A stretch of 63,997 nucleotides of DNA, filler included, from Stramenopiles sp. TOSAG23-3 (Eukaryota), in the NCBI GenBank assembly GCA_900128585.1. It is 13 parts of 13 records of this genome, joined end to end, with 100 filler letters (N's around TTAATTAATTAA, not from the genome) between each part and the next. Parts side by side here need not be neighbours in the genome. Positions count along the whole stretch, not along the records: positions 54,288 to 59,101 come from LT643694.1; 12 more parts are not named here. One strand, given 5' to 3'. Numbering within the stretch: position 1 is the stretch's first letter; each line of letters opens with the position of its first letter. The notes under the pieces are model-generated. The model had not been told where the DNA came from. It worked only from the letters and a program-made list of their open reading frames with translations, and did no database searches. Shown here piece after piece: positions 1-63,997 of this stretch. The translations under genes were made by a program, and so were the position numbers.

Positions 1-78
1 TCTAGATTTCAGTTTTCAGTTTTCAGTTCGCAGTACATTAATTTTAATTACTTAAATAACAGCCAATTTTCTTGTTTT
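1..78 (+). mobile_element. Copy of dispersed element family A (fixed end ...AATAACAGCCAATTTTCTTGTTTT), cut by the contig start
   Basis: TCTAGATTTCAG...TTCGCAGTACATTAATTTTAATTACTTAAATAACAGCCAATTTTCTTGTTTT recurs at about 28880-28938, 33921-33990 (reverse), 46785-46869 and 47003-47074. It ends 3 nt from the stop codon of the 82..4849 gene. Confidence 0.8.
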
Positions 79-81
79 AGT

Positions 82-3000
82 TTAATCTTCTTGAAACGAT
101 CCCTCTTCAAAAGCTTGGATAAGCAATTTTACTTCGTTCCAAAGTTTCCGTTTATCTTCCTGGTTTTCAACATTAAACGACGCCCCTTCTGATCTACATG
201 ACTCACATCTAGTACTGTTTAGCCTCGCTTCTTTTAAACAGTCTCGTCCGGCACATGGAAAACAATCTACGTTATAATCTTCAGAATCTATAAATTTTGT
301 CACAACATCTTTCAATTGATACCCAATCGTTGCCCACTCAATTTTTAATTTATCCTTGTTATTTTTGAACAGAAAGAACAAGTAAATTAAAGCAAATTTC
401 TGCTGACTTGTGTCCCTCATTGATTCCAAATGAGATTTTGTTTTCTCGTCTAGACTTTCCTCAAAGGAATCACGATCTACCGCGCCCCTGGTTATCCATT
501 GTCTAGTCAAATTATGAAAAGGGTAATCCTTGTGGTAAAAGTACCTCTTTGCCCTTCTCAGTTTTAAGTAAATAAGGAAAGCCTCGCCCTCCATCATTTT
601 CTGTTTTTTCCGGGTTTGTGAGCCTCGTTTTCGTTTCTTTCTCAATTCCCCGCTCTGATTTTTCTCACGTTTTCCCCCGGTCTTCTTACGCTTAAGTTTA
701 AGTAGATCATCTAACCGTAAAGTTCCTTCTTCGCGTTTCCGTTTCCGCCCATGGTTTTCTTGTCCTGAAAAATCAATAGCAACGCCATTCCCACCCTCAA
801 GTCTCACGCCATCAGTCACTAGCAGGTCTAAGAGTTGCTGGACTCGGTGCACTTGCTCCGTTTCACCAATGCCATTCAACTTGTTGTTCAAGTCTTCCGG
901 CGAACTAAAATCGATTTCATTGAACCATTCGGGGAGATGAACGACTTTATTTTCCACCGCACTCTGCGAGCTTTGTTTCCTTTTAATTAAGTTGAAAATC
1001 GCCCGAATGTCGGTGCTTGCCTTCCCCCCAGTGGGGTGTAGCACCACAGGGATGAATACATTAACTTTGTTTTGTTCTTGTCCTTGCCTAGCCAGTCTTC
1101 CTAAAAGCTGGTTCCACTGTTCTATAGTATGAGGGAGAAAAGCAATCAAAAGAGTATTACAATTTTTCTGTAGTCCATCAACACCTTCCAAAACTGGGCG
1201 ACTAGCGATCAAAACCTCATATTCCTTGCTGTTAAATAGCTCTACTACCCCCTTGTTTTTATCTTCATTGGTTTTATTTGTTCCAGTGTACACAACAACT
1301 TCCTTACCACTCTTATTGCTAACGGCAGTGTTTTTTAACTTTTCTATAAGAATTTCTTGTTCATGCTCTCGCCCAGTATAGTGACTATAAACCAAGATTT
1401 TTGATGCCTTCGTCAATATTCCTTTCACATAACAATTGTTTATCAATAATTCCAGTCTCTCTTCCCTTTTCATACACTTTTCGTCTTCTGTCAAGTTATC
1501 CTTCCCTGTGGAATTTTGGCAACTTTTGCACGGGCACTTGGAGTCACTCTCATCGCGTTCAAAAACTTTCACGTGGATGTTCACCGCTGCTGTTTTCAAT
1601 TCCTTTTTTGCCCGAATACTGTCCATGATCAAGTATATGTGCCCCAACCTGCAGGCGATGTTTTGATGTTTTGATGTTTTCGGTTGCGTAAACTTCTTTC
1701 TATGTAAAATTTCGAACAAACTCCACAAGTCTTTTTCTTTAGTGGCAAGGGGGGTTGCCGTCATTCCCAAAACTTTACATTCTTCGTTACATTCAATAAT
1801 TTTTAGAATTGCGTCGCGTCTCTGGGACGACTTATCTTCATTACCATTACTTGCGTCTTTTACTTTGTGAATTTCGTCCAATATAATAAACGAAATTTTT
1901 TCTTTCCTTAATTCTCCCTGGTGCCTACGCAATATGGAGTCACGCAATATGGAGTAACACATTATATGTACGTTGCATAGCTCCTTCTGGAACTGACCAT
2001 CTATCCCTTTTGATGAATACAAAATGAAGTTGCAACTTTCCATGCGATGTTCAGTAAAAAAATTATTTATCTCATTACGCCACTGTAATGCTACTTCGTT
2101 AGATGGTACGACAATTAACACATTAACACTTTCATCACTCTCCAGGGCGTACATTATGCTTAATATTCCTGCATAGGTTTTGCCAGTACCAGTTTCCGAA
2201 CAATTTAGCAAACCAAGCCGTTGAAAGCACTCATTTTGTGACCGTTGTGAACCTTCACCATTTGGAAAACGGACACCAAAAAGGAGCACAGCAGTAGCAC
2301 ATTGCATCAAATTGGGCTTCTTCTTTCCTGGGAGACAGTATTCTTTCTGCTCCTGCATTTGTGTTATTCGATTATATTCGACCAGAAACTGAATAGCTAC
2401 ATGCTTCACATTTTCATTGGCATCATTATTGTAGCGCGAAATCGCATTTTTGATATCTGTGTGATCTGATTCATTCTCAAATATTCTCCACCAAAGTGAT
2501 CCCAATGCAAATCGTTTTTCATCTTTAATCTGGTCGAATGTGTTACCGATGTCGTTGTATATTAAAATACCAAGCTGTTTTTTCAAATGTTCAAAAGTTT
2601 GATCTACTGACGTTGGTATCATTACTTGCTGCGAATTTTTTGTTTCACTGTCGCGCTCATTTTCAAGTATATATGGTAAAATTAATTCTTTTAAGTCGTG
2701 GTTACTTGCAAACATAATTTTCGAATCTAAGGACATCTTGTCCATAAATAGGTGAGAAAAGCAAGCACGGCAAAATCCCCCTTGGTTCCATAAGGTATAC
2801 CAATTGTCCATAGGTAACCTATCAATCTTCTTACAAGTACCACAAAAAAATTCTACAACCGAGTCCGAGGAAACCATCTTGTTCAAAATTTTGTTAACGG
2901 TATAGCGGTTCTTCAAGTTATGTACAGAAAAATGGGCATAACTACTTTGAATATATTTTTTGAAAGCATTCACACTCTTACATTGTTCTATGTCGTCTAT

Positions 3001-4849
3001 GATACCATATAGGGTGTCAAGCGCAACATAGTATTCAACGCTAAGAAGGCGAAGGAGATGTTCGAGCATTTCCACTACAAACCTTATTTCGGAATTATCC
3101 GATTTCCCGAACTTTTCTTTCTTCTGAGAATACTCTTCGTATAGGAGCAGCTGTTGATCCACCTCCTTTCTCTTACACAGTCCGTACAGCGCATCTAGCC
3201 ACTCATCTATTCGTCTATCGGATACCTTATTTTTTAAGTTATTCCATGTTTCCTTTACTGTAGGAGGAAACCATTGAAAGTTCGATTGAGACAGAACCGC
3301 AGCTTCAATGCATTCGTAGACAAAATCTTTTCGAGATTCATCGAAAATTGATTTATTTCCAGTTCTGTCTTTGACACGGAGTTGGTATTGTTTACTAGGC
3401 AACGGCCTCTGAAATGCTGATTTTCCCCAATAAATTAATATTTTTCGACGTGGCCTCTTCATATTGAAAATAAAATACTCGACATCCTCATCGCAATGCT
3501 CGGGTTCGTTGGACTCAAAGTATCCATCGATTTTAAAACTTTTAATATCAGGAGTATTAAGTATATTCACACACTCGTACACGTCTTCTCCATCAAAACC
3601 ATTTTGCAGCTGCTTGAAATCTTCAGCAATCTTGCAAGTTTCATTTGATAAGACTTTTTTCAAATCCAAATGCCATTTTGACTTCTTCCCCGATGGGAAG
3701 TCGCTCCGTTCGAAGAGCTTGCTATAGACAAATATTCCCTTTTGTTTGTGGACAAATACTCCACAAATATATGTTTTGTTGTTTCTTTGAAAATCATTTT
3801 TGTTAGTCTGTTTGAACGAACCGACACATTTTCCTGTGAAATCAGTCTCTTGTTTCTTATATTTCAATGCAAAATGACATTTCCGAACGTATTTGTTTCC
3901 TTCTTTAGCTTTCGACAAAATATCTTCATCGATTATTTCTGCATAGATTATCGACAACCAGTTTTTATCTACAGCAGCCAATACAATATTTTTGTCTTTT
4001 TTTTGTGTATCTGTAGCATACTTTAACGCCATTCCGTTTTCCTGCACAGCCATGTTGGTCAATGTTTTCCTCTTGTATTTCTTTACATACATCAACGCTA
4101 GCCCATTCTGCTGGACAGCTTCTTTTGCAATTTCATAATAAGATGTTACTTTTTTTGGCACAAACCTTAAATAGCACCCGTCTATCTTTACCAACTTTGA
4201 TATTATCTCTACATTTTCCCATACATCAGAGTGTGCATAGTACTCAACAGCATAACTATTTTGCGTTGCTGTTGCCACGACAATTAATAAATCATTTTTT
4301 AACTCATCGGAAGCATACTGTAAAGCATACCCATTTTGTTTTACGGCTTTCAGCACGATATCACGATCGTTTTTTAGTTCATCAGATGCATACTGCAAAG
4401 CAAGCCCGTTTTGTTTTACGGCTTCGAGCATGATTGCGCGATTTTCTCTCAGATTAGTTCGATCAAGAGGCACAGAACCCATATTCTTTGAATCAAAAAG
4501 TAAGCCTTGTTTTACCTGATCATACAGATCCAGGTTGTACTGACTTGACTCTACTCTGTACAAGTACACTAGCAGCAAAAAATGCTCGTAGTGCTTTAAA
4601 TTCTCTTCGTACGACTTATCCTTATCCAGTAATTCAGCAGGTAGAATTTTAACATGCCTGATTTGCCTGATTTGCGTTGCCCTTAGCACGAATTGGCGAT
4701 CCTTCCGTAGTTCATCGGATGCGTACTGCAAAGCAAGCCCATTTTGTTTTACGGCTTTCAGCATGATTTTGTGATCGTCTTTTAGACTATCGGATGCATA
4801 CTGCAAAGCATGCCCGTTTTGGTTTACGGCTTCCAAAACGATTTTGTAA
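82..4849 (-). CDS. Large protein (5'-partial): N-terminal DUF4116-like repeats plus SF2 (SNF2/DEAD-like) helicase and basic C-terminal region
   Basis: Repeats of the type AVKQNGLALQYASDELKNDRDIVL. Helicase motifs SETGTGKT (I), IVVPS (Ia), IILDEIH (II), GMTATP (III), EGVDGLQ (V), QLLGRLARQGQ (VI). The frame stays open to the contig end at 4849. Confidence 0.8.
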
Positions 4850-4949
4850 NNNNNNNNNNNNNNNNNNNNNNNNNNNNNNNNNNNNNNNNNNNNTTAATTA
4901 ATTAANNNNNNNNNNNNNNNNNNNNNNNNNNNNNNNNNNNNNNNNNNNN
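4850..4949. other. Artificial contig linker (N44 + TTAATTAATTAA + N44), first of 12
   Basis: Identical 100-nt spacers carrying stops in all six frames at 4850, 9795, 14739, 19676, 24611, 29546, 34478, 39409, 44339, 49266, 54188 and 59102. Confidence 0.99.
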
Positions 4950-5111
4950 AACACAAAAGGGGAAATAAATAGCATATACACAACATCAATATGTACTTGT
5001 GTTTTTTTATATCATTAGTTTTTTTTCATTATGAATTAGTTCGCAGTATATCCTTCGTAAGAGTCGATGGTAATTACTTCGTACGATTTACTAAGTACAT
5101 GATTTACGTGC

Positions 5112-6908
5112 TTACTCCCATTCCAACGGACGAACTTCCATAAACGCTTTGACGATATCATCGGTGACTTCGGCGCGTTTTTCTTGGTGGTCGGCGACGA
5201 TCTTTTGAAGAATTTCGATCAAGATTTTCTTCACTTCCCCCGTCAACATTTCCCCAGAACCGTACTTGGTGGCAACTTCTTTCAAGAGGTCATCGTCCAT
5301 GCAGAAAAATCTCAGCCACTGGTACGGGATGTCCACTGCCAAATCAGCCCCTAGCTCGCGTTGCAGCTCGAGGGTCTCCTGGCCACCGCTGAACGCGTGC
5401 TTGTTGATCTTCTTTTTGATCTGCTTCGCGGTGTCGGTCACGTACACGGCAGTGTTTTTAGCCGACGCGCTCATCTTCGTGTCTTGCCCTTGCAGGGCAG
5501 GGAAGAACTTGCAGTGCAGGAGGGCAGGCTTGTGGAGCTTGAGCTTCGGGGCGACGTCTCGGGTCAACCGAAAATATGGGTCTTGGTCGATCGCACAAGG
5601 GATCAGGCAAGGCATGTTAGCTATACCTTTCAGCGGAATCTTGAACGCTCGCGAGAACGATGGGGCCGCTTGGACCGCTGGGAACGCCTGCTTTCCTATG
5701 CTGTCGCTTTCGGTGAACCCGAAGACCCCGCGGGCCGTGTTGAAGGTGACGCGCTTTTGGATCTCCAATATGGTCGGGTACAAATGGCCCATGTAATCTA
5801 AGTCGGAGAATATGAATGTTTTCTTCATGTCAAAGCCCATGGCGATGATATCCTTCGTATTCTCGTACGCCAATCGGTGGCACTCCTCCAGCGAAAGGTC
5901 TTTCCATAGAAACTTCTCGTCGTCCGTCAGCTGGACCACGAGGGGGCACTGGAACACGTCCTGGAGCCACTTGGTGAACATGAACGGCAGCAAATGGCCC
6001 ATGTGCAGGGACTCGGAGGACGGCCCGCGGCCAGTGTACAAGTAAAATTTTTCGCCCTTCTCGAACAGGTCCAACATTACGTTCAGGTCGCGGTGCGAAT
6101 AGTAAATGTTGCGCTTCAGCCACGGGTGGGCCGGTTGCCCGGTAACCTTTTCGATCCGATCGATCAGCTCCGTGGTCACCAGGGACGAGCCGTAATCGCG
6201 CGTCAATTTTTGGTAGTCCACGCCCCCGTCCGTGTCAACCTCCCACGGCGTTACGATCTGCTTCTTTCCCTTTCCCTCGGTGGCGCCCGCAGCGGCCGGC
6301 TTTGAGTCCTCCGCTGCATGGATTGCGGTGACACAGCTATCCAGCAGTGCAACGGTGCCCTTGCTGGGCGGGTCGGCCACGTTGGCCAAGGCCGCCTTCC
6401 CCGAGTTCATGTTGCTCGCGCCCTCCCCAGACGTGGTAATGATAAACTGGACTTCTAACTGCTTCTTGTTCTTCAAGAATTTCACTTTCGACAGCTGAAA
6501 GCTGGTGATGCAGTTGGTGCTGGTCGGAAAATCCCACGCGGGGTTGCAGCAGTTGATGTTCCAGCCCTCTAGGTACAAAATGGTCAGCGTGGTGATAGCT
6601 GGTGGGGGGGCGTTCTTGTCGTAGAGGACGGTGCCGAACGTGTCGTTCGCCTGGTCCCTCGGCATTTGGAAAAACCGCACCGGCGCATTTTCTTTACACT
6701 TTGCATTTGCAGCGGCGACTACCTTTCCCATCAAGTCATCGCTGGGGCTACTCTCCAACCCGCACGATACGGTGATCCGGCACTTGTTCCCATCGCTATA
6801 CTTGACGCCCACCGTTGAGCCTCCAGTTTTGAACCCTATCACGCTCACCAGTGCCCCTTTCATTACGTTAATGGCAAGGCGCTGCTCTGGACTTGGTTGA
6901 TAAGACAT
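5112..6908 (-). CDS. WARS1: Cytosolic tryptophanyl-tRNA synthetase with N-terminal AlaX-S-like domain
   Basis: [22 protein letters not shown] (HIGH motif), [14 protein letters not shown] (KMSKS motif), HAFSGGQ and GEMLTGEVK are typical of eukaryotic/archaeal TrpRS. About 155 N-terminal residues resemble AlaX-S. Confidence 0.96.
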
Positions 6909-7805
6909 GTTTGTTTCGTTTCGATTTGCAGAATAAAATGTAATTCAATACAACCCCGTACAGTTCTAAACCTTTGTTAAATATTCAATTGAATTATTCT
7001 TTTACGAATGAAATATTGAAAACACTTGGTTTTATTTTTTTCTTCTACCCCCCTCCCCTTTCTATTTATTATCCATTAGGATATATTCTATATTATTATT
7101 ATTATAGCTAAAAAATATAAAATATATCAGTCATCACAAAGAGAAGAAATAATAATTTAATATAATAAATAATAATAATAATTTTCTTCTGGTTCTAAAA
7201 TTAGTTCGCTATTTTATGACATTATAATATTCGTCTCAATAGTAGTAGTATTAAATAAAAAAGAAGATATTTTTTTATTTTTTTTTTACCAGTAGTACGA
7301 GTACTGTATGAATTATGAATGGTGGTAAATAAATAAATACATGGAAAAATACATAGGGAATTTCAAAACATGTTATAAGTATAAACGTTGTATTGTTGGT
7401 TCTATATAATAATAAATCTTAAATATTTTGTCTTTCTTTTTAATTACTTCGATAGATAATAAATACCTCGTATGAGGACAGTACGGTTGAGAACAGGAAC
7501 TGATTCTATAGTGTGTTGTTAATAATAGTTTTTATAGAGGAGAGTAAGAAAAATATGATGATGCTTTTTTTTATTATTATTTTATTAATTTTATATTATT
7601 ATTGATTTTGGTATGGTGGTATTTATATAATTTTATTATATTGAGATATACATTTTTATGAATGGATTAAATGCATTCTAAATATATAAACTGTATATTC
7701 TAAATTATGTAAAGTAATACAAATGGACGTGGAAGAAATTATTAAGATGTGAGTGCGCGTTGGGCTTGCCTTGCCTCTATGTATTATTGACGAGCCCTTG
7801 AATCC

Positions 7806-9185
7806 ATGGGTGGAAAGCTTTCATTCGTAATGCCAAGCACACTCGTTACACTGTTGTTCGCGTCCGTAGTCGTTGCGTCGGCTGCGGAAAAAGCCGAAAC
7901 CAAAGCGTGGCCAACGCCAATTTGGGTAAAAGATGATGCGCTTTCTGCCAAGCACGTGAAGAAAATAAAAAGCCTGATGGTAAAGGAAAAGAAACGCGAC
8001 CGTAAGGGGGTCATTAAGTCCAACATGGGCGGTTACCAGTCTGATGTTGACTGGATCCACCGTGAAGCTAGGCATAAGGCCATCAAGAAGTTGCACGACG
8101 TGCTCTTGAAAAACGCGGCCGAGTTCGTTTTCCAGTGGCAGAACTCTGGCGTCTCTAGAACGAAAGATGGCTCGCTTGATTTTCCCATGTTCGAAGTGTG
8201 GATCAACGGTGGCTGGGTAAACTCAAACTCGTACTTGAATTTCAACATGCCCCATGTGCATCCCGAGTCGTACATTTCAGGAACGCTCTATTTTCCTCCG
8301 ACGGTGGGTGGCAACGGCGACAACATGGGGAACTTGACGTTTGAAGACCCCCGCGATTTTTCAGCATCAGAGCACCTGAGTTTCCAGCCACGGCCTGGGC
8401 GATTGCTTTTGTGGCCTGCGTGGCTGGGTCATTCTGTGCAACCAAACCCAACAAAAGGGAAAAAAAGGTACAGCATTAGTTTTAATATTCAGGTCGCGTT
8501 CATTAACCGTGAGAACGATGTGGCGTATCCAGGGGAGTCACTTTTGTGCAATAGAAACCAGCTTAGGATGGAGTGTGAATCAAAATTTGGTAGGATGCAG
8601 AGGGGCGCAAAGGCTTCAAGCCACGATGCCCCGTCACTTTTTCTACATTGGCCGACCGTGTACAAGCATTTCAAGTTCACCAGCCAGGGAGAAGGAGACC
8701 AGGTCTACCAAGATATAATGGGGAAGCACGCGGAGAAGTATGCGACACCGATCCCAACCCGACTGTCGCCGTCGGTGCTGGAGTCGTCGCCTATGATTTC
8801 GTCATTGGAGAGCATTGTTGGCCACAAATTCGTTGCAGTCGATTCTTACAACTTTAAAGCGAAATCACCGCAAATGATTGCCTTCGCAAACGATAGGCAG
8901 GCGCGATCGTGGAAAACCATTGTAATTCTCAAAGGCCGTACGAAGGTTAAATTCGTAGACCCTAGAAAAATGTGCTCGTTCGGCTTTCGGTATACTTTCG
9001 GCTGCCCCGAGGGCCTTGGCAAGAACATTGCATGGGACATGAACGAGGGGGATGTCATTGTATTTCCAAGCTCACTCCATCATATTATCCCGCCGAACGT
9101 TGGTGAATCGGATCTCCAATTTATCGTAGGAACGCTGGCATCATCGATTTCGCCAGACGACCAATGCTTGTTAGATTCGAAGTAA
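7806..9185 (+). CDS. 2OG-Fe(II) oxygenase (TIGR02466/2OG-FeII_Oxy_5-like) with signal peptide and a second degenerate domain
   Basis: SNMGGYQS, WVNSN...NMPHVHPESYISGTLY, FEDPR, LLLWPAWLGHSVQPN...RYSISFN. A second copy reads FVDPR...VIVFPSSLHHIIPPN. The N-terminus is hydrophobic. Confidence 0.8.
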   Translation: MGGKLSFVMPSTLVTLLFASVVVASAAEKAETKAWPTPIWVKDDALSAKHVKKIKSLMVKEKKRDRKGVIKSNMGGYQSDVDWIHREARHKAIKKLHDVLLKNAAEFVFQWQNSGVSRTKDGSLDFPMFEVWINGGWVNSNSYLNFNMPHVHPESYISGTLYFPPTVGGNGDNMGNLTFEDPRDFSASEHLSFQPRPGRLLLWPAWLGHSVQPNPTKGKKRYSISFNIQVAFINRENDVAYPGESLLCNRNQLRMECESKFGRMQRGAKASSHDAPSLFLHWPTVYKHFKFTSQGEGDQVYQDIMGKHAEKYATPIPTRLSPSVLESSPMISSLESIVGHKFVAVDSYNFKAKSPQMIAFANDRQARSWKTIVILKGRTKVKFVDPRKMCSFGFRYTFGCPEGLGKNIAWDMNEGDVIVFPSSLHHIIPPNVGESDLQFIVGTLASSISPDDQCLLDSK

Positions 9186-9592
9186 TAATAATAAATATAA
9201 TAAAACAAATTATTTGAAATTATTTTTTTCCTCGTATTAACAACATTAACACAGCATTAAACCAAATTGTTTTTGAAAATCCGCTAATATATTTCACCCT
9301 TCTTCTTCTTCCTCCCTCGTCGTCCCTTCCTCCTTCTCTTTCTTCTTTTCTTTTAATCTACCCTATACCAAGGTACCACCCACCATATCCTCGTACCAAG
9401 TAGTACTTCTCGTCGCCATCCCAAAAAAACCTGGCGTATTTGAAGTTAACAAACTGGTTCCGTGCTTTTATTGTGCTTTTCAAACGAGTGAATGCAGCTG
9501 AAAAACATATGAACCTTGTTAAAGACACTCGCAAAAAAGATAAAGTTGTCAATTATAGAATCAATACAGGTTTGCTCATAGCATTGTGAAAA

Positions 9593-9794
9593 ATGAGTCC
9601 AGCCAAGACAAGAAAAAAGTCTTCCACCGCCAGCACTGGGGATGCCGAGTCTTTGTTGCCGACGAAGCGGGGTGCCAAGTCTCTTGTCGTCGGTGTTGTA
9701 TTTGCCCTGGCTTTGTTTTGTGTTTGGTCAAAGCACAAGAACTTGAGCGTCGATGAGCGTAAGCGTGGTATGATTGGTTTGAGTCTCGGGGTTC
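9593..9794 (+). CDS. 5' fragment of a probable membrane protein, truncated by the contig end
   Basis: ATG-initiated ORF with coding-like composition and one hydrophobic segment (LVVGVVFALALFCVW), open into the linker. Confidence 0.45.
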
Positions 9795-10145
9795 NNNNNN
9801 NNNNNNNNNNNNNNNNNNNNNNNNNNNNNNNNNNNNNNTTAATTAATTAANNNNNNNNNNNNNNNNNNNNNNNNNNNNNNNNNNNNNNNNNNNNGAGGCC
9901 AGTAAGAACAGAGACGCGATAAGGATGTAATAAAACGCCGTGTACAGCGACGCAAAGTCGAGACAGTACTGTTTATATTCTTCCACTTTTATTTTTTGTT
10001 TTGTTTTTTTTAGAAATGAAGAAGTGATTTTTTGTCAAGAAGAAGATGTGATTTAATAAAATAATAGAAGAAAGAAAGAAGAACGAATATCGTGAAAATA
10101 AGGAATCCTCATCCCTAACATTATACTGTATGCTCTGATGATACT

Positions 10146-10283
10146 GTACATTTAATAATATAGATACAGCATTAAACCAGTCGGTTAAAAAATGGTAAAA
10201 AAATGAAATCTTATAGACACACACAACATACAGCATACAGTACACCCCCCCATGGTTTGCACTAATCGTGCAAAGCACAATAT
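10146..10283 (+). repeat. Dispersed repeat family B, copy 1
   Basis: TTAATAATATAGATACAGCATTAAACCARTCGGTTAAAAAATGGTAAAAAAATGAAAT...ACACACAC...CCCCCC...CTAATCGTGCAA is shared with 39509-39625 on another contig. Confidence 0.8.
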
Positions 10284-10559
10284 CAAGTAAAACCACCAGT
10301 ATAATACAGTGTAATAAAAGCCCCAATATTACCTTAAATTTCCCCAATATTATATTGGTTGGAGAAAATAATATAAAATGTTCCTCACCACTTTTCCGTA
10401 TCTTCTATAATAGATCCTCCCTCAAGCGCTTTACCAACAGTAAAATGTATGTTTCCTCCCTAAGTTTCGTTTCCATCTCTTTGACCTTGAGTCTAGTCTA
10501 CAGTCTACAGTTAGTTCTCGTTCCCACCATTGTCCCTGCCCCTCCCCCCCTCTCTCATT

Positions 10560-11594
10560 TCATGAGTCGACCATGAGTGACCTGGGGAAATGGGCTGCCG
10601 CCGGAGGGAAACGCTTTGTGACTGCTCTGGACGATTCGGCTATGATAGTGTTGATGTTAAGTAACGGGTATCGGCCCGTAAATGGCTGGCTGGCCATTGA
10701 TGCGTAAGTGAGCAAGCCGTCGTAAAGGAGAACATAAAAAAAAGCCCCGGGGATGACCCACGGGCCCATGTCTTCGGCCATGGCCCAAGGAAGCAGTATG
10801 AAACTGAAGGTCAGGTTAAGGGTCATGAGATGCGTGAAGAGCAGTGGTCCATGCGTGTCGTCTAACAGATCACCGACGACTCCGATAGCAGAGCGTACCT
10901 GCATCACCTGATTCGACATGTGGTATGCATAGTTCTGAGGTGAGCGCACATGACGACGTTCTGCCGCCTGCGTTGCGGCTGCCAAAACCCACACCAGAAG
11001 GCCGTAGCCTGGTTGTGGCAAGGCCTCTAGTGCTTCGTTCTCATCAGCTGTTAGTGCGGCTTTAGCATGGCCGAGCGATAAGACAGCCAATTCGCGTGGG
11101 ACGGCTTTGAAACCTGCAAACGAAGCGTGTGATACGGCTTTGACCAGCCGGGCAATGGCCGCACCGCTCTTGGCGCCGCCAGGCGTGTTCTTTGTGTACG
11201 CGGAAGTCAACAACATAATATCATTCAAACGCCCCTGGAACCGGCGCAAAGAATCGAGAAGTGCCTGCCACTTCTTGGTTGCACCGCTTACAAACGGCAC
11301 CAGCAAGATCGAAGTAGACAAACCCCACATGGTGAAAAGCGTCTTCATCTGGTTCCCGTGCACAGACAGCAGAGCCTTATGCGTTTCCGGGTTAACGCCA
11401 AGAAGGACGTAGACGAGGGAAACGTACGCAGACATCATAAGCAGCCGTGGCAGAATGCTCGGCAGTAGCGTGCCTCTCCACATCGCCATCGAAAGCAGCC
11501 GTGACGCCGGCAGGCGCGCAACTACATGCGACTCCTCGCCCGCATCGAAGGCCGTCCGCCCAGTCAGCGGTACGTAGAAGTCTTCCGTATCCAT
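10560..11594 (-). CDS. Bestrophin-like anion channel protein
   Basis: WRGTLL near the N-terminus, several TM segments, W..L...RRFQGRLNDI, PLLFTHL and a MASQPFTG (NPFG-like) motif. Confidence 0.65.
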   Translation of the reverse strand: MDTEDFYVPLTGRTAFDAGEESHVVARLPASRLLSMAMWRGTLLPSILPRLLMMSAYVSLVYVLLGVNPETHKALLSVHGNQMKTLFTMWGLSTSILLVPFVSGATKKWQALLDSLRRFQGRLNDIMLLTSAYTKNTPGGAKSGAAIARLVKAVSHASFAGFKAVPRELAVLSLGHAKAALTADENEALEALPQPGYGLLVWVLAAATQAAERRHVRSPQNYAYHMSNQVMQVRSAIGVVGDLLDDTHGPLLFTHLMTLNLTFSFILLPWAMAEDMGPWVIPGAFFYVLLYDGLLTYASMASQPFTGRYPLLNINTIIAESSRAVTKRFPPAAAHFPRSLMVDS

Positions 11595-12480
11595 CTTGTG
11601 ACGGAGTAGTTACAATTTGGTTGTTGCTGGCGGTTGTCATATTTACACTTTGAAGTTTAAATATGTTCGTGTTGTTTGAAGTCATACGCCTGACAAGAAA
11701 TTTTAAGTTATTTGGAAAAGATGACATTGGTATCTATGAATATAACTAACATACAAAAAAAAAAAATGAAAAAATTTTATTTTTATTTTATTATTTTCTT
11801 CTTTATAATACAGTATAATACTTCTCAGCGTTTATTTTTTCGATCGAAAAGTAGATAAATATTACATCATCACAACATTACAATACATTGAATAACGTTG
11901 AAATAAAGTAACATAACGGCAATATTCAAATAATTCCTTAAATTGTTAAATTCATCGTGAATGAAAAAAATTCATTGCTCTTTTTTTTCTTCTTCTTCTT
12001 TTTCTTTTTTTTTTCTCTTTTTTTTTTTTTCTTCTTTTTTTTCTTCTTTTTTTTCTTCTTTTTTTTCTTTATTAATAAATAATATGCACTGATAGCGTTG
12101 TTTGGCGAGAAATTAAGCCGTAGGAAGGTCACAAGGTCACTAATATAATAAATAATAATAAATAAAATATAATACAGTAGTGTTATTATTAGGTCAGATG
12201 TATTGGTCTCAAAAACTATTTTCCCCAGCAGTGCTGACCTTACTTGTTCATGTGAACGACTACAGCGCGTACATAATCGTAGATACACGGCCTTCTTTTG
12301 ATTATTAGATAAGAATAGCATCAGCATTTTATAATAATAATAATCGGCGGAGGATAAAAAAAAAACAGAGTTGAAGATGATATTTTTTCCTATCAATACA
12401 TATACAGTACAGTATAAAGTATATTATAAGTGACTATTGTTTCCTATGAAGCGTATTCATATATCTAGTATAAGTATGAT

Positions 12481-13440
12481 ATGATCTTAAATCTGCCCGT
12501 GCCTCGCCAATATTGTGACGTAGAGGTTATCGCCGCTGATTTGGATGCGCATTACAAGACCTGTCGTATGGCCAGAGAGGCACGCGCGAGTTTGAAAAAG
12601 AAGACCAGAAAAGTCACGAAAGTCCGAGTTAACGGTCCAACTCCCCCGTCGGAAACAATACAGGAGAAAATGGCCAGCAGCAATAGTAGTGGCCGTGTAT
12701 CGTGCGCCGTATGTGGTCGATTATTTTCCAGGGATCGCATAGGCACTCATCAACGGATTTGTCGGAGCAATGCTCGCCCTAATCGCCGAGGCGTCTTCGA
12801 TTCCACGAAACAAAGGTTGGAAGGAACAGATATGATGGACATGCAAGCATCCTACCCACGGCGTGGTGGCCGTGGTAAACGGGGCAAGGTGGTGCCGCCA
12901 CGACTAGGGCGCAGTAACTATGATAGGACGGTGGGTGGTAGCTCCAAATGGAAGCAAAAGTCGCAACAACTGCGTGAAACCATGCGATTGGCAAAACTGT
13001 ATAACAAAGTTGAAAAACGTGGTGGCGACGTATCGTCCTTGCCACCCCCTCTGGTCATGCCCGAGCCTACAAACTTTATTCAGTGTCCATTTTGTGGCCG
13101 GACGTTTAATCCACAATCAGGTGAGCGCCATATCAAAGCATGCGAACATACTGTCCACAAGCCAAACATGTTAAGGCGCAAATCAGGGCTATCGAATAAG
13201 CAGGCAGGAGGCCCGTACAGGCCCACCCTCGGAACAACATCTTTCGGAGCTGGGCGGAGCCCGATGCATGCACGAATACCGGCTCGGGCAAAAGGGGGGC
13301 ATTTCAATGGAAGGGGTGGCATGGAAAATGCGAGTGTCAAAGGTGGGGGGGCAGGAGGTATTGGTTTGACCAATGCAAGCAGTCTGAACAATCCATTGGT
13401 GTCATCCCCACACCAGTCGGCGGCACGTCGTTGGGCATAG
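12481..13440 (+). CDS. C2HC zinc-finger protein, ZC2HC1-like
   Basis: CAVCGRLFSRDRIGTHQRIC followed by RGVFDSTKQR, then KWKQKSQQLR and CPFCGRTFNPQSGERHIKAC. Confidence 0.85.
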   Translation: MILNLPVPRQYCDVEVIAADLDAHYKTCRMAREARASLKKKTRKVTKVRVNGPTPPSETIQEKMASSNSSGRVSCAVCGRLFSRDRIGTHQRICRSNARPNRRGVFDSTKQRLEGTDMMDMQASYPRRGGRGKRGKVVPPRLGRSNYDRTVGGSSKWKQKSQQLRETMRLAKLYNKVEKRGGDVSSLPPPLVMPEPTNFIQCPFCGRTFNPQSGERHIKACEHTVHKPNMLRRKSGLSNKQAGGPYRPTLGTTSFGAGRSPMHARIPARAKGGHFNGRGGMENASVKGGGAGGIGLTNASSLNNPLVSSPHQSAARRWA

Positions 13441-13724
13441 GGTGACGGCGTTGCTATTTCGTTTGCACTCTGCTGGAAACAACGAACGATTCTGACGCAA
13501 TTTACCAGTTCTACGTTTCACAACTTGTTGGGGTTTAATTCTGTCACGCTTACTATCACATCAAGTAGCACGAAAGCAGTAGACATTACGAATGGAATCA
13601 CCTCTTGGTTTTTTTCATATGTTTTTACCTCGAATCAAACAATGCAAAAGTATGAAATCTTTACTCTCACTTGCGCACGAGTTTGGAAATACTTAGTACG
13701 TTTTACTCTCCTATAGATATACTG

Positions 13725-14333
13725 CTATGCATTGGATGCAACGTTACGAAGCACCATGCCACGGTAACTCTCCAGCGTCGGAACGGAAAGCCCAGAGACT
13801 TTCGCGGCCTCGTCCCACGTTCGCATTTTCAAAATGACTTTGTGATCGGGGTTTGCTTCGAATGCCGTGCATTCATCGCGGGTAAAGGGGCCTCCCTGGT
13901 ACCCAAGTGTGGTTTTTGACGCCGGGGAAAGTTTGTCGTAGTACGCCGGGTTTGTCCCGGTCAAGTACCGCTTTGCGTTGACGTGCTCGGCCACTAGCTT
14001 TGCTACTCGAGGGGTAAGCCCAATTGAAGAGACGAACTCGCCACCTATGCCTTCGTGGTTCATTGCCCCGCACTCCCCCATCCACTCCGTCGTCTCTCGG
14101 TCCCGAAGCCCAAGCATGTGCCCACAGTCATGGAGGAGGGCGGCAAGGACAACCTCTTCCCTTGACAAGCTCCCCTCCTCTGATTTTGTCGCGTCCAGCG
14201 CGCACTTTGCTGCCTGCAACGAATGTTCCGCCTGAGACACCGGCTCGCCCACGTAATCGCTCGTCCCTTGCTCCATAAACAACGTTGAAATGTTCACCCA
14301 GGCCTTCTCACCCAACGAGTCACTGCTGGCCAT
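13725..14333 (-). CDS. PhnZ/TmpB-like HD-domain diiron phosphonate dioxygenase
   Basis: YVGEPVSQAEHSLQAA, AALLHDCGH, NHEGIG, HVNAKRYL, YYDKLSPASKTTLGYQGGP, MRTWDEAAK. The likely ATG is at 14333. Confidence 0.88.
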   Translation of the reverse strand: MASSDSLGEKAWVNISTLFMEQGTSDYVGEPVSQAEHSLQAAKCALDATKSEEGSLSREEVVLAALLHDCGHMLGLRDRETTEWMGECGAMNHEGIGGEFVSSIGLTPRVAKLVAEHVNAKRYLTGTNPAYYDKLSPASKTTLGYQGGPFTRDECTAFEANPDHKVILKMRTWDEAAKVSGLSVPTLESYRGMVLRNVASNA

Positions 14334-14838
14334 CGCCGTTGGCTGTATATTTAGTAAGGGTGCAAGTCTGTATGTACAAGACAACGCTAGAGTTAATCGT
14401 TCATGGAAAACGATGTTTCCAGTCGTCACGAAAAGAGACTGGAACAACTGTCTTGTTTTGTTTCTTTTCGACCATATGGTTATGGAGGGGATGATGTTGA
14501 TTTGTTTCGTTTTGATTTTGCGGTTCATTCATTCATTTTCGGATTATTCTTCTTCTTTTTTTTTTCTTTCTATAATATTATAATAATAATAAAAAAAAAA
14601 AAACGATTAACGATAGGTTTAACAATAGGGTTATTTACGAAAGTAATTAGATAGGGAATATGATGTGATTACTATACGAATATGCTGTACATGTAATTTA
14701 TAGATATGATGTTTAAGGACTTACTCATAAATTAATATNNNNNNNNNNNNNNNNNNNNNNNNNNNNNNNNNNNNNNNNNNNNTTAATTAATTAANNNNNN
14801 NNNNNNNNNNNNNNNNNNNNNNNNNNNNNNNNNNNNNN

Positions 14839-15125
14839 ACATGAAAGACGCTCAACGGAAATGGACAAATGTTCTGCAGGCCATCCCTGACAAAAGCAAA
14901 AAGAAAAAAGTTCACAAATGCTTCAAACTCTTGTACACAAGTGCAGTGCGAATAAAGGGTATCGAGTTGTTGCCGTGGGATGAAAATCCGATGAGGGAAC
15001 GCAAGAAACGACAGAGCATGTGGCGGATATGCACCGACAGGGCAACAGGGAACATATTCTACGTGAACGACACCACCAAGGAGAGGAGAAGTTCCATACC
15101 CATCGAACAGACCGTGACTGTCTAG
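14839..15125 (+). CDS. 3' fragment of a protein ending in a WW-like domain
   Basis: WRICTDRATGNIFYVNDTTKERRSSIP fits a WW pattern lacking the second Trp. The ORF begins at the contig edge. Confidence 0.55.
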
Positions 15126-16537
15126 GCCCATTTAACCCTGGCATGGTTTGCTTTTCACGGCCATTCTTGGACGTCCAGCACCACGTCCTCAAGGACCCGG
15201 GTGTTCCTTCGTCGGACGGTGGTGGGGCGCGCCAAAGCGAGGACCACGGCCTCGACGGCCAGCAGGGCGTAGAACGTGCTCGTCACCGACGGGTGAGTGG
15301 GACATCTTCGCGGCCGTCCACGGAGGGATGACATGTTCGAAAATGGCTCACGGAGGAATGACATGCTCGAAATCAAAGGGTAAAAAGAATAATGTCCAAG
15401 AAGTTCGGAACAAGCGGTTGAAAATTTGCCGGGCATATGGTCGAGAAGCCAGAGTTAAACATACTCAAATGTCCACTCCGTCAGCAGCGTCAACTTTTTC
15501 TCTTTTTTCTCTTTTTTTTTCGTCGATCAAGGAGCGTAGGTTTCAGAATGTTTTTCCGCGGTGGTAATGAAAAGGGGCAAGGTCCATAGTGTTGTTGCTT
15601 CGGTCGATTGATGATAGTGTTAAAAGTAGGGTTCGCGTACTCTTCAAGTCTACTTTATCGGACAGGATCCTATCCATCGCTGGTACATCGTGTACTTGTA
15701 TTCGTAGAGTTTTCGTAAACAATCATAATCACTTCGATCAAACATCGTGTACTTGTATTCGTAGAGTTTTCGACCGAGGCAGCCTTGTATTGCGTCAATT
15801 TGGTAGTGTTCTTATTGGGAATCCAAAATACAAGTACGGGGATGGTCGAGGAAACAATGGTGTGTTCCTGTATTCTCGTGTCGTTCCAGATTTCGAGGCT
15901 GTGTGGTATGTCGTGTTTGCAGCAGCAACACAGCATTGACAATTCCGACGAAGGTACTGTGGATGCTCCTTGTTCACAGTAGTATACGAGTAGTTAATTA
16001 AAAAATAGAATGTATTATATGATAAATCCATACGAGTACACATATTTCAACTTATTAAAGTATTTTAGATTGTATTCAAGAGTTATCCTCGTAAAGAAGA
16101 AGAAGAAGAAAGAAGAAAGAAGAAGAGATAAGACCATATTTATTTATTTTTGAAGAAGAATAAAATAATATTTAGAAAAGATCGATATTAAAAATATAAA
16201 AAAGTATATTATAGTGTGTAGTAATATTTACGTAATAATAATAATAATAATATAAAAATAAAAAATTGTTGTTGTTGTTGTTGTTGTTGTGTTGTTGTAT
16301 TATTATTATTACTTTTTTTTAGTACGTCGTCTATTTTTTTTATAATATAACAGATGGACGAATGAATGAATCCATATATATTTCCTTCAAACGAAAAAAA
16401 AAAACAAACAAAAACCGATTCGATGATGTAGTAGGAAAGATTAAAGATTTGAAAACGGAAATAAAGGCTCTTCGATTTTAAAAGTAACAAAATACATCGA
16501 ACGTGCGTTCCACGCACAGAAATACACGCCCAACGAC

Positions 16538-18044
16538 ATGCCTCCGGTCGCCGTCCCCAAAAGCACTTGCTTCATGTTGAGGGGCTCCCAGCTGGCGCTT
16601 GCTGTTGTATTGATCTCTCTGGCGCCAAATTTTCCAGCCGTGTCCGGCGCCGTCATAGGTAGTACCAATACGGTAAAAGAAGGGGTGTTCTACCAATGTC
16701 CAAAAATACAAAAGTATAACTGTACCTTTATTCCAGAAAAGCAGTGCGGTTACAAGGGTAAGTATAAAAGTGTGCCCGCGACCTCCAACTGCTGTTGGCA
16801 ACTTTCTAACCCTTCCGTTCTTCGTTACAGATGACAAATGTGTCGCTTTTAATTTAAAATGGGACAGTGATTTTCTATACTGCGCAATTGCTTATGCTAT
16901 ATTCATTCCATTCTTGGCGATGAAGAGTGCAGGATCGATTGGAGCCACCCATGGTCCAGCACAACCTGTGAACGGCACGCTGGAAGACAACAAAACGCGA
17001 AGTGAAAAACAACAAGTCCATGTAAAAAGATCGAATTCAACGCTGGTGAAAATATACAGGTGGCTTACTCTATCCTTCATCCTTCGGGTAATATGGGCCG
17101 TGGGAAAAGCGTCCGACTTCATGAGCGACGACGAGCGCGTGATACAAAGTGCCAGTAATGGGTGTGACTCTTGCCTCGCCTGTTCCCACGCCTTTATCAT
17201 GCGATTAGTCAATCGGTTCAGTGTGTTGTCGTTTTTCACTGCCTTCAGCATTGTGGCAATGTTTTGGCTGGACGTAGGGGCCCAGACCGAGGCAGCTTGG
17301 TTAAAAATGAAAGGTGGCAAGAGATCGCACGACAATCACGATGCGCGCGAAGAAGGCTGCTGCAAACCCCAGGTATTTATTTTGATCGTGAATTTTTGGG
17401 TTTACTTAATAGAACTTGTGGTGGAAGCGTTTTATTGGAAAGGTTCTTTTCCAGAGGAGACCTTCGATCACATCAAAGACTGGAACTACTTGGCTGTTTC
17501 CAGCTTTTATATTTTTTTGGGCTTTGTCCTAGTATACGCAGGGCTGAAGTTGCGGCGAATGCTGGCAGTCGTTCGTAAAAAAAGAAATGGGAACAAGAAG
17601 CGCAGTGGCGCGAACGAAAGGCAGGTTCAGTGCAAGATAGTCCTCGTCATGGCAATTACGTTTGTTTCCTTTTGCCTTCGGGGTTTTGTCTTTTTAGCTC
17701 GCCCATTACTGTGCATGGGAAATATTTGGGGATACCCGTACTTATGGTACCCAGTACCAGATTTGTTCCCCACCATGGTCTTCATTGTACTCACTTTGCC
17801 CCCTAGCTATTTTTCTAAATGCTGCACGAACGCTACAACCTCAGAACGATCGCATTCTACGAAAAGATCAACTTCACATGACGCGGAATTGCTGGCCAAA
17901 TTGGCGGATGGGTTTGAATGGGACGCCACACACATGTGGATGGGGGGATCCCCGAGACGTCCCCTGCTGCACGATGACAGCGCAGGATCGATGGCGCTAG
18001 GCGAAGTGGAGGATAGCGCTGAAGATGAGATTCTGTACCTATGA
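16538..18044 (+). CDS. Seven-TM membrane protein (THH1/TOM1/GPR137-like) with signal peptide; join(16538..16757,16831..18044)
   Basis: Two overlapping ORFs join in frame when a 73-nt intron is removed. Multiple TM segments, LSFILRV, RFSVLSFFTAFSIVAMFW, YPVPDLFP. Confidence 0.75.
16758..16830 (+). other. Spliceosomal GT-AG intron (73 nt)
   Basis: Donor GTAAGT, branch-like TTCTAAC, pyrimidine tract and acceptor TACAG. Splicing restores the frame (...CGYK-D-DKC...). Confidence 0.85.
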
Positions 18045-18202
18045 ATCGTGCTCTAATTAGAACTAAGGAACTTCTTATGATAGCATTAATCTTTTTACAT
18101 ATAGCTGTACAGCAATTACCTGTGTACTTCGTCCGCTTTTTGTCAAGTACTCATTGGTTGGCGCATAGATATATCTATGAGAAAGACGCAGACCGCAGCG
18201 TT

Positions 18203-18952
18203 TCAAGCTGTTTCCGCTTTGCTTCCTTTCTTCACTCGCTTCGGGGCGTAGCCAAAGTACCGAGCAATGGGCGGGGTCAGCATGGCGGTGGCTAAAGCCC
18301 TCGCTGGTTCCGTAACTTTTGTAGTTAACCAAGCGAGCAAAAAATTTCCTTGCGTAGGGGAGAGTTTTTCTGGATCGATATATTTTTCCAAGCCAAATTT
18401 ATGGAACACCTGCATGTACACGTTATCATGTTGAGTAGCAGTTTCTTGCGTGGCTGAGTCCAGCGCATCTCCTATTGCGCCAAGAGTTTCCTCGTCCATG
18501 GCCGTTTCCCCCAAAAATGTTTCAGGCCCCTGCACAAGCAGGCCACTTTCATAGAGGCCAAAGATTGTGAAGAGGGTGCTCACATATACACCACCATAAG
18601 TATACAACGCTATTCTTCCATACCTGTCCCACAACACCCGAAGTTTGCCTTTCTTTTCCTCACCCCCCTTTTCGTCTCCCTCTTCTATGGAGGCCGTCGG
18701 CGAGCGAAGATTCTCATCCTTCTCAGACGGGGTCAGGGTTGGCCGGCTACTGCAGTACGGCCGCTTTTCTTGGAAAATGGCGTATGGGAAGCCAGAAAAC
18801 CCAGAAATGTTATACGCCATTCCGCCGGTGCGCACGGAAGAGTACGTAGGAAAAGCAGAGAATACCCGCGTTTCGGACGCCAGGAAACTACGCAAAAGGG
18901 GAACGCCCCGTCGCTGGGGTATCGTCCTACCTAGGCGACACAGTGAATTCAT
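18203..18952 (-). CDS. FAM210/DUF1279 family protein, probably mitochondrial
   Basis: Arg/Ser-rich presequence-like N-terminus, KLRVLWDRYGRIALYTY, GNFLLAWLTTKVTEPARALATAMLTPPIAR. Confidence 0.85.
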   Translation of the reverse strand: MNSLCRLGRTIPQRRGVPLLRSFLASETRVFSAFPTYSSVRTGGMAYNISGFSGFPYAIFQEKRPYCSSRPTLTPSEKDENLRSPTASIEEGDEKGGEEKKGKLRVLWDRYGRIALYTYGGVYVSTLFTIFGLYESGLLVQGPETFLGETAMDEETLGAIGDALDSATQETATQHDNVYMQVFHKFGLEKYIDPEKLSPTQGNFLLAWLTTKVTEPARALATAMLTPPIARYFGYAPKRVKKGSKAETA

Positions 18953-19046
18953 AACCCCTATATATATATAATGAAATACTTTTCGAAACGGGGGTCTACA
19001 CTATTTCTTCCTGATAATTCCAGTGCCCTTTGTCTCACCAATTCAT

Positions 19047-19082
19047 GATCACTGAGAGGATCACTGAGAGGATCACTGAGAG
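19047..19082. repeat. Three perfect tandem copies of GATCACTGAGAG
   Basis: Directly visible, about 95-130 bp upstream of the FAM210-like ATG. Confidence 0.9.
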
Positions 19083-19775
19083 TGTGTTTTTATGAATTAT
19101 TAAACATTTCAGGGACTATTTTATGACACGCACAGTTCTTCTTCTTCTGTTGTTTGTTCTTCATTTTTTTCTTCTTCTTCTTCTTTTTTCTTCTTCTTCT
19201 TAGACTATTATACCAAAAGGTATATTTATATAATAATAATATGGCTGGAGCCCTGTGGTGTGATGATGATGATGATATTTGTTATTATATTGTTGAGATG
19301 AGATAAGATGATATTATAAGATGGAAGGGAGGATGATAATTATTATTATTATTATTTTTATTTCTTCTTCTTCTATCTCTTCTTCTCTCTCATCCTCCTC
19401 CTCAACTCCTCATCAATCAATCAAAAAAACATTTTCATCCATCCATTAATTCCCTGCTGTGCTCTGTTTTTTCGTATTAATTAATTATACGGACTTTAAA
19501 ATAATGTAAAGTAATAATAAATATGATGTTATAAAATGTGATAATTTATTTAATAATAGTAATAAATAATAATAATATAGTAGTAGTATTATACTTATAT
19601 ATAATTAAAGAAATAATAATGGTGACATACTTTTTTTTTAATTAATACCATTTGGAGATTCGTTTTTTGAACATTNNNNNNNNNNNNNNNNNNNNNNNNN
19701 NNNNNNNNNNNNNNNNNNNTTAATTAATTAANNNNNNNNNNNNNNNNNNNNNNNNNNNNNNNNNNNNNNNNNNNN

Positions 19776-19854
19776 AATGTATTATAAATAATTTTCCTTT
19801 TGTTTGACTGTTGTTTACTGTTTGGCCCAGCGTTTTTTAATTCAGTTTTTTTTT
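19776..19854. repeat. 79-bp exact inverted duplicate of 23399..23477 at the contig start (probable assembly artefact)
   Basis: Reverse-complement identity over exactly 79 nt. Confidence 0.9.
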
Positions 19855-20072
19855 CTGTATTCTTTTACACGGTACGGTAGTATTAAAAGTGTAATAAATA
19901 TTGTAATTCTTTATTTCTTTTTTTAGTAGTTGGTACGGTAGTAGGTTTTAAAATAAACCAAGCAAAAAGCTTCTTGTATGATGGGTAGGAGAGTTTTCAA
20001 AGTGTCATAATTATAGTTTCACAAGCTATTCTATACTTTCTTCTTCTTCATTCTCCATCTTTTCCCGTTTCG

Positions 20073-21107
20073 TTAAAGCTCATTCTCTGAATCGCTGGAG
20101 TCAAAAAGACCACCCTCTTTGCTTGGAAGAGCAGAATTTTCATCTTCTTCGCTTTCCTCAGGCAGCACAACAAATTCTACAAAACTCATCCCGTTTTGCC
20201 CGTGATGCAGTTTATGCTGAAGGCATAACATTCCCTTTTCATTCATTCTCACGTATGTCTGGTGGGAATCCCCTAATGCCCGTAGGGCGTGTTGCAGTAG
20301 GCTCAACTGGTATTTTGACCGTTTTGGGACCTCACAATTGAACGAACTGAAAGATTCCGAACCGTACGGGAATTCGATGTCGCATCGACCTGCATTCCCG
20401 ACAGCAGAGATTTGAAAGTACGGCGCAGAAGGGGATAGCGATAAGTAGACAGACGCTGCACCTGGCAAGTTGTATATCTCTGAAAAAGCTTCACGCAACG
20501 AATCCGACAATACAATCACTTCACCAACAGTGTTCGATTCCCTAAATGTCAAAAAAAAGTTAGTGTTTTCTTCGTCGTAGTCTAGCGTACTCATTGAACA
20601 TTCTGTCAATGCCCCTTCGCCGTGCTGGAGCACCAGGCGAAAAGTGCGCCTGCGATCATCGTAATCCATTCGAACGCTAGTAGAGTTCGATTGGGCAGCC
20701 CCGAAAATAGATAAACAATTCAAAAAATTGGCAACGTTTACTTTAAATTCAAGGGATGGTTCCCCTCCCCCTTCGTCGTCATTCGAGGGATTCATTTCTC
20801 CACCGACATCGTTCCCCACAAAGCCTTTGTTGTTAGATATGTACAAGTCAAAATGGGAGAAATTATTACTCAGCAAAGTGGCTTGCCCCTGCATATTTTT
20901 CCCCGTGTCGTATGTCGCAAACGTAATGGACTCCTCTAAAACTTTAACACACGCATGATGGTCCTTTTTCCCATTGTGTATTCCTGCAACAGTAGACATC
21001 ATAGACTTGGTGGCATCTAGTTGACACACGAATCCACTCGTTGACGACGATTCGGGTTGTCCGTCCACCGAGCTCTGCCCCACTAGACCGTCTCCTCCCA
21101 AATCCAT
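20073..21107 (-). CDS. RAD1: Checkpoint clamp (9-1-1) subunit Rad1
   Basis: MQGQATL...FSHF, FKVNVANFLNCLSIFG, LTECSMSTLD, LSPSAPYFQISAVGNAGRCDIEFP, YVRMNEKGMLCLQH, FVEFVVLP. The likely ATG is at 21107. Confidence 0.88.
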   Translation of the reverse strand: MDLGGDGLVGQSSVDGQPESSSTSGFVCQLDATKSMMSTVAGIHNGKKDHHACVKVLEESITFATYDTGKNMQGQATLLSNNFSHFDLYISNNKGFVGNDVGGEMNPSNDDEGGGEPSLEFKVNVANFLNCLSIFGAAQSNSTSVRMDYDDRRRTFRLVLQHGEGALTECSMSTLDYDEENTNFFLTFRESNTVGEVIVLSDSLREAFSEIYNLPGAASVYLSLSPSAPYFQISAVGNAGRCDIEFPYGSESFSSFNCEVPKRSKYQLSLLQHALRALGDSHQTYVRMNEKGMLCLQHKLHHGQNGMSFVEFVVLPEESEEDENSALPSKEGGLFDSSDSENEL

Positions 21108-22133
21108 TCGACCCACTTCGGTGATGCGAACGTTTGGCAAAAAGAGCAGATGAAACCCGTCTGCCGGTGTCCGTATTTGGAAGAAACGCAAGGCGGGGGT
21201 GAAGCAGATGATACCCACAACACAAGATTCTTGTCCTATATAATGACTATAATTTCAATATTGTTTCCTTCTCAGTGTTGATTGTTTTTAAAATTCAACA
21301 CCATTCACATATAATACTTTTTTCTTCTTTTACCAACAAGGTATATTCTATAATAATAATATTATTATTTATTATTATATATAATAATAATACTTCTTTT
21401 CTTTTTTTCATCTCCTATTATTATACTACTACTACATCACATTTTTTTCAAAAAAAAAAATAATATTATTATTATACATACACAGTACTGTATTATTATA
21501 TATTATAATACGAAAAAAAAAGAAGAAGAGAAGCAGCAGCAGCAAGAAAAAAAAAAGATGATATTTTAATATTAATACTGGTTACATTAATACCTCCTCG
21601 GTAATGATGACATTATATTATTATTTGTTGATGATGATGATAAATAAAAGAGAAGAAGATGAAGAAGAAGAGGAGGATAGGAGTGGTTAAAATAATAATG
21701 ATGATGCTATTTATATATTAATATTCTATTACAGTATAATACTGTAGTAAATATAATTAATAGTACTAATGAACAACGTCGAGCCGGGGGGGGGTGTTGT
21801 TGGTTGTTCTTCGAAGAAGAAGAAAAGAAGAAAGAAGAAGAAGGAGAGGAGAGGGAGAAGAAAGAAGATGATATTAATATTAATAATAGTTCTACTAATA
21901 GACTCTAAAATAAGTGGGAAAAAAATGACCCCCCCCCCAACGAACAACAAACAACAACGGAACAACAACAACAACAACAACGAACGACGAAAGTGGTCGT
22001 CTGATAAATGTATACGGACACAAAGTAACTGCGTTGATGTAAAAAAAAGGAAAAGTTTCTTTGTCACCAGGATTTCAACACTATAGTTTATATACATATC
22101 TATCTATCTATAACGACACCACCACTAGGATAG

Positions 22134-22844
22134 ATGGCGCAGGGGAGCTCAAAGGAGAAGTCCACGATAGTACGCTTGGATGAGTATGTCACTGGGTTAA
22201 TACAACAGCTGGAATTGGGTGTCTTTGAGACACTTGTCGTTCCCGGGGGCGCCTTGTTTGGGTGGGGAGGTACAGTTGGGGTGGTGTTTCCGCTTTTGTA
22301 TTACTTTCATGGGAAAAAAGGATTATATTTTTTCATGTGCAGCGCTGCCGTCGCCCAGGTTGTTTCTAGATTTTCAAAACAACTTATACGGCGTCAACGG
22401 CCAACCGTCCCGAACCCAACCCCAAGGAGGGTATGGAAGCGAGTATACCAGCACCTACTGGACGTTGTCCACGACCCGAACTGCAAAGACGGGGCATCGT
22501 TCCCCTCTGGGGACACGATGTCTGGTGGGGCGACGGCAGGAGTGTTGATGATTATTACAAAATCGTGGTGGCCGCTTTTCATCCCATTTTGGGTTGGCTT
22601 TGGGCGACAGTATTTCTTTTGCCATTGGTTTTTAGATGTTTTGTTTGGCGGTTTGAACGGACTGTTGTCATCGTACTTTGTCGATAGAATTCTCTTTGGC
22701 AAAGAGCTGGGGGGCTACAAAGCTATTCGGGACAAACACATACTCTTTATGATCCCTACATTTTTAGCATTGATGAAATCAAGCACTTACGTCACGGACA
22801 AAGTACGAGAAGCCTTTCTGAAAGAGCGTGAAGATAAAGAATAA
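22134..22844 (+). CDS. PAP2-family membrane phosphatase-like protein
   Basis: C1 KQLIRRQRP (Kx6RP), C2 SFPSGD (His replaced by Asp), C3 GRQYFFCHWFLD (Rx5Hx3D), plus several TM segments. Confidence 0.85.
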   Translation: MAQGSSKEKSTIVRLDEYVTGLIQQLELGVFETLVVPGGALFGWGGTVGVVFPLLYYFHGKKGLYFFMCSAAVAQVVSRFSKQLIRRQRPTVPNPTPRRVWKRVYQHLLDVVHDPNCKDGASFPSGDTMSGGATAGVLMIITKSWWPLFIPFWVGFGRQYFFCHWFLDVLFGGLNGLLSSYFVDRILFGKELGGYKAIRDKHILFMIPTFLALMKSSTYVTDKVREAFLKEREDKE

Positions 22845-23745
22845 CTATAGGCGGAGTTGTCTTTGGCCACTTGTTCATTCGTCATTCCTTCCCCGTTCAC
22901 ATTTCTTTTGTTTCTAATGCAAATGGCACTAGTTGATCATGATACGGAGAACCAAGTTAATATACATTTTAATTATAATACTCTTATTAAAAAAAAAAAA
23001 CACTTTGGATTCACAAATTTACGATTTCAATGCGCTCCGGTATTATCTGTGTATTAATTTAAAATAATAATATACAATAATATGTTGTGCATCATATAAT
23101 AGAATGAAATCTAAATCTGTAATAATATAGTAATATAATGTCATCATCAATAACCATCATCATTATCTCCTCTGAGATCTGAGATGAATTAATTACCTAC
23201 AAAAAAAGTAGAAGAAAGAAGAAGGAGAAGAAAGACTGAAGCAGAAGAAAAAAAGAAGATCAATAAATGTACTCAACGTTTTGTGTTAGTTGCAATGGTG
23301 GTGCCTGATTTAATTTTTAAACTTAAAATAAAAACTTATTTAATACAAATTACTGTAAAATAATATACAATAACATACAGCCAATTCTTCTTGTTTTTAA
23401 AAAAAAACTGAATTAAAAAACGCTGGGCCAAACAGTAAACAACAGTCAAACAAAAGGAAAATTATTTATAATACATTAATTCCGGATGTAATTTACATCA
23501 ACTTATGCTTCACCAATCTCTCCTTTGCTTGGCGCATTAAATAATAGTCCTATAGTAATTGCAATGATTGATGCCATATTTTATATTATAGACTAATAAC
23601 TGCACAGCACCACCAGAGTAAAATAAATGAAGAAGAGGAGAAGATAATTTTTAATATAATACTACTATACTATATAGACACTACTATACAATTAAAATAA
23701 AAAAAAATAATAAATAAATAATAAAGTTGTAAAGATACATTCTAA

Positions 23746-24610
23746 CTATAATTTTTTTGTGGGTTGGTTGAGTCCACCATTGAGTTCTTCCGTGGGTTGG
23801 TTGAGTCCACCATTGAGTTCTCCCGTGGGTTGGTTGAGTCCACCATTGAGTTCTCCCGTGGGTTGGTTGAGTCCACCACTGGATCCTCCCGCGGGGACGT
23901 TACACAGCATATCCGCCGTTGTTGTACAAGGCTGCTGTACCCCATGAGAACAAGTTGACCCATCTGTACATTGCTCNNNNNNNNNNNNNNNNNNNNNNNN
24001 NNCCGTTGCTAAACCCAAAACCAGCATCACACGAAGTTGTATCATCGTTCACACATCGGTTATTTTCAGAATGTTGACCAGCGGTGCATGGTTGACATAC
24101 GCCGTTACTATCGAGTCCGTGCCCCGCTCCACATTTGTCCTCGCACACAGTATTATGAGTAGGGGTACACGCTGAAGTTTCAATTTGGCCACTCCCGCAT
24201 ACTTCACAGTTTTTACATTCCATGTCGGAATTGGCAGATTGTTGGAATGTTTTTCCTGATTCGCACGCCGTGCACGAACCGTCTGCGGTAGGACCGCCAT
24301 TGCTAAACCCATACCCAGCCTGACAACTTCCGCACGGAGTTGTTGTGCCGACGAGACAATTTGTTGTAGAGTCGCTTTCACATTTATTTGATATTGAATG
24401 CTCAGTATTATCGCATGCTTCACAAGTATTTTCGCCGGGCTTCAACCCGTAGCCCGGGGTACACACGCAATTGCCATTATTATTATCGCAATCCCCGCCG
24501 GAACCACACACCACACCATTGCATGGGTCACCGTTACACAGCATATCCGCCGTTGTTGTACAAGGCTGCTGTACCCCATGAGAACAAGTTGACCCATCTG
24601 TACATTGCTC
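23746..24610 (-). CDS. 3' fragment of a cysteine-rich repeat protein (EGF-like and TNFR-like modules), interrupted by a scaffold gap
   Basis: CNGVVCGSGGDCDNNNGNCVCTPGYG (EGF-like), CKNCEVCGSGQIETSACTPTHNTVC (TNFR-like), repeated AGYGFSN/AGFGFSN. Ends in GGLNQPTGELN repeats. Confidence 0.7.
23759..23878. repeat. 33-bp tandem repeat, about 3.6 units
   Basis: GTGGGTTGGTTGAGTCCACCATTGAGTTCTYCC at 23759, 23792, 23825 and 23858, with no spacers. Encodes GGLNQPTGELN on the minus strand. Confidence 0.95.
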
Positions 24611-24710
24611 NNNNNNNNNNNNNNNNNNNNNNNNNNNNNNNNNNNNNNNNNNNNTTAATTAATTAANNNNNNNNNNNNNNNNNNNNNNNNNNNNNNNNNN
24701 NNNNNNNNNN

Positions 24711-24878
24711 TTGGACATAACTCGAGTGTGCAAACGTATGCAGGACGGCACCGTTGTTCTGGAGATCGTAGACGGTCACTTTCTTGTCATCTCCGCCCGC
24801 GGCGAGTGTCTTGCCATCGGGGGCGTACGCAATGATATTGACATCAGCCGAGTGTTCAAATACCCTGGCCCTGGCCAT
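24711..24878 (-). CDS. 5' fragment of a WD40-repeat protein
   Basis: FEHSADVNIIAYAPDGKTLAAGGDDKKVTVYDL; runs into the linker. Confidence 0.8.
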
Positions 24879-26814
24879 TAGCAGTGCAAAGACTCGTCTT
24901 TCCTTGCACCGACGTCTCAACACACACTCGCAACCCCACTATCCACGACAGACAAACCAACCAAACAAACACAATGATTATTGGTCGTCTACTCAACCCT
25001 AAACGACCAAAAATAGCAGAAAGAGCCAAAGATACGAATTAAACCTGCACCATCACACTTGAAAAGAAATTCAATGCGCGCATAAGATCATTCCTTGTTC
25101 CATCATATGGTTCTGTTTTCTTTCTCAATCTACCAACGACGACGATCTTCTTTCTTTATAATAATAAAATTAAAAAAAATATTATCTATCAAATCGATGC
25201 GACGACTCTGCTGTTCTTATTCTGCTTCTTTTCTTCCTTCCTTCCCCGCGCTGCCCCCCCATCCCCCTTCTCCTCTTCTTCTCAATGTGGTTTTTATAAT
25301 AAATAGATTTTATTATCTAATCTAATGCTATATCTATATATAATGTATATATTAACAAAAAGAAACAGACATACCGCATCACCTCCTTCAATCATCAATC
25401 TATAGACGACTGACGCTTAATAATATTAATATAGGACTAATANNNNNNNNNNNNNNNNNNNNNNNNNNNNNNNNNNNNNNNNNNNNNNNNNNNNNNNNNN
25501 NNNNNNNNNNNNNNNNNNNNNNNNNNNNNNNNNNNNNNNNNNNNNNNNNNNNNNNNNNNNNNNNNNNNNNNNNNNNNNNNNNNNNNNNNNNNNNNNNNNN
25601 NNNNNNNNNNACGTCCCCACGCCGTGTTTGCTGTTCTTGCATCCCATGATGATGTTTGCGGCTATTAGGTAACGATTAGTGCATCTGAACGCTTGTGTAG
25701 TATTACATGGAGTGGGTTTGCTGGGGGAGGACGATAGTGCAGTTCAAATATACAGGAGCAAATTATACTGTTAAGAAACGGAATTGTCTTCCTCTTTCTT
25801 CGTTTATGCCTCCCTCAAGAATTAAATCTTCTCGTGCAACTACTATAATAAGAACAAGATTTCAATTACAAATACAATTAATAATAATCATCTTCTTCTC
25901 CTTTTCTTTCTTCTTTCTTTCTTCTCCTCTTTCATTCAGTTGTTGAACATTTTTGATTGATGTGGTATGGTGGTGCCCAAATGCCAAAAGTGTGATTAAT
26001 TCCATAATTTCATTATATACATATTTTATGTATTTTAAGCAATATAAATGAACACAAGGAGTATCCACTGTAGATTTTTAAAAAGAACATTAAATGTAAT
26101 ATACGTTATAGAACACTTGTTCGGATTTAATTATTTTTGCGTTGAAGAATGATGACTAAATGATCAGGTATTTATATAAATATAAATACGGTATATAATA
26201 TTACTATATACTATGTACTTGTTGTAAAACGGATTAATATCCATTCTCGCTTACGTATATTGGGTAATCTAATTTAGTTGTTTTTCTATATAAAATAGTA
26301 CTAAATTTTATATGAGTCGTTACAAAAAAAGAAAGAAGAAATATATAATTATAATAAAATATAAAAATAGAAAATATAATAATATAAATTATATATACAC
26401 AGCATTAGAGAATAAAAATATTATTTTTTATACGAAATATAAATAATAATAAACAAAAAATAGGAGGAAAAGAGAAAAAAAAAACACAAAAAAAAGAAGA
26501 TGATAGAAAGAGAAGAGCAAAAAAGCAATAATGATGAATGAACGCCAACACGACGCGACAAACGAAAAGAAGAAGAAGGAAGGAGAAGGACGGACGAGAA
26601 GAAGAAGAAAAAAGAAACAATTGTTGAAGAAATTAGAGATAAGAGAACTCATGTGTAAGGGGAGGGTTGACGAAGAAGACAAAAAGGCATCGTTTTCGTT
26701 CCAATTGTAGTACTTTGGTTATTCATCATCATCCTTTTTTACTAAATCCTCGTAAGCAAACGCGTTGGGGTAGGTTTACGTAGCTGTCGGTGACGCAAGG
26801 TTTGCGTTATAATT

Positions 26815-28574
26815 ATGGGATGCGGATCTTCCTCTTCTAACATGGTCGCAGCGGATGATTCCTTCCAAGCCACTACTTCGTACGACGAGAACAACGCTGG
26901 TAATCATTTTAAATCAAACAGTGGTGGGCATTTTTCCTCTGGTCAAACGCAAAAGTCTGAATCAGCATCCTCCTCTAAGAAAAGTAAGAAAGGCAAAGGC
27001 CGGCGCCACAGCAATTGGACCCGTGGCGTCCCGGAAGAAGCGTTTGCCTTGCACACAATATTTACAAAGTACGACCATTCTCGGCGGGGTTTTTTAGATA
27101 TTCGCGGTTTGTCGAGCATGTTGATCGAAACGATGTGGGACAGCACGCAGGTGCCAGGCAGCTTGGGGGCGCAAGAGCTGCCGAGTCAGGAAGACATAGA
27201 GGGAATGATGCGATTTTTGGACTCCGACGGCAACATGATGTTAGAGAGGCAAGAGTTTGTTGTTTGGATATGTGGTGGTCTGAGAAAGTCCGAAGAGTCA
27301 CTCGCAAAGTTCGCGAGAAAAGGGAACGTCCAAACGCTCTTGGTAAAGTTTCTGCAGGCAATTCGCGTACAGAGAGACTTGTATTTGACCGCCTTCAGTA
27401 GTGTGTTTGGGGAAGATAGCGTGATCGAGGTAAACTCGTTTTGGGACATGTTGGAGCAAGCGCGCACGGGGACCAACTTTGCCCAATTCGATTCCACCAA
27501 ACTGCCACCACTCGGTAAAATACTACATACGAAATCTACCGGCAACAACCTCACGGTTCCCCGGCAAGCGATGATCGATTTTATGGTCCACGGGTACGTT
27601 GCCAAAAGGTCCATGCACCAGGTACAAAAGACCTTGCATGCGCGGATCGGCTCTATCATGAACGACAAAGTCCTTGCTACCAAGGCTTCGTTGACGTATG
27701 CCACCGGCAACCCATTTTTGGTTTTAGCAACGGCCGTGGTGTTTCACTCGCAGGACGTAAATGGGGACAATGTGGTAGACGCTAAAGAATTTCGGAGATT
27801 GTTGATCGGACCTGAGCTGGGCGATGAGTCAGGGTCGAAAAAGAAGAAGAAGAAGAAGAAAGGAAAGTTAAAGTTGAACCCAGCGGAAATACAACGGACG
27901 TAGAAGAATTTTTGTCTTTCGCCGTCCCCGTGTTGTCCAAAAAAGAGAACGCAAACACCCCGGAACAGGTGCTGCTATCGAAAGCGCTGCTACCTAGGGT
28001 AGAGGAAGCTATGGCAACACTGCAAAAATCGCACGCCACCCTGATTAGAATATTTCGCAGGAGTGCAAATTCAAGGGAAGAGTGCAGCATCAAAGAACTC
28101 ACAAATATGTTAAAAATTTGCCATCGTCGAGCACCGCGGCCAGCGCCAGAAGTCAATGAGAACTCCGTCAACGCGATGATGAAGGTTTTAATTGGGGAAA
28201 CGGGCGCTGCTGCGCTGGACGAGAATACGTTTGTCGGTCAGAGTCTGTTGCTGATTAACATGCCTCCTGGGATGGTGGAAGAAAGAGAGAATTCTGGAAA
28301 GCTTGGCTTGATGTCAATGCAAATGGTGGGTCTTCTCAAGTCAGAGTGTGGCTACTTGTTGTCCATGGGCGGGGGTGGAGGAGCGCCTTTGAAACGCAAC
28401 CAAAGCCAGAGTTACCAAAATGCAAATTCAATTTTTGAGTCTGATTCCGATGAAGACTCCGAAGAAGATGGCAGTTTTAGCGATGATAGTGATTTCAGTG
28501 ACGTGTCCGATCCGAGTGAAGACTCCGGGAATGATACCCGGGATGCAGTAAACGTACAGCGATTCGATTGGTAG
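26815..28574 (+). CDS. N-acylated multi-EF-hand protein with an apparent frameshift near 27840-27900
   Basis: MGCGSS start; EF loops DHSRRGFLDIRG, DSDGNMMLERQE, DVNGDNVVDAKE. The first frame stops at 27903, while a second frame open from 27828 continues with ...GNTTDVEEFLSF to 28574. Confidence 0.7.
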
Positions 28575-28678
28575 GTTGTGCGACCTCAGTCAGGAGTTTA
28601 AGACTTACAACATGAGTAACTCAACCTAGAAAAATAAAAACTAATTCAGTTTATCTGAATTAATTACAAAAAGTATAT

Positions 28679-28938
28679 GCTAATCCATCTATCCATTCAG
28701 ATTATGCATGGAGTACACCTTAGAATAATAGTCAACAATAAGTGACAAGGGTATATCGATTAGTAAAACCAAAAGAGAACAGATAAGTTTAATTTTAATT
28801 ACTATAAAAAATAACAGCCAATTTTTCTTGTTTTAAGTTCGCAGTACATGAAGGAATGTAAACCTTGAATGTCTAAATCTAGAGTTCAGTTCGCAGTACA
28901 TTAGTTTTAATTACTTCTTAAATAACAGCCAATTTTCT
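28679..28938 (+). mobile_element. Family A element, longest copy, with a short copy nested inside
   Basis: GCTAATCCATCTA...TGACAAGGGTATATCGATTAGTAAAACC...GATAAGTT[insert 28790-28833]TAAGTTCGCAGTACATGAAGGAATG...AATAACAGCCAATTTTCT. TAAGTT is duplicated at 28784-28789 and 28834-28839. Confidence 0.8.
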
Positions 28939-29299
28939 AGATATAATATAAGGATTTTAAAAAATTCTTATATCATATTATTCAACCCCAAAACAATGCT
29001 GTATCATAGTAATTCTTATTCGCAAATGTGAAATATTGATAAAACGTATTAATGTAATAACTAAGTTGAGCATATATTTACCAATAATGCTGTTCAATGT
29101 ACTTGGAAAAAAAAACCGGTAAAAAATAAAATAACCGCCTCGTGGTGCCGCAACCGGAGGTACCGCAGGCAACCGCAGCCGCCTCGAGGCAATAATCCAG
29201 AGTGTTATAATAACTTTGAAAGAATAACGGCTGTACGATAAAATGTGAAGGTAATGCAAATTACGCAGGATAAAGTGTTTGTTCGAGAATACAAGAAGG

Positions 29300-29545
29300 A
29301 TGAATAAAGTATCCCCTTCCGTTGATACTGTGCGGCCGGTCGAGGCGGTTACGGCAGTTACGGCGGCGAAGCCTCTGAAACAAAAAACCGTGTTCGAGCA
29401 CGAAGATATGGTCCTTACCTGCTGCTTTTCTCCGGAGAGTTTATTGGCCGTGGGTGATAAAGCTAAGAAAATGACCGTCTACAATCTAAAGACTGGTACG
29501 AAAGAACATGTGTTCGAGCACGAAGATATAGTCATGACCTGCAGC
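29300..29545 (+). CDS. 5' fragment of a WD40-repeat protein
   Basis: VFEHEDMVLTCCFSPESLLAVGDKAKKMTVYNL, followed 40 residues later by VFEHEDIVMTCS; runs into the linker. Confidence 0.8.
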
Positions 29546-30340
29546 NNNNNNNNNNNNNNNNNNNNNNNNNNNNNNNNNNNNNNNNNNNNTTAATTAATTA
29601 ANNNNNNNNNNNNNNNNNNNNNNNNNNNNNNNNNNNNNNNNNNNNTCTATCCTCAACCAATGAAGAGTACCAAGTACGAATATCATAGACTAATTATTAT
29701 TAAATTTTATAATACGACGACAGGATTTTAAAGAGGTAATTGCCCTGAGGATACACAGCGTTAGGAATAGGGCACGATAAGTTAACATTACGATACTTAA
29801 AGAGGTAAAGTTATAATTAGGGTAATATTAATATTGAAATAGCAAGGGGTGGTGATTGGATGGTGTGGAGGATATCGAAGGACGATAAACAATTGACAGG
29901 AACAGAAGAAGAACAGAACAGGAAAAACAGAAAATGTGCGAATTGACCAGAAATACATTTTTTCATCTTGTGTTGTTGTTGTTGTTGTTGTTGTTTGAAG
30001 AAGAGAGAAGAGAGGAGAGGATGGAGAAGAAAGAAGGAAGGAAGAAAGAAAGAAGTTTTTCATCATCTCATTTCTCATTTCTTCTTCCTCCCTCCGTCCT
30101 CCGTCGTCCATCATCAAGCTTCATATCGTTTATTAAAATGTTTTTGATAAAAAATGCTTTAACCATTCCTATTGAAATGTATACACGAATGAAACGAAAG
30201 AAAGACTGAAGTAATAGCCGGAGGTTTCTTTTCTCTCTTAACGTTCCGTTGCGTACAACTAAGAGAAAGGTTATAATAGTGGCAGTGCATTGACTAGTAT
30301 TTTGACTCAGCGCATTCTAACACGCAACGTGGTTCTAAAA

Positions 30341-30898
30341 ATGCGACCTTTAACAGAGGATGAGATGAGAAAGTTTTTTGAGAAGCTTAAGACGTACATT
30401 GGGAACAACGTCCGGCAATTAATAGATAGAAAGGACCAACCTCACTGTTTCCGGCTCCATAAGGATAAGGTTTACTATGTTAGTGAGAGCATTATGCGAC
30501 AGGCTACGAACGTAGGATCAGAACAACTACTTTTGCTGGGTACGTGCTTCGGCAAGTTTACCAAGTCAAGAAACGTCAAACTGCACATCACTTGCCTCGA
30601 CTACTTGTCCCAGTACGCCAAATACAAGGTATGGTGCAAACCGAGCGCAGAGATGGCATTTTTGTATGGAAACCATGTGCCAAAAGCGGGTTTGGGAAGA
30701 ATGACAGAGAATGTCCCCCAATACGGGGGTGTCATCGTGTACAACATGGCAAATGTCCCTTTAGGTTTCGGTGTGGCATCCCACCCAACCGACGTCTGCC
30801 GAAACTTGGCTCCGACGTCCCACGTGGTATTGCATCAAGCTGATGTAGGGGAGTACTTGCGCCAAGAAGATACGTTGAACGACAATACTGATATTTAA
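30341..30898 (+). CDS. NIP7: 60S ribosome subunit biogenesis protein NIP7
   Basis: [63 protein letters not shown]. Confidence 0.96.
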
Positions 30899-31205
30899 AA
30901 ACAACAATTGCTAATAATGTAATATTTTTAAGCTTTGTGCTCAAACAGAAAATAAATTACCCCGCAAGGAACGAAACTAAATAATTGCTTTTCGCATAAT
31001 ATAGAAAAAATCGAAGAAAAACAAATGTGACGACATCGCTTTTCAGGTTTTCAACGAAAAGTAATCCACACACATATCTCAACAATTTAATATATTTTTT
31101 TCTCATGTTCAGTGTTAAACCACCATAATCTTGTAAAAATCACACTCGCTCCACCATTCAATTTTACCAGAAAAAGTATTATTAATTCTTAGGGAAACTT
31201 TTCAC

Positions 31206-33260
31206 TCACGCCTCTCTACCCCCCCCAGTCTTCTTGTCTGTTTGTTCAGCATGCCTCTTCCGCAAAGAGGCCTCCAGTCGTTCTTTAGCTTTGTTTTGTG
31301 GAGCTTTCTTGGGCAAATCGAACATGCTAAGAGTAGTCATTGGGATCAAATCGATGGGGTCTATTCTTCTTTTCTCTATCCTTTTGTGCGCAGGACTTAC
31401 GAATTTAATCGCGTCAACTTCTGGCGATCGAACTTTTCTTTTCTTGCGACGGGAGTGGCACGCATTCCCCGTGCTGGTCATACGATCCAACTTCTCTTTG
31501 GTTCGCTTCATCTTCATGAACAAGCGGAATCGACGTTGGATCAAGTACGCTGCTTCTCGTATTTTCCGCTCTTCCGTAATTTCTGGGGCTTCGAAGGCGC
31601 TCCATTCCTGCAGAAACTCTCTCACCTTGAGCCATTTATCTGCACCGTTCACAATGACATTGAATTTAGCAATGTCCAGGGGAGTTTGACGGTTTTCGCT
31701 AGTTTGGTGCAAGTCTGCGCCGCATTTAGACAACTGTTCTAGTGCTTCAAGGTTGCAATGTTCGACGGCGATATGTGCAGGGCTTTGCCCCTCGTCGTCG
31801 GGTTTATTCAAATCGTGCCCTTTAGCGGCCAACTTTTGAATCAGTTTTATTGCATTGTCTTCCGCTGCAATATGTACTTTTGTCCAGCCGTTTGCCCCGG
31901 AACTTTTTAACATTCTCACTATTTCCGTAAAACCTTGTTGGGTAGCAATTGCCAGTGGCGTATCCCCGTACATGCTTACCGCGTTTGCATTTGCTCCATT
32001 TTCGAGCAGAGTTTTGACTATAATAGTGTGGCCTTGGTGCGAGGCTATCCAAATTGGGGTAACCCCATCATCCCTTGACATATTCACATCAGCTTCATTG
32101 TGGCGAATCAGTTCAATAACGTGATCGTTGTCACCACTGAAACATGCATCACGAAACGCTTTATACACAGGAATGGAGAGCGCACCGAAAGACCTCAATA
32201 TATTAACCGCAGCACTGTGCTGTTTGGAAGTTATCCTTTCCGCAATGGATAAAGGAGTCCGGTGACCCCTTGTCGATAGGTTTACTAAACCACCATGTTC
32301 GTGAAGTTTTACAACCGTCAAACCATGCCCTCCTCGTGCGGCGGCGTGCATTGGGGACCATCCATCATGCCTCCGGTGGTTTGGATTTGCCCCACTTTCC
32401 AATAGCTCTTGCACCATTGGTGTGTGTCCAGCCATGGCAGCCTGGAACAGCGGGGTTTCTCCCTCGTTGGTTTCACAATCAATATCCGCTCCCCCGAAAT
32501 GTATGAGTACATGAACAATATGGTCTTGTCCAGCATCTGCCGCGGCGTGCAGCGGAGTCCGACCTTCATGATCGGGCAAGTCAACGATTGCACCATACTT
32601 CAGTAGTAGACGTACGGCATGCATCATCCCCTTTTCCGCAGCGCTATACAGCGGCGACTTTCCGTGATCCCAAGAGTAGTACCCCTGGACCCTTTGGTTT
32701 ACGTCTGCCCCGAATTTGTACAACAGTTTAATTTCGTCCACGTCGCCTCTCATCGCCGCCAAGAACAATGGCGTGCGCCCATCTTCTTTCCTCGGCTTAT
32801 TTACATCATGAAACAATTTATGTTCCATGCTATCGGCTCTTAAAACTATATGCCGTTTTCGTGGAGTGTGTTTGATTGGTTTAACTTTAAAAATAACTGT
32901 GCCAAGCTTTTCACGATAGTCATTTGAGGGTGGAACGTGAGCGCGGTGAGAAACTGCTACAACGTCTATCGGGGGATTTTTTTCCATCAGCTGTTTCACT
33001 ATTGAGCCATTGCCAGGAGCCCCCCCCTTATCATTCGAACCCCCTTTGTATTCTAGCCTTGTCAACACTTTCGGGGATTCAAAAATTTGCTTTGCTGTTA
33101 ACGAAAATTTCTTACGCCGCCGTTTCGTCGGCGACGGGGACCGAAAAGCTTCCAAAATGCCACCGGGGGGTGGGGAAGGTTGCCGCGGGAGTGTTGCACC
33201 TGGCGATTCCTGCAACATTCTGGATGCTGTGACTACAAATTTAATCTCAAATTTCCCCAT
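31206..33260 (-). CDS. Ankyrin-repeat protein with C-terminal IQ-like motif
   Basis: About ten ankyrin repeats (GRTPLFLAA, GRTPLHAAA, GETPLFQAA, GVTPIWIAS, GDTPLAIA and others) and AAYLIQRRFRLF. Confidence 0.92.
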   Translation of the reverse strand: MGKFEIKFVVTASRMLQESPGATLPRQPSPPPGGILEAFRSPSPTKRRRKKFSLTAKQIFESPKVLTRLEYKGGSNDKGGAPGNGSIVKQLMEKNPPIDVVAVSHRAHVPPSNDYREKLGTVIFKVKPIKHTPRKRHIVLRADSMEHKLFHDVNKPRKEDGRTPLFLAAMRGDVDEIKLLYKFGADVNQRVQGYYSWDHGKSPLYSAAEKGMMHAVRLLLKYGAIVDLPDHEGRTPLHAAADAGQDHIVHVLIHFGGADIDCETNEGETPLFQAAMAGHTPMVQELLESGANPNHRRHDGWSPMHAAARGGHGLTVVKLHEHGGLVNLSTRGHRTPLSIAERITSKQHSAAVNILRSFGALSIPVYKAFRDACFSGDNDHVIELIRHNEADVNMSRDDGVTPIWIASHQGHTIIVKTLLENGANANAVSMYGDTPLAIATQQGFTEIVRMLKSSGANGWTKVHIAAEDNAIKLIQKLAAKGHDLNKPDDEGQSPAHIAVEHCNLEALEQLSKCGADLHQTSENRQTPLDIAKFNVIVNGADKWLKVREFLQEWSAFEAPEITEERKIREAAYLIQRRFRLFMKMKRTKEKLDRMTSTGNACHSRRKKRKVRSPEVDAIKFVSPAHKRIEKRRIDPIDLIPMTTLSMFDLPKKAPQNKAKERLEASLRKRHAEQTDKKTGGGREA

Positions 33261-33894
33261 GTAACTTCGAATTGTTGCACAATTGCCAACAATAATTAGT
33301 CTTTTCCCGAATAAAATACTCAGGAGCTGAGTTTATTAGTTCTACCAGCCAAGGTCAGGGGCAAGGAAAAGGAAGTACTTGGTAAACGACTATAGCAGCA
33401 GCAATGATGATGTAACGACTATTTTTGTTGCTCCTGTGTTTTATTTTTATTTTTCTTGGTACTACAACAGGTACCAGGTATAAAACACTATTATTAGCTA
33501 CGTATTGAATACAACCCCGTAGTTAGGCACCTGGGTACGGTCGGTACGGGCACGGTTTTATACCGGTACCGGTAGCCGGTAGACCATCTATTAGACTTGA
33601 GTTCTGTAGTATTGTTGCGGTCTGTGACATTGTTTGTTACAGCCAACTATCGGTGCAGGTACGGAACGAACTTCCCGTACCTGGTATTTAATTATTCCAG
33701 TTCCCCGTACTGTAGCAGTGTACGGAACGGCTCCAAAAACTTGCATGTAATAAGTATTTTCTGACATTTAAATTTATTGGACACATTGTTCCCAGAGTTT
33801 TACAAAACACCTAAACTCCTCACAATGTAAAAAAAAATAAATTATATAGTATGTTTTAAGTCAAAAAAGTGTTGAGGTGTATATATAATAAAAA

Positions 33895-34041
33895 GAAAAA
33901 TTTGGCTGTTATAATAAAAAAAAACAAGAAAATTGGCCCCTGTTATTTAAGTAATTAAAATTAATGTACTGCGAACTGAACTCTAAATTTAGACATTCAA
34001 GTTTAGATTCCTTCATGACCTGAATCGGTAGATGGATTAGC
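33895..34041 (-). mobile_element. Family A element: a 15-bp mini-copy plus a longer copy
   Basis: GAAAAATTTGGCTGT lies between duplicated TATAATAAAAA (33884-33894 and 33910-33920), followed by AAAACAAGAAAATTGG...ATGTACTGCGAACTGAA...TTCCTTCATGA...GATGGATTAGC. Confidence 0.78.
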
Positions 34042-35907
34042 AATGCTTCCAGATGACCCATAATCAACTTCCTCGTCCAGTGTCTCATTCATAGGTGACT
34101 CATTCCTGGTGTGATTTTCAAAGCAGCGGCGAAATTGTTTTAGAGGTGCTATTAATAACAACACATTAAAAAATCGGAACTAATACTCATCGATGCGACT
34201 CCTGCAACACGTTTCTTTTCATCCCAGCGTGCCGATAGGATAGGGGTTTGGTGAACCATAGCCAGCGAGAACACCCTGGCGATACTTGCTTCCTCGTTCA
34301 CGGCCCTCCGACAAAGCCTGCAAGATTGCTGGTGCTCCCATAATATGGGGAATAACCTCGATTACAGAATTTTTCTGCCCCAGCACGGTTTTGGGAATTG
34401 CGCGAAATTGAAGACCCCCCGTTTCTGCGCTGATGTACTCAAGCGCTAAGGGGTAAGCAGACGACCCCGATGCCACANNNNNNNNNNNNNNNNNNNNNNN
34501 NNNNNNNNNNNNNNNNNNNNNTTAATTAATTAANNNNNNNNNNNNNNNNNNNNNNNNNNNNNNNNNNNNNNNNNNNNAGAAAAAGAAATAAGAAGAATAT
34601 AAGGAGGAGGGTGAATATAATATAATTAAGGTTTATCATATATTAAATATTAAAATTATATATGATTATAATATAAATAAATTATACTTTAAATATTAAA
34701 ATAATACTTAATTTATAAAACACCAGAAGCGATATATAGAATTGAGGTGAAAGAAAGAGAACACAAGCACAGAAGAGAAAGACTCGACATTTTATTTAAT
34801 TTTTAATACCGTACGCGCGTGCGTATAAGAAGAGTATTAAAACTGTGTAATAAAAATTGTTATAGAAGAGTCCAGTGGAATAGGCTTAAAACCTTGAATA
34901 ATAAGAGGGGAGAGAGAGAGGGGTTACGTAGGTATGAACGAATAAATGACGAAAATATATATAAATATGATTAGGATTAGGGTTATGAACAGACTATTGT
35001 ATTCCTATATACGAGTCCATTCCAATAACAATAACATAATAAAAATGGACAATCCACTGTTCACTGTTTTGGCACTTCCTCGTACTGTGTATAATATAAC
35101 ATTGATTTGTGGCTAGTTTTGGCGCAAAATTATTTATATATCTATAGCGAGAGAAGGTTTCCTCTGTTTCCTGTGCTTTATTTTTAATCATATTGTCTTG
35201 TATTTTATATTTAGTACTGGCATATCGTATGGCAACAGAATGTGGTTCTAGTCGATTGTTGTACTATTTATATATTCTATTACATACATTACCTATATAG
35301 ATATATTTTAGCCTTTCTTCTGGAATGCGAGATGAGGTGAGGAGAAGATGACAACATTCACATTACATATTACTACGGTATTATAATAATACCTGTACCT
35401 GGTATTAATATAATACAGGGACGACCCAGGTATAAATACCAATACCGTCTCTCTCCTCCTCCTCCTCCTCATGTATGTATTATTATTTATTTATTTTTTT
35501 TTACTGTATTATTTATTATTTTTTTTTCGCGAAGAAAGAAGAAGCAAGAAAAAAAAAAAAAAAAAAGAAGAAGAAGAAGAAGAAGAAGGAGAAAAGAAGA
35601 AAAAAGAAGAAGAAGAGAAGAAGAAGAAGAAGAAGAAAAAAAAAAAAGAACGAAAAGATATTATAGAAGAAGAACGAAAGAAGAATTTATATTATTATTT
35701 TATATTAAATATATATATATTATTTGCCTTACTCATAATAAAAATAATATATAATACATAATAAAAAGTTTAAATGGTCATCACGTACAAAAATATTACC
35801 CAACCTAAGATCAATCCGGTGTATTGAATCCGAGCACATCATCCTCTTTTTAGTTTTATTGGAGGTAGTATTTTATAGTTGGGATACACACTACACACTG
35901 CACTGCA

Positions 35908-37851
35908 ATGAGCGTGTCCGATCCGCGGTTTGCGGCCGTTCACAACGACCCTCGTTTCGCACGGAACGTTGAAAAGAAAACCAAAGTGAAAAAAGATGAT
36001 CGATTTTCGGCCATGTTTACAGATCCTGATTTTAACAAAGAAATTATGACCAAAGTAGACAAGTATGGTAGAAAAAATGTCCCTTCGAAACCATCTTCCG
36101 AGTTCGATTCGTCCGACTCCGACTCGGAGTCCTCTTCCTCCAGTTCTTCCGACGAGAAGTTGGCACCAAGCAAAGGCTCAACGAAAACCGAATCGAACAA
36201 AAAGCAGCCAAAAGGTAAAGATTCGGACCGGATGGAGAAGTTGAACAGGATGGCACGCGGCGAAGGGAACGATTCCGACTATTCTTCCAGCAGTAGCAGT
36301 AGCGATGCCGACGATTCAGACTCCGACACCTCCTCTTCGGACGAGGACGACGCCGAGTACTCTGGGCACGAAGAGTACAACGAAAATCTGGGACACGTAG
36401 AGTATATCCCGACAGGCGAGGAAACCAACCGGATAGCACTTGTCAACATGGATTGGGAGCATGTCAAAGCTGTCGACATATATGCTCTGTTGCAATCGTT
36501 CGTTTCAGGACCAGGCGCGATTATGAACGTATCAGTATACCCGTCTACGTTTGGGTTGGAAAGAATGGCCTTGGAATCGTCCATAGGGCCAGTTGGGTTG
36601 TTTCAAAAGAGTAAAAGTGTAGCCGACGAATCTGGTCCAACCCAAGGTTCCAGTGAGCTCGGTGGTGACCTGGATGTTGAAAAGGTACGCCAGTACGAAA
36701 AGGACAAACTAAAGTACTATTATGCAGTGATCACCTGCGAATCGACGAAGACAGGAATTGCCGTCTACAACGAATGCGACGGTATGGAATACGAAACTAG
36801 TTCTAATGTACTGGACTTGCGCTTTGTCCCGAACGACACAAAGTTTGAGCGGAAACCAAGAGATACAGCGGACACAATTCCCCGCAATTACAAGCCCCCG
36901 GCTTGGTTTGCGACAAAAGCATTGCAACAATCGAATGTGAAGCTGTCGTGGGACGGGTCCGATGATGAGCGAGACGACAGGTTGAAGAATTGGCGACATA
37001 GTACAGATGACAAAAGCAGCAAAAAGTTAGCAAAAGAAGAAGATCTAAGGATGTACCTCGCCGGCGTGTCGGACGATTCAGACGCCGAGGATTCAAAGCA
37101 ATACAGCGCCAAATTGCCCGCTGGCGATAGGGAAGACGCAAAGAAAATGCGCATGCTGCTGGGCCTTGGGAACGAAAGCTCTGAAGACGAGGAGGAGGAC
37201 GGTGACGTGCCAGCTGGTTTTGATGCAAAAGACCTGGACAGCTCTGACAACGACGAGGTCTTAGAAATTACATTTACACCTGGCTTAGGAGAGAACTTGC
37301 TGAAAAAGAAGAGGCAGAAAGAGATGCAAAAGGGCGAAACAGTTTTTGAAAAATACCAACGGGAAAAAAAGAATAAACGGAAAGAGCGCCAACGATTGAA
37401 GAAACGGGGACGGGATGGTGATAGCAGCAGCACCAACGCTAGTGCCCACCACGGCAACACAGGTGGATTAAGTCGGGATAAACATAGCAAAGACAACGCT
37501 GGTTCCCTTCGGCGGGAGGTTGCTTCGAAAGAAGAGCTGGAACTTTTGATGAAGTCAGACAGTCTGGAGAAAGGAAGCAACAGTGGCCTAAAATCCCAGC
37601 AGTTAGAGGATTACGATTTTAACCAAATTGTAAAGGCCGAGAAACGAAGAAAGAAGAGGCGAAAGGGCAAGAAAGGAAAAGCGGAGCCAGAAATTGTGGA
37701 CACCTTTGAGGTGAACACAACAGACCCTCGATTTTCGGCTATGTACGACGATTCAAGTTTTGCAATCGACCCTACTCATCCTAAATTTCGGGACACTCGA
37801 AGCATGAAGAAGATATTGGCAGAGAAGGACAAGAAGCGCGGATTCAACTAA
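35908..37851 (+). CDS. ESF1: Pre-rRNA processing protein ESF1
   Basis: DPRFAAVHNDPRF, VDKYGR, TNRIALVNMDWEHVKAVD, VSVYPSTFGLERM, YYYAV, CDGMEYETSSNVLDLRFVP, NUC153 motif DPRFSAMYDDSSFAIDPTHPKF. Confidence 0.96.
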   Translation: MSVSDPRFAAVHNDPRFARNVEKKTKVKKDDRFSAMFTDPDFNKEIMTKVDKYGRKNVPSKPSSEFDSSDSDSESSSSSSSDEKLAPSKGSTKTESNKKQPKGKDSDRMEKLNRMARGEGNDSDYSSSSSSSDADDSDSDTSSSDEDDAEYSGHEEYNENLGHVEYIPTGEETNRIALVNMDWEHVKAVDIYALLQSFVSGPGAIMNVSVYPSTFGLERMALESSIGPVGLFQKSKSVADESGPTQGSSELGGDLDVEKVRQYEKDKLKYYYAVITCESTKTGIAVYNECDGMEYETSSNVLDLRFVPNDTKFERKPRDTADTIPRNYKPPAWFATKALQQSNVKLSWDGSDDERDDRLKNWRHSTDDKSSKKLAKEEDLRMYLAGVSDDSDAEDSKQYSAKLPAGDREDAKKMRMLLGLGNESSEDEEEDGDVPAGFDAKDLDSSDNDEVLEITFTPGLGENLLKKKRQKEMQKGETVFEKYQREKKNKRKERQRLKKRGRDGDSSSTNASAHHGNTGGLSRDKHSKDNAGSLRREVASKEELELLMKSDSLEKGSNSGLKSQQLEDYDFNQIVKAEKRRKKRRKGKKGKAEPEIVDTFEVNTTDPRFSAMYDDSSFAIDPTHPKFRDTRSMKKILAEKDKKRGFN

Positions 37852-37901
37852 AAAACAAGAAAATTGGCTGTTATTTAAGTAATTAAATTTAGCTTCCTCA
37901 T
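37852..37901 (-). mobile_element. Family A element short copy abutting the ESF1 stop codon
   Basis: AAAACAAGAAAATTGGCTGTTATTTAAGTAATTAAA begins immediately after TAA. Flanks are GATTCAACTA (37841-37850) and GATTCAGCTA (37902-37911). Confidence 0.75.
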
Positions 37902-38127
37902 GATTCAGCTATCATATCATAAAAGGCAGAAAGCAACAGAAAGAGTAGTGTGTTTAAGTTTTGTAATTCTTTTTTAATATTCAACAAATATCTCTAGGAA
38001 CATTTTCTGTATTTATAAGACTGAAAAAAAATAAGATGCTTGACCACACTTCGTAAGTAAGAATTCTTGTTTTACGAATTTTTATAAAATCTCATCTCCT
38101 GTCGTAAACTTGCGCCGCCGAACACTT

Positions 38128-39069
38128 TTACTCCGCGCTGATCGGGTCACTCCCTTGGTTAAAGCTTGACCAATAATCTTGGCAATCTAAAGCAACTTCG
38201 CAGCTTTCGCGAACAACACCATCCTTATCGTCCTTGAACTCTTCCAAAATGGAACGACATGATTCCTCTGCTCCAACGATTGCCCCCAGTGCTTCCGCCG
38301 CTTCATGCCTCACCATGTTGTGCTCCCCAATGCGCTTGAGCGATTCAGCAAGTGCTGGGGCCCCTGCGGCCAATTGCATTTGGCCCAACACAAACGCAAC
38401 CTCGTGGCGCAGAAGAGCACTGCTCTCGTCGCTCACCAAAACCGTTCCTAGTTGAGTTGCAGAATCATCGCAGCTCATGTTCCTCAAGGCAAACATTGCC
38501 TTGTACCGGTCAAAGAGGGGGAGGGACTCACTCGCCAGCCTTTTCCCCAACTCCTCCGCAGTCAGCGACGTATCGACCTCGGCGGGAGCAGGGTCCGAAC
38601 CTTCGTACGGACTCATGCACGCGCACGTCAGCGGCTTTTGACCCGTTTCTCCATCAAGTTTCCACTTCAAATAATTTGTTGCAATCTCACAGGTTTCTCG
38701 AACCTCGACACTTTCAGAATCGTTTGCGAATTTTTCTAATATTTCCAAAGACCGAGCTTGTCCTATATTCCCAAGGGCTTCAGCACTCTCGTGCCGCACC
38801 ATGGCATCGTCAGTTGTGTCCGCAAGAACGCCCTCGAGCGCTTCACATGCTTCGGGGTTCTTTATCTGACCTAAAACGTACGCAAGTTCATGGCGGAGCA
38901 GTGGTGAATTTTCTTTATCGTTCAGCGCTTCCAGCAGTATATTGACAGCGTCCAAAGTCTCCATAGACCGCAAATAGTATATTGCCCTCATACGTTTTGC
39001 CACCGGGGACTGCCTGTCCAGCAACCCTTTACTCAACGCCTCAAGGCCTGGCCCATTATATGAACTCAT
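38128..39069 (-). CDS. DOHH: Deoxyhypusine hydroxylase
   Basis: HEAT-like repeats with four HE motifs (LLRHELAYVLGQ, MVRHESAEALG, LLRHEVAFVLGQ, MVRHEAAEALG), DPAP and VVRESCEVALD. Confidence 0.96.
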   Translation of the reverse strand: MSSYNGPGLEALSKGLLDRQSPVAKRMRAIYYLRSMETLDAVNILLEALNDKENSPLLRHELAYVLGQIKNPEACEALEGVLADTTDDAMVRHESAEALGNIGQARSLEILEKFANDSESVEVRETCEIATNYLKWKLDGETGQKPLTCACMSPYEGSDPAPAEVDTSLTAEELGKRLASESLPLFDRYKAMFALRNMSCDDSATQLGTVLVSDESSALLRHEVAFVLGQMQLAAGAPALAESLKRIGEHNMVRHEAAEALGAIVGAEESCRSILEEFKDDKDGVVRESCEVALDCQDYWSSFNQGSDPISAE

Positions 39070-39508
39070 GATGCTTTATAATCCGAGTTGTAAAAGTCAC
39101 ACGATTTGAAAGCAATAGAAAGGACCAAGACGAGCTGGGCTGCTATAAAATTGAGGTGAACTGCACATGCGTTACTCGTATGTCGAACCTACTGCTGCGT
39201 AAATATCAAAGGTTTATAAGGAAATGGAATCGGCACCATACATATATTTAAATATACATCGTGAACAACCTTCCTCCCTTCCTCTTGCTGCTTCGTTCTT
39301 CTTCTTCTTTTTTTCTCTTCTTCTTTTTTTCTCTTCTTCTTTTTTCTCTTTTTCTTCCCACGGGGTATCACATCTTCCTCAGTCCATCCCATCCCCCCTC
39401 CCTCCTCCNNNNNNNNNNNNNNNNNNNNNNNNNNNNNNNNNNNNNNNNNNNNTTAATTAATTAANNNNNNNNNNNNNNNNNNNNNNNNNNNNNNNNNNNN
39501 NNNNNNNN

Positions 39509-39625
39509 GTACACTTAATAATATAGATACAGCATTAAACCAATCGGTTAAAAAATGGTAAAAAAATGAAATTTTATCGACACACACACCCCCCCCCTGT
39601 CAGCTAATCGTGCAATCAACAATAT
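39509..39625 (+). repeat. Dispersed repeat family B, copy 2 (at contig start)
   Basis: Closely matches 10146-10283. Confidence 0.8.
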
Positions 39626-39862
39626 TAATATTACCATCTGCTGCCTGCTGGTAATATCTTTTTCTTTCCTTCTTCTTCTCTCTTCTTCTTCTCTTCTTTC
39701 TTCTCTCTATCAATTTTTTGTAACATTGGTCTTTGGTTATTTGCGAAATCGACCAAAAAGAAAAATCATTACAAACACAACAAACATGTTTTCAGGCAAA
39801 TCAAAAAAGTAATAAATTTCTTTAGACGTATACATACATTTTGCAAGTACATTTTTCTCTTT

Positions 39863-42800
39863 ATGGCAGCGCAGCCTACAGGAGGCGGGGGCAGTTCATC
39901 AGGGCCGCCGCCCCAGAAACGCCGAAGGCTTGGAAGTCCTGCGTGCGATTGCCAGAAGAAATGCGAGAACGAAAATTGTCTTCTGCGCCAGAAGTGGCAT
40001 GTATGTCATGAGCGCCGAAACTGTAAATATTTTGTTCATAGCAATTCTGAAAGTCAGAGCTTGCGAACAATTGGTACCGGAGTACCACCGTGCTGCTGCT
40101 ATATTTGCAAAATAGCTCGTATTGAAATTGCTCAGAAACCTCGTTCCCACGTCAGACCGTGCACTCTTCATCATGGGCCTGCTGGGTCTGCAGTAGATCA
40201 AATGTATGTTCTTCGAATGCTTCCACCAGATATAGAAACGATCAGGGGAAAGGAGGGTATTCAGCCCTACTCTTTTAGGGAACAAAGGTACGCTAGATGG
40301 TATGTGGGCATCGCTGGAAAAAAGAAGAGAGAAAGAAGTGGAGACACAGGCAGGATGGTCGAAGACGCTGCCGAATTGCGTTTTTATGATCATAATGGCC
40401 TTTCCAGACCAGGTGGTCGCCCTTGGGGCGGATCAAAATGGTCGAAATTCCATTTGCAAAGAGGGTGGTCTATTGAGTTACACTATGTGGGCCCATATGT
40501 TGGAACAGAGACAGATACATACGAGGATGATCTCACCAAACAGCTCATGCTATTTTACGGGATGAACACTGCACGAGGAGGCCAAAAAACATCTGTACGT
40601 TTAAAGAATAGTCAAATACAAGCCTACAACAGCGCTGTTGCCGACGCAAAGGATGTTTGCGAATGTTGTTTTCAAAAAGGGCATTATATTTCCAATTGCC
40701 CAAAAACAATAAAACCGGGGGAGCTTGGCTACACAATGTACTATGCAGTTCCAACGGAGGACGATTTAAGCTTCAATCGTCGTGATTTGGTCCAGCATTA
40801 TGATCCAATCTTGAACTTACCATCTACCGGTCCTCCGGTTGGTCGCGGTAATGGTAGAACTGCAGACGATGAAAGAAACGCGGTAGTTGCAATTGGGGGA
40901 CAAATATGGGACACGCTGGTTAATTTGAATCTCCCCATTCGAAGCTGTCTTGGGCTGCGTTCAGCTATTACACAAGAAGACAAAGAAATTGGCAGTTTGC
41001 TTAGTGGTTGCCCAGATATAAAACAATTTATTAAGAACTATGCCCCGTACACATCCACGGGAGCTAGTTCTTCCATCAAACTGAGAAAGCACCAGTATGA
41101 CATCGTCGAAGAACTCGAGAATTATCACAATAATCCCCGACATGTCGTTTTAGAGGCCCCTACATCTGCAGGAAAGACACTATGCCAGATTATATGGGCT
41201 GTTTATCATCTATACAAAGACCCAGCCGCAACCGTTATGATCCTTGTACCAACGCAAGCAATTATGTGGAACCATGCAAAAACGTTAGAAGATGTCTCGT
41301 TTAAAACCGCGGAAACAGAAGCAGAAAAAAAGGACCCTTTTCAGCACATAATACCGATAAGCGACGAGGAAAACCTATCCTATGGTGGAACATTTTGGCT
41401 AGGGTCGAGAGAATCGCGAAAGCCCGTCGGTTGGACGGTGTGGCAAGGGAAAGGCACAGGGCTTACACGAAATGTAGAAATGGCCGACCACGAAACCCAC
41501 CAGACATTTCAGCAAGCACGGCTGATCATCGCTACAGTAGATAAAATTCACCACAGCCTTCTTGCCCCTCTACGTAGCAACGCCAACGAGCACCAAAGGA
41601 AGCTCTCCAATTTTGGAAAACGCGTGGCTCGTAACCTGTCCAGTATAATCATAGACGAAGTTCACCAATGCACAGGAGTGTTTGGTGGACATGTACATTG
41701 GCTACTTCAACGTCTGCAACTGTATGCTAATGTTCGGCAAATGCGAATTCTTGTAGCAACCGCAACGATAAAAGATCCGGTGGCGTTCACACGGCGTTTG
41801 ATCGGGTGTCAAGAAGACCGCGTTCACCGGATCTCAACCGGTCCGAGTTCCAGAACGGTGTACGATATTGGCCTTTCTCGCGAAGGGTATGTGGCTGCGC
41901 TACGGAACAAACTGCCCTTAGATACTTCCCGTGAATGGTTACGGGTGGTGATTTTTGTAGAGGTAGACGGGAAATTATCTTTTGAAGCCATGAAACAACT
42001 GATATGCGCCAATACGCTGCACGCCCAACACGAGAAGAACGAACGTTCACGGGCTTTGGTGTTCATGTCTTCCAAAGTAAGCGCGGATTCTCTTCAATTG
42101 TGCCTCAGTACGACAGGCCGACCGACCATGACGTATAACGCCGATTTGACCCCAATCGATCGTCGTCGGTACGAAACGGTGTTAACAAAAGAAGAAAGCG
42201 ATGGTCTAAATGTCATAGGGACGTCTGCGCTAGAAATGGGAGTCAATATCAAAGGTTTGGATGTCACGGTGATTCAACGATGTCCCAATGACCCCATGAG
42301 CATCGANNNNNNNNNNNNNNNNNNNNNNNNNNNNNNNNNNNNNNNNNNNNNNNNNNNNNNNNNNNNNNNNNNNNNNNNNNNNNNNNNNNNNNNNNNNNNN
42401 NNNNNNNNNNNNNNNNNNNNNNNNNNNNNNNNNNNNNNNNNNNNNNNNNNNNNNNNNNNNNNNNNNNNNNNNNNNNNNNNNNNNNNNNNNNNNNNNNNNN
42501 NNNNNNNNNNNNGGTGGGGGAAGAGAGACACTGCAGCGCGCGGCAAATATTACCGTTAATGCTGATAATCTAGATCTCCTTAAAGATCAATGGGGAGAAT
42601 CAGAAGAAACTGCCAAAACGTTATTGGACAATCGTTACACGACGGTGTCAGGAGCGCCTGTAAACAACATGGAACGCCCGTGGTACCGCGATTTTGGTCT
42701 TCGGGGAGGGGGTCAAATGGACGGCAAGGTTCCTGTGTACAAAATGCGTCGCCTTCCGGACAATACTTATCGTCGACAACGGTGGCAAGGACGGGGCAGT

Positions 42801-44338
42801 CGACTGGCAGAAATCCGTCGCATGAGTCGAATGGACGTTTTAAAACGCTTGCACCCAGAGGGTGTATTGACTTTTGGCGGGAAGTTTTATAGGGTTGTTG
42901 CCTACCGTGTAGTTTTATCTGGGCGCGCGAAAGCACTTAGAGAAATAAAGAGCAGGATTGTCGGCGATTCCAGAGTTCCCGCTATGCACAACGATTATCC
43001 GGCACTGTTTGCCGAGGAAGGAATGCAAGCAGATCAATTCTGCGCAGATTGTCACTTAAACAACATGGTAACCTCTGTGTCAAATTGTGAATTCCGTACA
43101 TTGCACGCTTTTGTAGACGAAAAGCAGACCTTTGCTGCCCCTACAAAGTCTTTTTGCGGTCGGTTTATTTGGAACTATACGGAAGATGAATCGGATGGAA
43201 CCGGATATAGGCCTTGGGACCTTGAAAACGATCCAACTTGGTTTAGAATAGAAGTTGTGAACGATGAAGAGGTTCACTGGTCAATTATTCAGGAAAAAAT
43301 TAGGGGACTCGATGCTAGACTTTCAGAAACAGGCCATACTTATATGACCTACACTCATGAAATGACTGGTGAAACGAGGTCGATTGTAAAAGACGCCACT
43401 GTCGTAGAGAAAACATTACCACAAAGTCGCCAATTTATCGTCCGGTTCGACCAAACGCCTCCTCCGAGCGGAGACACAATGCCGTTGCTCCAAATTAAAG
43501 TCGACGGCACGGGAGCTGCTGTGAACGCAGAACGGTTAATTAATGCCACTGCCAACTGCGAAAGGTGTGCACTTGGGCGGAACGAGCTTTCTGTTCCACG
43601 AAGGGAGTGTATATTAAGTGCCGATAATTTGCCCAAATGCCCAATGGGCCAATGGTTAGCACGGGTGCAATGGGTTGGTCTTCTAGAAGATGAATTCGAC
43701 GTTCTGGGTCGAAACAGTACCACCTACAGTAGAATATCTAAAACAATTCGCGACCTTTTGCCAAATGACGAGCGCCGCTTTTTGAATAACACGCACCATA
43801 CCATAAAATGTGGCAGGTGGATAAACGAAGTTCATTGGGATGGGTACCATAAAGGGTTCAACAAAACGGTCGATCGCGAAGACGTTTTTGCTAGGATGAA
43901 TCTGCTGCATTGTGGCGAAACTATCGACAAGTTTGAATCTGGGTTTCATGATGATATTTTCTATTCTGATGTCCAACTAAAGATTCCCGGCTTGGAATGG
44001 GTACACAGTGTATCTCCCAATTACGGTGAGGAATGTTGCAATGCAGCAGCATATGTGTTGACGTTTCGCCTTAGCGGCGCGCTGAGTTGTTCCATGTCAT
44101 CGCTGGACATTAAAATAAATTATTTTTCCACGCGAAATTCTATCCTTATTTTGGACGAGAGTGACAGCGGACTTATCATCGAAGCGATGCAGAAAGGCGG
44201 TCTATTTTTTTGGGAAGAGCCGGAAAATGTTATGGCTGGCTTTGACTCGGAAAATGGCGACATGAGAAAACGATTACAAGGCAGAGAAAATTTTGATGCC
44301 CGTGCATCCGACGCATTGGAGACCATTCAAAAGAGACA
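39863..44338 (+). CDS. Cys-rich/GIY-YIG-like/CCHC zinc knuckle region fused to an Hrq1/MrfA-like DEAH helicase; spans gap 42307-42512; 3'-partial
   Basis: MYVL...WYVG...RFYDH...GGSKWSK...EDDLTKQLMLFYGMNTARGG; CECCFQKGHYISNC. Helicase motifs APTSAGKT, ILVPTQA, IIIDEVH..TGVFGGHV, ATAT, GTSALEMGVNI. After the gap one frame is open from 42513 to 44338 with LHPEGVLTFGGKFYRV and a DUF1998-like ending. Confidence 0.78.
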
Positions 44339-44729
44339 NNNNNNNNNNNNNNNNNNNNNNNNNNNNNNNNNNNNNNNNNNNNTTAATTAATTAANNNNNN
44401 NNNNNNNNNNNNNNNNNNNNNNNNNNNNNNNNNNNNNNTATATCTCTTCTTCTTTCTCTTCTTCTCTCCTCCTCTCCTCCTCTTTCCTTCTTCGCCGTCG
44501 TGCATAATTCTCTCTTAGTTCCTGGGGTCTTTTTGCAATACTCATTTTTCAAGCCCACAATCTTCCAGCGAAAAATTCTTGCAAATGGACGCACGACTTG
44601 AAGTACAATTGCACGTTGTGAGTAAGGTCAGACCTTTGCTCCAGACTTCAAGTATTTTTTTACCAAGCTGTACGCAGGGAGGAGCGTGATATCGAACCAT
44701 ATACTAGGTTGTGTATTCCTGGCGATAAC

Positions 44730-46322
44730 ATGACGGGGCGATCGGGACGGGCAAGGACTGTTCGAACGCGGAGGACCGTGGCAGAAGTGTCTGACACTCA
44801 TGATGGAAGCGACGTGGATTCTCCATCAGCGACTGCGGCGACTGTGACTAGTTCATCAACATCGCCACCGTCAACTTCATTGCCAAGGCGCCGTCGAAAT
44901 ATCCGGAATATAGTAGACCCTGTGACCTCCAACAGTAGTGGTCCATCTGCCAGCAACAGTCTAGAAGCCAATCTTAACGATCCTGAGTCCCAGAGGAGCC
45001 ACAGGGTTGCGACAAGAAGGGGGTCTGCTGCCCCAATACCGCCCAGTTATTTCTTCAGTACAAACAGTGCTGGCGTGAGAAGTAGAGCGATGACGACACC
45101 AACATCCTCCTCCGCTGCGCCAGCGCTGCATACTCCGCACTCGGAAACAAAAGCCTATAAAAGCCATGAAATGTGTACCGAAACCGTAACAGACACTCAC
45201 CATGTACACAAGACTTGGACCATACGTAATTGGAGTGGTATTCCACAGACAGAGGGATACATAGTATACGATGAAGAGTTTCAATTCGTCGATCACCGCT
45301 GGCGATTGCGTTTGTACCCGGGGGGCGTCACTGAGAACGTGAAAGGTTACATCTCATTTTACCTAGACTGTAGAGACGCAACGGAGGAGCACCCCGCATA
45401 CGAACGCCACACGTTTCGTGTTGTCAACCAACTAGACCCCAATAATCACTGGGAACAGCACTCATTGCCGTACAAGGAACACAAAGATCCAGATGGTTGG
45501 GGATGGGGAAAATTTTTGTCTCATGCACAGTTGAAAAAAGAGGAGACTGGCTTCCGAGTGCAAGACACTGTCATTATCGAATTAGAGTTGTACGTATATG
45601 GCGAAAAGAAGAACACGACTGTGAAAGCGCTGAAAGCAAAGAATGAAAATGTCGAGGAAGTTGTTCCCGTCCCAGACTCTACGTTGTCAAGCGATTTGTG
45701 CGAACTATTTAATTCGAGTAATTTTAGTGACGTTGCCTTTCTGGTCGAGGGGCACAAGTTTCCTGCACACAAAGCTATTTTGTCTATCCGTTCACCCATG
45801 CTGTATGCCATGTTCGGGAATGGAATGAAAGAAAGTGTCGCCACGGAAGTCATTGTTGAAGATATTGAACGAGATATTTTTAAAGAGGTTCTCCGATTTA
45901 TATACTCTGGCTTTGTGTCACCTAACGTGCTTGACACGTCTCCAATCCACCTGCTTGCTGCAGCAGACAAGTACCACTTGTGCAGGCTTAAAGCTGTCTG
46001 CGAAAACCGGTTGTTTGAGCAGATGACTTTCATGGATTGTGCAGATGTGCTTGTCGCTGCAGACATGCACAATGCAAATGCATTGAAAGAGCGGTGTTTG
46101 GCGTTTATGACCGAGTCAACGGAAAGAATTCGTGATGTTATGGAGACTGATTCCTTTAAACATTTGACAGAGACACGCCCGAGGCTGATGGTCCATATAA
46201 TGCAAGCCATGTCGGACGAAAATATTCTAATGACGCCTGGCAAAAAGCGAGTGCTTGAACTTTCTGCCGGTGGAGAAGGTGGGCGCAGAAAACGTCGACG
46301 AGGTAGTGGATCCAATCGATAA
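44730..46322 (+). CDS. MATH-BTB (SPOP/BPM-like) Cullin-3 adaptor
   Basis: MATH: WTIRNWS, WRLRLYPGG, GYISFYL, GWGWGKFL. BTB: FSDVAFLVEGHKFPAHKAILSIRSPMLYAMF, LLAAADKY. The likely ATG is at 44730. Confidence 0.93.
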   Translation: MTGRSGRARTVRTRRTVAEVSDTHDGSDVDSPSATAATVTSSSTSPPSTSLPRRRRNIRNIVDPVTSNSSGPSASNSLEANLNDPESQRSHRVATRRGSAAPIPPSYFFSTNSAGVRSRAMTTPTSSSAAPALHTPHSETKAYKSHEMCTETVTDTHHVHKTWTIRNWSGIPQTEGYIVYDEEFQFVDHRWRLRLYPGGVTENVKGYISFYLDCRDATEEHPAYERHTFRVVNQLDPNNHWEQHSLPYKEHKDPDGWGWGKFLSHAQLKKEETGFRVQDTVIIELELYVYGEKKNTTVKALKAKNENVEEVVPVPDSTLSSDLCELFNSSNFSDVAFLVEGHKFPAHKAILSIRSPMLYAMFGNGMKESVATEVIVEDIERDIFKEVLRFIYSGFVSPNVLDTSPIHLLAAADKYHLCRLKAVCENRLFEQMTFMDCADVLVAADMHNANALKERCLAFMTESTERIRDVMETDSFKHLTETRPRLMVHIMQAMSDENILMTPGKKRVLELSAGGEGGRRKRRRGSGSNR

Positions 46323-46472
46323 AATGCTTCCTCCACGCACGGTGTTTATTTAGTAGCACCCTGGTTCGGTATTTAATTCCTCACGAGAATCTTATAGCGC
46401 CCTGTGCGAAATACTGCGTTCCCACATGTCTCTGGGAAAATCGGAGTCACCCTACGGTGCTCACTTAATTTT

Positions 46473-47074
46473 AAACAAGAAAATTGTCTGTTATTAAGTA
46501 AATACTTAATTTAAAAAACAAGAAAATTGGCCTGTTATTTTATATGTAAAAGAAGCAAAAATTAAAATTAATGTACTGCGAACTGAAATCTAGATTTAGA
46601 CATGCCATTCTAGGTTTGCATTCCTTCATGAACTGCGAACTTATCTTTGCTCATGTGGTTTTACTCTAATCGATATACCCTTGTCAACCCAAAAATTTAA
46701 ACAAAATAATGGATGTTATACCCGGTATATTATTTTTAATTACTTAAATAACAGCCAATTTTCTTCTTGTTTTTATATAAAATCTCTAGATTTCAGTTCG
46801 CAGTACATTAATTTTAATTAAGATAAACATACTACTTAAATAAAAACAGCCAATTTTCTTCTTGTTTTTAATTTATAATCCATCTACTGATTCATATCAT
46901 AAATGGTCGTTCGGTCAAATCTACACTGATCGATTAGTAAAGACCAGAAGAGCAAAAATAAGTCTGCAGTTCATGAAGGAATGCAAACCTAGAATATCTA
47001 AATCTAGATTTCAGTTCGCAGTAGTACATTAATTTTAATTACTTAAATAATAACAGCGCCAATTTTCTTGTTTT
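46473..47074. mobile_element. Cluster of at least five family A copies in both orientations between convergent genes
   Basis: Reverse copies at 46473-46503 and 46513-46686; forward copies at about 46735-46773, 46785-46869 and 46876-47074. Near-duplication ACTTAATTT(T)AAA at 46463-46475 and 46504-46515. Confidence 0.82.
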
Positions 47075-47364
47075 AAATGTGAGTGAGGTTGTACGTTGTC
47101 GTTGTACCCCGATAAATTTTAATTTTTGGCCGTCAAACATAATTTCAGTATTCTTTTTGATAGGAACATTCATACCAAAATAAATTTGTCTTAAGGTACG
47201 AGGTCAATATCACAGATAAAGGTTAATGCTATTTAGATTATGTATATAATTTATAGTGATATTAGTTACTACCCATCCTTAGCTTTCTGTAATTTTACAA
47301 GACACTATAAAATTAATGATGAGATTGTTTTTAATTTTAAGATTTCTTAAAACGGAAACACAAG

Positions 47365-48864
47365 TTAGATTCCGCCCAAGAGAGTGTATTTAATTTCCAT
47401 GTAATCGTCCATTCCATATTTGCTTCCTTCGCGACCGCACCCAGATTCCTTTATCCCCCCGAATGGCGCCACTTCGGTTGACAGGACGCCTTCATTCACG
47501 GCAACCATCCCATACTCAAGCGCCTCCGAAACACGAAAAGATCGGCTGAGGTCTTTCGTGTAAAAATATGCAGCCAAGCCCGCTTTGGTGTTATTTGCCA
47601 TTGATATCACCTCGTCTTCACTGTTGAAACGAATTACTGATGCGACGGGCCCAAAGGTCTCCTCTATTGAACATGCCATGTCTGGAGTAACCCCTGTAAG
47701 CACAGTTGGGGCAAAAAAATTATCCCCCAGAATTTCAATTGGTTCACCACCAAGGACGACCTCCGCACCGTTCTCTACCGCATTATCGATGTGTGCCTTT
47801 ACCTTCTCTACACCTTTTGCATTGATCAAAGGGCCCATGGTTACCCCAGGCAGAGTGCCATCTCCAACAGTAAGGGAAACTTCCGCCTCCTTCGAAAGTT
47901 TTTCAACAAAGTCGTCATGAACGCTGTCGTGAACATAAATTCGGTTTGCACAAACGCATGTTTGCCCAGCATTCCGAAACTTGCACACTACCAACCCTTC
48001 GATCGCTTTTTCAATGTCAGCGTCTTCGAACACAATAAACGGCGCGTTGCCACCAGCTTCCATGGAAACTCTTTTCATCGTACCACTGGACTTTTCTATG
48101 AGACGTTTTGCAACTTCGGTGGATCCTGTAAACGAAAGTTTACGAATCTCTGGGTGAGTTGCCAATGCGTCGCCAAGGGTAGAAGCGTCTTCACGTGAAC
48201 CCACCAGAACATTAAACAATCCACCCGGCACTCCTGCACGGGTGCCCAGCTCTGCCAGGGCAAGGGCCGTCAAGGGGGTGTCTTCGCTGGGTTTGCATAC
48301 AACGCTACAACCAGCCGCCAAAGCAGGACCCACTTTTCGTGTAATCATCGCTGATGGAAAGTTCCATGGTGTAATTATTGCTGCAACCCCAACGGGCTGT
48401 TTCGTGACCAATATTCGTTGTCCAGGCTTGGTCTGCGGAATCGTGTCCCCATATACACGCTTGCCCTCTTCTGCAAACCACTTAAAAAACGACGCAGCAT
48501 ACATAACCTCGCCCATCGCCTCAGACAGCGGTTTACCGCACTCTGTAGTCATAATATAAGCCAAATCTTCTTGGTGTTCTAACATCAAATCGTGCCATTT
48601 TTGTAACACCGCAGAACGTTCCGAGGCAAGAAGACTTGCCCAGTGCTTCCCCGCAATTTTTGCGTGACGGACTGCGCTGTTTACGTCACTGGTGGTACTC
48701 CTGCCTATACTTTCAATCGTGGCGTTGTTTGCCGGGTTGCACACGTCAAACAATTTTCTTCCTTTATTTGCAACCCATTCCCCCCCAACAAAAGCTGTAT
48801 TGCGCAGCAAGGTTGGGTCCTTCAGCTTGTCCTTAACCAGGTGCAAGGTGTGGGTGGCAGACAT
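47365..48864 (-). CDS. ALDH5A1: Succinate-semialdehyde dehydrogenase (NAD(P)+), ALDH5/GabD family
   Basis: FFKWFAEEGKRVYGD, ITPWNFPSAMITRK, SFTGST, MEAGGNAPFIVF, KFRNAGQTCVCANR, EETFGP, PFGGIKESGCGREGSKYG. Confidence 0.93.
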   Translation of the reverse strand: MSATHTLHLVKDKLKDPTLLRNTAFVGGEWVANKGRKLFDVCNPANNATIESIGRSTTSDVNSAVRHAKIAGKHWASLLASERSAVLQKWHDLMLEHQEDLAYIMTTECGKPLSEAMGEVMYAASFFKWFAEEGKRVYGDTIPQTKPGQRILVTKQPVGVAAIITPWNFPSAMITRKVGPALAAGCSVVCKPSEDTPLTALALAELGTRAGVPGGLFNVLVGSREDASTLGDALATHPEIRKLSFTGSTEVAKRLIEKSSGTMKRVSMEAGGNAPFIVFEDADIEKAIEGLVVCKFRNAGQTCVCANRIYVHDSVHDDFVEKLSKEAEVSLTVGDGTLPGVTMGPLINAKGVEKVKAHIDNAVENGAEVVLGGEPIEILGDNFFAPTVLTGVTPDMACSIEETFGPVASVIRFNSEDEVISMANNTKAGLAAYFYTKDLSRSFRVSEALEYGMVAVNEGVLSTEVAPFGGIKESGCGREGSKYGMDDYMEIKYTLLGGI

Positions 48865-50846
48865 GTTTGTTTAGAAATTCCGCACAGAATTATTTCCCCT
48901 GCTAGACTTCAGTAATGACGGTTAGACTGGTTGCCGTATACACCCCCGCCTTGATTTCTGCCGCAAAAATATTCCTGGGCTCAAAAAAAAAGAAGAACCT
49001 TACAGTTATGAATAAATGAAACGGTATACCATCATTATTCAATTCAAATTATCACTTTAATCAATAATTCACACAACAACACACTACACTTCCCCCCCCC
49101 TTCTTTTTCCGCCGAGAAGTACGAAAGAGAAGTAAAAAAAAATAAGGAGAAGAAGAAGAAGAAGAAGAAGAAGAAGAAGAAGACGACGAACCAATCATCT
49201 GATGATGAGGAGGAGGAGGATGGAGGAGATTATTGTTTTTTTGTGTTGCTCCTCGTCTCTCTCTCNNNNNNNNNNNNNNNNNNNNNNNNNNNNNNNNNNN
49301 NNNNNNNNNTTAATTAATTAANNNNNNNNNNNNNNNNNNNNNNNNNNNNNNNNNNNNNNNNNNNNAACCTTAACTACTGAAAAAAAGAAGGAGGACGAAG
49401 AAAAAAGAATTTTTTGAAAGAGAGGGAAATATTTAATTTTTTTTTCTGTTGTTAGTGGTTGGTTGATATTCGAACAAACACCTCGGCTTTATTTATTTTT
49501 AAGACTATGTTATTATATAGGATAAGGATAAAATAATAAACGATAAAATTAATAATCCTCTTTCTCTGTATACGAAGTCAAAACAATATATAATTAAATA
49601 TTATTGATATTAAATCCTTTAAAAAGTAAAATTAGAATATGTCAACATATGCTCTACGGATACTGAAAAACGTAATTTATTAAACATGTGAAAAGTACAA
49701 TGCAGTCAGATGCCACAAAATGTTGATGATACATTATTTTTTATAATCATAATAAAGATTAAAACTAAAGTAAAAAAATGGAAGTCAGCAAAAGAGGGAG
49801 TTTGATTGTGTTTGGTATACTGAAAGTAAATTAAGTTATTTAGTTTACTATTGTCTCTTAGTTGTTTTAAAATATTAAGGACATAATGTAATAAAAGCAC
49901 CGTAAATATGGGCATTCGAATCTCTCAAAAGCCAGCTGGCTCAATTTAACCGTAAGGTAATATTATACATTAATTGACGTATTATTTATCGTTTTCGTTT
50001 CGGGAAGTACTTATTTATATATATATACCATAGTATAATATAAAACAAAAGTGAATAAATAGTTTAATCCCTAAATTTATATTCCTTACTTTTTATTTGG
50101 AAAGGTCCGTCGTTTCTGGTGTCACCCTCACATATGCAAATTAATACATCAACACAGTAGGGAGGAAAATCAGATTTTAAATGGCTGTTGTCTCCCTATT
50201 TAAAAATGTATACTAAGAGAAAACTAAGAAGAGCTGAGGAGCCACGTAATGTATTTTGTCTATGCTATTGTTTGTTAATGTTAAAGTTGTTGGTTGGTTT
50301 TTGATTGACCTAAAACGAGAAAAAGCACAAGAACACAACAACAAATAAAAAAAGAATTAATGGAGAAGAAGAAGACAAAAAAACACCATCATCCACCAAC
50401 AGCCAACAGCACAACAGCAGCAAACAACAAACAAACAACAACAACAAAACACACACCGGAAGGAGAGAAAAAAAGTAAGTAATTAAGTAAGAACAAGTAA
50501 GAAAGTAAAAACGAACGAACGAAAAGAACGAACGCAAATGTGTGTCTAAGTACGATTTTCCTAGCAATCTTTGCTCAATGTTACATTATTTTAAAGAACG
50601 AAAGCTGTGTGGAAACTTAAACCCCGACGAAAACCTTTGTTAGTTTTTGGAACGTTTTGCGCGTGTGTGTTATCTTTCCTTCACTCCTGCACCACTGTCA
50701 GCCAACAGCAGCTGATTGCTCGTGACACGTTTTTTTAGTAGATCCGTTGCGAACCCCCGGAAGACTTCCCCCACCCCTCTCACACATTTCGACCGCTCCA
50801 GACAACGACAAACGGAAGTAGCAGGCGCAATTGGACGAGGAAGAAC

Positions 50847-51728
50847 ATGGAAGGCCTAGCCCTCTTTGCCGCTGCCGTTCGGAACTCCATGGAGAACACG
50901 AAGCAAGGCAAGAAGCCCGTAGCCCTGAAGGGCAAAGAGCACCGAGAAATTAATTCCCAAATTAAGAACCTTGCAAAAATAAAAGAACCGAAGCACAAGC
51001 GCAAAGCAGGTTCATCAAAGGGCAAACGTGGGCCCGGGAAGAAGAGGAAGCAAGCTGCTAAGACTTCGCCAGTACCCAAAAAGCAGAAAAAAACCAAGAA
51101 GCAGGCTGGTAGTCCGCAGAAGAAAGCCAAGGTGGAAGTGTCTGGGCACGAGAAAAGTGGTCTCACCGTGCCGAGAAAGTGGAGGATCTGGGAAGATGAA
51201 TCTCTGCGGATGGCCGTCACCCTGTGCGGGGGCAAACATTGGAAGCGTATCGCGGAGCTGGTCCCTGGGCGAAATCACGTGCAGTGCCTCCAACGGTGGA
51301 AGAAAGTGCTGAAACCAGGCCTCGTGAAAGGCACGTGGAGCGCCGATGAAGACCGAAAGCTGGTTGCTTTGTACGAGGCAGAAAAGAAAAGTCAGTTCGA
51401 ACGCCTATCGAAGTCTGCCTTCTCCGGCTCGGGGCACAATTTACCAATTAACAAGAAAGTTGGCCCGGTGCAGTGGGTCAGCAACTGGGGCGATATTGCG
51501 TCAAAAGTAGCAGGCAGAACTGCGAAACAGTGCCGGGAGCGCTGGTGCAATCACCTCGACCCAGCGATTAAACGCGGCAATTGGACGGCATCAGAAGACC
51601 TTACTATATTGTCAATGCAAGCGAAACTAGGAAACAAGTGGGCAAAAATTTCTAGTGCAATGGAAGGCAGGACAGAAAACGCTGTCAAAATTCGGTGGAA
51701 GTCCTTAACGCGAGATGTGAGAAGGTAA
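50847..51728 (+). CDS. Three-repeat (R1R2R3) MYB transcription factor
   Basis: WKRIAELVPGRNHVQCLQRWKKVLKPGLVKGTWS, GRTAKQCRERWCNHLDPAIKRGNWT, LGNKWAKIS..MEGRTENAVKIRW; basic N-terminus. Confidence 0.93.
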   Translation: MEGLALFAAAVRNSMENTKQGKKPVALKGKEHREINSQIKNLAKIKEPKHKRKAGSSKGKRGPGKKRKQAAKTSPVPKKQKKTKKQAGSPQKKAKVEVSGHEKSGLTVPRKWRIWEDESLRMAVTLCGGKHWKRIAELVPGRNHVQCLQRWKKVLKPGLVKGTWSADEDRKLVALYEAEKKSQFERLSKSAFSGSGHNLPINKKVGPVQWVSNWGDIASKVAGRTAKQCRERWCNHLDPAIKRGNWTASEDLTILSMQAKLGNKWAKISSAMEGRTENAVKIRWKSLTRDVRR

Positions 51729-52196
51729 TCGCTGCCGGTATTGGGCGGACCCATGCACTTGCTCGGCGGCGGCAAGGGGGAGAGGAGACGGTGGGGGGTC
51801 CTGCGCGCGCGCGCAGTGCACAAAAATAGTTTAGCAGGCAGTAGAAGCTTCTTTTTCGAGCTCGTATATAGAGAAAAACACTAATTATATAGTATGTTTT
51901 AAGACTCTCAAGATTATCTCAATTGTAAGGTCAATTCGTGACTATGACTAAAAGACCATCATTCCTATGATATGTTACCATACGATCGTATATAGAGTAT
52001 AAATTTTCCTTTAATAAAAAAAAAGTGTGTGTACTTAAGTACAACAACAACAAATTCCCTGCTTTATAAGCAGAGTATTATTAGTTCTTAAAAGATTATA
52101 AAAAAACAAATTATGTATTTAGAAGTATCGCATGAGTACGTTACGAACAAAATAGCATTGCGCACACCCCTCTACCCCTTACTATACCGACACGGG

Positions 52197-54125
52197 TCAG
52201 TCAACTTTGTACAAGTGTAGGTTTTGTGACAAGTACCGTTCTCCATCAGAGTACAGCCATGAGACCGCTGCTTCAACATCAATGTTCCCTTCTCGCGACT
52301 GATAATTGCGAAGCGCGTGCTTGATGAGACCCACGGGCAAGTAACCCAACCCAAGTGAACAAACCTGGTCTACAGCACTGCTGACCATGGTTTCGTGGAA
52401 AGACTGGTCCGCAAACGCCGGCACTGGGCTGCCAGCGGTGCGTGCCACACTCTTATTGGGCGCGACGACGGCGGAAACAGAATTGTTTTTGCTCTTGCCA
52501 CTTTGCTTCTTGTGCTGGTCGTTTACGCTTGCTTTCAGGGCGTCAGCGACCATCTGAGACTCCAACCTCTCCTGCTCTTCCCTGAACTTTGCTGCCGAAG
52601 CCGTCTGAACTTGAGCCAGCAGCTCGTCTTCCACGTGTTCGCGCTCGCTGTCTTTCAAAACGCTTTTCATTATCAGACCATCCATTCCAGACCCTGCCAA
52701 ACTGTCCACGGTCGCCCCGAACGCCCTCAGCGCTTCTTCGCGAGACGCTTGAATGGCCGCGTTCAGCTGCCCTGGGCCTCGTGTTCGCGCCAATGCTATT
52801 GATTTGTCTTCCACGTATCCCGGGGACTCGCGGCTCAAACTGTCGTGCCAGCCTTCCCCTGTAATCGAGTCGTAATGGCCACCCTTGAAAAAACTTAACC
52901 GTATCGGTGGACGCGCGTTCGAGGTAGAAGCGTTTGCATCGAAGCCGCAGCCGAAGCAGCAGTGGTCTTGGAGGTGGGCTCCCCCGTGCGCACTATCGTA
53001 CGTCCAAATCTCGATTTGGCGGCCGTAGATCTCCGCCAATGCCCCAATTTCTGGGTAATCTCCCCAGGCCAATTCCCCCGCTTCCCGGGCATCCCGTGAC
53101 ATCGTCAGAAGGTAGGCCTCAAAGCTTCCTCCACTGCCCCTCAATGCCTGGCATGACGGGCCAAAATGATCTTCGTTGTAGGACATATACTTCACGCACT
53201 TTGCCCGGACCAGCAAATGGTAGTTTTCGGTCCCATACACCTGGTGGCTGATGCTGCGAAATAAGCAATTGCCGTCCCCATGACAGCTGAATATGTCTAG
53301 TTGATGATTCTGCCGCAATGCATCCCGGTAAGCTTCGAAGTGAGACTGGTGGGTCTTCAAGGTCGATTCCCTCGTTTCAGGCGTATTTTCCGAAGAATCG
53401 ATCATCATGTCATCGCCCAGGGACGACGCGGACTGTTTTCTTTGTCCTCGCCGATCTCGCTTTTCGCCCCCTAACCTGGAGGACATGCTATTTTCTGAAA
53501 CTTTGCCCCCAAACCGCAACCCTTCGCTGTACCCTTCGCCCACGTCGCTCTTGCTCCCAGCACCGGAGCCCGGGACGGCGCTTTTCTGCACGATGTACAA
53601 GCTGACCCGGTCCGCGTCGGCTTGAGACGCAACCACAGAGTACTTCCCACGGGACAGTACCTGTTCGCACAGTCGCTCGTCCGTGTGCTGAACGCCGGCG
53701 TATACTAAACGCTGTCGTTCGGGGGTCATGCCAATCATTCCGGAAAGCCGCTGCTTCAGCTGTCTAACCGTCTCTTTGGGGTGCACGCAAAAGTCGTAGT
53801 CAAACGTGCGACCAGATGCACCAAAGTTCGACCCCGCGCTACCAGCACTGCTGGAGCTTATTTTTTGCCCACTAGATGAACTGAGACCGCTAGGAAACGT
53901 TTTGATGACTTTAATATACACAGGTATAGGATTCCCAAGGTTTCTTGAATCAATGTATGACGATCCTGAGCGCAAAGACGATGCCGGGGAGGAGTCGTTC
54001 TGCTGGGCACTGCCTTCACCGCCCCCGCCATCATATTTTGAAGCAAAGTCAGTAGTTTGACGACCCCGACTCCTACGCGCCGTTACCTGGTCATCGCCGT
54101 CGTCGCTATTGTTGTTGCTCGACAT
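52197..54125 (-). CDS. OTU deubiquitinase (OTUD5-like) with ubiquitin-like domain, UIM-like segments and C-terminal UBA-like domain
   Basis: TVRQLKQRL...PERQRLVYAG (Ubl); GDGNCLFRSISHQVYG, WGDYPEI, LSFFKGGHYDSI (OTU); SLGLG...IKHALR...DVEAAVSWL (UBA). Confidence 0.88.
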   Translation of the reverse strand: MSSNNNSDDGDDQVTARRSRGRQTTDFASKYDGGGGEGSAQQNDSSPASSLRSGSSYIDSRNLGNPIPVYIKVIKTFPSGLSSSSGQKISSSSAGSAGSNFGASGRTFDYDFCVHPKETVRQLKQRLSGMIGMTPERQRLVYAGVQHTDERLCEQVLSRGKYSVVASQADADRVSLYIVQKSAVPGSGAGSKSDVGEGYSEGLRFGGKVSENSMSSRLGGEKRDRRGQRKQSASSLGDDMMIDSSENTPETRESTLKTHQSHFEAYRDALRQNHQLDIFSCHGDGNCLFRSISHQVYGTENYHLLVRAKCVKYMSYNEDHFGPSCQALRGSGGSFEAYLLTMSRDAREAGELAWGDYPEIGALAEIYGRQIEIWTYDSAHGGAHLQDHCCFGCGFDANASTSNARPPIRLSFFKGGHYDSITGEGWHDSLSRESPGYVEDKSIALARTRGPGQLNAAIQASREEALRAFGATVDSLAGSGMDGLIMKSVLKDSEREHVEDELLAQVQTASAAKFREEQERLESQMVADALKASVNDQHKKQSGKSKNNSVSAVVAPNKSVARTAGSPVPAFADQSFHETMVSSAVDQVCSLGLGYLPVGLIKHALRNYQSREGNIDVEAAVSWLYSDGERYLSQNLHLYKVD

Positions 54126-55208
54126 TTCCTTCCGTTCATATCAATCAACCAGTTGTCCTGTTTATCGTAAACTAAATACAAATTAATNNNNNNNNNNNNN
54201 NNNNNNNNNNNNNNNNNNNNNNNNNNNNNNNTTAATTAATTAANNNNNNNNNNNNNNNNNNNNNNNNNNNNNNNNNNNNNNNNNNNNAAAAAGGATAATA
54301 TTTTCATCGTGTTGTTTTTTATTGAGAATGCGAATAGTATGGGAATAGCATTGAACACTAATAGAAAACTTTTACATATCTATTTTATTGACAAAGGAAT
54401 GTCAGTATTTATATTTATTGAGATATATATATAGATATGAAAATTTTAAATGTAGATTTATACACACAGACTTTATGAAAGAACTTTTAAAGTTATAAAA
54501 TCGCAGTCAAAATAATTAGCTTATTCATATGCTAAGTAACATAGCATATGATTAAAATAATGTTGTTTACAATGTTTAGAGTAGAGGCTCATGGGAGTGG
54601 CCGAAGGAGCCACGGAAGAAAAAAATGGCAGTTGAGACAAACTGTGGACACAATCAACAGCTAACGACACGAAGGAGTACGAAGGGAGGAAAGGGCGACA
54701 CCGGAGCAACGATGCCCAAGGTGGATAACAATCGAAGAAATACAAGGTGCAAAGATGAAATAAAAAAGTTTGGAAATAAACTACATTAAGAGACAGAAGA
54801 AACTTCGATAGACGTAAGAGAACGTCGCCCTGCTCAGCCAAGGATGGAATACAAAGGAATGCATTTCCAAGGTAGAAAAGTGTTGGCGGAGTACGAAAAA
54901 GAGAAGAGGAGTGTATTTTCTTCTATCGTTCTTGGAAAGAAAAACGACCGTTTTCTATTTTGTATCAATTGATAGATTGATCGATGTTCATGCATTTCTT
55001 CAGAATACCGATTAAGGGGTTGAACATTTAGGGAGGATTTAGTTTTGGGTTTGCAAGAATAGAGAGGGGGGAAGAAAATAAACACACACACAGAGAGAGA
55101 GAGGTAAATACATAGCTCTGCATCTTTTTAGATTGAGGTTTGCTGAGCCGCTGCGCGAGTGTTCTTTTTGTTATATTATACCATTTTGTAAAGCGCGATT
55201 TCTGTTTC

Positions 55209-55547
55209 ATGTCACGTAGAATTCTCAAGCAGCAGCTGAGGTCCTTGTTAAGTGATGGGAAAGGTAATAAACAAAAGGGCAAGGGTGCGTCTGGAGAAAA
55301 GGGGGAGGGGAACAAATCAAAAGGAAAGAAAGGCAAAGGTACCCGTAAGCGAAAGCTACGGACAGGCAGAAAAGTTGTTGCACTAGAGGCGAAACTGCAG
55401 ACGAAAGCTTTGATGGGCGAGCTGCGTTCAGAAAAACGCAAGAAGAAAGAGCAGGCACGAAAGAATATTGAAGTCTTGAAAACACTTGGAACAAATACTC
55501 ACATGGACACAGCTCTTCAGGCGTTGAAGAGAAGACGACGACGATAG
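55209..55547 (+). CDS. Small basic protein, weakly AROS/RPS19BP1-like
   Basis: MSRRILKQQLRSLL, Lys-rich middle, QARKNIEVL; coding-like composition. The family call is tentative. Confidence 0.5.
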   Translation: MSRRILKQQLRSLLSDGKGNKQKGKGASGEKGEGNKSKGKKGKGTRKRKLRTGRKVVALEAKLQTKALMGELRSEKRKKKEQARKNIEVLKTLGTNTHMDTALQALKRRRRR

Positions 55548-55661
55548 GTGTTGGTTGCGGAACAACTAATACAAAGATCTTTCTAAAATATCACTTCTAC
55601 ACCAATTTTGTTTCATGGGCAACAGACGAGAAACCCATTTTTAGCTTTACAACGTTTAAAA

Positions 55662-55686
55662 ACAAGAAAATTGGCTGTTATTTAAA
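55662..55686 (-). mobile_element. 25-bp family A mini-copy flanked by a perfect 13-bp duplication
   Basis: ACAACGTTTAAAA (55649-55661) - ACAAGAAAATTGGCTGTTATTTAAA - ACAACGTTTAAAA (55687-55699). Confidence 0.85.
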
Positions 55687-55787
55687 ACAACGTTTAAAAG
55701 TATTAAAAATTAAAATGTGCTTTTTATGAATAAGAAATGGTGTAAGATAATTTAAGTTAAACCCGCTGCACTTCCCCCACCGTGGGT

Positions 55788-57071
55788 TCATAATCTTGCA
55801 TGTTTTGGAGGCAGCACTGAGATGACCACCTTCTCCACGTCCTCGTAGCTCATGTATTTTGGCACTGGGTACCCCATATCCCCGATGTTCAGGACGCTCC
55901 CTTCGCCGTGGGACTCTACCATCGCCCTTTCTACAACCCGGCGAACGTCCTCTGGCTTCATTTTATTTACATACTCAGGAATTTTCATTTTAGCGTTCAT
56001 ATCCCGCACCAATTTAATATAGGATTTCGCGGCATTCAACTTCTCCCCATCGTCAATGAGCACTTCATACCTCGATACCGCACCAATGGCAATGGCGAGC
56101 TCTACAAATTGGTCCACGCAATCCGCGACGTAGAAATCCAGAACGTACGGCATCAGCATAGCGTTTGCTACCCCGTGAGGAACGTGAAAATACGCACCAA
56201 GGGTGTGTGCTATCGCGTGCACGTAGCCGACGGCGGCATTGGTGAAGGCGAGCCCGGCTTCAAAAGAGGCAATCAGCATCTGCTCGCGCGCAAACAAGTT
56301 TTTCGGTTCATGGTAGCACGTTAATAAATGTTTGCCGATGCGCTCCACGGCGCGCAGCGACTTCAACCTCGTATCCTTGTTTGCCCAGGTTGACAAGAAA
56401 CTCTCCGTGGCATGGGTAAGGGCGTCCATTCCAGTCGCAGCCGTGATATGAGGAGGCAGCGACACTGTCACTTCCGGGTCCAAGACGGCAATTTTAGGAA
56501 TCATAACGGCATCTGTTAGGACCAATTTAATCGCTCTGTCTTCCATGAACACTACCGCCGCTACGGTCGTCTCCGATCCGGTACCAGACGTCGTCGGCAC
56601 AGCAATTAGCGTTGGGTACTTTGCCGCCAGGGCTTTGCTAAAGCCTGCAACTTTGTAATTTCCTTTGTACTTTATGATCGGCTTCGGGTTGCATACCTTT
56701 GCACCAATGACCTTCGCACAGTCCATCGAAGAACCACCTCCGACAGCAATTATCCCATCGCAACCATTCTTGCGGTACAACTCATACCCATCCTCGACTA
56801 ACCGCTCTGGACAGTTCGGGAGCACTTTCGCAAAAACAGTATACCTTACACCAGCCGCGTCAAGGCTCTGTTCAACTGCACCGACGAGACCAATCTTTTC
56901 CAGCACTTCATCCGAGACGATAAGGACATTACGACACCCTGAATCTTTCGCAATACTTCCCATATTCTTTAGCTGCCCGATCCCAGAAACCATTTTTGGA
57001 ACGGGAAGGGCAGGCTTCAGTTTTGAAACCAGCCACGTCTTGAAAGCATTGGACCTTCCAGCTTCTGTCAT
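55788..57071 (-). CDS. Iron-containing alcohol dehydrogenase
   Basis: IIAVGGGSSMDCAK, VPTTSGTGSETT, TGMDALTHATE, GYVHAIAHTLG...HVPHGVANA. The likely ATG is at 57071. Confidence 0.93.
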   Translation of the reverse strand: MTEAGRSNAFKTWLVSKLKPALPVPKMVSGIGQLKNMGSIAKDSGCRNVLIVSDEVLEKIGLVGAVEQSLDAAGVRYTVFAKVLPNCPERLVEDGYELYRKNGCDGIIAVGGGSSMDCAKVIGAKVCNPKPIIKYKGNYKVAGFSKALAAKYPTLIAVPTTSGTGSETTVAAVVFMEDRAIKLVLTDAVMIPKIAVLDPEVTVSLPPHITAATGMDALTHATESFLSTWANKDTRLKSLRAVERIGKHLLTCYHEPKNLFAREQMLIASFEAGLAFTNAAVGYVHAIAHTLGAYFHVPHGVANAMLMPYVLDFYVADCVDQFVELAIAIGAVSRYEVLIDDGEKLNAAKSYIKLVRDMNAKMKIPEYVNKMKPEDVRRVVERAMVESHGEGSVLNIGDMGYPVPKYMSYEDVEKVVISVLPPKHARL

Positions 57072-57904
57072 TTCCAAATTAATTATATATACGTATAGGT
57101 GTATATTTATAAAGCTGTTGCCGTGCAAGTAAAACTTTTAATTTTTAATGGCGTTTTATAAGAACTTTTCTCCTCCTACTTCTACTTTTTATTCAAAAAC
57201 AAACTCTCCATTTAATACTTTAATAACTGGGAAATGGAAAAATGCAACTTACTTGATGAATAATAGAGTTTTGTGGTTACATAATAATACAAAAAAAAAG
57301 AAAGAAGAAGAAGGAAGTTTTTGTGTGTTGTTGTTGTGATGATAGAAAATAGAAAAAACAAAACAACAAAAAAGATATTTGTTATAATATTTTTTTTTGT
57401 GGTGGTGTTGTCCTGTTATTTATTTTTTGAAGATGATGTATTTAGAAGAAAGAAGAATTTATTTTTCTTCTTCTCTCCTTCCTCCTTCCGTGATAATATT
57501 GGTACAGGTACTTATTTATCATTGCCTCCGTTGTTGTTCTTCTTATTAATATTAAAAAAATGAGATTTTTTTCTTCTTCTTTTTTTGATGATGATGCTGT
57601 GTTCATTCATATATATCTCGATATAAAAAACGACGACGGCGGCTTTTTTAGAAGAAGAAAAGAAAGAAAAGAATAGAACGATTACTTTTAAAATCTCCTC
57701 CCCACTACTACACATTTTTTCCCCCATTTTTTCATTTTGTTTTTTACTATCGAGCTGTGACGAGCGTGCGCTTGAAGGCCAGCGTTTTAAACCCAAATAT
57801 TTTTTTCTCTTCACCAGATATAGATAGGTAAACTAACACCGAGTCGAATCAAAGACCAAAGGGATTTTCAGATACAGTTATATGTTTTGTTTAATCCAAT
57901 CCAC

Positions 57905-58987
57905 ATGGGGAACACAGCCGCCACCGCCACCACCTCGTCCCAACAAGACACGGCGCCTCTACCAAGCGATTGTCTGGTGGTGAAGCTTCGTGAAGCTGAT
58001 ATGGTAGATGGCAGGGGGAGAACAAAGCCGTACAGTAAAGGCACCGTGGTAGAGATTGGATACGACGGCATAATTGACAACGAATGTGCGAAGAAAGGGG
58101 ATCGGGAAAAACACTATTACGATGACTCTAACCCTCCGCCAGAAAACGCAAATATTTTACTGCACTCTTGTTGCGCGCCATGCAGTGGTGCAATGTTTGA
58201 AGAAATGTTGAAACAGAAATACAACATAACCATTTTTTTCTACAATCCAAACATTCACCCAAGGAAAGAGTATGAGATTCGCAAAGAAGAAAACAAGAGG
58301 TATGCACGGAAGCACAAGGTCCCTTTTGTAGACTGCGATTACGATGCCCATAGTTGGTTTCAAAGAATGAAAGGCTTAGAACATGACCCCGAGCGAATCG
58401 GGTCTCGTTGTGTTGCATGCTTTGACATGCGGATGGAAGTGACGGCTCACTACGCAGCGACCCACGGCTTTCATTGCTTCACAACAACAAACGCAACAAG
58501 CCGCTGGAAGGACGAATCCCAGGTGGACGGGGCGGGATTGCGGGCAGCACGAGACGCTGCTGCGGCGGGCCACCAAGTCTCTCCAAAATTTTGGCTGCGA
58601 CGTTGGAAAACGGATGCTCTCACGAAGCGGAAATATGAAATTTCCGCGGAAGAGAGGTTTTATAAACAAGAATATTGTGGGTGCTCGTACTCTTTGCGAG
58701 ACTCAAATACATGGAGAAAGCAAAATGGAATACCACAGGTTCGTATTGGAGGGGAAATCGCTGGTTTAGGAACACGGTACTTTGAAGACCCTGAAGTAGA
58801 CGCCGAAGAAGAGAGCCAAGAAGTAGTCGATGCGTTCTTCAAAGCTGCCGAGGGTAATTTTAAGGAAGGCACTTCAAAGAAATGCAAAGAGGGTGGTCGC
58901 AGTGATGTTGTAACGACATTGAACGCAGTTTACGGTCAAAGAAAAAAAGAAACCGGTGGTGCAAGTTTATCAATGAACAATTGGTGA
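57905..58987 (+). CDS. queH: Epoxyqueuosine reductase QueH (DUF208) homologue with N- and C-terminal extensions
   Basis: LLHSCCAPCS, FFYNPNIHPRKEYEIRKEE, GLEHDPERIGSRCVACFDMRM, FYKQEYCGCSYSLRD. The likely ATG is at 57905. Confidence 0.92.
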   Translation: MGNTAATATTSSQQDTAPLPSDCLVVKLREADMVDGRGRTKPYSKGTVVEIGYDGIIDNECAKKGDREKHYYDDSNPPPENANILLHSCCAPCSGAMFEEMLKQKYNITIFFYNPNIHPRKEYEIRKEENKRYARKHKVPFVDCDYDAHSWFQRMKGLEHDPERIGSRCVACFDMRMEVTAHYAATHGFHCFTTTNATSRWKDESQVDGAGLRAARDAAAAGHQVSPKFWLRRWKTDALTKRKYEISAEERFYKQEYCGCSYSLRDSNTWRKQNGIPQVRIGGEIAGLGTRYFEDPEVDAEEESQEVVDAFFKAAEGNFKEGTSKKCKEGGRSDVVTTLNAVYGQRKKETGGASLSMNNW

Positions 58988-59079
58988 GATATTTATTATA
59001 TTTAACTGGGAGAAGAATCGAACTGTTGAATACAGATCTTAACATTTATTTGTTTTTTTATTATCATATCATATGTGAT

Positions 59080-59096
59080 AAGAAAATTGGCTGTTA
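59080..59096 (-). mobile_element. Family A mini-copy downstream of queH
   Basis: AAGAAAATTGGCTGTTA with ATATG on both sides (59071 and 59097); the contig ends at 59101. Confidence 0.55.
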
Positions 59097-59201
59097 ATAT
59101 GNNNNNNNNNNNNNNNNNNNNNNNNNNNNNNNNNNNNNNNNNNNNTTAATTAATTAANNNNNNNNNNNNNNNNNNNNNNNNNNNNNNNNNNNNNNNNNNN
59201 N

Positions 59202-60534
59202 CTGACACTTGCTTTTGCGCCGTCTCCAACATGGCCTGCATTTTTCTTATTTTACTTCGCTTTTCATCATTTGCCCGGGATGCCTTTTCCTCTGCTTCTT
59301 TGCACATTTGCTGGGACTCTTTCAATTGTTTGGACACTTCCTCAGAGGCTACACCAGATTTTTTTGCTTCCTTTGCCTCCTTCCCGACTCGAATCAATTC
59401 CGCCTGCGCTTCTGCAAGAATGTCGAGCAGCCCTTGCTTTTCAACTTTCAACACATTTACCTGCTTTTCCGCCTCTTCACATTTTTGCCCCAACGACGAT
59501 ATGTCTTTCAAGTAAAGTGCCGCCGCCGATTCTTCTTCCACGACGCCACCCCTCTCCTCCTGCGTTTCGGCAGCGCTGCCTTTGCCTTCGCCGTTTTGCA
59601 CTTGTTGTGTTGCAGTATGTTTTGCCGTCGACGCGACTGCCGCGGCGGTAGCTTCTTGCGCATGCCTTCGCTCTCTTTCCAACGATTCCTGTTCGTTCTT
59701 GATGCTTGACAGCTTCTTCTCGTGCTCCATTATCTCCTTTTTTAGGCGGGCAAACTTAGAGGCGTCTTTGCTCCCTAAATATTCACAGTGCTCTCGCAAA
59801 ATGTCGTTTTCCGCTTGAAGCGAGCGAACGTTACTCTGCAAATTTTCGAATTTCAATATGAGCTCGTCGACGTCGGTGCCCTCATCGCGCACAGCCCTCA
59901 CCGATTTTTCGAACGCCGCCGTCCTTTGACGCTCTTCTTCCAGGGCACCATCAAACATTTCTTTCACGCGCGGCGTTTCTATTCTACGAAGCAAATCCTC
60001 TTCGCTGAGTGCTTCTCGAAGGTCGTTCTCTTGTCGCTTCATGGCCTGGAGCATGTCTTTAAGAAGCGTATCTTTGCTCTTCATTCGCTGTTTGAGCTTG
60101 TCCTTCAAAATGGCGGCCTGTTTTTTGCTCAGCATTTTAAGTTTCATCAACAGATTCTGTGCACTGCGCTCTTGCTCCGAAAGCGTGTGTATGTCGTCAA
60201 GTGCTTTGGCGTAGTTGGTCCGCAACTCGTCGTAGATTTGCACCGGGCAAGTATTTTTGGTGCTTGTGCTCCTCGACGAGAGGCTTACCCTGGTCCGGGC
60301 TGCGGTCCCCGTCTCCGAGGACGAAGAGTTGTCAGCTTCGGACGACGATGATGTCGACTGGTAGTCGCCCTCGGAATCTGACGAAATACCCAACGACTCC
60401 ATCATTGCCTGGCGTTTTGCCCTATCGTCCTCCAATTTCTTGGAATTGATTTTTGCCGCGTTGGGTTTATAAGCCGGGGGCGACTTAAACTTTCTTGGTG
60501 CCCTCGACGCTGCACTCGACGAGAACGACGCCAT
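59202..60534 (-). CDS. Coiled-coil protein of unknown function, 3'-partial
   Basis: Long E/K/Q/L-rich helical ORF open into the linker; likely ATG at 60534. Confidence 0.75.
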
Positions 60535-60952
60535 GGCCAACCAACTGAGCAACCCCGACTACTAACCGATTCTGGGTGAACGGAAGACGACGTCTAAAAT
60601 GTCTTTTGTATGTGCGTGTGTGTGTTCATTCCCAACGAATGGGTTGAACGCAAATAAGAATTGTACAAAGTAGGTATATAAAATAGATATAGATCCTTCT
60701 TCTTATACTATAATATAGTTGTGGTGATTGATTGTTTTGCTGAAATTTCCTCACATCATCATCCGTCTTCTTCTTCTTCTTCTACCGGTATCTTCCGTCT
60801 CCTCCTCTCATTCCACTCATCCTCCGTCGTCGTCGTCGTCGTCGTAAGCCAATTATTGTACCATGGTGTTGTAATACCCTGGTAAAATATTTATTATTAG
60901 TCTATTATTTTTGTCTCCTTCCTCCTCACTCCCCTCTCCTATAAATATTTTA

Positions 60953-62566
60953 TTATACAGCAGAGAATGAAGAAGATGAGGGAGGCGGCGATGATGATGA
61001 GTTTGATGCATTGTTGTTGTTATCATTAATTTCATTGCTTGCCACCATCATAGATTTGTTAAGGTGAAGAGCAACCTTCATGATGGATGAGGATTCTGCC
61101 GCTTTCCTCGCCGCTGTTCTTCCAATTTTTTGTTCCAGTAAATCCCACAGAATCTGAGTTTCTTTCTTTTGCGATTCCGAAAGCGGGAGCTCTGTAATGA
61201 TATGGTGGTGGTTCCCCTCGTACAGCAACTCTGCAGCGACTTGGCTCACTCTTTTGTCGTTGTCTGGGTGTGAGAGCATGGCTTCATAATCGCTAAATTT
61301 ATCGACGTTCTGGACAGCGAAATCTGGGGCGCTTTTCATGCATTCATGGCACTCTTGGTACGCTTCGGGGTCGTTGTCGTTGACATGGTGCCCTTTTAGT
61401 AACTGGATCAAAATTTCATGGGTCCTCTTGTAATGACTCATTCGATGATCGTCCAGGGCGAACGCCCCGTATTTGTTTTGAATATTCTCGAAGCCCATGC
61501 AACTGCTGCAGTGCCAACCGGTGTCATACAGTGGCTTTGATTGTTCTGTTCGTTCGTAGTACAACTCATGCAATGTTGCCATGTCTCCCAAATGGAGCAA
61601 TTCTCCCCACGTCGTAATGGCCGGCCCTGGGAGACCGGCCTGGCATGGCTTTCCCGTTTTCAGCGGGCAGTCCTCCGCCGGTATCCAGTCCGCATGCTTT
61701 CTTACCCAATGTAGGCTCCAGCGGTAGGATGGAAGCATTAAATAGTGCGAGGCTTCGTGGCCCTCGGTGTCGAACGTGTGCCAGATGTGCTTGACGGCAT
61801 CGACGGATGGGATCTCATCGACGTCCCCAACCATGACAATGTCCGAATCGTGCAATTTCAACCTCGCCAGGCCTGCCATTCCAGCATTCCTAGATTTTCG
61901 TTCCATGTGGTATGCCCTGTTACGGTGTCGCTTTTGAAACGCATTTCTTAGCTCTACGTACTCTATTCTATTGGCCTGCAGCTTAGCGCTCAGAAACGGC
62001 AAGACTTTGCTGCGGAACAGCATCTCTTTTTTTATTCCCTGAAACGTTATGTCGCTCTCAACGATTACAAAATGATCGACCACCGGCTCCAGAGTATTCA
62101 TGTGAAGGATGAGCAATTGAATTTCCGCGGGCCCAAAGATAAGAACGTCTATGACCCGCGGGCCGTGCATGTGGGGTTCTACGCCATCCGAGTGTGAGTG
62201 CGGGGGCACTATGGAATGCGCCTCCACGCTCTTGTGGTGAAACACATGCTTTGGCTTTTTATGCCCTTCTAACGGCTCTGGTTTTCGGTGGAATTCATCG
62301 TGCCAATCGCCAGGTGCGTGCCTCTTTACTGGACTTGTTTCGTTCTTTCCCTTATGTACATTTTCCCCTTTTCTGGGGCTCAAAGACACGGCCTTTAAAA
62401 TTTTCGGCGGGTCTCTTGCGGCCAACGCAGACGATTTTGGGAAGGAAACGAACAAATAATGCGAACGGTTGCTCATGCGCGCATTAAAGTACAGACTCAT
62501 CGGCACTAAGAGAATAGCGATGCATGCACACAAATACAACCTGGTAACTGTCCCATTCGCCGGCAT
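60953..62566 (-). CDS. Glycosyltransferase family 17 (MGAT3-like), type II membrane protein
   Basis: N-terminal TM segment, RVIDVLIF..EIQLL, PVVDHFVIVESDITFQG, DIVMVGDVDEIPS, GWHCSSC. The likely ATG is at 62566. Confidence 0.88.
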   Translation of the reverse strand: MPANGTVTRLYLCACIAILLVPMSLYFNARMSNRSHYLFVSFPKSSALAARDPPKILKAVSLSPRKGENVHKGKNETSPVKRHAPGDWHDEFHRKPEPLEGHKKPKHVFHHKSVEAHSIVPPHSHSDGVEPHMHGPRVIDVLIFGPAEIQLLILHMNTLEPVVDHFVIVESDITFQGIKKEMLFRSKVLPFLSAKLQANRIEYVELRNAFQKRHRNRAYHMERKSRNAGMAGLARLKLHDSDIVMVGDVDEIPSVDAVKHIWHTFDTEGHEASHYLMLPSYRWSLHWVRKHADWIPAEDCPLKTGKPCQAGLPGPAITTWGELLHLGDMATLHELYYERTEQSKPLYDTGWHCSSCMGFENIQNKYGAFALDDHRMSHYKRTHEILIQLLKGHHVNDNDPEAYQECHECMKSAPDFAVQNVDKFSDYEAMLSHPDNDKRVSQVAAELLYEGNHHHIITELPLSESQKKETQILWDLLEQKIGRTAARKAAESSSIMKVALHLNKSMMVASNEINDNNNNASNSSSSPPPSSSSFSAV

Positions 62567-63297
62567 GGTCCGGGCCCGTCTCTCTATGTATCGTCGACCC
62601 ACTTCCAGTCAATGCGCTCTTTCTTTATTAATCTCACGTGCAGTAGTATTGTTTATCCTTATGCAAATCTGTATCTTTGAATTGTTATCTATACAGAGTC
62701 TATATAATGTGCGTGTGAGAGAGAGATTTTCTGTGTGTGTGTGAGAGAGAGAGTGTGAGTGAATAATTACATTATTATTTTATGAGCTATTATTAACATA
62801 TCGCCCGCGGGCCATATGGAAATAGCTCAGTAGAAGATGAATTATCAAGTAGTACTATTGAATAATTCGTGAAGAAGAAAATATATTTTTACTATTATTA
62901 TTATACTACCAAGTATTATTAAGCTTATTATTTATATAATAAAAAAATTGGGAAAAAATAATAAAAAAAATATTGTCCGAGATTGTCCAGTATAGTTATA
63001 GTTAGTTGTGGTGGTAGACGCTTCTAGATAGATGTGCGAACGAAGTTTGTACAGTACTCGTAGTTAGAAAAATTTTAATACTATATAGTGTCTAGCTATT
63101 AGTGGAGGAGTACCTTCCTTCCTATCATTCCTAATTATTAATAGTAGAGATGAATTGAACGCCTTGGTTTAACCCAAGACCACAAAACCTTGTTGTACCT
63201 TGTTGTATAAAAATAAAATTCGTGTCTATATATTAAAAAAAAAAAGACTATTTATATTTATGTAAATTCGTACCATGTACTACACGTGTAATTTTTT

Positions 63298-63918
63298 TTA
63301 AGCGATGATGCAGCAACCACCGGATGCGCTATTCGATGCGATCACGGTTGTTTTACGACCATCGGATGCGCTACACAACAAGTTAGGAAACCTGAAGTTC
63401 AGTACCGTGAGATTCTCAGCCGAGAGATATCCGTCCGCGTCGTGGTCGCACGCCTTAAACGCCATTATTGTGGTGTCAATATCCATTTTTGGCCTCTGCG
63501 AATGGACGAGTGCCACAAACTCGTCGAAGTTCAACACTCCGTACCGAGCCTCCCTGTACTTGCTGACTAACCCATATGCTGTAGCGAGATCTATTTTGCC
63601 CAGTTTCCTTCCTTTTTTTTTGCGACCACTGGATGCGCCATCGTCATGCAGTCTCATTATTTCTCCCGAGACAGCCGCTGTAAACCCCGCGTCTTTGACT
63701 GTTCTTCCATGTACAGGAACCCCCAGTGCAGTGAGATGCCACCCATGTTTATCGTAGTACAATTCTGCAAATATCAATCCTGTTGTTTCTATTTTCCAAT
63801 CCAATACGTACTTCGCTAGAACCTTCCCGTCCGGTAGTAACAGCCGGACATATGCATCTCGAACTGACGAAAAAGAAGCCTTCTCGCTAAAAACATTGAC
63901 AACGACAACAAGGCTGGT
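63298..63918 (-). CDS. 3' fragment: TerD-like domain plus EF-hand pair plus CaaX box
   Basis: LVVVVNVFS...FSSVRDAYVRL...TGLIFAELY....WHLTALG (TerD); DHDADGYLSAEN (EF loop); C-terminus GGCCIIA*. The first ~24 codons of the listed ORF come from the 79-bp duplicate. Confidence 0.75.
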   Translation of the reverse strand, partial: TSLVVVVNVFSEKASFSSVRDAYVRLLLPDGKVLAKYVLDWKIETTGLIFAELYYDKHGWHLTALGVPVHGRTVKDAGFTAAVSGEIMRLHDDGASSGRKKKGRKLGKIDLATAYGLVSKYREARYGVLNFDEFVALVHSQRPKMDIDTTIMAFKACDHDADGYLSAENLTVLNFRFPNLLCSASDGRKTTVIASNSASGGCCIIA

Positions 63919-63997
63919 TCCCGGGCAAATGATGAAAAGCGAAGTAAAATAAGAAAAATGCAGGCCATGTTGGAGACGGCGCAAAAGCAAGTGTCAG
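63919..63997. repeat. 79-bp exact inverted duplicate of 59202..59280 (probable assembly artefact)
   Basis: Reverse-complement identity over exactly 79 nt at the two ends of the contig. Confidence 0.92.

Follow-up and report, generated by a model that had tools for sequence, protein, structure and literature searches.

A repeated 3' terminus in a marine stramenopile window as the probable tail of a LINE-type retrotransposon family with very short copies

Among the repeats of the window (the whole stretch of DNA analysed here, 63,997 nucleotides), one short sequence with a constant end was followed in the present study. It is highly probable that this repeat is the shared 3' terminus of a non-LTR (LINE-type) retrotransposon family, whose 5'-truncated copies are inserted at T/A-rich sites by tail-anchored target-primed reverse transcription (TPRT), with a partner ORF that would encode the reverse transcriptase (RT). 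We read the element as a LINE family that is new, strongly divergent and extremely truncated on the 5' side, with a candidate R2-like endonuclease. A first-pass annotation, made from the sequence alone, had already proposed a retroelement inserted by TPRT, and the kept 3' end, the 5' ladder reaching down to 18 nt and the duplications of 6-17 bp described below agree with it.

The window, the shared tail and its copies

The window is composed of 13 eukaryotic pieces of 4796-4849 nt each, joined by spacers of the form N44-TTAATTAATTAA-N44. Its long intron-free ORFs code for an ESF1-like protein, a MATH-BTB protein, Rad1, an aldehyde dehydrogenase and a SNF2-type helicase with DUF4116 repeats. 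The tandem repeats of period about 75 nt at 4291-4847, inside a 1603-aa ORF, correspond to repeated DUF4116 domains. Since a dynein heavy chain, CFAP298 and ODAD1 are encoded by related metagenome contigs, the host is a flagellated, intron-poor eukaryote. In addition, the piece at 54288-59101 is present in 20 of the 24 listed public runs, from 15 studies, nearly all of them marine or seawater metagenomes. Overall, the host is an intron-poor flagellated marine eukaryote.

The sequence ...AATAACAGCCAATTTTCTTGTTTT is the common 3' end of copies on 7 of the 13 pieces, the other end being cut at differing lengths. Its 24-mer terminus has 7 matches in the window at up to 3 mismatches, against 0.01 expected, and none of 100 shuffles reaches 7; exact matches lie at 55-78(+), 37852-37875(-) and 55659-55682(-). 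The conserved tail common to the family is about 35-40 nt long and reads ...AATTACTTAAATAACAGCCAATTTTCTTG followed by a T-run, the 3' terminus being also written as ...CUUGUUUU. Behind this shared tail, at least three different bodies were found, which are called A, B and C; the subfamilies differ in their ORF ends and in their 3' UTRs. The window copies were recovered by self-BLAST and by a search with the longest copy, and the sequences were then read directly. The recovered spans are 1-87, 23377-23409, 28743-28951, 33909-34022 (reaching about 34149), 37841-37891, 46465-47078, 55655-55716 and 59080-59096, so that every place previously listed on the 7 of 13 contigs was found again. The earlier statement that all copies keep the same terminus is right for most of them, but in two of them (28921-28944 and 59080-59096) the final 5-6 bases are missing, and therefore the 3' terminus is not strictly invariant. 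The copies and the duplications around the shortest well-defined insert are as follows.

1..78, plus strand: subfamily-A copy, cut by the contig start; tail end 3 nt from the stop codon of the minus-strand 1603-aa ORF
23377..23398, plus strand: diverged short tail copy, from self-BLAST with the sequence read
28679..28944, plus strand: subfamily-A copy of about 266 nt including a nested insert, between convergent ORFs; last 6 bases unlike the usual terminus
28789..28834, plus strand: copy of a variant tail whose internal T-run has 5 T, 46 nt long, lying inside 28679..28944, with a 5-6 bp duplication
33893..33910, minus strand: 18-nt stub copy flanked by the 8-bp duplication TTTATTAT, directly behind the tail of the 33920..34149 copy
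33920..34149, minus strand: subfamily-A copy of about 230 nt, which comprises the tail, the 3' UTR and the final ~46 codons of the LINE ORF (...DEEVDYGSS...stop)
37851..37901, minus strand: copy of subfamily B, about 51 nt long; insertion point at the stop of the ESF1-like ORF
46465..47076, both orientations: nest of at least 5 copies between convergent ORFs
46473-46503(-), 46515-46690(-), 46725-46774(+), 46785-46869(+) and 46869-47074(+, about 206 nt): members of this nest, approximate spans
55649..55661, no strand: target-site duplication, first copy, 13 bp; perfect repeat of 55687-55699, and identical to the 13 ambiguous bases of the empty-site joint
55662..55686, minus strand: 25-nt stub copy of the LINE 3' tail, read directly; exact tail match at 55659-55682
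55687..55699, no strand: target-site duplication, second copy, 13 bp; perfect repeat of 55649-55661
59080..59096, minus strand: 12-17 nt tail fragment at a contig end, without the final GTTTT

Direct duplications flank several of these copies. The perfect 13-bp duplication that had been noticed around 55662-55686 was confirmed by direct reading. Around the 18-nt copy, 8 bp (TTTATTAT) are duplicated at 33885-33892 and 33911-33918; a duplication had been reported there (33884/33910), at a length of 11 bp. The case is similar for the 30-nt copy at about 46473-46503, where a duplication is present as previously described at 46463/46504, though its length is read as 9 bp (AAATTAAGT) instead of about 12. 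A duplication of 5-6 bp around the nested copy at 28789-28834 matches the 6 bp reported at 28784/28834. Furthermore, the copy of about 51 nt has a 10-bp duplication with 1 mismatch at 37841-37850 and 37902-37911. This last duplication includes the stop codon of the ESF1-like ORF, which means that the insertion struck the last codons or the stop itself.

Other repeats of the window were recorded beside this family. Another terminus, ...AAAACATACTATATAATTTGTTTTT, is likewise repeated, closes with a T-run and is often found beside the main family; it has 2 window matches at up to 3 mismatches (33833-33857(-) and 51876-51900(-)) against 0 expected, is exact in 4 metagenome loci (L012, L042, L099 and L101), and is probably the tail of another retroposon lineage. 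Exact 79-bp overlaps join 19776-19854 with 23399-23477, 23898-23976 with 24532-24610, and 59202-59280 with 63919-63997, two of them inverted; they lie at contig ends or beside an N gap and look like k-mer overlaps of a graph assembly, not biology. An 80-nt stretch is shared at 95% identity by 10146-10225 and 39509-39588 on otherwise unrelated contigs, one copy being at a contig start. Low-complexity stretches of 75-85% mutual identity, on five contigs (11970-12073, 19132-19204, 35531-35682, 39270-39357 and 49115-49194), could represent either a simple repeat or coding sequence of low complexity.

Copies in metagenomes and an empty site

With a 20-mer pattern of the tail, at least 132 metagenome loci were matched. 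These hold at least 141 distinct copies in 138 flank groups, and hence nearly all of the copies are independent insertions. In addition, the contig depths in the 161-nt bin with the tail add up to 1,733-10,408, compared with about 5-7 next to it (a value that is not a copy number), and the loose ends at this bin had a low consensus agreement (0.44-0.59). The high summed depth and the low-agreement loose ends indicate that the tail sits in very many differing contexts. Both results are in line with the earlier expectation of a very abundant element.

To examine the flanking duplications, each downstream flank was searched for an exact repeat of sequence in the 400 nt upstream; the repeat could start at any position between 4 nt within the terminal T-run and 3 nt past it. 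Of the 141 listed copies, 129 could be tested and 12 were left out for short flanks. An exact repeat of at least 10 bp was found in 46 of the 129 copies, in comparison with about 7 when flanks were permuted between copies and with 4 of 126 in a control in which the downstream flank was moved by 30 nt. At 11 bp or more, the numbers were 38 of 129 and about 3, respectively. Duplications no more frequent than in shuffled flanks had been named as a sign against a retroelement, and the observed frequency is well above that level. The length of the duplications is variable, from 6 to 17 bp.

For the analysis of insert lengths, the 46 copies were reduced to 43 by removal of two element-internal matches and one duplicate locus. 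Of these 43, 16 have an insert of less than 30 nt, 13 one of 30-59 nt, 5 one of 60-119 nt, 6 one of 120-249 nt and 3 one of at least 250 nt, so that 29 of the 43 duplication-flanked copies are shorter than 60 nt. When aligned, the 43 inserts form a step ladder from 18 to 335 nt in which all end on the same 3' base. One locus copy (L029) spans 283 codons. Truncation on the 5' side leaves copies of any length from more than 1 kb to 18 nt. As the metagenome copies were baited with the tail, the rarity of 3' truncation is not derivable from them alone, and copies of less than 20 nt are invisible among them. The 3' end is also kept by 6 of 6 window copies that contain an internal subfamily-A motif, and by 9 of 16 locus copies that had not been selected via the tail pattern; several of the 7 exceptions are interrupted by nested copies. 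The fixed 3' end with variable 5' truncation, a central point of the first-pass annotation, is supported by the ladder and by these two sets of copies.

The target sites are T/A-rich without a fixed sequence, as judged from 138 distinct flanks, and in 25 of the 43 cases the duplication starts inside the terminal T-run. The proposal of TTTAAA-like targets is compatible with this base composition and with these starting points. About 8 of the 43 duplications lie at or within older tail copies (L011, L013, L023, L095, L086, L090, L111 and L126), and the nests at those loci resemble the window nest at 46465-47076. In four loci (L029, L045, L072 and L107), an extra piece of 6-20 nt (ATGATA- or ATCATA-like) stands in the tail between ...TTAATTA and CTTAAATA; it is a subfamily marker or the result of template slippage. 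Four tail copies fold no better than their shuffles (z-scores from +1.72 to -0.46). Given this absence of a stable fold, any recognition of the tail would be of its sequence, or of a structure unseen by these tools.

With regard to location, 30 of the 35 classifiable loci are between convergent ORFs, 5 are in tandem and none is divergent, where classifiable means an ORF of at least 150 aa on both sides (35 of 132 loci) and some flanking ORFs are the element's own (e.g. L029:92-931). In the window, too, copies follow the 3' ends of genes, in two cases at a distance of 0-3 nt from a stop codon. Such a location may mean that T/A-rich 3' regions are targeted, or that insertions survive there because they do no harm.

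The earlier suggestion to look for empty-site alleles was taken up for the 25-nt stub at 55662-55686. Contigs of four metagenome runs from four studies were compared with 54288-59101. The joint 55648->55687 is present in one contig each of runs X1, X3 and X4 (three studies), and it skips exactly 38 nt, which equals the 25-nt insert and one 13-bp duplicate, with 13 ambiguous bases. The bridging contigs (1,319 nt in X1, 1,253 nt in X3) differ from the window by 2-3 bases per side. Run X2 covered the tail only, without flanks, and says nothing on the empty site. A precise deletion between the two 13-bp repeats would give an identical joint. Against such a deletion, the piece between the repeats is the tail of the family and dozens of other sites have the same anatomy; therefore, the joint is read as an insertion that is not fixed. 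The insertion at 55662-55686 is polymorphic in nature, with an empty-site allele in three marine metagenomes.

Coding body, reverse transcriptase and candidate nuclease

The bodies behind the tail were compared at the protein level. In bodies A and B, one frame stays open as far as a C-terminus that both share (...SRC..G.R......SDEEVDYGS...stop), behind which a 3' UTR of about 95-130 nt follows; body C, about 200 nt long, has this C-terminal peptide in a diverged form. The window copy at 33920-34149 matches residues 689-734 of the database protein P0069 by tblastn at 78% identity, with the stretch 34012-34149 aligned to the end of P0069. A phmmer search of 1.8 billion representatives returned 67 relatives, all of them short ORFs called on truncated copies. 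Longer relatives were obtained by word-indexed searches, namely P0068 (776 aa), P0069 (744), P0070 (851), P0074 (495) and P0075 (1,087), and also P0071 and P0072. P0068 has the B-type C-terminal end and P0069 the A-type. These proteins overlap each other: P0074 with P0070 at 60% over 226 aa (E 3e-79), P0074 with P0075 at 41% over 494 aa (E 2e-112), and P0075 with P0068 at 35% over 527 aa. When joined, they would extend the ORF to more than 1,000 aa and into an RT region, the link from RT to tail being pieced together from overlapping proteins that are encoded on different contigs and may belong to more than one subfamily or species. Because each body is the 3' part of a long ORF, A, B and C represent subfamilies of a single protein-coding element whose copies have lost their 5' side, and they are not SINEs. 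The 150 largest of the 185 ORFs of at least 130 aa around the metagenome copies contain no RT and are ordinary eukaryotic genes only. In viral contigs, the protein scan gave no relative, and five matches of the tail pattern there were discarded as chance matches within one phage gene family.

The signals for an RT are weak but concordant, and they suggest that the ORF encodes this enzyme. In residues 1-460 of P0075, RVT_1 is the sole Pfam family at E<=10 (E 0.0012, 19.1 bits, profile positions 35-160), with a score below the Pfam cut-off of 29.6. Whole-protein Pfam scans of P0068, P0069, P0070, P0074 and P0075 gave no RVT match at E<=0.1. Among the 30 nearest named ESM-Atlas clusters, 26 are RVT_1, with a best score of 0.95. 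Furthermore, RT motifs were read by eye: D..NAFN (DAKNAFN), QQGDP and YADD in P0075, and FADD at the beginning of P0074. The first-pass annotation had pointed to the longest copies as the place to seek an RT ORF, and the candidate so obtained consists of these motifs and the sub-threshold RVT_1 match (19.1 bits) in overlapping proteins.

About 600 residues past the RT, all members have a Cys/His cluster (C.C......C...HF.GCKSHG), followed by HN..ED, conserved D residues and K..KY. By eye, conserved columns of C, H, D, K and Y were recognised in two protein alignments, and the first K and the Y of K..KY are invariant in 5 of 5 aligned proteins. On the motifs read by eye, the C-terminal region is a putative PD-(D/E)XK nuclease with K..KY, as in R2-type LINEs; the resemblance to R2 is suggestive. 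The RG.W motif was not recognised. Neither P0075 nor the family profile has a sequence match to any solved structure, R2 included. The structure models are poor, with a mean pLDDT of 33.8 for P0075 and 43.3 for P0072; in the low-confidence P0072 model (pLDDT 43.3), the D residues are placed at strands and K..KY in a helix. With these poor models, Foldseek gave no match at E<=0.001 and VIA-align no Z>=5. Weak Foldseek rows at E 1-5 (two R2 entries and several PD-(D/E)XK cap-snatching nucleases) were not counted as evidence.

Alternative explanations, mechanism and comparison with known systems

The first-pass annotation regarded the repeat as SINE-like or derived from a Penelope-like element (PLE), and both ideas were weighed against a LINE. 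In the SINE-like case, a non-autonomous RNA carrying the LINE tail, possibly a Pol III transcript with a U-run end, would be the template of most short copies. Pol III transcripts end in a T-run, as does the terminus here, body C (about 200 nt) starts at a similar point in L010 and L030, and copies of less than about 40 nt hold the shared tail only, so that their template is indistinguishable. Every longer body examined (A, B and C), in contrast, runs into the LINE ORF or a diverged version of it, and the 5' ends vary without a common 5' head. The Pol III-type head that the annotation had suggested seeking was absent from both searches: ARAGORN found 0 tRNA-like genes in the window, and Rfam gave 0 families at the gathering score in the window and 20 loci, with no tRNA, 5S or 7SL head. 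As the bodies are 3' ends of a long ORF that would reach the RT region, the SINE-like label was given up, and we consider a SINE-like template improbable for the short copies.

A PLE, or a derived element that depends on the GIY-YIG-bearing reverse transcriptase of a PLE, would account for the nests seen here, as PLEs give 5' truncation, variable duplications and head-to-tail or inverted nests. The two marks of such elements that had been proposed as checks were both sought, with negative outcome: no hammerhead was found at the gathering score in the window or the 20 loci, nor at E<=10 in the nest region 46400-47150, and no GIY-YIG family at E<=0.1 in P0068, P0069, P0070, P0074 and P0075, that is, in the ORF parts seen, without the N-terminal part. 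Three Rfam rows at E 2-3 in the nest are at chance level. The region past the RT has a Cys/His motif and K..KY instead, and the Penelope-like proposal was likewise abandoned as very unlikely. A process at the DNA level, either the end of a MITE or other DNA transposon or the repeated templated patching of breaks from abundant DNA, is hardly more attractive and stands at the same very low probability; short, AT-rich, duplication-flanked sequences would be expected of it, but the duplications are of variable length (6-17 bp), the ladder has a single fixed end and the parent appears to encode RT motifs. Terminal inverted repeats, which had been named as the mark of a MITE, were looked for in three long truncated window copies, and no pair of at least 10 bp was present. 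Least credible of all, to the point of being nearly negligible, is an artefact by adapter, assembly error or contaminant. It is true that the contigs are short and that some have 79-bp exact end overlaps typical of graph assemblies. The same tail, on the other hand, is found in hundreds of contigs from independent assemblies and runs, which excludes the adapter match that the annotation had considered, and the copies are always within unique eukaryotic intergenic DNA, with site-specific duplications.

For the LINE-type family, the following course of insertion is proposed. A protein of the element would nick a T/A-rich site, and the freed bottom-strand 3' end, often ...AAAA, would pair with the 3'-terminal U-run of the RNA. 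The paired 3' end could then prime reverse transcription, and synthesis would mostly abort or switch template within 18-60 nt. A staggered second nick 6-17 bp away, with repair, would leave a stub flanked by a duplication. The autonomous partner in this scheme would be the ORF reconstructed from overlapping database proteins. A more specific reading is that the family belongs to an undescribed deep LINE lineage, with an RT below the Pfam threshold, an R2-like C-terminal nuclease without site specificity and an abortive stub of 18-60 nt as the normal product; we put it forward tentatively and regard it as somewhat doubtful.

The family offers a natural example of LINE behaviour in a small, gene-dense protist genome, in which nearly all insertions are tiny, dead on arrival and sited where they are least harmful. 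In an uncultured marine eukaryote, stubs with a recognisable tag and exact duplications could possibly be used to mark insertion polymorphisms in populations. They are also a warning for annotation, in that what looks like a regulatory motif, a repeat of 20-30 nt in a 3' region, may be a retrotransposon stub. If the nuclease is truly R2-like, this would be an R2-type element without site specificity, which bears on the evolution of target choice in early-branching LINEs. If the deep-lineage reading is true, TPRT in a compact genome would mainly generate short, sequence-tagged indels in the 3' regions that separate convergent genes, and such indels would still be segregating in ocean populations. 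In the literature searched, the 15-mer of the tail is in no paper, and searches for comparable stub-dominated or short abortive LINE insertions gave nothing relevant, general LINE papers only.

In comparison with known systems, the family is like Penelope-like elements in its truncated, nested copies and variable duplications, and unlike them in that no hammerhead or GIY-YIG was found here (in the ORF parts seen). It resembles the 5'-truncated, dead-on-arrival copies of LINE-1 in TPRT, in the pairing of target and RNA tail, in variable duplications and in 5' truncation. The tail, unlike that of LINE-1, is a specific sequence of 35-40 nt ending in T and not poly(A). Truncation is also far more extreme, since 29 of 43 copies are shorter than 60 nt, whereas L1 copies are typically hundreds of bases to kilobases long. 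Pairs of a SINE and a LINE with a common 3' tail represent stringent-type recognition, for example UnaL2/UnaSINE1 of the eel. As in such pairs, the terminal sequence is conserved here across otherwise different bodies, and a tail common to differing bodies suggests that the RT recognises it; the bodies, however, are LINE subfamilies and not Pol III-derived SINEs, and the tail is without a stable fold.

In domain order, as far as it is seen, the family is like the R2, NeSL, CRE/SLACS, Utopia and Hero LINEs (RT, long linker, Cys/His motif, conserved D and K..KY). The absence of poly(A) and the use of a specific 3' end are also shared with restriction-like-endonuclease LINEs. For R2Bm, PMC4838377 gives the order RT, CCHC and PD-(D/E)XK nuclease, with the RH motif in helix 1 and the catalytic lysine in K..KY in helix 2. 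Most restriction-like-endonuclease LINEs are site-specific, according to PMC4640811, and in this respect the present family differs from R2-type LINEs, as it is found at 138 different T/A-rich sites. The kind of element, a LINE moved by target-primed reverse transcription, is already well known; what is new is the family itself, the divergence of its RT and the dominance of stubs of less than 60 nt that are polymorphic in nature.
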